A program made the position numbers and the translations under genes. The notes below the pieces were generated by a model, which did not search any database, was not told the origin of the DNA, and was given only the letters and a program-made list of their open reading frames with translations. This document shows, in pieces, positions 1 to 36,559 of a DNA stretch of 36,559 nucleotides. The stretch is from a virus (Duplodnaviria; Heunggongvirae; Uroviricota; Caudoviricetes): positions 1-36,559 of IMG/VR virus record IMGVR_UViG_2724679237_000007. One strand, 5' to 3'. Each line of letters opens with the position of its first letter. The stretch's first letter is position 1.

Positions 1-1170
1 TTGGCACTGAGTGACACTAAACTGCGTAGTCTCCATGGCAAGCCATATTCCGGCCCGGCGGAAATCACCGACGGTGACGGACTAAGCGCGCGGGTTACCC
101 CTACCGGCACTATCTCTTTTCAGTATCGTTACCGCTGGAACGGTAAGCCAGTGCGCCTTACCGTTGGGCGTTACCCATCAACAACCCTTAAAGAAGCCCG
201 TGTGGTCGTCGGTGAGATGCGCACATTGTACACGAAGGGGGTTAACCCAAAAAATTATTTTGCCCGTAGCGACGGCGAACTGACGTTAAAAGAATGTCTG
301 GAGCAGTGGTGGGACAAGTACGTCACTGACCTGAAACCCAATACGCAGACACTGTACAAATCGGTTGTGTACAACACCATGTACACACAGTTCGAGGACG
401 CGCCTGTAGCCAATATTCCTGTTTCGGCCTGGGTACGTTTTTTTGATAAGCAAGAAAGCCTCAATAAGAAAAAGGCGCGTGTGCTTCTCCTGCAGCTGCG
501 TTCCGTCGTTAACTGGTGTATAAGCCGCCAGCTAATCCCCTCATGTGAGCTGCTTAAACTCAGTGTAAAAAATGTTGGTAAAAAACCGGATGTTGGTAGC
601 CGGGTGCTTACTTACACTGAACTGGCAAAAGTATGGCTGGCGCTGGAAAACAATAAGATTGTTTCATCCAATAAAGTGCTGCACCAACTGCTGTTGCTAT
701 GGGGTGCCCGCTTGTCTGAATTGCGTCTTGCAACTGCCAGCGAGTTCAATATGGATGACCTTATATGGACCACTCCTGGGGACCATTCAAAAATGGGGAA
801 TGTTATTCGCCGGCCGGTATTCGACCAGGTTATGCCCTATGTTGAGAGGCTGCTGAATGTTGGTAACGATGTTCTTTTCCCCGGTCAGGAGATGGATAAA
901 GCGATCGACCGCTCATCGGCGAATCTGTACATGAAAAAGCTTAGGGAGAAGATTGATATACCTGAGTGGCGAACGCACGATTTCCGGCGCTCACTTGTAA
1001 CGAATTTATCTGCGGAGGGAGTAATGCCCCACGTCACCGAAAAGATGCTGGGGCATGAGCTGGGAGGGGTAATGGCGGTGTATAACAAACATGACTGGCT
1101 GCCGGAGCAGAAAGAGGCGTACGAGCTGTATGCTGATAAGATTTTTTGGCATGTCAAACAGCTTGATTAA
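1..1170 (+). CDS. int: Tyrosine recombinase, phage integrase (P4-like family)
   Basis: 389 aa ORF. N-terminus MALSDTKLRS...GDGLSARVTPTG matches the P4-type integrase arm-binding region; C-terminal HDFRRS...VYNKHDW carries His/Arg and Tyr catalytic residues. Begins at window position 1 with TTG, so the true start and att site may lie upstream. Confidence 0.85.
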   Translation: MALSDTKLRSLHGKPYSGPAEITDGDGLSARVTPTGTISFQYRYRWNGKPVRLTVGRYPSTTLKEARVVVGEMRTLYTKGVNPKNYFARSDGELTLKECLEQWWDKYVTDLKPNTQTLYKSVVYNTMYTQFEDAPVANIPVSAWVRFFDKQESLNKKKARVLLLQLRSVVNWCISRQLIPSCELLKLSVKNVGKKPDVGSRVLTYTELAKVWLALENNKIVSSNKVLHQLLLLWGARLSELRLATASEFNMDDLIWTTPGDHSKMGNVIRRPVFDQVMPYVERLLNVGNDVLFPGQEMDKAIDRSSANLYMKKLREKIDIPEWRTHDFRRSLVTNLSAEGVMPHVTEKMLGHELGGVMAVYNKHDWLPEQKEAYELYADKIFWHVKQLD

Positions 1171-1336
1171 CACCTCCAGCGCTAATCCACTTTTCAACTG
1201 CCTGACGGCTGTACCTTGATGGGTGAGTGAGTACCGGCTCCGGAAAGCCGTGTTTCTTACGAAGGTTATACAGTGCGGTTCGTTTTTTCTGAAGTAACTC
1301 AGAAATTTCTCTCTCAGTCATAAAGTCAGTAATCAT
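1154..1336 (-). CDS. AlpA/excisionase-family HTH protein (putative Xis or regulator)
   Basis: 60 aa from the internal ATG (cat at 1334-1336) with an upstream GAGAGG RBS. Sequence MITDFMTEREISELL...LYNLRKKHGFPEPV...VEKWI fits the AlpA/Xis pattern. Start overlaps the helicase stop (ATGA) and the 3' end overlaps int convergently by 17 bp. The rest of the 233 aa track ORF is an alternate frame of the helicase. Confidence 0.6.
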   Translation of the reverse strand: MITDFMTEREISELLQKKRTALYNLRKKHGFPEPVLTHPSRYSRQAVEKWISAGGVNQAV

Positions 1337-2733
1337 AGTATACCTCTCTTTTTCATTGCACCGAGCAGGATGTCCTGCACTGTTCGTTTTGAGTTGCGCC
1401 GTTCCATCACCATGTCGTCCATAGTGTCGGCAGCGATGATGTGGTGAATGAACACCGGGCGGTTGTGTCCGGCCTGGATCTGCCGGGTTGGCCCGATGCG
1501 TTCGATAATTTGTTGGTACTGCTCCAGATCCCACCAGTGCGAGAAAAACACCAGTATGTTGCCGCCGTCCTGCATGTTCAGACCGTGGCCTGCACTGGCA
1601 GGGTGCGCGAACAGCACCGGGATTTTTCCGGTGTTCCAGTCGCGCAGCGTCTGCGGATACTGGCCAAGGTGTCGACCACGCGGGAATGCTTTTAGCAGTC
1701 GTTCGAGGTCGTGCTTCCAGTGGTATGCAACAAGCACCGGCGCGCCAGCAGCTTCGGTCAGTATGCTGTCCAGCGCCTGCAGCTTCGCGTCGTGCAGTTC
1801 TGACCAGTTCCCGGCATCGTCGGTGTACACCGCGCCGCTGGCGATTTGCAGACACTTCGCCGTCTTTGCCGCGGCGTTCGGCGCTTCGATGCCCTCGCCG
1901 TTGAGTTCGAGGAACATTTCTTTTTCCATTTCGCGATACTGCTGGCGCGTCTTCGGTGGCATGTCTACGCGGATCACGTTATGGATTGGCTCCTTGATAT
2001 CGAACCAGTCGGCGGCGTCCAGTGAGATAGTGACGTCGGCCAGCGCCCGCTGTATCTCGTCCTGTGAGTGAGCGAACGGCTCCAGCTTCGTCCAGCTCTG
2101 CCCCGGAAACTGTATCGAGTTGAACCAGCGGGAAGTAAACGCGCCCCAGGTGCGACCCAATCGCTGCCCCTGATCGACAAACCACGCCTGCCCCCACAAA
2201 TCCACCAGGCCGTTTGGCGCTGGCGTGCCGGTGAGATTCACCCAGCGCCGGGCGTACTTATGCGCCACTTTGCCCAGTGCCGCTGCACGCTTGCCACCCC
2301 CGCGCAGCCGGAAGGATTTTAGCCGGGTGCTTTCGTCGGGGATAACGGTACCGAACGGCCAGCGGCCGCCCAGCTCTTCCACCAGCCAGACCAGATTGTC
2401 GTAGTTGATGGTGAACACGCTGGCGTTGCTGTTCGCCAGCGCCGCAGCACGTGCCTTAGCGTTACCGACAATCGGCTGCACCTCGATATTGCGCAGATGC
2501 CCCCACTTTACCGCTTCATCAGGCCATGTGCTGGCAGCCACGCGCAGCGGCGCGAGAACCAGCGCGGGCTGTGTCTCCGCTCCCGCCATGAAGAGGTCTT
2601 CCAGCGTGGTGAGCGTCGCCACGGTTTTACCCATGCCCATGCCCGCCCAGATGTTGCAGCGGTGAATGTCGATTTCGTGGTTGATGATGAGGTCCTGGTA
2701 AGGGCGGGGAATAAAGATTTTAGATGAGGTCAT
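1333..2733 (-). CDS. SNF2/DEAD-like phage helicase
   Basis: 466 aa with Walker A GMGMGKT near the N-terminus and helicase C-terminal region; start overlaps the methyltransferase stop by 14 nt. Confidence 0.8.
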   Translation of the reverse strand: MTSSKIFIPRPYQDLIINHEIDIHRCNIWAGMGMGKTVATLTTLEDLFMAGAETQPALVLAPLRVAASTWPDEAVKWGHLRNIEVQPIVGNAKARAAALANSNASVFTINYDNLVWLVEELGGRWPFGTVIPDESTRLKSFRLRGGGKRAAALGKVAHKYARRWVNLTGTPAPNGLVDLWGQAWFVDQGQRLGRTWGAFTSRWFNSIQFPGQSWTKLEPFAHSQDEIQRALADVTISLDAADWFDIKEPIHNVIRVDMPPKTRQQYREMEKEMFLELNGEGIEAPNAAAKTAKCLQIASGAVYTDDAGNWSELHDAKLQALDSILTEAAGAPVLVAYHWKHDLERLLKAFPRGRHLGQYPQTLRDWNTGKIPVLFAHPASAGHGLNMQDGGNILVFFSHWWDLEQYQQIIERIGPTRQIQAGHNRPVFIHHIIAADTMDDMVMERRNSKRTVQDILLGAMKKRGIL

Positions 2734-3769
2734 ATCCTGCGCATTCCATAAACGAGCGGATGAATGTAGCGGCAGCTGGCGCGACTATCGCGTTGCCGTA
2801 GGCGCGCAGTCGTCCCACTCTGCTGGTAATCCCATGAGCCAGCGGGAATGTGCCGGGTTCAACTGGCCGCCAGCGACCATCCCGGCAGAGGAGCCAGTCA
2901 GCATCATCCCAGCTGCCGCTAATCGTATTGGGCCACAGATTCTCGCTGCGCCGCCGAGAGTCGTTCCCCGTTCGGTATGATTGGCTGCGGCTCCCTCTCC
3001 CCGAACCCGGTTGTTGTCGATCGTCGTCACCGTCGGCCATCCACTCAGGCAGGCATAATCCTGTAAGTTCGGTTGTCGGCCCGCTAAGGTTTCCAGACCG
3101 CGCTTTGTCTCCGGCTGTGGATTGGTGTTGCAGGTTGGCGTGTACCATCCCGCCAGGTGGGCAAAGTCCCTCAGGGAGCTGTGCAAGGGGTTGCCGGATG
3201 GTCGACGATCTCCAGACATTTTCCTCAATGCTATTGAGGCGCTTCCGCCACCACTGTGATCGGTCGCCGCTGGAGTCGGCCACCCAATAAGCTCTGTCTC
3301 GGATATGCGGGGCACCGACGCCCGCAGCCGGAAACGGGACAAGCCCAAAGGCGTAGTCCACTGCTTCCACGTCAGTTTGTACAAGATCGAACCAGGCATT
3401 GACTCCCGCAACCTGTTCGCCAAATACCAGCTCAGGGCGTCGCTCGCTGATGAGGTGGAAGAAGGCTGGCCAAAGGTGCCGCTCGTCAGCAAACCCATTT
3501 CCTTTGCCTGCCGCGCTGAAAGGCTGGCAGGGGCAGGAGCCTGTCCAGACCGGGCGAGCGTCGGGCCATCCTGCCAGACGCAGGGCGTAAGACCAGACGC
3601 CGATCCCGGCGAAGAAATGGCACTGTGTAAAGCCTCGCAAGTCGTCTGGTGCGACATCCTCGATACTCCTCTCGTCAACTTCACCAGGGGCGATATGTCC
3701 CGCGGCAATAAGGTTACGCAGCCATTGCGCTGCGTTCGGGTCTATTTCGTTGTACCAGGCTCCCCGCAC
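2720..3769 (-). CDS. DNA (cytosine-5)-methyltransferase
   Basis: 349 aa with FAGIGV (motif I, FxGxG) and PCQPFSAAG (motif IV, catalytic Cys). No cognate restriction endonuclease is visible nearby. Confidence 0.8.
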
Positions 3770-4050
3770 AATATTCCCTCCATATTTTTGCTATCCAGCA
3801 CCACCACGGTAAAGCCCAGCGCTCGCAGCCGTTCGTGCTCGCGCAGCTGGTCGGCGCGTGCGGGTTTGCCGGGGGCTTTACATTCGACAAAAACGATACG
3901 ACCACCAGGTAGCAGCACGATGCGATCGGGAACTGAACGGCGGCCAGGCGACACGAACTTTAAGGCAACCCCGCCAGCCTTTTTCACCTCGGCGACGAGG
4001 TACTTTTCGATTAGGCTTTCACGTTCGTAGGTCATCACCAGATGCCCCAC
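3742..4050 (-). CDS. VRR-NUC domain nuclease
   Basis: 102 aa; PDRIVLLPGGRIVFVECKAPGK matches the VRR-NUC (PD-(D/E)xK) core; co-directional with helicase and methyltransferase. Confidence 0.75.
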   Translation of the reverse strand: MGHLVMTYERESLIEKYLVAEVKKAGGVALKFVSPGRRSVPDRIVLLPGGRIVFVECKAPGKPARADQLREHERLRALGFTVVVLDSKNMEGILCGEPGTTK

Positions 4051-4123
4051 GATGTTTCAGCGAGTATCTGGCAAATCGCAATTAACACGATGGTGATAAC
4101 GATGACTTTCACAGGAGGTAAGC

Positions 4124-4339
4124 TCATTCTTTAACCGCCTTACGCTTGTCGCGCATGTTCTGCATCAGGCAGAAGTCATTCCGCCGTTCGCTCCAGTCCT
4201 GGTTAAGTTCGTTGCGTGATTCGCGGTTGGCTTTCGCCCAGACCTTCGCCGCCCGGTCGTATTCGCCGGATTGTTCAAGGCGCATAGCTTCCTGCGCGGA
4301 ACGGTAATACAGCGGGTTATCCCGGTATTTAAATGCCAT
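4124..4339 (-). CDS. Small regulator-like protein (ANR-family-like, hypothetical)
   Basis: 71 aa ORF, tightly packed after the upstream gene (stop 4346, start 4339). A decayed paralog lies at 4617..4754. Confidence 0.5.
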   Translation of the reverse strand: MAFKYRDNPLYYRSAQEAMRLEQSGEYDRAAKVWAKANRESRNELNQDWSERRNDFCLMQNMRDKRKAVKE

Positions 4340-4345
4340 AGTGAT

Positions 4346-4570
4346 TTACCTTTTTTCGCTCCAGCCTCGCCAGGCGGAGCCGATGCCGTTCTGACCGGGT
4401 GCATGCCCGATGTGCCAGCCGTGGCAAAACGGGCATCTGTAATTGTGGATATGCCCCTGATGGCCTTTTTTGCGATGAAGTATGCGTATCGCGGCTACGG
4501 CCTCCTCCGCGCTGGCGTAGCGGATTTTGGCTCCGCATTGCTTACGCCGCAGGTTTCGTTTGCTTGACAT
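4346..4570 (-). CDS. Small Cys/His-rich (zinc-binding?) hypothetical protein
   Basis: 74 aa; ATG at 4568-4570 with AAGGGAG RBS; C...CPFCHGWH motif. Confidence 0.5.
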   Translation of the reverse strand: MSSKRNLRRKQCGAKIRYASAEEAVAAIRILHRKKGHQGHIHNYRCPFCHGWHIGHAPGQNGIGSAWRGWSEKR

Positions 4571-4616
4571 GTGATTAACTCCCTTCGGGGCTAAGCGAAC
4601 GGATGCTATCCGGATT

Positions 4617-4754
4617 TAATCGGCGTTGCGTGATTCCCGGTTGGCTTTGGCCCATACCTTTGCCGCCCGGTCATACTCGCCAGCCTGCTCAAGGCCGCAT
4701 AGCCTCCCGCGCAGACCGGAAATACAACGGATTGTCGTGTTTTTCGAATGACAT
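4617..4754 (-). pseudogene. Frameshifted, truncated paralog of the 4124..4339 gene
   Basis: About 75% nucleotide identity to 4205..4340 by eye. Reads MSFEKHDNPLYFRSAREAMRP then stop; a single extra C (aaggccgcatag versus aaggcgcatag) breaks the frame, and the C-terminal third is missing. Confidence 0.55.
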
Positions 4755-4771
4755 AGGGGATTACCTCAAAT

Positions 4772-4806
4772 AAAAAACCCCGCGGTTGCAGGGTTTTTAT
4801 TTTTTA
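4772..4806. terminator. Bidirectional rho-independent terminator
   Basis: AAAAAACCC-cgcggttgca-GGGTTTTTATTTTTT: GC stem flanked by an A-run and a T-run, so it can terminate on either strand; lies 16 bp downstream of the TIR-like gene stop. Confidence 0.65.
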
Positions 4807-4821
4807 AGGAAAAATGATTGA

Positions 4822-5583
4822 TTAAGAGGAAGCGTTAGCTATTTGAGCTTGTGTAAATTCAAAACCTGAATGCTGTAACCGTTGCACCAGTCGAGGAACA
4901 GTTTCTCGTACATGGTCGTTGAAGTTCAGATATAAAATTCCGTTAGCATCAGAAGGTTGTTCTAAATGTTGTTTCTGCAAAATAGCTACGTTACTGCGCC
5001 CTAAGGACGAAAGAAGCATACCCATCTCGAGCACAACATTCTGTCTTGCACGAGGCTGGATTTCAGCTTCACCGGCGCGCTTTGAGTACCCCATATCGTC
5101 AGGTGTGAGAAGCACAATCCCGAATCGGGTAGCTGTTTGCCCCTGACCGATTTCACGTTCCAGCTCTTCAATAATTGTGAGCCCAGTCCCGCCAGTATTC
5201 TGCAAAATGAAATGGTCTGGCAACCCGAGTTTATGGAGTATTAGCTCAAGTTGTTCCTTTGCCGCATGATCATGGCCGTGAACAATGAAAATCTTTTTTG
5301 GAATCTCAGCAGGTTGTTCAACAGATTGAGGTGCCGCTGCGGGTGGCGTTCCTAAATGGGCCATTATTGCAGATTCAACATTGGGGCGTTCTTGAGGGTT
5401 ACCCTGAAGCTGAATAGTACGGGTAGCGTAAAGGTTAACAATTACACCATTCGCTAAACGATAGCAGTCACAAGCCCCACGCTGTTCATGGTCAAAATTG
5501 GTGAACCCGCACTCCCTTAAAAAGTCAGGAAATGATTCTCTTGGGTGTGGATAGGTGATCGGCATTTCAGTTAGTTCCTGCAT
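4822..5583 (-). CDS. TIR-like (Rossmann, nucleotide-binding) domain protein with an uncharacterised N-terminal domain; candidate defense effector
   Basis: 253 aa. C-terminal half KKIFIVHGHDHAAKEQLELILHKLGL...GIVLLTPDDMGY...ARQNVVLEMGMLL matches the prokaryotic TIR-like / SLOG-type pattern (vFIvHGhd...LTPDD). N-terminal ~80 aa has no family I recognise, followed by a Pro/Ala linker. Clearly lower GC than flanking genes. Confidence 0.6.
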   Translation of the reverse strand: MQELTEMPITYPHPRESFPDFLRECGFTNFDHEQRGACDCYRLANGVIVNLYATRTIQLQGNPQERPNVESAIMAHLGTPPAAAPQSVEQPAEIPKKIFIVHGHDHAAKEQLELILHKLGLPDHFILQNTGGTGLTIIEELEREIGQGQTATRFGIVLLTPDDMGYSKRAGEAEIQPRARQNVVLEMGMLLSSLGRSNVAILQKQHLEQPSDANGILYLNFNDHVRETVPRLVQRLQHSGFEFTQAQIANASS

Positions 5584-5647
5584 TAATATTGTTCCTTTAA
5601 TTTACTCGAATTCAGCATATCGACATAGCTCTATAAAGTGAGCTATA

Positions 5648-7711
5648 TCAATCTTTTCTGTAGTGGTACGCCTCGAAGCCGCCAGCGTTCAGCGGGATGT
5701 CGGGCGCCCATTCGGGGTTTGTGGAGAGCAGCGCGGAAAGCGCCGTATCGTTGAAATCGTCGGTGTCCGGCGCTTCGGTGATCACCTCATCGTGTACCGT
5801 CAGCACAATGCTGTAACCGGCATCCTCGATCAGCGGCATGTTCCCGGCCAGAACGTCGCGGGCGGCCGCCTGGGTGACGTTTTCCGCGAGCTTGCCGGAG
5901 TAGGTTTTAAGCCGTTGCCATTTGCGCGAGTAGGAATTAACGCCCCGGTAGGTGATGTCGCCGTCCTCGATCGTCGGTGACGGATAACAGACCGCGCGCC
6001 CGGACGGCAACTGGATGCGCAGCCAGGCACCATCGCGCCGGACTTTCAGATAACCACAACACAGGGTTCTTTTCGGGGTTGCAATGGCGGCGCGAACGGT
6101 GCGCTCAATCTCGTGCCAGAAATCGCAGGTAGCTGGGTGCGCCCGGCGCCACAGGCGCTTTAGCGAGTCACAAGCGATAAATACGCGCTCCGACAGTCCG
6201 TAGGTTACTTTGCGTTTGACCGATTCGTCATACCAGCTTTTCGCCTCGTGGATCACCTCACGGGGGATATTCGGCAGCGCGGCGTTCGCCAGTTCGTTGA
6301 GGTCGAGGCCGTAAACAAGGGCGAAGGTCAGGAATGCCGCGACGCCTCCGCCATATCCTAACCCGAGTTCCATTACTTTGCCGATCTGACGCTGGTATTT
6401 ATCAACATCGTCCGGCGAGATATTGAAGGCACGGGCATAGGCCAGTTTATACAAGTCCGGGCCGGTGCCCTCGTCGTACTCACGGAACGCGTCCAGCTTC
6501 CACTGTTCACCCGCCAGCCACGCCAGCATTCGCCCTTCGATATTTGACAGATCGCTAACCACCAGCTTTTTGCTTTCCGGCGCCATGATGCAGCCGCGTA
6601 ACGCTGAACTGGTCAGTTCCATGATGTTATTGAACAACAGATCGGCACATCCGGCTTTCAGGGCGTCGATACCGAAGTCTATTTGCTCCTGCGGCAGCGT
6701 TGGCCGACTGAGGTTTTGCGGCTGAAACAGCCGGCCCGCCCAGCGCCCTGTTCGTGATGCCCCGCAAAATTGCAGCGTACCGCGCAGGCGCCCGTCGTGG
6801 CTGACGCCTTTTATCAGCGTTTTGTATTTGCTGGTGCTGGTCATACTGGCCTGTAATCGGATCGCCAGCAGTTCTTTGACCGCCGGGGGTAAGTCCGGGT
6901 CGGCAATGCGGCGTTCGAGCGTCGATTTCTGCATGTCCGGCAATATCACGCCGTAGGATTCGACGATGTGTTTTAGCATGGCGTCGCGCTGTGTGGCCGC
7001 CTGGACTTCGCCGCCGGTCATTGCCTGCGTGCGTTTTGCCAGGCGCTTTTGCTCCTGGTCTACCGCTTCGACGGCCGCGTGCGCGAGCTGCACATCCATG
7101 CAGGCGCCACGGTCGTTAATCCGCTGGTCGCGGTGCCAGTGCGCCAGCTCGGCTCCCTGATAGTTCCACTTTGGCAGGCGCTTATGCACTTCGCGCATGG
7201 CCTCGATATCCAGCCCGGCGTATGCAACGAACCGCCGCCACTCTTCCGGGTGCGTTTTGCTGGTGGCCCGGCGCAGTTTGCTGTTTTTCGGTCGAGGCTT
7301 GCAGAACAGCTGGATTAGCGCCGTACCCCCTTTATCCTTCGCTTTGTCCTGCGGAACGCCCAGCACTTCACACAACGCGCCTAATGCGCCGGGGAGTCCG
7401 TGCGCCAGCGCCTGCACCATAGTATCGCGCCAGCGGGTGATATCGGGTGCCAGTTCCGGCATTGCATGGCGCAGCACCGTGCGGTCGAAATGTGAATTGT
7501 GCGCCCATACTTCTACCTCCGGTTTTTTGAGCGCGAGACGCAACTCCAGAGGTATTTTTTGGGTTTCGGTTAAGTCCCACACTTGTACGGGGGCGTCGTC
7601 GAGCGCCCAGGCGAACAGCATAACCTCGGCACCCTCTGAATACGCATGGGTCCCGTTTTTTATCGGCACTTCGGAGAAAGTTTCGAGGTCGAGATAAAGG
7701 CGTTTAGACAT
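5648..7711 (-). CDS. Family A DNA polymerase with 3'-5' exonuclease (T7 gp5-like)
   Basis: YLDLETFS (Exo I), [14 protein letters not shown] (motif A), [16 protein letters not shown] (motif B), VLTVHDEV (motif C). ATG at 7709-7711 has a GAGGTGG RBS; the track ORF starts at an upstream GTG (7726). Confidence 0.85.
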
Positions 7712-8201
7712 GGGGCCACCTCGCACCGGAAATAATCATACCCACCGCACGTCGTGATATTCCGTACCTACGACCAAGTTCAGTTTGTGAGACTGAATCG
7801 CCCAGCGTTTTTATCTCCCGAGCGATGGCCTCTGTAATTTTTGCCATTCCATTCTTTTCACCTCTATTATCGGGAAAAGTCAGGCGACCATTGCGAGCGA
7901 CTCGCTTCATATTTTCCTGACGGTCAACCCATTCAAGATTGCCGACGGTATTGTTTCTCTTGTCGCCATCGAGATGGTCAACTTCTGGTTTATTTTTGGC
8001 CGTCGGAAGAAAAGCAGTTGCGACTAGTCGATGTACAAATATGTTGCGAGAGATGCCGTTATCGCATAGCTTCGCATGCAGATACCCGTCTCTGTGTTTT
8101 GACGGTTTGAGAATGTGGTGGTGGATATTTCTAACTCTTCCCAAATTGCTGACCTCGTAACGGTCTTCAAATCCGGGTGCAGGTTTCCAAATTTCGGGCA
8201 T
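7704..8201 (-). CDS. HNH homing-type endonuclease (NUMOD4/HNH_3-like)
   Basis: [15 protein letters not shown]-terminal motif and [14 protein letters not shown] core. Start chosen at ATG 8199-8201 (GAGGA RBS, 6 nt spacing) rather than the track start at 8246. Confidence 0.8.
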
Positions 8202-8392
8202 AAATAGTCCTCGCGGGTGCTTTGCGAAAAGGGATGCTCTTTGCAAAACACCCGGCGCGTGGCCGGGTGGGTGGGTGTTTACGCTGTGGCTTCTTCGTCA
8301 GAAGGGAGGCCGATCATCTCGTTGAGCGTTTCGCGGCGTATCGCGGGCGGCAGCGGGCGGGCATAGCACCGTGAGGGACGCGCTTTCCGGGA

Positions 8393-8425
8393 ATAAAAAA
8401 GCCCGGCAGTGGAGTCTGACCGGGC
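8393..8425 (-). terminator. Rho-independent terminator (minus strand)
   Basis: Minus strand reads GCCCGGTCAG-actcca-CTGCCGGGC followed by TTTTTTATTC; about 9 bp stem. Confidence 0.6.
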
Positions 8426-8451
8426 AACAACTACACACAGCAATGGATTAT

Positions 8452-8547
8452 TCAGGGGGATGCGGTTAAAGCCGCGAGGTATTCCTCGAAACTTAAGGCT
8501 TCTTCGCCTTCATCCAGGCTATCGAAGTACGCTTCGTAATCATCCAT
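8452..8547 (-). CDS. Candidate 31-aa acidic micro-protein
   Basis: MDDYEAYFDSLDEGEEALSFEEYLAALTASP; GAGGAA RBS 5 nt upstream of the ATG; the terminator at 8393..8425 follows. Below the 60 aa track cutoff. Speculative. Confidence 0.3.
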   Translation of the reverse strand: MDDYEAYFDSLDEGEEALSFEEYLAALTASP

Positions 8548-8605
8548 CGTCTTTCCTCATTCAGTTCACTTTGGCGGTGCGATGGCCGGTGCTGATCCCC
8601 GGTAT

Positions 8606-8671
8606 GGCGTTCTGCGGGATTCGAACCCGCGTTTTCCGTCGGATCGTCCTGGGTCGCTAGACGAAGAACGC
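8606..8671 (-). ncRNA. tRNA-Glu-like element lacking a canonical anticodon arm (degenerate tRNA or tRNA-like RNA)
   Basis: Minus strand: GCGTTCT-TCGTCTAGCGACCCAGGAC-GATCCGACGGAAAAC-GCGGGTTCGAATCCCGC-AGAACGC-C. Perfect T-arm (GCGGG/TTCGAAT/CCCGC), 7-bp acceptor pairing, and a D-arm near-identical to E. coli tRNA-Glu (TTCGTCTAGAGGCCCAGGAC), but only ~15 nt where the 17-nt anticodon stem-loop plus variable loop should be. Confidence 0.45.
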
Positions 8672-9070
8672 CCGGCTACATGCATTTAGCCGCGCATCAG
8701 CCTGCGCATTCACCGCACCCCAAAGGGAACTTCGCCACACTTTCGCAGTGGCCGCGCTCATGCCCTTGAGTCGTCTGTCGCTCAGTCGCCGCTAATAACC
8801 GGTGCTCGTCTGGCTTGCGAACTGCTTTACCGGCACACCATCTTCATCGTTAACCCTCACCAGCGTGCGCTGCGGTTCGTACCCGCATCTGGCTACCCTC
8901 GTCGGGTATTCGGGGCAGCATTACAATTGCTGCACTGCCTTTCGGCTGCGGTCTGACCGCTTTACTTGTGCATGGTGGTTTCCTCCTTTGGTTGATTTTT
9001 TACTGACCCGTATTGCCGGCATCCTGCCTCGCCACGGTCCCGACGCATGGTTTTAAGTCGCGCCGTTCGA

Positions 9071-9110
9071 CTTGAATTCTAAATTGATTTTTGAATTCAA
9101 AAATGAATTT
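9071..9110. promoter_or_regulatory. Operator-like palindromic repeats (TTGAATTC / GAATTCAA), putative leftward promoter region
   Basis: cTTGAATTCtaaattgatttTTGAATTCAAaaatGAATTt; same half-site family as the cI-cro intergenic palindrome. Confidence 0.4.
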
Positions 9111-9154
9111 ATAGAAGCGGTAACACCTTGTCAATCCAAAAGTGAATTATTTTT

Positions 9155-9185
9155 AGAAAAAGAAAAGCCACTCAAAGGGTGGCCT
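9155..9185 (-). terminator. Rho-independent terminator downstream of the repressor gene
   Basis: Minus strand GCCAC-cctttga-GTGGC followed by TTTTCTTTTTCT. Confidence 0.55.
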
Positions 9186-9205
9186 TGTGATAAACGTGGC
9201 GGGTG

Positions 9206-9883
9206 CTACTCGGGCATCCAGAGCGACGATTTAGCGATCCCGGCAACGTACTGGATATGTACCACCTGGTCTTTTTGCAGGCGAACAGGTAAGTGATTTT
9301 CGTTGACAGGCATCAAGTGATAAGCCCCGTCGCGTTCGAACAAAAAAACCTTCACCATCACTTCCCCCTGCGCAGTGACCACCAGCACTTCATCTCCGGG
9401 GGTATAGCTATGACCAGGTTCGATGATGACGTACTCACCTTCTTTAATCCGGGGCATCATCGAGTCCCCCACGCATTTTAACGCGTAGGCGTTCTCGTCT
9501 TGCGAAGGCCAGTGTATATACCCGTCCCCGCTTCCTACCGGGTATTGCATTTCGCTCCAGTAACCGCCATGCCCAAGCTGGGTATTTCCCAAAACAGGAA
9601 CTCCTCTAAACCGTAAAGTATCGGGTTTCCCCGGGACGGAATGTTGTTGCTCCCCAGTCTTCGGCATGCTGGTTTCCATCAAATCGGGGACGCTTACCCT
9701 AAAAAAATCAGCTACCTGCTTTATGAGCGGGTACTTCGGTTCTTTGTTTTCCCCTGAAAGCAGCCTGTGCATGGTGGGCTGCGGAATGCGTATCTGCTTA
9801 GCCAGTTCGGTCACGTTTGGTATGCCGCGTTTCGCCATTAAGTAATTGATATTTGAAATAAGTTTTTCAGTAGTAAAGCCCAT
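9206..9883 (-). CDS. cI: CI-like repressor (HTH + S24 LexA-like peptidase domain)
   Basis: 225 aa; N-terminal HTH (NVTELAKQIRIPQPTMHRLL) and C-terminal S24 peptidase motifs (GDSMMP Ser, downstream Lys); divergent from the Cro-like gene. Confidence 0.85.
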   Translation of the reverse strand: MGFTTEKLISNINYLMAKRGIPNVTELAKQIRIPQPTMHRLLSGENKEPKYPLIKQVADFFRVSVPDLMETSMPKTGEQQHSVPGKPDTLRFRGVPVLGNTQLGHGGYWSEMQYPVGSGDGYIHWPSQDENAYALKCVGDSMMPRIKEGEYVIIEPGHSYTPGDEVLVVTAQGEVMVKVFLFERDGAYHLMPVNENHLPVRLQKDQVVHIQYVAGIAKSSLWMPE

Positions 9884-9912
9884 AGCGATACCTGTGGATT
9901 CGGGTTATTCAA

Positions 9913-9988
9913 GACTGAATATTCTATACTGAATATATTACGCTGGTATTGCATTCATTATTGAATTATTATTGAATTCAATAATGAA
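9913..9988. promoter_or_regulatory. Operator region of the cI/cro switch
   Basis: Direct repeat ACTGAATAT x2 (9913-9940) and a long inverted repeat ATTCATTATTGAATT / AATTCAATAATGAAT (9953-9988) in the 130-bp divergent intergenic region. Confidence 0.5.
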
Positions 9989-10013
9989 TTTACAACCTTT
10001 GAGGATATGACAT

Positions 10014-10214
10014 ATGCGAACGCTGACCCCAAAAGAAATCATCGCGTCGCTGAACGACACAGGGCTTACGCAGGTAGACATTAAGAACCGGACCGGTATC
10101 AGCCAGGCTTCAATTAGCCGTATCGCGTCAGGTAAAAATAGGGACCCGCGTTTTTCGGTTGTTCGTGCGCTGGAAGCCTTGTATCAGGAAGTGACCGAAA
10201 CGAAAAAGGCGTAA
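10014..10214 (+). CDS. cro: Cro-like HTH transcriptional regulator
   Basis: 66 aa; first gene of the rightward operon opposite cI; HTH-like TGISQASISRIASGK; GAGGA RBS. Confidence 0.65.
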   Translation: MRTLTPKEIIASLNDTGLTQVDIKNRTGISQASISRIASGKNRDPRFSVVRALEALYQEVTETKKA

Positions 10215-10217
10215 CCC

Positions 10218-12521
10218 ATGGAAATACGCTATTCAACGGGGCAGTACGCCAGAGACGCCAGGCCTAAGCCGGGTATCTGTAAGAGCTTTGGGTCGTTCTA
10301 CTGGACGGTGCGTGGCCTGCGTCGGGCCATTGGCATCGAGCCAGAAGATACGCCGAACCAGATGCGTATCAAAAAGTCCCGTCTGCCCTATATCTGGCAC
10401 TCAATGCGGGATGTTGCAAACGGACGTAATGCGCTCAATGCTGGCGATCGCGATGCGCTGTTCCTCGATATGGACGGCTGCGACGAACCCACATGGCAGG
10501 CGCTGCGCAATGCGCTAACTTGCTTTTCCTGCTTCACCTACTCAACCCCCAGCCATCTGCACCCTGCCGTAAACGGCGAGCAGCGCTGGCGTATCTGCTT
10601 TGAGCTTGATCGCCCTGTTACGCCCGAAGAATACAAACGCCTTGGCCCGTCGCTGGAAAACTGGCTGATAGACTGTATCAGCCTGCTGGACGACTATGCC
10701 GTTAAGTGGGATCAGTCTGTCTATAACCCCGACCACATGGTTTACGGGCCTGACGAAAGCGCAGTGTTCGAGTGTTTCGAGGGGTCACCTGTCACCGTGG
10801 ATATTCTGCTGGCCAGCACAACGGAAATTACCTCACCTGAAAAAGCGCCGTCCGTTGACCACGATGATTTGTCGCGTGCTGTCGATCTGAACGGCATCAG
10901 TCACCAGACCTTCGACGACCTGCGCGAGGTGATGTGGCATCCGGCTGTGCTGGCTGACGCCCGTCCGAAAAGTGAGAAGCATGACGCATGGGCATCGATG
11001 GGGAATCGTCTGGCATGGTTCAAAGGTACCGACTGGGAAGATGCCGCGCGGCAACTATGGATCGACTGGTCAACCGCAGGCGGCGGCAGCGAAGAAGATA
11101 TCGCGGTAGCTGAAACGCGCTGGGATGAGAATAAGCTGAAAGCAGACCGTACCGGTTACCAGGCTATTTTTGCCCATGCGCAGAAATCTGGTGTCGCTAA
11201 CCCGGCGGTTGACCGTCTGCGTGGTTCTGTTGCCAGCGTGGACGATTTCGACGATTTGACAAATACCGACATAGCCGAGCCTGCGCCGTTACCGGCTTTT
11301 CGTAGAGATAATAAGGGAGACATCGAAGCGATCCTTGATAATGTTGTGCTGGCTCTGATGCGTCCGGATTTTACGGGTGTAGCCATACGCTACGACATAT
11401 TCAGGGATGCGCTTATGCTGGCACCGGCGGAAACTGATGGCTGGCGTGCTTTCGGGGATGAGGATTATAGCGAGCTTCGGATACTGCTTTCTCGTCGCAG
11501 TTTTAAAGAAGTTAGTAAAGAGTTGATGCGTGATGCGGTGTTTACGGTAGCAAAACGGCAGCCGTTCGACTCGGCGACAACCTGGCTGAACGGGCTGGAG
11601 TGGGACGGCGTGCCGCGCATCGAATCTTTCTACCATACGCACTTTGGTACCGCTGATACGACGTACACCCGGGCGGTGTCCCTGTACATGTGGACGGCGC
11701 TGGCGGGCAGGGTGCTGGAGTCCGGCGTTAAAGCTGATATGGTGCCGATCCTCGTCGGCGCTCAGGGACTGCGTAAATCAGCTGGGATTGCAGCTCTTTC
11801 GCCAGATCCGGAATTCTTTGCCGATATTTCGTTTGCTGATAAAGATGACGACCTCGCGCGCAAGATGCGAGGCTGTTTAGTCGCGGAGATAAGTGAGTTG
11901 CGTGGCCTGAACACAAAAGATCTTGAGTCAATAAAGGCATGGGTAACGCGAACCCACGATAAATGGGTTCCGAAATTTAAGGAGTTTACGACCATCTTTG
12001 CTCGTCGTGGTATTCCTTTGGGGTCCTCTAACGAAGATGAATTCCTCGCGGATAAGACCGGTAACCGCCGCTGGTTGCCTGTAGACGTCATCAACATGGT
12101 TGATACAGATGCTATTAAGCGCGATTTACCGCTGCTGTGGGCGGAGGCCCGCGAGACGTTTAAGCGCCTCGGCGGCATCCAGTTCCGCGATGCTGAGCGC
12201 CTCGGCGCAACTGTCCACGAGCAGTACACCATTAAGGACGCCTGGCTCGAAACGGTCGAGAAATGGCTCGATACCCCTGACCTGATGACTAACGACATTC
12301 CGCGAAATTGCGAATTTTTACGCGCAAGCGACGTTTTACGGGAGGCGATCGGCCTTGACCCGCGGAATATCGGAAAGCGTGAAGAAATGCGAATTAGCAA
12401 TGTTTTGCAAAATTGCGGTTATAAGCGCGAAACACGACGTGTTGAAGGCAAGTTAATGAAGGTTTGGATAGCAGCGTTACCACCTGTTACCACCTGTAAG
12501 GGCAAGGTGGTAACAAATTAA
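10218..12521 (+). CDS. DNA primase (primase-polymerase-like N-terminus with VirE/P4-type P-loop C-terminal domain)
   Basis: 767 aa; C-terminal ILVGAQGLRKSAG (Walker A) and VirE-like region; lies between cro and the iteron array. Confidence 0.7.
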   Translation: MEIRYSTGQYARDARPKPGICKSFGSFYWTVRGLRRAIGIEPEDTPNQMRIKKSRLPYIWHSMRDVANGRNALNAGDRDALFLDMDGCDEPTWQALRNALTCFSCFTYSTPSHLHPAVNGEQRWRICFELDRPVTPEEYKRLGPSLENWLIDCISLLDDYAVKWDQSVYNPDHMVYGPDESAVFECFEGSPVTVDILLASTTEITSPEKAPSVDHDDLSRAVDLNGISHQTFDDLREVMWHPAVLADARPKSEKHDAWASMGNRLAWFKGTDWEDAARQLWIDWSTAGGGSEEDIAVAETRWDENKLKADRTGYQAIFAHAQKSGVANPAVDRLRGSVASVDDFDDLTNTDIAEPAPLPAFRRDNKGDIEAILDNVVLALMRPDFTGVAIRYDIFRDALMLAPAETDGWRAFGDEDYSELRILLSRRSFKEVSKELMRDAVFTVAKRQPFDSATTWLNGLEWDGVPRIESFYHTHFGTADTTYTRAVSLYMWTALAGRVLESGVKADMVPILVGAQGLRKSAGIAALSPDPEFFADISFADKDDDLARKMRGCLVAEISELRGLNTKDLESIKAWVTRTHDKWVPKFKEFTTIFARRGIPLGSSNEDEFLADKTGNRRWLPVDVINMVDTDAIKRDLPLLWAEARETFKRLGGIQFRDAERLGATVHEQYTIKDAWLETVEKWLDTPDLMTNDIPRNCEFLRASDVLREAIGLDPRNIGKREEMRISNVLQNCGYKRETRRVEGKLMKVWIAALPPVTTCKGKVVTN

Positions 12522-12643
12522 CTGTATGAAATTTAAGGGTTGTTACCACCGTTACCACCGTTACCACCTATTACTATATATGTGCGCGTAATATATATAG
12601 GTCAGTTTAGAACTTAGTATAAACAGGTGGTTACGGTGGTAAC
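12476..12643. repeat. Iteron array (GTTACCACC / GGTGGTAAC) flanking an AT-rich core; putative replication origin
   Basis: GTTACCACC at 12476, 12486, 12542, 12551, 12560; inverted GGTGGTAAC at 12506 and 12635 plus variant GGTGGTTAC at 12626; AT-rich tattactatatatgtgcgcgtaatatatatag (12569-12600); A9 run at 12648-12656. Overlaps the last codons of the primase gene. Confidence 0.55.
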
Positions 12644-12679
12644 AGGTAAAAAAAAACTCCCAAAAACAAGGTAAATAGC

Positions 12680-12907
12680 ATGAAAATTTCAGGATTAAAA
12701 AACCATATCGACGGAAATAACGAAGTTGCCTGTCCGCGCTGTGCGAGTAATCAGGTTTTTATTCGCAATGTTGCCATGCGAGCGCATGAAAATGGCGCGA
12801 CGGTAGTAATTAACCTCGGTTGCTCTGTCTGTGATGACAACTTCCAGCTTGATTTATCCGACGGGCCAAACACCAGTGTTAGGGGGCACCTGGAGTTCAA
12901 CGAGTAA
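12680..12907 (+). CDS. Small zinc-ribbon-like hypothetical protein
   Basis: 75 aa with CPRC...CSVC paired Cys motifs. Confidence 0.45.
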   Translation: MKISGLKNHIDGNNEVACPRCASNQVFIRNVAMRAHENGATVVINLGCSVCDDNFQLDLSDGPNTSVRGHLEFNE

Positions 12908-12956
12908 AGCGCAGTAGAAAAATTTTTTTGTAGCAAAACGTAGAGGGCGGTTAATT

Positions 12957-13379
12957 ATGCGCAGAGATATGCAACTTGTTCTGGAGCGGTGGGGGCGGTG
13001 GGCTGCGAGCGAGGAATACTGTTCAATGGTTGACTGGCCCTCGATGTCGGTGACACCTCAACGTGTACCGTTCAGCGGAAAGCCCGGCTGCACCGACGAG
13101 GACGGCGCGGCAATTGACACCTGCATCGCGCATATGAGTATGGTTTGTCCGCATGACGACCTGCTGATCCTTGGCTTACGTTTCATAGGCGGTTTATCAA
13201 CGCGTTCAATCGCCGAGGCAATGCAGTGCAGCCACCTTAGTGTAAGAACGTCCCTGAGGGCATCTGAGGCGTTTTTATCGGGGGCTCTGACCCTGCAGGG
13301 GATCAGACTGGATATGGACTACGAAGTTGCATTACCTGAAAACGTTGTGTGCGCACAAAAACATGTGTTATGGTTGTAG
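12957..13379 (+). CDS. Late-gene antiterminator (Q-like)
   Basis: 140 aa starting MRRDMQLVLERWGRWAA, resembling the conserved N-terminus of one Q antiterminator family; sits directly upstream of lysis and virion genes, followed by a terminator. Confidence 0.55.
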   Translation: MRRDMQLVLERWGRWAASEEYCSMVDWPSMSVTPQRVPFSGKPGCTDEDGAAIDTCIAHMSMVCPHDDLLILGLRFIGGLSTRSIAEAMQCSHLSVRTSLRASEAFLSGALTLQGIRLDMDYEVALPENVVCAQKHVLWL

Positions 13380-13406
13380 CGTCTGGAATTGTATTCCGAC
13401 TTCTGA

Positions 13407-13440
13407 AAGGCTCCACTAACCCCGGAGCTTTTTTCTTTTC
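13407..13440 (+). terminator. Rho-independent terminator (candidate tR'-like)
   Basis: aaGGCTCC-actaacccc-GGAGCTTTTTTCTTTT immediately after the Q-like gene. Confidence 0.55.
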
Positions 13441-13773
13441 GCCTTCCTGGGGAAAAGTTAATAAAACAGGGCTTTCGCTGCGAAAAAACGCTATGCAATT
13501 TGCACCCTGTTTTATGCACGATTTATTCACTCGTTTTTGTCCGTTTCGGACCACTTAACCCGCGTAAATACGTCATTCGCTGCAATCCGGCGGCGAGTGC
13601 CGATCGCGTGGTTCTTAATGTACATTATGTTAAATAAGGCCATTTTTTAACAAATTATCACCGTAGTCTACGGTTCGTCCGCAGGTTTGGCCATTGCCGG
13701 GTAGTGCAATATTTCCACTCACATTTTTCACATAACGGCCCGGCGTTCGCGTCTGCTGGCCGGGGATATTTAT

Positions 13774-14148
13774 ATGCCTAATTCACCGCCAACGCTGGCG
13801 TTAATCCTTGAAATGTACCGCCAGCACAAGACCCCGTTCGACCTGTTTCTGCTGGTGCTGGCGGGTGTGTTCGTCCGCATTTTTTACTGGGGCGGTAAAT
13901 TGCGCGAAGCGTGTGGCGATGTGCTCATCGGCACCACCATCATGATTTTCGTTGCAGCGCGGGTGCCAAATATCGTGCTGAATCTGCCGGAAATTGGCGC
14001 AGTGACGGTCAATCACAACGAACTGGCATTCGTCATCGGGATGCTGGGGTACAAAGGCTTTAAAGAAGTGGCGTTCTGGGTGCTGAAAAAACGGTTCGGT
14101 ATCGACGTTCAGGCGCTCAGGCAGAAAAAACAGGAGAGCAATCAATGA
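13774..14148 (+). CDS. Holin (putative)
   Basis: 124 aa with hydrophobic transmembrane segments and a charged C-terminus; immediately precedes and overlaps the endolysin start. Confidence 0.6.
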   Translation: MPNSPPTLALILEMYRQHKTPFDLFLLVLAGVFVRIFYWGGKLREACGDVLIGTTIMIFVAARVPNIVLNLPEIGAVTVNHNELAFVIGMLGYKGFKEVAFWVLKKRFGIDVQALRQKKQESNQ

Positions 14149-14531
14149 CGTTTAAATTTTCGGCACGCAGTGAAAAAAATCTGGTCGGCGTACACCCTGA
14201 ATTAGTGAAAGTGATGCGTCGCGCGCTGGAGCTGTCGACCGTGGATTTTGGTATTACGGAAGGGTTGCGTATGGTTGAGCGTCAGAAGCAACTGGTGGCG
14301 GAAGGCAAATCGCAAACGATGAATTCGCGACACCTGACCGGGCACGCCGTGGATGTTTTTGCTTATCCGACGCCAGCAGGTAGCTGGGAGTGGACGTATT
14401 ACCAGCAGATCGCCAACGTCGTGAAACAAGTTAGCCGGGAGCTGCATATCCCCGTAGAGTGGGGTGGGGACTGGAAAACGCTGAAAGACGGGCCGCATTT
14501 TCAGTTGCTGTACGCGCAATATCCAGCATAG
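14145..14531 (+). CDS. Endolysin, peptidase M15 family (L-alanyl-D-glutamate peptidase type)
   Basis: 128 aa; SRHLTGHAVDV...DGPHFQL zinc-ligand pattern of M15 peptidases. Confidence 0.8.
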   Translation: MTFKFSARSEKNLVGVHPELVKVMRRALELSTVDFGITEGLRMVERQKQLVAEGKSQTMNSRHLTGHAVDVFAYPTPAGSWEWTYYQQIANVVKQVSRELHIPVEWGGDWKTLKDGPHFQLLYAQYPA

Positions 14532-14543
14532 GGAGGCCTGGTC

Positions 14544-15086
14544 ATGGCTAAGAGCCTGAAAGCAAAGCATGAGATGTTTTGCCGGGAGTTTCTGGTCGAT
14601 CTGAATGCTACGCAGGCTGCCGTCCGCGTCGGGTACGCCGTAAAGCGTGCGCACGTAACCAGCGCTGAACTGATGGCTAATCCTGGTATCCAGCAGCGCA
14701 TCAATGAACTCAAAGAGCAGCGCAACGAGCGCACCGACATCAACGTCGATTATGTTCTGCGTCGCCTGGCGGAAATCGATCAGATGGATGTTGCCGATAT
14801 TCTCGCTGACGGCGGCGGGCTGAAGCCAATTTGCGACTGGCCGAAAGTGTGGCGCACGTCGCTGTGCGGGCTGGATATCGAGTCTGCGACCGTCAATCAC
14901 GACGAAACTACCACTGAGTACATTCTGAAAAAGATCAAGTGGCCGGACAAAGTGAAGAACCTGGCGCTGTTGGGCAAGCACGTTAACGTCAACGCCTTTA
15001 AAGAAGTGCATGAACATAACGTCAATGTGACGTTGGCCGATCGTATGGCAAAAGCCCGCAGGCGTGCGGCGGGAGGTGGCGATTGA
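14544..15086 (+). CDS. terS: Terminase small subunit
   Basis: 180 aa; N-terminal KHEMFCREFLVDLNATQAAVRVGY typical of Terminase_2-type small subunits; overlaps the TerL start. Confidence 0.75.
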   Translation: MAKSLKAKHEMFCREFLVDLNATQAAVRVGYAVKRAHVTSAELMANPGIQQRINELKEQRNERTDINVDYVLRRLAEIDQMDVADILADGGGLKPICDWPKVWRTSLCGLDIESATVNHDETTTEYILKKIKWPDKVKNLALLGKHVNVNAFKEVHEHNVNVTLADRMAKARRRAAGGGD

Positions 15087-16591
15087 TTGATGAGGGGCAA
15101 CAACATCCAAAAGGCAGGACGGATGCCGATATCGAAGCCCAGCTCATCGATGATATCGCCAGATTTACCCACGATCCGCTTGGATATGCGAAATATGCGT
15201 TTCCGTGGGGTGAGGTGGGTACTGAGTTGTCGCACGCTAGCGGGCCGCGTAAGTGGCAAGATGAAGCGTTCGCGGAACTGGGCCAGCATCTGCAGAATCC
15301 TGAAACCCGCCACCAGCCGTTTCAGATGTCGCGTGCATCAGGGCACGGTATTGGAAAATCCGCGTTTATCTCGATGCTGATCAACTGGGGAATGGCGACG
15401 TGCGAGGACTGTAAAGTTGTGGTCACGGCTAACACTGAAAATCAGTTGCACACGAAGACCTGGCCGGAAGTTATCAAGTGGTCAAATTTGGCGATTAACT
15501 CGCACTGGTTCACCTGCACTGCGACGGCGATGTACAGCAATGCTGCGGGGCATGATAAACGCTGGCGTGCTGACGCCATCCCATGGAGTGAGCACAACAC
15601 CGAAGCGTTCGCCGGGTTGCATAACGAACGTAAGCGCATCATCGTTATTTTTGACGAAGCATCAAATATCGCGGATCTTGTATGGGAAGTAGCCGAAGGC
15701 GCGCTGACAGATGAAGATACCGAAATTATTTGGGTGGCGTTTGGTAACCCGACGCGCAATGTTGGCCGGTTCCGCGAGTGTTTCCGTAAGCACAAGCACC
15801 GCTGGCGCGGTAAACAAATTGACAGCCGCATGGTCGAGGGTACCAACAAAGAGCAAATTCAGAAATGGGAAGAGGATTACGGCGAGGATAGCGACTTTTT
15901 CAAAGTTCGCGTTCGTGGCCAGTTTCCATCTTCTTCTGAGAAACAGTTTATTTCTTCCTCTCTCACCGATGCCGCAGTGGGCCGAGTGATCCCCGCGCGG
16001 GATGTTGCCCACGCCCCAATTATCCTCGGCGTTGACCCGGCTGATCGAGGCGTCGACCCGGCAGTTATATATTTACGCCAGGGCTTGCACTGCAAGAAAA
16101 AGGGGGAGTGGCAACGTACGGACGATAATATCTGGTTCGCAAAAATAATTGCCGACATTGAAGATGAAACAGGTGCCGATGCTGTATTTCTCGATTACGC
16201 ATATGGTACCGGGCTGAAGTCAATCGGTGACAGTTGGGGGCGAACCTGGATCTTGGTTCATTTCGGCAGCGCATCAGCAGACCCTGAGATGGCTAACAAG
16301 CGCGGTGAGATGTACAAAGCCGCGCGTGATGCACTGGATGACGGTGCGCAACTGGACAGCCAGGACTTGGCCGACGAGCTGAGCGCGCCAGAGTACAAAG
16401 TGCGGCTAAAAGACAGTCGTAAGGTTCTGCAGGAAAAAGAAGAGGTCAAGGAACTTCTTGGTCGATCACCGAACAATGCCGACGCCTACGTGCTGACCTA
16501 TGCCGCACCCGTCGTTAAAAAATCAATGCTTCCCCCGAATTATCAGCTTGGAAAAACCATTTCCGATTACGACCCCTACGCCAGCGCCTGA
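15083..16591 (+). CDS. terL: Terminase large subunit
   Basis: 502 aa; Walker A GHGIGKS, ATPase and nuclease regions. Confidence 0.85.
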   Translation: MIDEGQQHPKGRTDADIEAQLIDDIARFTHDPLGYAKYAFPWGEVGTELSHASGPRKWQDEAFAELGQHLQNPETRHQPFQMSRASGHGIGKSAFISMLINWGMATCEDCKVVVTANTENQLHTKTWPEVIKWSNLAINSHWFTCTATAMYSNAAGHDKRWRADAIPWSEHNTEAFAGLHNERKRIIVIFDEASNIADLVWEVAEGALTDEDTEIIWVAFGNPTRNVGRFRECFRKHKHRWRGKQIDSRMVEGTNKEQIQKWEEDYGEDSDFFKVRVRGQFPSSSEKQFISSSLTDAAVGRVIPARDVAHAPIILGVDPADRGVDPAVIYLRQGLHCKKKGEWQRTDDNIWFAKIIADIEDETGADAVFLDYAYGTGLKSIGDSWGRTWILVHFGSASADPEMANKRGEMYKAARDALDDGAQLDSQDLADELSAPEYKVRLKDSRKVLQEKEEVKELLGRSPNNADAYVLTYAAPVVKKSMLPPNYQLGKTISDYDPYASA

Positions 16592-16631
16592 CGCGCTGCG
16601 ACCATTTCATTACTCAATCAGGAGACCTTCC

Positions 16632-16838
16632 ATGTGTGTTGGTTCAAAACCTTCCGCGCCCGCTGCGCCTGAAATCCAGGCCGCGCCGCAGGAACAGGAT
16701 CAGTCCGTTATCGATGCCCGCGACGAAGAGACGCGCCGCCGCCGTGCTGCTGCCGGGCGAAGCTCCACGCTATTAACCGGCTCGCAGGGCGACACATCCA
16801 CAGCAAAGACCAGCGGTAAAACTCTGCTTGGTCAGTGA
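16632..16838 (+). CDS. Hypothetical small protein
   Basis: 68 aa from the internal ATG at 16632 with AGGAGA RBS; low complexity (Ala/Pro-rich); the upstream part of the track ORF overlaps TerL. Confidence 0.35.
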   Translation: MCVGSKPSAPAAPEIQAAPQEQDQSVIDARDEETRRRRAAAGRSSTLLTGSQGDTSTAKTSGKTLLGQ

Positions 16839-16849
16839 GGCGATGACCA

Positions 16850-18517
16850 ATGGCGGAATCACTGAAGCAACGCCTTAACGCGCAGTTGGGGCAACTCAAG
16901 AAAGAGCGTACGTCATTTGAGGCGCACTGGCGCGATCTGTCCGATTTTATCAACCCCCGCGGCTCCAGGTTCCTGACCAGCGACGCGAATCGAGGCGACC
17001 GCCGTAATACCCGTATTATCGACCCTGAAGGCAGTCTGGCGCACCGTACGCTCTCAAGCGGCATGATGTCTGGTATCACCAGCCCCGCCCGGCCATGGTT
17101 CAGGCTCGCAACGCCGGATCCAGATATGATGGATTACGCCCCGGTGAAAATCTGGTGCGAGACGGTACAACGGCGGATGAACGAGGTATTTAACCGCTCT
17201 AATCTGTATCAGTCACTCCCCATCATATACGCACAGCTTGGCACGTTTGCCAGCGGTTCTATGTCGCTGGTGGAAGATGATCAGGATGTGATCCGCACGT
17301 ACCCGCGACCATTAGGCAGTTTTTATCTGTCAAACAATGCGCGTCTGAGTGTAGACACCGACTGTCGCGAATTTTCTATGACCGTACGCCAGATTGTGGC
17401 GCAGTTCGGGCTGGATAATGTGAGTACCTCAGTGCGCAGCCTGTGGGACTCCGGCCAGTACGAGCAATGGATAGACGTCATCCACTTTGTCTACCCAAAC
17501 GTTGATCGTGATACCGGGAGTCTGGACTCGAAGAATAAGCTGTTTAAGTCGGTTTACTACGAAAAGGGCGGGGATGGCGACAAGCTGCTTAGCGAGAAAG
17601 GCTTCGACGAATTCCCGAATCTCTGCCCTCGCTGGGAAATCAACGGCGAGGATGTCTACGGCAGCAACTGCCCAGGCATGCTGGCGCTGGGACAAATCAA
17701 AGCCTTGCAGCTTGAGCAGCGGCGCAAAAGCCAGCTTATAGATAAAGCAACCAATCCGCCTATGGTTGGGCCTGCATCCCTGCGTAACCAGCGCGTGTCT
17801 CTGCTTCCGGGAGATATCACGTATATCGACCAGGTAACGGGGCAAGACGGGTTAAAACCTGCGTATCTTGTGAACCCGAATACCGGCGATCTGATGGCCG
17901 ATATTCAGGATACACGCCAGATAATTGACCGCTGCTATTTCGTCGATCTCTTCATGATGTTGCAGAACGTGAATACCCGCTCGATGCCCGTCGAAGCGGT
18001 TGTGGAGATGAAAGAGGAAAAGCTGCTGATGCTGGGGCCGGTGCTTGAGCGTCTGAACGATGAGCTGCTTAACCCGCTTATCGAACGCACTTTCTCCATC
18101 ATGGAACGCAAAAATCTACTCCCGCAGCCACCGCAAATACTGGAGGGAACGCCGCTACGGGTGGAGTACATCTCCGTGATGGCGCAGGCGCAAAAGGCTA
18201 TCGGCCTGAGTAGCCTTGAGCGTTTTGTTGCATTTGTCGGAAACATGGCGCAATTCAGCCCCGGCGCACTGGATAAACTCAACGCCGATCAGGCTATCGA
18301 CGCTTACGCCGATATGTCCGGCGTTTCTCCCATGGTTGTTGTCCCGGAAGAGCAGGCGCAGCAGGCACGCCAACAGCGAGAGCAGCAGATGCAGGCACAG
18401 CAGGCGGCGGTAATGGGGATGGCAGCAGCGCAGGGCGCTAAAACACTCAGCGAGACTCAAACCAGCGAACCGAGCGCGCTTACTGCGCTGGCGAACGCAG
18501 CAGGAGCGCAGCAATGA
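16850..18517 (+). CDS. Portal protein
   Basis: 555 aa, positioned right after terminase; size comparable to T7 gp8; Gln/Ala-rich C-terminus. Confidence 0.75.
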   Translation: MAESLKQRLNAQLGQLKKERTSFEAHWRDLSDFINPRGSRFLTSDANRGDRRNTRIIDPEGSLAHRTLSSGMMSGITSPARPWFRLATPDPDMMDYAPVKIWCETVQRRMNEVFNRSNLYQSLPIIYAQLGTFASGSMSLVEDDQDVIRTYPRPLGSFYLSNNARLSVDTDCREFSMTVRQIVAQFGLDNVSTSVRSLWDSGQYEQWIDVIHFVYPNVDRDTGSLDSKNKLFKSVYYEKGGDGDKLLSEKGFDEFPNLCPRWEINGEDVYGSNCPGMLALGQIKALQLEQRRKSQLIDKATNPPMVGPASLRNQRVSLLPGDITYIDQVTGQDGLKPAYLVNPNTGDLMADIQDTRQIIDRCYFVDLFMMLQNVNTRSMPVEAVVEMKEEKLLMLGPVLERLNDELLNPLIERTFSIMERKNLLPQPPQILEGTPLRVEYISVMAQAQKAIGLSSLERFVAFVGNMAQFSPGALDKLNADQAIDAYADMSGVSPMVVVPEEQAQQARQQREQQMQAQQAAVMGMAAAQGAKTLSETQTSEPSALTALANAAGAQQ

Positions 18518-18816
18518 CAGATTCGGATGACGAAGATGATTCGCGGCTTGCCGGGCAAGAACAGCGCCACCGTGAGCGAGAGCAGCGCGATACAGATGAT
18601 ATCCGGCAGGTGATGAGCACTGACGCCGGGCGGCGCGTTATCTGGTGGCTGCTGGAGCGCGGAAAGGTTTTTTCCACTACGTTCCACGCCGACCCGCACA
18701 TTGCAGCATTTAACGAGGGGCAGCGAAATCTGGCTCTGGCGATGTTCAGCCGTGTGATGGCGGCTAGTCCTGATAATTATTTACTTATGGCTGCAGAGGC
18801 CAGCAAAGAGGAGTAG
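18514..18816 (+). CDS. Hypothetical acidic protein (possible scaffold-associated)
   Basis: 100 aa, acidic N-terminus (DSDDEDD); translationally coupled between portal and scaffold. Confidence 0.45.
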   Translation: MTDSDDEDDSRLAGQEQRHREREQRDTDDIRQVMSTDAGRRVIWWLLERGKVFSTTFHADPHIAAFNEGQRNLALAMFSRVMAASPDNYLLMAAEASKEE

Positions 18817-19523
18817 TGAGTATGAATTTATTTGAGCGGTTGGTTTATCGCCGCCTGTGCAATGAGCAGCCAGCCGATGGTGGCACACCTGCTGCGGCAT
18901 CAGCAGATACAGCAGCAACTGGCGGTAGTCCAACCCCGGCGGCAGAGCTTGTTGTGACTGAGACGGATGCCTCCAAAAAAGATGTTGTAGATGCCAAGTC
19001 ATCAGATGGCGACAAGCCTGACGCTGACGGCAAAAAACCTGACACCAACAAGGACGATAAAACGCAGGGCGCGCCAGAAAAATACGAGTTTCAGGCGGCT
19101 GAAGGTAGCGAGATTGATGCCGCTGCGCTGGCTGATTTTGAGCCGGTGGCCCGTGATCTTAACCTGACGCAGGAACAGGCGCAGAAGCTGGTGGATGTCT
19201 ACCCGAAGATTCTTGCTGGTGTGCGGCAGCGGCAGACGGAAGCCTGGCAGCAGCAGACAGAGACCTGGGCGCAGGAGGTTAAAGCCGATAAAGAAATCGG
19301 TGGCGACAAGCTGGTACCTAATTTATCCGCCGCGCAGCGTGCGGTTGATACCTTCGGGACGAAAGAGCTTAAAACGTATCTGGAGGGTACCGGGTTGGGC
19401 AACCACCCAGAGCTGGTGAAGTTTTGCGTCAAAGTAGGTAAAGCCATGGCTGAAGATAGCATGGTGCAACCGGGGAATGGCGGTCAGCTAAGTGCCGCTG
19501 AAGTTTTATATGGTAAAAAATGA
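18816..19523 (+). CDS. Scaffolding protein (putative)
   Basis: 235 aa, highly charged, directly upstream of the major capsid gene. Confidence 0.55.
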   Translation: MSMNLFERLVYRRLCNEQPADGGTPAAASADTAATGGSPTPAAELVVTETDASKKDVVDAKSSDGDKPDADGKKPDTNKDDKTQGAPEKYEFQAAEGSEIDAAALADFEPVARDLNLTQEQAQKLVDVYPKILAGVRQRQTEAWQQQTETWAQEVKADKEIGGDKLVPNLSAAQRAVDTFGTKELKTYLEGTGLGNHPELVKFCVKVGKAMAEDSMVQPGNGGQLSAAEVLYGKK

Positions 19524-19534
19524 GGAAATAACCA

Positions 19535-20524
19535 ATGGCGGTAAAAGGCATTAATGCGCTCACTCTGACCGACTGGGCGAAGCGAACCGATCCTAACGGC
19601 AAGATCGATAAGATCGTAGAGTTGCTGGCGCAGACCAACCCTATCCTGCAGGACATGATGTGGGTTGAGGGTAATCTGCCAACGGGGCACCGCACCACCG
19701 TACGTACCGGACTCCCGTCCACCACCTGGCGCATGCTCAACTACGGCGTTCAGCCCAGCAAATCCACCACAGTCCAGGTAACGGATGCGTGCGGGATGCT
19801 GGAAGCCTACGCGGAAGTTGACAAGGCGCTGGCTGACCTGAACGGCAACACCTCTGAGTTTCGACTCTCCGAAGATCGCGCGTTCCTGGAGGCGATGAAC
19901 CAGAACATGTCCGAAACGGTTTTTTACGGCGATACCAGTATCAACCCTGAGCGTTTTATGGGGCTGTCCGGTCGCTACAGCGATAAGGGTGCCGCAAACG
20001 GTAAAAACATCATCGACGCTGGCGGGGCGCAGACGGATAACGCGTCCATCTGGCTGATGTGCTGGGGCGAAAATACCGTCCACGGCATTTTCCCGAAAGG
20101 CTCAAAAGCGGGGCTGAATCACGAGGATTTAGGGCAGCAGACACTGATCGACGCCAACGGCGGTAAATACGAAGGTTACCGCACCCATTACAAGTGGGAT
20201 GCCGGGATGACACTGCGCGACTGGCGTTATGTGGTGCGCATCGCAAATCTGGATACCAGCGATCTGGCTGACGGCAGCGCCAGTGCGCCGGATATCTGTA
20301 AGCTGATGGCTAAGGCGTTGCATCGCTTGCCTAACCGCCAGATGGGTAAGTGTTCCTTCTACATGAACAAGGATATCGCGGAGTATCTGGATACCCAGGC
20401 AATGGAAAAGCCGTCATTGGGTATCAAGGTGAAAGAAACGGAAGGTGTCTTCTGGAACGATTTCCGTGGTGTTCCGATCCGTGAATGCGATGCGCTGTTG
20501 AATACCGAATCGCGCGTTCAGTAA
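19535..20524 (+). CDS. Major capsid protein
   Basis: 329 aa in the canonical position after the scaffold; strong GAGGAAA RBS. Confidence 0.75.
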   Translation: MAVKGINALTLTDWAKRTDPNGKIDKIVELLAQTNPILQDMMWVEGNLPTGHRTTVRTGLPSTTWRMLNYGVQPSKSTTVQVTDACGMLEAYAEVDKALADLNGNTSEFRLSEDRAFLEAMNQNMSETVFYGDTSINPERFMGLSGRYSDKGAANGKNIIDAGGAQTDNASIWLMCWGENTVHGIFPKGSKAGLNHEDLGQQTLIDANGGKYEGYRTHYKWDAGMTLRDWRYVVRIANLDTSDLADGSASAPDICKLMAKALHRLPNRQMGKCSFYMNKDIAEYLDTQAMEKPSLGIKVKETEGVFWNDFRGVPIRECDALLNTESRVQ

Positions 20525-20544
20525 ATCATAACCGGAGAAATAAC

Positions 20545-20985
20545 ATGATTATTGACAAGCAGTTATTGTTTTCTGAGGCGCAGGCCGTTACGGCTTCGAT
20601 TACATCAACTGACACCCTAGATTTAGGGCCGCTTGCTGGACCCCGGCGCGATATTGGTGTTGGCTACCCGTTAGAGTTATTCATCACAGCCGTCAAGACG
20701 GCGACCGCATCCGGCGCTGCAACGGTGCAGTTCTTCCTGGATACCGATACTGAATCTGATTTTCCGTCGGCAACCACTATTTTCCAGTCTACCCCTGTCC
20801 CGGTGGCTAAATTGGTACAGGGCTGGCGGATGAATATTCATGTGCCACCAGGCTGCGAGCGTTATTTATTGCTGCGTTATGTGGTCGCTACCGGGCCATT
20901 AACGGCAGGGGCCTTCACGGCTGGTATTAATCTGGCTGTAGATGCCAATACCCCGTATACCGACGGCCTGTCCCGCGCATCTTAA
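20545..20985 (+). CDS. Hypothetical virion protein
   Basis: 146 aa from the internal ATG at 20545 (GGAGAAA RBS). Confidence 0.45.
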   Translation: MIIDKQLLFSEAQAVTASITSTDTLDLGPLAGPRRDIGVGYPLELFITAVKTATASGAATVQFFLDTDTESDFPSATTIFQSTPVPVAKLVQGWRMNIHVPPGCERYLLLRYVVATGPLTAGAFTAGINLAVDANTPYTDGLSRAS

Positions 20986-20998
20986 GGAGTAGAGAAGA

Positions 20999-21319
20999 AT
21001 GTCCGAACCGAAATACCGGGTGCTGGAAAAATCGTTCATTGACGGCAAGCTGATTGAACCGAGGGAAGAGATCGTTTTTCTCGGCACTCCCGGCAGTAAG
21101 CTGGATCCGCTGAATGATGCGGCAAAAGCGATGAAAGAAGATGGAGCTGCCATCATCGCTCCCGTTCCTGAAGGCAATACCGAAGATAGCGAAGATGGTG
21201 ATCTGTCAAAACTTCGTGAAGAGTACGAATTGCTTTTTCAGGAGAAGCCGCGCCCCAGCACCAAAGCCGATACGCTGCGTAAAAAAATCGCCGATAAGCG
21301 AAAAGAACTTGGTGTGTAA
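20999..21319 (+). CDS. Hypothetical protein
   Basis: 106 aa charged protein with AGGAG RBS; followed by a strong terminator. Confidence 0.45.
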   Translation: MSEPKYRVLEKSFIDGKLIEPREEIVFLGTPGSKLDPLNDAAKAMKEDGAAIIAPVPEGNTEDSEDGDLSKLREEYELLFQEKPRPSTKADTLRKKIADKRKELGV

Positions 21320-21327
21320 ATCTGAAC

Positions 21328-21351
21328 AGGGCCGCAAGGCCCTTTCTTTTT
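21328..21351 (+). terminator. Rho-independent terminator
   Basis: AGGGCC-gcaa-GGCCCT followed by TTCTTTTT. Confidence 0.7.
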
Positions 21352-21367
21352 AGCTGGAGCGAATTTT

Positions 21368-21685
21368 ATGGAACTGATAAACCTGAAAACAGGTACTGAC
21401 AGCTATCAGGACGAAAAGGGTGAGACGCATACCCGCGATGATTATCCATGGGGGCTGAGTATCAGCCTGGATAATGAAACGCTGAATAAACTCGGTGCGG
21501 ATTTACCTGCTGTGGGGCAGGTGGTCACTATCTCTGCTAAGGCCATCGTTAAATCGACATCTGTACGGCAGGACAACGAAGAGGCATACCGACGCGCCGA
21601 ACTGCAGATAACTGATATGGCTATTGCCGGGGAGGATTCGCAGCCAACTAAATCTGCGGCGGATACGCTTTACGGGGGCGACTGA
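21368..21685 (+). CDS. Hypothetical protein
   Basis: 105 aa; overlaps the next gene start (ATGA). Confidence 0.45.
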   Translation: MELINLKTGTDSYQDEKGETHTRDDYPWGLSISLDNETLNKLGADLPAVGQVVTISAKAIVKSTSVRQDNEEAYRRAELQITDMAIAGEDSQPTKSAADTLYGGD

Positions 21686-22290
21686 TGGCCTCAGTTATTG
21701 AAATCTGCAACAACGCACTGAGCCGGATCGGCAACAACCGGACGATCAACAGTCTGGATGAGGCCAGCAAAGAAGCCGATTCCTGTAGCCTGCACTATGA
21801 CTCCTGCCTAGATACGGTGCTATCGGATTTTGACTGGAACTTTGCAACAAAGCGGGTGGCGCTGGCTGATACCAATACTCCGCCGCCAGACTGGCAATAT
21901 GCGTATCTGTACCCCACAGACTGTATGCGCATCACTGAAATTATGATGCCCGGCATGCGCAATCCTCCGTCGGTTGCGCGTATCCAGTTTTCTGTCGGGG
22001 CCGATGGTGATGGAACCAGCAAGCTGATTTATACGGATCAGGAGGATGCCTGGCTCAAATACGTCGGGCGGGTGACGGACGTCAATATGTTTGATGCAAT
22101 CTTCAGAAATGCGCTGGCGTGGCAGCTTGCGGCGGAAATTGCTATGCCGCTGACAGGCAGCGCAGATCTGGGCAATAACGCGCTAAAAATGTACAGCGGC
22201 GTTATTCTCACCGCTGGCGCTCATAGCATGAATGAATCGCAGGAACCGCCGCAGCTGGATTCTGAATTTACCATCGCGAGGTTGTCATAA
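21685..22290 (+). CDS. Tail tubular protein A-like (T7 gp11-like) protein
   Basis: 201 aa; size and position match T7 gp11; N-terminal region resembles gp11. Confidence 0.5.
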   Translation: MASVIEICNNALSRIGNNRTINSLDEASKEADSCSLHYDSCLDTVLSDFDWNFATKRVALADTNTPPPDWQYAYLYPTDCMRITEIMMPGMRNPPSVARIQFSVGADGDGTSKLIYTDQEDAWLKYVGRVTDVNMFDAIFRNALAWQLAAEIAMPLTGSADLGNNALKMYSGVILTAGAHSMNESQEPPQLDSEFTIARLS

Positions 22291-24773
22291 TGCCTTTTTC
22301 ATGGATTCAGCCGAGCTTTGCGGGGGGCGAGATTGGCCCGTCGCTATATGGCCGCATAGATATGGCAAAGTACCAGGTGGCGCTACGCAAGTGCGATAAT
22401 TTTATTGTGCGACAATATGGCGGGCTTGAGAATCGTCCGGGTACGCGATTTATTGCGCCAGCGCGATACGCGGATAAAAAATGCCGCCTGATCCCGTTTC
22501 AGTTTTCTACCGTGCAGACGTATGCGCTGGAGTTCGGCGATAAGTACATGCGGGTGTTTATGAATGGCGGGCAGGTGCTGAACAGTAACTGTAGCATCTA
22601 CCAGATATCGACGCCTTACGCAGAGGCCGACCTTTTTAAGCTGAAGTTTACCCAAAGTGCGGATGTGCTGACCGTCGTTCATCCATCATACCCGCCAAAA
22701 GAGTTACAGCGTTATTCCCATACCAACTGGCAACTGGTGGATGTGGTCACGAAGAACGGTCCGTTCGAGGATATCAACGTTGACGAATCCATCAAGGTTT
22801 ACGCCAGCGCCAGCACAGGAACAATCACACTAACAGCTACATCGGCGATTTTCGGTAGCGAACAGATAGGCAAGCTGTTTTATCTGGAGCAGCCGGCTGT
22901 TGATTCGGTGCCAGTGTGGGAAACCAGTAAATCAACGGATACGGATGATATTCGCCGCGCAGACAGCAACTATTACCGGGCGAACACCAGCGGAAAAACT
23001 GGCACGCTCAGGCCGTCGCATACTGAGGGTATGGCGTGGGATGGCTGGGGCGGTGATGGCGACGACGATACCGGGATACAGTGGGAATACCTGCACAGCG
23101 GATTTGGCATTGCTAAAATTACTGCTGTCGCCGGGAACGGACTCAGCGCCACCGCCAGCGTGGTTTCGTATATCCCGTCTCAGGTTGTCGGTTCAGGTAA
23201 TGCCAGTTTTAAGTGGGCGCGCTACGCATGGAACAGCGTAAACGGCTACCCCGGTACGGTAGTTTATTACCAGGAACGCCTGTACTTTGCGGCATCATCT
23301 GCATATCCGCAAACTATCTGGGCTAGCCGTACCGGGGATTATAAGGATTTTGGTAAATCAAATCCGACGCAGGACGACGACCGGATCACAAAAACCTACG
23401 CCGGGCGGCAAGTGAATGAAATCCGCCACCTGATTGACGTTGGTGGCTCGCTGGTAGTGCTCACCTCCGGCGGTGAGTTTGTGATTAAGGGCGATCAGAA
23501 CAGTGTACTTACGCCCTCTGCTTTCACGTTCAGCTCACAGGGGGCGAACGGTTGCAGTAATGCCCCGCCAATTGCGGTATCAAATATCGCGCTGTTTATC
23601 CAGGAAAAAGGCAGCGTGGTGCGCGACCTGGCGTACTCTTTTGATGTTGACGGATATCAGGGAACCGACCTAACTATCCTCGCCAATCACCTATTTGAAA
23701 AGCACAGCATTGTTGACTGGTCGTTTTCTATCGTGCCGTATTCCAGCGCGTTCTGTATCCGTGACGACGGCAAGCTGCTGGTGATGACCTATTTGCGCGA
23801 ACAGCAGGTTTTTGCCTGGGCTCCGCAGTCCGGTGACGGGAAATTCGAAAGCACCTGCAGTATCAGCGAGGGCAGCGAAGATGTCGTTTATTTTGTGGTT
23901 AACCGGACTATTAACGGGGCCAGCGTACGCTATATCGAGCGTCTCTCCAGCCGCCTGTTCAGCGATGATATGGATGCGTTTTTCGTTGACTGTGGGCTGA
24001 GCTACGACGGGCGAAATACCGATAAATCCCGGACGGTAACGATCAGCGGTGGAAGCGGAGAATGGGATTATTGTGAAAGCTATACCCTGAGCGTATCTGG
24101 CGCGTCGTATTTTGTCAGTACGGATGTTGGCGCGCAGATTCAGATACCCTATACCGGGACTGACCCGGGGGAAGGCGGTACCGAAGATATGGAGCTGCGC
24201 TGCGATATTATCAGCGTTACCAACGGCAATACGGTGACGGTACTGTGCAACCGCAATGTTCCTGCCGGGCTGCGGAATGTCGCCACCTCTGGCTGGCGGA
24301 TGGCGCGCCTGTCCTTTGGAGGGTTATCGCACCTCGAGGGGAAAACGGTCAATATCCTCTCGGATGCCAGTGTAGAGCCGCAAAAGGTTGTTTCCGGCGG
24401 CGTGGTGACACTCGAATCGCCGGGTGCGGTGGTGCATATCGGTTTACCCGTTACGGCAGAGCTTGAAACGCTGGATATCAATATCACCGGGCAGGAAACC
24501 CTGCTGGACAAAAAGCAGATCATTCCAGCCGTGACCATGTTGGTAAATTCCAGTCGTGGAATATGGGCGACGACGCCAGGCGGGAAATGGTACGAGTATC
24601 CACAGCGCGAATTTGAGTTTTATGATGATCCGGTGAATGACGCTACCGGGAAAGTTGAGGTAAAACTCGACAGCAACTGGGATAAAAACAGCCGGGTGAA
24701 AATCAGGCAAACTGATCCGCTGCCGTTGTCGGTACTGGCGATCATCCCATCGCTGACGGTGGGAGGTCGCTGA
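22290..24773 (+). CDS. Tail tubular protein B-like (T7 gp12-like) large tail protein
   Basis: 827 aa; size and position match T7 gp12 (794 aa); translationally coupled to flanking genes. Confidence 0.5.
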   Translation: MPFSWIQPSFAGGEIGPSLYGRIDMAKYQVALRKCDNFIVRQYGGLENRPGTRFIAPARYADKKCRLIPFQFSTVQTYALEFGDKYMRVFMNGGQVLNSNCSIYQISTPYAEADLFKLKFTQSADVLTVVHPSYPPKELQRYSHTNWQLVDVVTKNGPFEDINVDESIKVYASASTGTITLTATSAIFGSEQIGKLFYLEQPAVDSVPVWETSKSTDTDDIRRADSNYYRANTSGKTGTLRPSHTEGMAWDGWGGDGDDDTGIQWEYLHSGFGIAKITAVAGNGLSATASVVSYIPSQVVGSGNASFKWARYAWNSVNGYPGTVVYYQERLYFAASSAYPQTIWASRTGDYKDFGKSNPTQDDDRITKTYAGRQVNEIRHLIDVGGSLVVLTSGGEFVIKGDQNSVLTPSAFTFSSQGANGCSNAPPIAVSNIALFIQEKGSVVRDLAYSFDVDGYQGTDLTILANHLFEKHSIVDWSFSIVPYSSAFCIRDDGKLLVMTYLREQQVFAWAPQSGDGKFESTCSISEGSEDVVYFVVNRTINGASVRYIERLSSRLFSDDMDAFFVDCGLSYDGRNTDKSRTVTISGGSGEWDYCESYTLSVSGASYFVSTDVGAQIQIPYTGTDPGEGGTEDMELRCDIISVTNGNTVTVLCNRNVPAGLRNVATSGWRMARLSFGGLSHLEGKTVNILSDASVEPQKVVSGGVVTLESPGAVVHIGLPVTAELETLDINITGQETLLDKKQIIPAVTMLVNSSRGIWATTPGGKWYEYPQREFEFYDDPVNDATGKVEVKLDSNWDKNSRVKIRQTDPLPLSVLAIIPSLTVGGR

Positions 24774-25237
24774 TGCATGATGTGCAGATCGTTCCCGCCA
24801 CACGGGAGCATATTGTCGCCATCCTCCCTTACGTTCGCCAGGCAGACATTCTGGAGTTTCTTGCCGTAACCGGCCAGACGCCTGAGCAGGTGCTGGAGCT
24901 GGGATTGCGGGTATCAACGTTTGCATGCGCAGGACTGATTAACGGGCATGTCGTCACCATTTTTGGCGTTGCGCCAGCGTCCATGATTGGCGGTTGCGGT
25001 CTTCCGTGGCTGGTAAGTACCGACGCACTGGAGCAGTATCCGCGTACTTTCCTGCGCCAGTGTCGCCCGGTTGTTGATGTCTTTTTGTCTGTTTACCCGC
25101 GCCTTGAAAATTATGTCGATACCCGTAACCACGTTGCGATAGCCTGGCTGCGCTGGCTGGGATTCCGGCTTGAGGAGCCAGCGCCTTACGGCATGCTGGG
25201 GCTTCCATTTCACCGTTTTCATCTGGAGAGAAAATAA
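24773..25237 (+). CDS. Internal virion protein A-like small protein
   Basis: 154 aa; position and size parallel T7 gp13; C-terminal VAIAWLRWLGFRLE faintly GNAT-like. Confidence 0.4.
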   Translation: MHDVQIVPATREHIVAILPYVRQADILEFLAVTGQTPEQVLELGLRVSTFACAGLINGHVVTIFGVAPASMIGGCGLPWLVSTDALEQYPRTFLRQCRPVVDVFLSVYPRLENYVDTRNHVAIAWLRWLGFRLEEPAPYGMLGLPFHRFHLERK

Positions 25238-25782
25238 TGTGCTCAACTACTGCGCTGGCGGTCACGACGCTGGCCGCTTCCGGCGTGTCTGCTTATAACC
25301 AATATAAGTCAGGGCAATATCAGGCTGATGTTGCTAATCAGAATGCGAAACTGGCTGACGCACAGGCCAATGATGCCATCAACCGGGGTAATGCCGATGC
25401 AGAGCAAAAGCGCCGCGAGATGCGCCAGCGCCAGGGACAGCAAGCGGCAGCACTGGGGGCGACAGGTGGGGAGATGAGTAGCGGCTCCTCGCTGGATATT
25501 TTCGGTGATACCACGCAATACGGCACACTGGATGCGTTGACCACGGTGAACAATGCCCAGCGTGAAGCGTATGGCTATCAGGTTCAGGCAGCTAACTCTC
25601 GCGCACAGGCGGATGCTGCTGAGCAGCAGGGAACCGTGGGTGCATTCTCCACGTTACTGACTGCGCCGCTTAAAGCGTACGGTGTATATAACTCTGGCGG
25701 TGGTAGCTGGAATCCATTCACGCAGAGTAAAGCTGCACCCCTTAGCGCCGCCAAAGGCACCAGATTACCAGGGGGGTTATAA
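25237..25782 (+). CDS. Internal virion protein B-like (Gln/Ala-rich)
   Basis: 181 aa, low-complexity, hydrophobic N-terminus; parallels T7 gp14. Confidence 0.45.
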   Translation: MCSTTALAVTTLAASGVSAYNQYKSGQYQADVANQNAKLADAQANDAINRGNADAEQKRREMRQRQGQQAAALGATGGEMSSGSSLDIFGDTTQYGTLDALTTVNNAQREAYGYQVQAANSRAQADAAEQQGTVGAFSTLLTAPLKAYGVYNSGGGSWNPFTQSKAAPLSAAKGTRLPGGL

Positions 25783-28277
25783 TGCCAGTTGTACCTACAG
25801 TCGCCGGGCGACAGGTTCAGAGCCACGGCGTATCGACGGGTGGTTTTAATGCGTATTCCGGCGCAGGAATTAGCGATGTACTGGCCGATGCTGCGGGTAA
25901 ATACGCTGGTGTATTTGCGGAGGCCAAACAGCGGGCAAATGTCGCTCTGGCGCAGGATGCATCGTTGCAGCTCAGCCAGCGCGCCAGCGTGATGATGAAT
26001 GACCCAGAAAAAGGCCTGTTAAACCTGCAGGGCAAAAACGCTATCGGCAAAGGTCAGGAGTACACGGCTATGTTTGACAGCGCCGCCGGGGAGATTGCCG
26101 GCACGCTGCCGGATGATGTCGCCCGCAATATGTTCCTGCAGCATGCGCAACAGCAGCGTATCCAGTTCACCACGCAGGCAGGACGGCATGAAATCGGCCA
26201 GATTAACGCGTATGAGGAAGGGCAATTCCAGGCGACGCTGGCGAATAACGCGCAGAACGCGGCGGCGCTACACGGCGATAATGCCGGATATATTTCGGCC
26301 AATCAGCAGACGTTCCAGCAGATAGAACAGTTTGGCGCAGCACGCGGCTGGAGTGATGAGCAGATCACCGCAAAAAAAATGGAGTTTAAAGAAAAAACCG
26401 CCATGGCTACTGCAGCCAATGCTATAGGCGCTAACTATATGGCCGTTCGCATGCAAAATGGGGAACCGGCTGATAATTTTGGTTCTCAGCGGGTGTCTGG
26501 CTCTGGCAGCGCAGAACCGTGTGGTATCTGGAACAATAACCCTGGAAATTTGCGGACATCAAAAAATCCCTGGGACGGGCAGACGGGTGATGACGGCGAG
26601 TTCGTTACATTCGCCACTCCGGAACACGGGATACGTGCTTTGGGTAAAAACCTGCTGTCTTACCAGCGGCAGGGATTTGTAACACCCAGGCAGATTATTT
26701 CCCGCTGGGCTCCTCCCGAAGATGGCAACGATACGGAGGCTTATATTGAAAAGGTATCATCGGCGCTGGGTGTATCAGACAATGAAAAGCTAAACTTGTC
26801 GAACATCAAAACACTTTCAACGGTGAGTAAAGCCATTATGGCTACGGAGAATAACGGAGAGGTTGGCTATTCCGACCAACAAATCAGTACCGGGTTACAG
26901 GCTGCCCTAGGCGCAACGCAGCTACCTGCATCACCTGACGCGCCAAAACGCTATACCGGCTCCGCCTGGTTTGACGCTCTGAATACCGCAGACCAGGCGA
27001 AAGTGATGCGTCAGTTAGATGCACTGGATGAGCAGTCGCGGGTTAAGTATCGCTCGGAGCTGACCGGACGTGTGAAAGATGCCAGCGCGGCGTATACGCG
27101 CGGCGTCGATTTTCCCAATCCGCCATCGCAGCAGGATTTTATCCGGGCATATGGTTACAATGATGGTTTGGTGCAGCACGCTGATTTCGAAAGGCTGCAA
27201 CAGCTTGGATCGGATATCGGCGTGGTAAAATCCCTGCCTGTTGCTTCTCAACTGGCACTGCTGGAAGAAAGGAAACCAATCCCAGGTGACGGTTATGCGG
27301 CTGGTGTCTCCCGGTATGAGTCGCTGGCGCAGGCAATTCAGCATGTGAATGCCGTTCGGCATGATGATCCTGTCCGTTATGCCCAGGAGCAAAATATTGC
27401 GTCGCCGCTGGATATCAGATCCCCGCAGTCGTTAACCCGCGGTCTGGAGCAGCGCGCTGATATGGCTCCTGATCTGGTGGTTCAGTACCAGACGCCGCTG
27501 GCGGTATTCAGCAAGGAAGAAGCCGTCCAGCTTACTTCCCTGCTGAAAGATGCTCCGTCAGGCCAGAAGGTGGCCTATCTTGATGCGATGCGTCAGTCAA
27601 TTAAAGATCCCGTCGTTTATAAAGCCGCGTTGCAGCAGGTGACATCCGGAAGCCCTTCATTTGCTGTCGCAGGGCTGATAATGGATAAGCCCGGTAATGT
27701 GGTGACGGAACGAAATACCTTTTCTGACAATATCTCCGTTACACCACAGGACGCAGCGCAAATCATTCTTGAAGGCAATCCGGCACGCAAAGGCGCTGAT
27801 GGTGCAAAGGGGATAGCCATGCCTAAGGACAGCGATATGCGGACGGCGTTTTCTGAGTACGTAGGTGATGCGTTCGCCGGTGATACCCAGGGCGCTGAAA
27901 GTGCATACCAGGTCGCGCTGGATTACTACGCGGGGAAAAGCCAACGCGCCGGGGATATATCTGGCAGCTATAACGACAGGCTATTTAAAGAGGCAATGTC
28001 GGTAGCCACTGGAGGTATCTACGATTACCAGGGTATGGGTAAAATCATGTTGCCGTGGGGTATGAGTCCCGATCGGTTTGATCGCGAGATAAGCAAGGCA
28101 TGGATGTCTCAGGTGGTAGATAAGGGCGTCAGGGTTGACCCGATTAACTACTCTCTGCAGAGCTTCGGCGACAGCCGTTATCTTGTACGCTACGGGACAG
28201 GCTATCTTATCGATAATGATGGAAATCCTGTCGTGCTGGACATAACCGAAAATAAAATCCGGGACATTCCGAAATGA
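25782..28277 (+). CDS. Internal virion (ejection) protein C-like, with a conserved Cys/His central domain
   Basis: 831 aa; parallels T7 gp15; central region aa ~235-330 (PCGIWNNNPGNL...ATPEHGIRALG) looks like a globular, possibly enzymatic domain. Confidence 0.5.
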   Translation: MPVVPTVAGRQVQSHGVSTGGFNAYSGAGISDVLADAAGKYAGVFAEAKQRANVALAQDASLQLSQRASVMMNDPEKGLLNLQGKNAIGKGQEYTAMFDSAAGEIAGTLPDDVARNMFLQHAQQQRIQFTTQAGRHEIGQINAYEEGQFQATLANNAQNAAALHGDNAGYISANQQTFQQIEQFGAARGWSDEQITAKKMEFKEKTAMATAANAIGANYMAVRMQNGEPADNFGSQRVSGSGSAEPCGIWNNNPGNLRTSKNPWDGQTGDDGEFVTFATPEHGIRALGKNLLSYQRQGFVTPRQIISRWAPPEDGNDTEAYIEKVSSALGVSDNEKLNLSNIKTLSTVSKAIMATENNGEVGYSDQQISTGLQAALGATQLPASPDAPKRYTGSAWFDALNTADQAKVMRQLDALDEQSRVKYRSELTGRVKDASAAYTRGVDFPNPPSQQDFIRAYGYNDGLVQHADFERLQQLGSDIGVVKSLPVASQLALLEERKPIPGDGYAAGVSRYESLAQAIQHVNAVRHDDPVRYAQEQNIASPLDIRSPQSLTRGLEQRADMAPDLVVQYQTPLAVFSKEEAVQLTSLLKDAPSGQKVAYLDAMRQSIKDPVVYKAALQQVTSGSPSFAVAGLIMDKPGNVVTERNTFSDNISVTPQDAAQIILEGNPARKGADGAKGIAMPKDSDMRTAFSEYVGDAFAGDTQGAESAYQVALDYYAGKSQRAGDISGSYNDRLFKEAMSVATGGIYDYQGMGKIMLPWGMSPDRFDREISKAWMSQVVDKGVRVDPINYSLQSFGDSRYLVRYGTGYLIDNDGNPVVLDITENKIRDIPK

Positions 28278-30079
28278 GTTATTTTGGCCTTGATCCAACA
28301 TCAGAGCGAAACCAGCTTTCGCTGGCCGTCGAAAACCCGGTTCTCCCTCAGGAAGCCGGGTTTTTTGATAACGTGCTGTTGTCTCCCCTTGAAGGTCTGG
28401 TTAATGGCGCTATCAATAAGCCCGCGCTCAGTCTGGCGATTGGTCTTGATGATACTCTGTCTCCATATGCCAGTATGCTGGATGATGCCGTTGGCACCAG
28501 CACAGAACAGTGGTTTCATGACCAAGTCGCCGTTGAATTAGCCAGCGTAAGAGCCGCGACACCCAACCCTGCAACCACAGGTACCGCCGGGCAGATACTG
28601 AACAATATGTTTGATATGGGGGGGCAATTCGCTATTGGCTCCCGTCTCGGTGGTCCGGTGGCTGGCGCGGTGACGGTGAGCACGATGCAGGGCGGCGCGG
28701 ATTATGCCGAATCGCGTGCGCGGGGGGTCGATCCGGCTACCGCCCTGCAAAAAGCTACGGTGACAGGGCTGACGGCGGGCGCGGGTACGTTAATCCCCGC
28801 GTCTATTGGACTGCGCTCCGTGGGGGCTGCGTCCGGCGTTCTGGAGAAAGCAATGGCGTTTGGCGGAGACGTTGCCTATTCCGCCGGCAGCAACATGGCG
28901 ATGGGAATGGCACAGCGCGGCTTTACGCACGATATTCTCTCCGGTGCGGGCTATGAGGAAATGGCGGGGCAGTATCATGCACTGGACAGCCAGGCGCTGG
29001 CGGTTGATGCGGTGCTGGGCGTTGCCTTTGGCGGTGCCGGACATTTCCTGCATACAGGCACTGGCGATAGAGCACCAGCGCCGGAAGTCAGCCAGGTGGA
29101 TATTGATGCTGCGTTAACCACTAACTCAGCGCTGCATGTGGAAACCGACGCTGCGCCGGGTATCCCGGCAGACCCAATTAGCCGGACGGAACATGTTGCC
29201 TCCGTCAATAAGGCGCTGGCGGATATCAGCGCCGGACGTCCTGTCGATGTTTCCGGGATACTCAGCCATGCGGATTTTATGCCCAAAGATATGAATGACT
29301 TTATCCGCGATGTGTCGGTGCAGGCCAGTGAGTTTTATCCTGATCTTCCACTTTTTTACCTGGACGACGGTGCAGCCATAACCGGAAAGACAGTCAGCGA
29401 TCATATCGCGCTGCTTCAGCCCGACGCCGCAGCGCTAATGGATCGTGGCACCCGCGAATCCCTTACAGGGGAAATCCACCGTAGCGAAAACCGCCTGGAG
29501 ACATTATCCGGCGAGCTTACAGCAGTGAAAAACGAGCCTCCGAAAGGCAGCGGAAAGGCGCTTGCACAGGCCCGCGCTGCGCACGTTGACAGGGTGAAAT
29601 CCCTGAACCGGGATATTGATGCGCTGAAAAGCGATATTGCCGCAAAAAAAACAGCGCTGGCCGATCACTCTAAGGGTGGAAAGAATTTTGAGGCCAAAGC
29701 TGATATATCCCGCCTGCGTCAGGGGATTGTACCTGAGCGCCTGAAACAGTCTGTTACCCGTCAGAGTGCGGAGGAACTGGGACAGAACATAGATATCCCC
29801 CCAAAATCCGCACCAGTTGAACCGGAAGTTTCGCCCGGCAAGACCAGCGCGGAAAAAAGTGCTGATGAAAGTGCGGCGACAGTGGACGGTGATGCGCAAC
29901 TGGCAAGCCATGCTTTGCGTACCAATCCAGACATGGTGATCCAGACGGAGGATGCTGGCGGGAATATGGTGGAGGTCAGGGCAGCGGATGTTATGGCCGA
30001 TGCGGATGCGGTGATCAGGCAGGCAGAGCAGGACGCAAGCCTGTTTGATGCCGCTGTAGCGTGTTTTCTTGGGGGATGA
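28274..30079 (+). CDS. Internal virion (ejection) protein
   Basis: 601 aa, Ala/Gly-rich, coiled-coil C-terminal segment; with the next ORF comparable to T7 gp16. Confidence 0.5.
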   Translation: MSYFGLDPTSERNQLSLAVENPVLPQEAGFFDNVLLSPLEGLVNGAINKPALSLAIGLDDTLSPYASMLDDAVGTSTEQWFHDQVAVELASVRAATPNPATTGTAGQILNNMFDMGGQFAIGSRLGGPVAGAVTVSTMQGGADYAESRARGVDPATALQKATVTGLTAGAGTLIPASIGLRSVGAASGVLEKAMAFGGDVAYSAGSNMAMGMAQRGFTHDILSGAGYEEMAGQYHALDSQALAVDAVLGVAFGGAGHFLHTGTGDRAPAPEVSQVDIDAALTTNSALHVETDAAPGIPADPISRTEHVASVNKALADISAGRPVDVSGILSHADFMPKDMNDFIRDVSVQASEFYPDLPLFYLDDGAAITGKTVSDHIALLQPDAAALMDRGTRESLTGEIHRSENRLETLSGELTAVKNEPPKGSGKALAQARAAHVDRVKSLNRDIDALKSDIAAKKTALADHSKGGKNFEAKADISRLRQGIVPERLKQSVTRQSAEELGQNIDIPPKSAPVEPEVSPGKTSAEKSADESAATVDGDAQLASHALRTNPDMVIQTEDAGGNMVEVRAADVMADADAVIRQAEQDASLFDAAVACFLGG

Positions 30080-32580
30080 TAATGCGAAGTGAATGTATTA
30101 AGGCAGTGTCTAAAGCGGCGGGGCGCACGCTTAACCAGGCGGAAATCAAAGGTATTGAAGAGAGAATTACCCGCAACATGCGCGCACTGGCGCGTGATGA
30201 CCGGATGGCGTGGCAGTCCAAATCAGAAGCCACACGGCTGACAGAAGCAGCAAAAGCCGCATCCGATGAACTGGTGGCCGAAGCAAAACTGAAGAAGCGC
30301 CGCGTGGCGCTGCAAATAGTGGCGCACGATATCATCAACCAGCACATTACCGGCTATAGGGGAAAGGATGGCGCAATCGGCGCACTGAATCGGGTGCTGG
30401 CGTTCAGTGCCGACGGTAAATCAAATTTCTTCTCTGTGGAGACGCGCGGCAAGGCGACACGCGACCAGGCGTTGGCACAACTGCAGGATTTGTTCGACGC
30501 CAGCGACCCGAAAATATTCGGGTTGTTTGAGAATAAACAGGGCGTTCGTGACATCGTGTTTGAGATTTTCGGTCAGGACACTGGCAATGCGGCGGCGAAG
30601 AAAGGGGCCAAAGCCTGGCTGGATACCGCCGAATCCCTGCGCAGTCGCTTTAACGACGCGGACGGCGATGTTGGAAAACTGGAGGACTGGAACCTGCCAC
30701 AGCACCATTCCCAGAATAAAGTGGCAAAAGCAGGTGAAGCAAAATGGGTGTCCGATATCGCAGGCAAACTGAACCGGAGCAAATACGTTAACCCGGACGG
30801 CAGTCTGATGAATGATGTGGAGCTGCAGGCGTTTTTGACTGAGGCGTATAAAACCATCTCTACTGGTGGCGTTAACAAGATAAAACCAGGAACGGTAGCC
30901 GGTGGCGGCGCGAGAGCGAACCGTGGTAACGAATCCAGGCAGATCCACTTTAAGGATGCGCAGTCTTACCTGGGTTACCAGCAGGCCTACGGCGAGCGTA
31001 ATTTCTGGCGGGTTATTGAGGGGCATGTTAGTGGCGTCAGCCAGGATATCGCACTGGTCGAAACCTTCGGCCCTAACCCGGATCACACCTTTAAATACTT
31101 CTTGGACAAGACTTATAAAGAAACCGTTGAGGTGACTCCAACGGATGCAGGGAAAATCGAAAAAAGCCGGATCAACACCGAAAATCTGTACGACTTTGTG
31201 GCGGGTAAAACGCTGCCGGTGGCGAACAGGCACATCGCGGAAACAGCCGATACGCTGCGAAATTTGCTGGTGGCCAGCAAACTGGGGTCTGCGGTGATCA
31301 CCTCCCTGACCGACTGGGGGATGATGGGCATAACTGCGCGGGTAAACAATCTGCCGATGCTGAAGCTGGCGCGCAACATGATTTCCACGCTGAACCCTGC
31401 CAATAAAGCAGATCTGCGGATGGCTCGACGTGCAGGACTGGCGATGGAGTCATTACTTGGCTCAGTTAACCGCTGGGGTGGCGATAACCTTGGGCAGTCA
31501 TGGTCGTCAAAAATGGCGTCCACGGTGATCCGCGCCTCCGGGTTAACGGCTCTGTCGGATGCCGGAAAACGCGCCTACGGCGTCACAATGATGAGCGCTA
31601 TCGGGCAACTGACGAAAGACCACGCGGCGATGTCTGCGCTCGACCCTGTGGATAACCGGATGCTGCTGTCAAAAGGCATCACCGATCGTGACTGGGCAAC
31701 CTGGAAGCTGGCACAACAGGAGGACTGGGGAAACGGCAATAACACCATGCTGACGCCTGAAAGTATCATGCGTATTCCCGACGCTAAACTGCAAAGCCTT
31801 GGCGTTTCTGAACGTATTCGCTCCGAAGCCGCCCGTAAGTTGCTTGGCGTGGTGCTGGAAGAAGTGGATATGGCGGTGGTGACGCCGGGTATCCGAGACC
31901 GCGCGCGGCTGATGGATAACATCCAGCGCGGAACGGCAAAGGGGGAGTTGGTGCGCAGCTTCTTTCTGTTCAAATCATTTCCGATTGCGATGGTCGCCAG
32001 GCACTGGTCGCGCGGCTTCAGTATGCCGACGGCGGGCGGAAAAGCAGCATATATCGCATCGACTATTGCCGCGACGACGGTGCTTGGCGCAATCTCTATG
32101 CAACTGAATAATGTCATTTCCGGGCGTAATCCGCAGGATATGAGCGAAGGGCGGTTCTGGCTGGCGGCGATGTTAAAAGGTGGCGCTCTGGGGCTGTACG
32201 GCGATTTCCTTTTCAGCGACCAGACGCAGGCGGGGCGTGGCATTATTGCGTCACTGATGGGGCCAATGGTGGGGATTGGCGAGGAAACGATCGGGCTGAC
32301 ACAGGGCAACCTGCTGGAGGCGATGCAGGGCGAAGATATGGACTTTGGTGCGGAGGCGCTGAAATTGTTCAAGGGCGTCACGCCATTTACCAACCTTTGG
32401 TATACAAAGGCCGCTACTGATCATCTTATTTTTAATAAACTGCAGGAGTATTTTTCGCCTGGCTATCTGCAGAAAATGGAAAGCAGATCACAAAGTAAGT
32501 ACGGATCTACCTACTGGTGGCGGGCTAATGATGTCCTGCCTGAACAGGCTCCGGATTTAGGTGCTGCCTGGAATCCCTGA
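30061..32580 (+). CDS. Internal virion (ejection / DNA-transfer) protein
   Basis: 839 aa; last large gene before the tailspike. Confidence 0.5.
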   Translation: MFSWGMIMRSECIKAVSKAAGRTLNQAEIKGIEERITRNMRALARDDRMAWQSKSEATRLTEAAKAASDELVAEAKLKKRRVALQIVAHDIINQHITGYRGKDGAIGALNRVLAFSADGKSNFFSVETRGKATRDQALAQLQDLFDASDPKIFGLFENKQGVRDIVFEIFGQDTGNAAAKKGAKAWLDTAESLRSRFNDADGDVGKLEDWNLPQHHSQNKVAKAGEAKWVSDIAGKLNRSKYVNPDGSLMNDVELQAFLTEAYKTISTGGVNKIKPGTVAGGGARANRGNESRQIHFKDAQSYLGYQQAYGERNFWRVIEGHVSGVSQDIALVETFGPNPDHTFKYFLDKTYKETVEVTPTDAGKIEKSRINTENLYDFVAGKTLPVANRHIAETADTLRNLLVASKLGSAVITSLTDWGMMGITARVNNLPMLKLARNMISTLNPANKADLRMARRAGLAMESLLGSVNRWGGDNLGQSWSSKMASTVIRASGLTALSDAGKRAYGVTMMSAIGQLTKDHAAMSALDPVDNRMLLSKGITDRDWATWKLAQQEDWGNGNNTMLTPESIMRIPDAKLQSLGVSERIRSEAARKLLGVVLEEVDMAVVTPGIRDRARLMDNIQRGTAKGELVRSFFLFKSFPIAMVARHWSRGFSMPTAGGKAAYIASTIAATTVLGAISMQLNNVISGRNPQDMSEGRFWLAAMLKGGALGLYGDFLFSDQTQAGRGIIASLMGPMVGIGEETIGLTQGNLLEAMQGEDMDFGAEALKLFKGVTPFTNLWYTKAATDHLIFNKLQEYFSPGYLQKMESRSQSKYGSTYWWRANDVLPEQAPDLGAAWNP

Positions 32581-32859
32581 TTATTAACCCGCTTTAATTT
32601 ATTGCCGACTGAAAACTACGTCCTGTGGGCGTGGTCATCAACAGGCTTTGGCTCTGCCTTATTGTCTTTGGATTTAAATTTACAGAATAGGCAGAGACTT
32701 CTTTTTAAGTTTTTTTAGTACGCCCCTTTGGGGCGAAACCAATGCCGCCTTCTTAGAAGGCGGATTTTTACTTCTCCTGCATTTAGCACAATTTTAATTG
32801 CCACCAACTACCGCCCGCCATTCTGGCGCTGGCGGCGCTTTGTCATAAAGAGAGACGCA

Positions 32860-35466
32860 ATGACAGTATCATCCGAAGTAAACCACAATGATTACCAAGG
32901 TAACGGGACGACTACCGTTTTTCCGTACCAGTTTCGTATCTTCAAAAAAACTGACCTGGTAGTAACCACCTCTGATCTTAATGACACTCTGACTACGCTG
33001 CGCCTGGATACTGATTATACAGTAACGGGGGCTGGTGGGTACAACGGCGGGACGGTTGTTCTTCCGTCACCACTGTCTTCTGGCTGGAAAATATCCGTGG
33101 CCCGCGTTCTTTCGATTACGCAGGAAACCGATCTGCGCAACCAGGGTAAATTTTTTGCAGAAGTGCATGAGAACGCATTCGATAAACTGACAATGCTGAT
33201 TCAGCAAGGACTGCGCTGGATTGGCCTGGCATTGTGCAAGCCGTCAACTATTGCTAATTATTATGATGCACAGGGTAATTATATCCGCAACCTGCATGAT
33301 CCGGTACAGCCACAGGACGTGGCCACGAAGAACTATGTGGATAATACAGTCGCTACGTCTACTGCTGGCTGGCATGCTGGTGATGAAGTGCTTGACCAGA
33401 AAATAGATGCAAACTTTGCTCACACGCTACGGGTTCCTGAAAGCAGCATTAATATGCTGGGGAGTGTATCAGATAGAGCAAATAAGCTGCTTGCGTTTAA
33501 CAGTAGCGGCCAGCCGATTTCTGTATTGCCGGAAAGCGGAAGTGCTACGGATGTGATGATTGAACTGGCTGCGGATGATGGCGCATCTAAAATTGGTGGT
33601 GCATTCTACGCCGATATCAGGGCCTACAACGCTGGCGGAAATCAAATCAAATGTCTGGGACGTACAAATATTTTTGACGGTGCAGATGGTGTGTTTATTC
33701 TTGACCCCTCTGATGTTGTATCACAGGATAACGACGGAACAGTTCTTGTAGATACAAATGGCGGTCGTTGGAAAAGGGTGTTTGATGGTCCGTTGAATGG
33801 GTTATGGTTTGGGATGGACAGGGGGGGGGCAAAAAGTTCCGGGGATGCTTTTAATAAAATATTGTCTGTTTCTGGAACTTTTGGGCAAATATTTATCCCT
33901 GAAGGGGTTTATTTATTGCCAGGTGGACACGATGTTCAAGAAGGGCAAAATATTTTATTTGACAATGTAACTTTAAAATCAGATGGAAATGCTGCAACAA
34001 CTAGTTTAATTAATATTAACGCTGATGATGTTTCAATTGGTGGCAGCTTGATAATTGATGGGGAAGTGAGAGATCCAGGAGAGAACCCTCCACGCATTGC
34101 TATTGGGCTAAGAGTTGGAGAGCAAAGACAAATTGAACGCTTCAATTGCGCCGGGGTTAAATCTTACGGTGTCGTGTATGGTGTTTTTATTACAGGCGCG
34201 AAAGATTCAACAATAAAAAATTGTCTGTCATACCGGAACTCAGACGGTTTTAGGTTAGCTTCCGTAACTTCAGGAGTTGCAAATTCATTCGGATGCGATA
34301 ATGTCAGGATAATTGATTGCATCTCCTTGGAAAACGGCATGCCATATATGCCTGTTACAGGAACAGGATCGACCGGGGGATATGCTGGATTTAAAGTTAC
34401 TGACATACCAATTTCTGATATATATTTCATAAATTGCATTGCTCGTGGTAACTGTGGGTTTGGTTTTAATATTCATGGCCATCCGTTCACTTCAATACCA
34501 AGTGGGTTTGAAATGAAAGGTTTGCATTTCATAAACTGCATATCAGATGGTAATAACATACCAGAATTTAATCTACCATCTGGATTTGTTACTGGAGCTG
34601 GAAATTGTAGTGGTTTCTATATTGGAGCGGTTGGTGTAGCAATCAAAAATGTATTTATTGATGGGTGCACTATCAAAGGACAATCTGGAGAAGCCATATA
34701 CTTCAGGGCTTTAAATGATAGCGGTTCTAATTTGAATCTAATTGAAAACATATTAGTTTCAAATTGCAGGATTGAAGGTGCTCCGAGATCACTAAATAGC
34801 AGCGTCAGAACTTCTAACTCAGCTCTTTATTTAACAGGCACGAGAAACTTGCTCTCTCAATCAAATGTTATCACTGGAGTTGAGTATCTTTATGATTTTG
34901 TTTATTATATTAATAACTCTAGGAGTGGAGTTAAGATTAAAGATGATCAGTATGACACCTCTCCTAATTTAATTTACGCTAAATCTTCAAAATTAGGAGG
35001 TGTTGTTGGGCGTATTGATATATCTGGTATTCAAGCAAGAAAGGGTGGGAAATTAAATAGTGCAACAGCCAATGTAATGATTAGGGTTGTCGATTTTGAG
35101 GAGATAATAATAGAAGGCAATAGTATCAATGATGTATCAGAAACACAATCATCTACTTTGGTAAATGCGATATTGCAACAAAATACAACTACTGATAGTA
35201 AATCAATCAAGATAATCAATAATTCATTTTCATGTGCAAATTCTAGTGTTCGAATTGGGGCACCAATAGAGATTAATTCAATAGGTGGATCAAAACTATT
35301 TAGTGGTAACACTATAACGCATTCAATAGTTGGTATTTCAGGGAACAACACTGAAAACGCAATAATCATTGCGAATCATTTTGATGCCGGAACAGTAGCT
35401 ACAAAAATATTAAATTTCCCAGCAAGCACAATTAAAAAAGCAAACATTGGACTTCCTGACAGTTAA
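32860..35466 (+). CDS. Tailspike / tail fibre with a conserved N-terminal particle-binding domain and a beta-helix (depolymerase-like) C-terminal domain
   Basis: Start at ATG 32860 (AAAGAGAGA RBS). N-terminus MTVSSEVNHNDYQGNGTTTVFPYQFRIFKKTDLVV...NYVDN is the widespread enterobacterial podovirus spike anchor; the C-terminal ~560 aa has repetitive Gly/Asn-rich beta-helix character and markedly lower GC. Confidence 0.8.
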   Translation: MTVSSEVNHNDYQGNGTTTVFPYQFRIFKKTDLVVTTSDLNDTLTTLRLDTDYTVTGAGGYNGGTVVLPSPLSSGWKISVARVLSITQETDLRNQGKFFAEVHENAFDKLTMLIQQGLRWIGLALCKPSTIANYYDAQGNYIRNLHDPVQPQDVATKNYVDNTVATSTAGWHAGDEVLDQKIDANFAHTLRVPESSINMLGSVSDRANKLLAFNSSGQPISVLPESGSATDVMIELAADDGASKIGGAFYADIRAYNAGGNQIKCLGRTNIFDGADGVFILDPSDVVSQDNDGTVLVDTNGGRWKRVFDGPLNGLWFGMDRGGAKSSGDAFNKILSVSGTFGQIFIPEGVYLLPGGHDVQEGQNILFDNVTLKSDGNAATTSLININADDVSIGGSLIIDGEVRDPGENPPRIAIGLRVGEQRQIERFNCAGVKSYGVVYGVFITGAKDSTIKNCLSYRNSDGFRLASVTSGVANSFGCDNVRIIDCISLENGMPYMPVTGTGSTGGYAGFKVTDIPISDIYFINCIARGNCGFGFNIHGHPFTSIPSGFEMKGLHFINCISDGNNIPEFNLPSGFVTGAGNCSGFYIGAVGVAIKNVFIDGCTIKGQSGEAIYFRALNDSGSNLNLIENILVSNCRIEGAPRSLNSSVRTSNSALYLTGTRNLLSQSNVITGVEYLYDFVYYINNSRSGVKIKDDQYDTSPNLIYAKSSKLGGVVGRIDISGIQARKGGKLNSATANVMIRVVDFEEIIIEGNSINDVSETQSSTLVNAILQQNTTTDSKSIKIINNSFSCANSSVRIGAPIEINSIGGSKLFSGNTITHSIVGISGNNTENAIIIANHFDAGTVATKILNFPASTIKKANIGLPDS
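33821..33829 (+). repeat. G9 homopolymer inside the tailspike ORF
   Basis: ggatggacaGGGGGGGGGcaaaaag, coding DRGGAK; lies at the GC-composition junction of the gene. Confidence 0.9.
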
Positions 35467-35473
35467 GTTACTA

Positions 35474-35524
35474 CAAGCCCCACTCACACAACGAATTAGT
35501 GGGTGGGGCTTGTACTTATTTTTT
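35474..35524. terminator. Bidirectional terminator between convergent tailspike and acyltransferase genes
   Basis: CAAGCCCCACTCAC-acaacgaatta-GTGGGTGGGGCTTG followed by tacttaTTTTTT; overlaps the acyltransferase stop. Confidence 0.6.
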
Positions 35525-36559
35525 AACTTTCGATAATAACCTTGCTAAAAGTAATGGGATTGCGATTGCAGAAAATGGATATAATAATTGGGTGTAAAAA
35601 GTATGGTAATGAACTAGAGTTTTAGTATTTCTCATGTCCCATAATCCAAATAACGAAAAAATCATGTCGAGGAATACAAATATACATAAATGATATGACA
35701 TTATTCCTCGCGAATACTTTCCTGCATCCTTTAAAAAAGTTGATAAATAAGTTCCATTAAATACAGAGGAAACAAAAAAAATTAGTAGTATGCATAGTAG
35801 AGCCATAATGGTTGTAACAACAAATCCTGATGGATATGCACTCCATGACATTATCATTGGTTTTGCTAGGCCAGATAAATATAATGATAAAACCAAGATA
35901 AATAAAATTAAAGCGATAATTTTATTTTTAAAATGTAAGATAAATGAATTGATGCAGCACCCGATCAGCATAAACATGGTGGCATATAGAACTTGAGACG
36001 TTAAGTTATATATCTGTTCACCTGTGATTTTATATATATCGGCCATGATGGTTGTAGATACGTATCCAAAACATATTGATATTGCAATTATTGTAATTTT
36101 TTGTGTTTTAGTATCTTTTATTTTTAATGACAATGAAATAATTATAGTTGATATAATGTTTGACAATAGGTATGCAAAAAGAAACCATCCAACTAAAAAC
36201 AATTCATTGTTATGGAAGTTGTTTTTGAATATTGATATTATTGTTTCAATGGGGTGTTCTGAAAATGGTAACCCAAACCCTATTCCATATATCTTAGATA
36301 TGCCAACGGAAACCATGCCGATTATTAAATACGTAACAATAAAATACATGATTATTTTTGAAAGTGTTTTTTTTATGGTTTTGAATGGGGTGATTCCATC
36401 AATAAAAAAACCACCCACAAAAAAGAATAAAGGCATATGATAAAAGTAAGGTTTGGTAATACCAACTAATATCCCCCAACTATGGCCGATAACCACAGCG
36501 ATAATCCCAATTCCTTTTACAATATACAAAGTGTCACTTTGCTCTTTAGTCAGTGTCAC
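35516..36559 (-). CDS. Acyltransferase family 3 integral membrane protein (O-antigen/polysaccharide acetyltransferase-like); N-terminus at or just beyond the window edge
   Basis: 347 aa, about 10 predicted TM segments; N-terminal VKGIGIIAVVIGHS matches the acyltransferase-3 signature; very low GC (roughly 28%); convergent with the tailspike. Confidence 0.75.
   Translation of the reverse strand: MTLTKEQSDTLYIVKGIGIIAVVIGHSWGILVGITKPYFYHMPLFFFVGGFFIDGITPFKTIKKTLSKIIMYFIVTYLIIGMVSVGISKIYGIGFGLPFSEHPIETIISIFKNNFHNNELFLVGWFLFAYLLSNIISTIIISLSLKIKDTKTQKITIIAISICFGYVSTTIMADIYKITGEQIYNLTSQVLYATMFMLIGCCINSFILHFKNKIIALILFILVLSLYLSGLAKPMIMSWSAYPSGFVVTTIMALLCILLIFFVSSVFNGTYLSTFLKDAGKYSRGIMSYHLCIFVFLDMIFSLFGLWDMRNTKTLVHYHTFYTQLLYPFSAIAIPLLLARLLSKVKK

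Follow-up and report, generated by a model that had tools for sequence, protein, structure and literature searches.

A putative receptor module of tailspike and AT3 acyltransferase in an epsilon15/phiV10-like prophage of Escherichia albertii

The window, i.e. the whole stretch of 36,559 nucleotides analyzed here, is an epsilon15/phiV10-like prophage in Escherichia albertii EC03-127 and extends from the start of the integrase gene to the start of an acyltransferase gene. Its right end most plausibly (probability about 0.7) serves a temperate epsilon15/phiV10-like podovirus, inserted at argW, as its receptor module; this module combines a tailspike with an AT3 enzyme that would modify the phage's own receptor. 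What is seen directly is a break in base composition, the identities and folds of the two gene products, a conserved motif, the location inside the att sites, and a recurrent linkage to receptor-binding genes. That the lysogen expresses the gene and excludes superinfecting phage is inferred, as are the proposed acetyl donor and acceptor sugar.

Base composition and tailspike modules

In positions 1-32000, the GC content of 1-kb windows is 0.54 ± 0.03, with a lowest value of 0.45. It then falls stepwise to approximately 0.47 at 32.3-33.8 kb, to 0.38-0.43 at 33.8-34.4 kb and to approximately 0.35 up to 35.5 kb; the last kilobase of the window has values of 0.25-0.33. In a two-segment likelihood scan of positions 28000-36559, a change point at 33849 scored best (log-likelihood gain 148), and a weaker one was placed at 32385. 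The tetranucleotide distance of 33780-36559 to the phage body is 0.70, compared to 0.19 ± 0.02 for body windows of equal size (z = 26.7). An earlier note on this DNA had proposed a sharp drop near 33.8 kb, to be checked by GC and tetranucleotide analysis, and both analyses confirm the discontinuity. Its description of an AT-rich C-terminal part of the spike and a very AT-rich acyltransferase gene likewise agrees with the GC contents of about 36-38% and 30%, respectively, relative to 54% for the phage body. The GC3 values are 0.245 for tailspike residues 336-868 and 0.273 for the acyltransferase, whereas those of phage genes are mostly 0.55-0.73 and those of flanking host genes 0.48-0.59. Because GC3 is also low, the drop is not an amino-acid effect, and the amino-acid content of a membrane protein was rejected as the sole source of the low GC.

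Two further statements of the earlier note have to be revised. The anchor of the spike does not share the composition of the rest of the phage but is intermediate (GC 0.477, GC3 0.47). Nor does low GC imply that the cassette was recently acquired: the genes found in the same slot of phiV10 (GC 0.31) and epsilon15 (0.32 and 0.26), and all relatives of the acyltransferase in other phages (0.25-0.40), are equally AT-rich. Low GC is therefore a trait of the slot and no proof of recent acquisition.

The tailspike gene (32860-35466, plus strand) codes for 868 residues. The list of open reading frames gives a TTG start at 32728; homologues and the public gene call favor the ATG at 32860. PHROG tail-protein families match the protein from residue 1. 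Residues 1-235 (32860-33564) form an N-terminal anchor of the epsilon15/phiV10 type, with 60-63% identity to the N-terminal parts of the tailspikes from epsilon15, SPN1S and their relatives and 52% to that of phiV10. The anchor presumably attaches the spike to the tail. It is followed by a neck or adapter segment (residues 236-335, 33565-33864) that is common to spikes with different anchors: from residues 236-241 onwards, similarity extends to spikes whose anchors are of the P22 head-binding or siphovirus Tail_spike_N type. Similarity to the phiV10 spike stops at residue 335, and the change point at 33849 coincides with the 3' end of the neck segment. The confidence of the AlphaFold2 (AF2) model is low across this segment, which is likely a zone of module exchange. 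As judged from protein similarity, the exchangeable module begins near residue 236 (base ~33565); the break in composition comes further downstream, at residue ~330.

At the DNA level, the terminase-to-tail region is approximately 73% identical to SPN1S and its relatives. A nucleotide search with the cassette found no match in 50,697 phage records, and the prophage backbone gave only three matches, each shorter than 100 bp, in 5,426 complete E. coli genomes. The recombination breakpoints therefore rest on protein comparisons. Contigs encoding an identical upstream virion protein carry the same cassette only, and no alternative cassette is known on that backbone.

The receptor-binding part comprises residues 336-868 (33865-35466; GC 0.363) and is modeled as a right-handed parallel beta-helix. 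The AF2 model of residues 310-863 is all-beta with pLDDT values mostly between 80 and 95. The best Foldseek matches in the PDB are the K64-1 depolymerase, the HK620 tailspike, the K1 capsule lyase and the Sf6 tailspike; the CBA120 spike is also among the matches. Only seven relatives of this part, with 42-50% identity, were found among 5.8 billion proteins. A public index lists PF27114 for the tailspike. Invariant acidic residues of the spike are D462, D679, D745, E748 and E832. Given its predicted fold, the beta-helix part is presumed to be a polysaccharide depolymerase. Protein comparison, AF2 and Foldseek thus support the modular spike that had been proposed, with a conserved anchor and a beta-helical receptor-binding part. 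In other spikes, homologous beta-helices are found beside other AT3 subfamilies or have no acyltransferase neighbor; spike and acyltransferase are therefore not a fixed pair.

The acyltransferase and the prophage boundaries

The neighboring gene (35516-36559, minus strand) codes for an integral membrane acyltransferase of 347 residues, which is called identically in the public record. Its GTG start lies at the last base of the window. Residues 13-339 match positions 6-325 of the 326 positions of Pfam profile PF01757 (E = 4.9e-12; 46 bits, cut-off 31). The first membrane helix contains the R/K-X10-H motif (as defined in PMC9558356) in the form K15-X10-H26. H26 and 17 further positions are invariant in 37 homologues, and all 18 are kept here; most homologues have K or R at position 15, and a few have Q. 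The composition of the protein is marked by 23 Lys and only 3 Arg. The AF2 model (pLDDT 93) is all-helical, with about ten modeled membrane helices and no extra domain. The best fold matches are to HGSNAT, an acetyl-CoA-dependent transmembrane acetyltransferase, and are weak by E-value (E ≥ 0.12; probability 0.99, TM-score ~0.47). The profile match, the motif and the model bear out the earlier assignment of this neighbor to the AT3 membrane acyltransferases.

Sf6 OacA and Salmonella OafA and OafB, which are characterized O-antigen enzymes, likewise belong to the Pfam AT3 family. In contrast to OafA and OafB, which have an SGNH domain, the protein studied here has no fused SGNH domain and is of the AT3-only type, as is OacA. 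The RXXR motif in the first cytoplasmic loop, which is essential in OacA, is not conserved; the sequence at that position is KTIKK and varies across the subfamily. RXXR is known from OacA and is not a defining feature of the AT3 family as a whole. With an intact reading frame, the motif and invariant positions kept and a confident model, the enzyme looks functional. NCBIfam has no model for it, and some sources name its relatives 'fucose 4-O-acetylase-like'.

The window stops exactly at the start codon of this gene, and its outer flank is not visible within the window. This would fit a host gene outside the prophage whose low GC reflects an unrelated island. The surrounding sequence makes such a reading hardly credible. 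The integrase gene (1-1170, plus strand; PHROG_1 integrase, E = 2e-69; a 389-residue gene in the public record) fixes the left boundary of the prophage. A perfect 24-bp direct repeat, which corresponds to the 5' end of the tRNA-Arg(CCT) gene argW, has one copy 195 bp to the left and one 652 bp to the right of the window; the tRNA gene and the left copy are just upstream of the integrase. Since the repeats bracket both integrase and acyltransferase, the latter is located inside the prophage, as had been supposed. Both prophage arms share the short motifs TAGTACCGC and GTACACATT. A search of 5,426 complete E. coli genomes recovered neither the acyltransferase gene nor the 652-bp arm, whereas the mlaA-side DNA is present in every one of them; E. 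coli chromosomes begin to match only 161 bp past the right repeat. Furthermore, the relatives of the gene are phage-borne.

The two convergent genes are separated by a strong hairpin (35472-35514) whose 16-bp stem precedes a U-run on the plus strand. The fold of 35455-35530 has a free energy of -31.9 kcal/mol (z = -6.7), and none of 200 shuffled sequences was as stable. The hairpin is likely the terminator of the late transcript that includes the tailspike. Upstream of the acyltransferase, promoter-like matches are no more frequent than in shuffled sequence, and a search of the 2.4 kb that surround the gene and attR gave no Rfam family. Upstream of the gene, a segment of 126 bp is bounded by an 11-bp inverted repeat. 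An invertible promoter between its copies is unsupported, as one orientation occurs in all available assemblies.

Enterobacteria often silence very AT-rich foreign genes. Together with the lack of a convincing promoter, this might indicate that the acyltransferase is a silent or decaying passenger that has no present effect on the lysogen. The full-length reading frame and the retention of all 18 invariant positions, including the histidine of the first membrane helix, argue against decay. Moreover, four loci, drawn from one assembly and three read sets, have identical cassettes. A passenger role is consequently given little credence.

Relatives and comparable phage modules

The PHROG matches, which cover the virion proteins, and the spike anchor place the prophage among the epsilon15-like temperate podoviruses (Uetakevirus and relatives). 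In this group, the slot for a moron after the receptor-binding gene is also filled in phiV10, epsilon15, SPN1S, Tyrion and TL-2011b, throughout with O-antigen-modifying genes and with a GC dip like that seen here; those of SPN1S, Tyrion and TL-2011b are annotated as O-antigen acetylases. In the Escherichia phage phiV10 (Uetakevirus), a convergent oac follows 12 bp past the tail fiber gene. According to its annotation and a statement in a review (PMC9558356, citing Perry et al. 2009), this gene acetylates the O-antigen and gives superinfection immunity. The EC03-127 prophage resembles phiV10 in its type of structural module, in the spike anchor and neck (52% identity over residues 1-336), in the GC dip, and in the AT3-only gene that directly follows the spike in convergent orientation (338 residues in phiV10). 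Unlike these features, the receptor-binding parts are unrelated, and the two acyltransferases show no detectable relationship other than their common Pfam family. The gene order differs as well: in phiV10 the slot is followed by lysis genes, attP and integrase, whereas in EC03-127 the lysis genes come after Q, a placement that departs from the order in epsilon15-like phages, and the slot abuts attR. In epsilon15, the O-antigen polymerase gp21 and the inhibitor gp22 occupy the same slot, convergent with the tailspike, and these serotype-conversion genes also act on the phage's own receptor. They do so by changing the polymerase linkage and by inhibiting acetylation, and not by an added acyltransferase as proposed here.

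The cassette had been likened to conversion modules such as the oac type. This holds for the arrangement of spike and AT3 gene, which is that of the five phages named above, but not for the gene itself. BLASTP of the acyltransferase against phiV10 Oac gave no match, and hhalign of a 37-sequence profile against the same protein gave a probability of 7.9%. A tblastn search of 50,697 phage records with the acyltransferase found nothing; phiV10 Oac, used as control query, retrieved 11 records. Judged against phiV10 Oac at the sequence level, the acyltransferase is not an oac orthologue and represents a different, uncharacterized AT3 subfamily.

Members of this subfamily were found in an E. coli P2-like prophage (62% identity), in an epsilon15-like prophage (47%; its paired spike 49%) and in Salmonella P22-like prophages (40%). 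All of them are AT-rich and convergent with a receptor-binding gene or its chaperone, although the phage backbones differ; the receptor-binding domains differ too, except in the epsilon15-like pair and at locus L106. The 62% relative is absent from complete E. coli genomes. The closest paired relative, L017, has a GC content of about 40%. In all 22 IMG/VR loci, the convergent downstream reading frame is a receptor-binding gene or its chaperone; 19 of these have a recognized tailspike, tail-fiber or chaperone N-terminus, and three were counted without individual typing. The close phage-borne members from enterobacteria are arranged tail-to-tail in at least four architectures (epsilon15-like, P22-like, P2-like and siphovirus). 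A scan of species-representative genomes yielded mostly very distant AT3 genes; its four nearest loci are one prophage, one gtr-type modification island and two chromosomal loci.

This linkage also bears on the acceptor. Many acceptors are known for AT3-only enzymes (PMC9558356), the acceptor is not readable from sequence, and the naming of the relatives after fucose and the missing NCBIfam model leave room for other substrates. The enzyme could act on another envelope glycan, such as enterobacterial common antigen, capsule, colanic acid or periplasmic glucans, or could move another acyl group, and its link to the spike would then be indirect. However, all close relatives are placed tail-to-tail with a gene that encodes either a polysaccharide-binding tail protein or its chaperone, and every characterized occupant of the slot in this phage group targets the O-antigen. 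We thus rate a different acceptor or acyl group as unlikely. The acyltransferase is presumed to be an O-antigen O-acetyltransferase. The combination of a spike with an O-antigen-modifying gene is a long-established principle; for example, OacA and OafB acetylate the O-antigen and thereby block the cognate spike (PMC9558356). The EC03-127 cassette is another example of this known arrangement.

Proposed function and significance

In the proposed receptor module, three parts would make up the tailspike: an anchor specific to the lineage, a neck that many spikes share and a beta-helix that can be exchanged. The beta-helix would bind and probably cleave the O-polysaccharide of the host. The acyltransferase would be transcribed from its own promoter within the 652-bp arm beside attR and would be insulated from late transcription by the hairpin. 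It would take acetyl groups from cytoplasmic acetyl-CoA and attach them, on the periplasmic side, to one of the sugars of the O-unit. Once acetylated, the O-antigen would cease to match the spike of this phage, and the lysogen would resist superinfection, would not adsorb released progeny and would shift its serotype.

EC03-127 belongs to O-genotype EAOg3, which possesses a complete O181 gene set and agglutinates with O181 serum, and its O-antigen is O181-like; the link to O181 is based on serology and on gene-cluster similarity (83%, another EAOg3 strain) and not on the O-antigen structure of EC03-127. The repeat unit of E. coli O181 contains GalNAc6Ac at 0.4 equivalents (PMC4380953). O-6 of GalNAc in an O181-type repeat unit is accordingly a speculative candidate for the acceptor. 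The acetyl group of the E. coli O181 type strain may stem from an unrelated gene. Each enzyme of the subfamily might even mask exactly the glycan of its partner spike, which would amount to a lock-and-key code for phage receptors, and the gene studied here would then be the missing one that accounts for partial 6-O-acetylation of GalNAc in the O181-type O-antigen. We put this forward as a tentative idea that is more probably wrong than right.

Lysogenic conversion of the O-antigen affects serotyping as well as immune recognition and the host range of phages. Strains of E. albertii, an emerging enteric pathogen, are typed by O-genotype. If the prophage does add acetyl groups, it would alter the serological phenotype and leave the O-antigen gene cluster unaltered. 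One O181-like O-antigen, one spike and one acyltransferase provide a concrete test system, and the recurrent tail-to-tail linkage of the subfamily could aid the annotation of receptor modules in prophages.

The prophage and its integration site

The window is the prophage of a temperate podovirus whose relatives include epsilon15, a phage of Salmonella, and phiV10, a phage of E. coli. DNA identity to SPN1S and relatives is approximately 73% across the terminase-to-tail region. PHROG profiles identified an integrase, replication genes, a CI-like repressor, a Q-like antiterminator, a holin and an endolysin, as well as terminase, portal, capsid, tail, and internal virion proteins. Exact protein matches placed the prophage on contig BBVU01000003.1 of the Escherichia albertii assembly GCA_001514885.1; the accession range is that of strain EC03-127 (human source, Japan). 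The window extends from the start codon of the integrase to that of the acyltransferase. The GC content of the phage body is 0.54 versus 0.48-0.49 for the flanking E. albertii DNA, and the body has almost no nucleotide match among 5,426 complete E. coli genomes. Both observations suggest that the backbone stems from another enterobacterial genus.

Within 13774-15086, the holin (13774-14148) and endolysin (14145-14531) genes separate the Q-like antiterminator from the small terminase. The lysis cassette of epsilon15 and phiV10 comes after the conversion slot, i.e. the position after the receptor-binding gene that holds O-antigen-modifying genes. Here it follows Q, and the cassette of tailspike and acyltransferase therefore abuts attR. 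A minus-strand gene at 4822-5583 in the early region encodes a CAP12/PCTIR-type TIR-domain protein of 253 residues (listed under PF10137 in the public index, with a weak match to NCBIfam Cap12). The gene has a GC3 of 0.38, well under that of neighbouring genes, and is a candidate moron for anti-phage defence. The genes listed as HNH endonuclease (7704-8246, minus strand; GC3 0.44) and DNA methyltransferase (2720-3769, minus strand) overlap the 5' end of the DNA polymerase gene and the helicase gene, respectively.

Directly left of the integrase lies tRNA-Arg(CCT) (12929-13003 of the left-flank locus L008). A perfect 24-bp direct repeat, TTATATCCATTTAACTAAGAGGAC, occurs on both sides of the prophage and constitutes the attachment core. 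The left copy lies 219-196 bp left of base 1, with 195 bp between it and the window; the right copy (14353-14376 of the right-flank locus L003) starts 652 bp right of it. Since the repeat equals the first 24 nt (5' end) of argW tRNA-Arg(CCT), the prophage is on the 5' side of this gene, whereas the site used by Kapi1, Sf6 and HK620 is its 3' end. The flanking genes are those of the argW locus: dsdC-dsdX-dsdA lie to one side, mlaA-fadL-fadI-fadJ to the other. The right flank is matched in 5,426/5,426 complete E. coli genomes, only from 161 bp past the repeat; the acyltransferase and the 652-bp arm were found in none of these 5,426. Bracketed by the repeat, the acyltransferase gene is inside the prophage and is phage cargo rather than a host gene beyond its boundary.

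L007 and L010, two further assemblies, have a P22-like prophage with an integrase of its own on the argW 3' side, so that the tRNA is sandwiched by two prophages. An 11-bp inverted repeat, CCGCATGAGTG, at L003 13762-13772 and 13899-13909 brackets 126 bp upstream of the acyltransferase gene, and a one-mismatch copy lies just beyond attR. The same orientation in all assemblies compared gives no support for inversion between these repeats, which may be protein-binding sites. A siphovirus prophage of Providencia rettgeri (L023), carrying a 42% beta-helix homologue, also adjoins mlaA-fadL; it shares the chromosomal neighbourhood but has no acyltransferase after the spike.

Base composition and architecture of the tailspike

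GC content over 1-32000 is 0.54 ± 0.03 in 1-kb windows and never below 0.45; it then falls stepwise to approximately 0.30 at the window end. The best single change point within 28000-36559 is base 33849, with a weaker step at 32385, and by tetranucleotide distance, 33780-36559 lies 26.7 SD farther from the phage body than do body windows of equal size. The sharp drop near 33.8 kb that the earlier note had described is thus real and large. Spike residues 336-868 have a GC3 of 0.245 and the acyltransferase one of 0.273, compared to mostly 0.55-0.73 in phage genes and 0.48-0.59 in flanking host genes. The near-equal values indicate one synonymous-site composition common to both; the lower overall GC of the acyltransferase gene is due to amino-acid content. 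Contrary to what had been claimed, the spike anchor does not match the rest of the phage but is intermediate (GC3 0.47). GC is already 0.42-0.47 at 32300-32860, which comprises the end of the gp17-like gene and a 280-bp spacer before the tailspike. Missing there are gp18, gp19 and Bro-N, small genes that precede the spike in epsilon15 and phiV10.

The tailspike (32860-35466, 868 residues) shares 60-63% identity with the anchors of epsilon15, SPN1S and related spikes over residues 1 to about 250, and 52% with phiV10 over residues 1-336. Its C-terminal part has only seven relatives in a large protein collection (42-50% identity). These carry three N-terminal anchor types (epsilon15 type, P22 head-binding, and siphovirus Tail_spike_N), and their similarity begins at residues 236-241. 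The spike can therefore be divided into anchor (1-235), neck (236-335) and specificity part (336-868), of which the neck is widely shared. Module exchange most likely occurs in the neck, at whose 3' end the GC change point is located. In the AlphaFold model, residues 310-863 form a long all-beta solenoid (pLDDT mostly 80-95), for which the best solved-structure matches are beta-helix depolymerases and tailspikes (K64-1 S2-4, HK620, K1 lyase, Sf6, CBA120).

The acyltransferase and its relatives

The acyltransferase (35516-36559, minus strand, 347 residues) matches Pfam Acyl_transf_3 across the full profile and above the curated cut-off. It is separated from the convergent tailspike by a hairpin with a 16-bp stem followed by a U-run (-31.9 kcal/mol, z = -6.7). 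An alignment of 37 homologues contains 18 invariant positions, among them H26; K15 and H26 make up the R/K-X10-H motif known from AT3 enzymes (PMC9558356). The RXXR motif, on which Sf6 OacA depends, is not conserved: KTIKK stands at this position, in a protein with 23 lysines and 3 arginines. The model is all-helical (pLDDT 93) and has no extra domain. Its top structural matches are to human HGSNAT, an acetyl-CoA-dependent transmembrane acetyltransferase (weak E-values, probability 0.99).

BLASTP detected no similarity to phiV10 Oac, and profile comparison gave a probability of 7.9%. A tblastn search of 50,697 phage records yielded no relatives, whereas phiV10 Oac as a control matched 11 records. 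As judged from these comparisons, the enzyme is not an oac orthologue, and the label "oac type" does not apply.

Whether from bacterial genomes or viral contigs, the enzyme's relatives are consistently carried by phages and convergent with a gene for a receptor-binding protein or its chaperone; more distant ones (27-28%) are chromosomal. A 62% relative adjoins tail fibre assembly and tail fibre genes in an E. coli P2-like prophage, a 40% relative in Salmonella P22-like prophages overlaps the tailspike gene at the latter's 3' end, and a 47% relative faces an 845-residue epsilon15-type spike that is 49% identical to this tailspike. Among IMG/VR relatives (31-61% identity), a convergent ORF lies immediately downstream in 22/22 loci. 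Individual typing covered 19 of these 22 ORFs, each with a recognised N-terminus: seven epsilon15 anchors, seven Tail_spike_N, two P22 head-binding, and three P2 fibre or chaperone. The beta-helix is homologous in only one of the 22 loci, and homologous beta-helices on P22-like or siphovirus backbones occur with other AT3 types or no AT3. The linkage is therefore to slot and function, and not that of a fixed gene pair.

The conversion slot and its proposed function

A spike followed by a convergent O-antigen-modifying gene is a hallmark arrangement of this phage group, which agrees with the earlier reading of the pair as arranged like a conversion module. In phiV10, the convergent oac gene, annotated with O-antigen acetylation and superinfection immunity, lies 12 bp after the tail fibre gene. 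The same slot is occupied by an O-antigen polymerase and a polymerase inhibitor in epsilon15 and by annotated O-antigen acetylases in SPN1S, Tyrion and TL-2011b. GC dips in the slot of these relatives as well (phiV10 oac 0.31; epsilon15 gp21 0.32, gp22 0.26). Cargo of this slot is thus persistently low in GC, which is no evidence of the recent acquisition proposed before.

By analogy with phiV10 Oac, Sf6 OacA and Salmonella OafB (PMC9558356), we infer that the gene is expressed and that its product would acetylate the O-unit on the periplasmic face, with cytoplasmic acetyl-CoA as presumed donor. The phage's own spike would then be unable to bind or cut the modified receptor, the presumed basis of exclusion. 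The host has O-genotype EAOg3, all genes of the E. coli O181 set are present in its cluster, and EC03-127 agglutinates with O181 antiserum. Partial acetylation is a usual trait of enzymes whose genes lie outside the O-antigen gene cluster. In the E. coli O181 repeat unit, GalNAc6Ac is present at only 0.4 equivalents (PMC4380953). Taken together, these points make GalNAc O-6 a concrete, if speculative, candidate acceptor. Apart from the oac label and the recent acquisition, the earlier interpretation is largely correct, and the cassette is an uncharacterised new case of a well-known kind of module.
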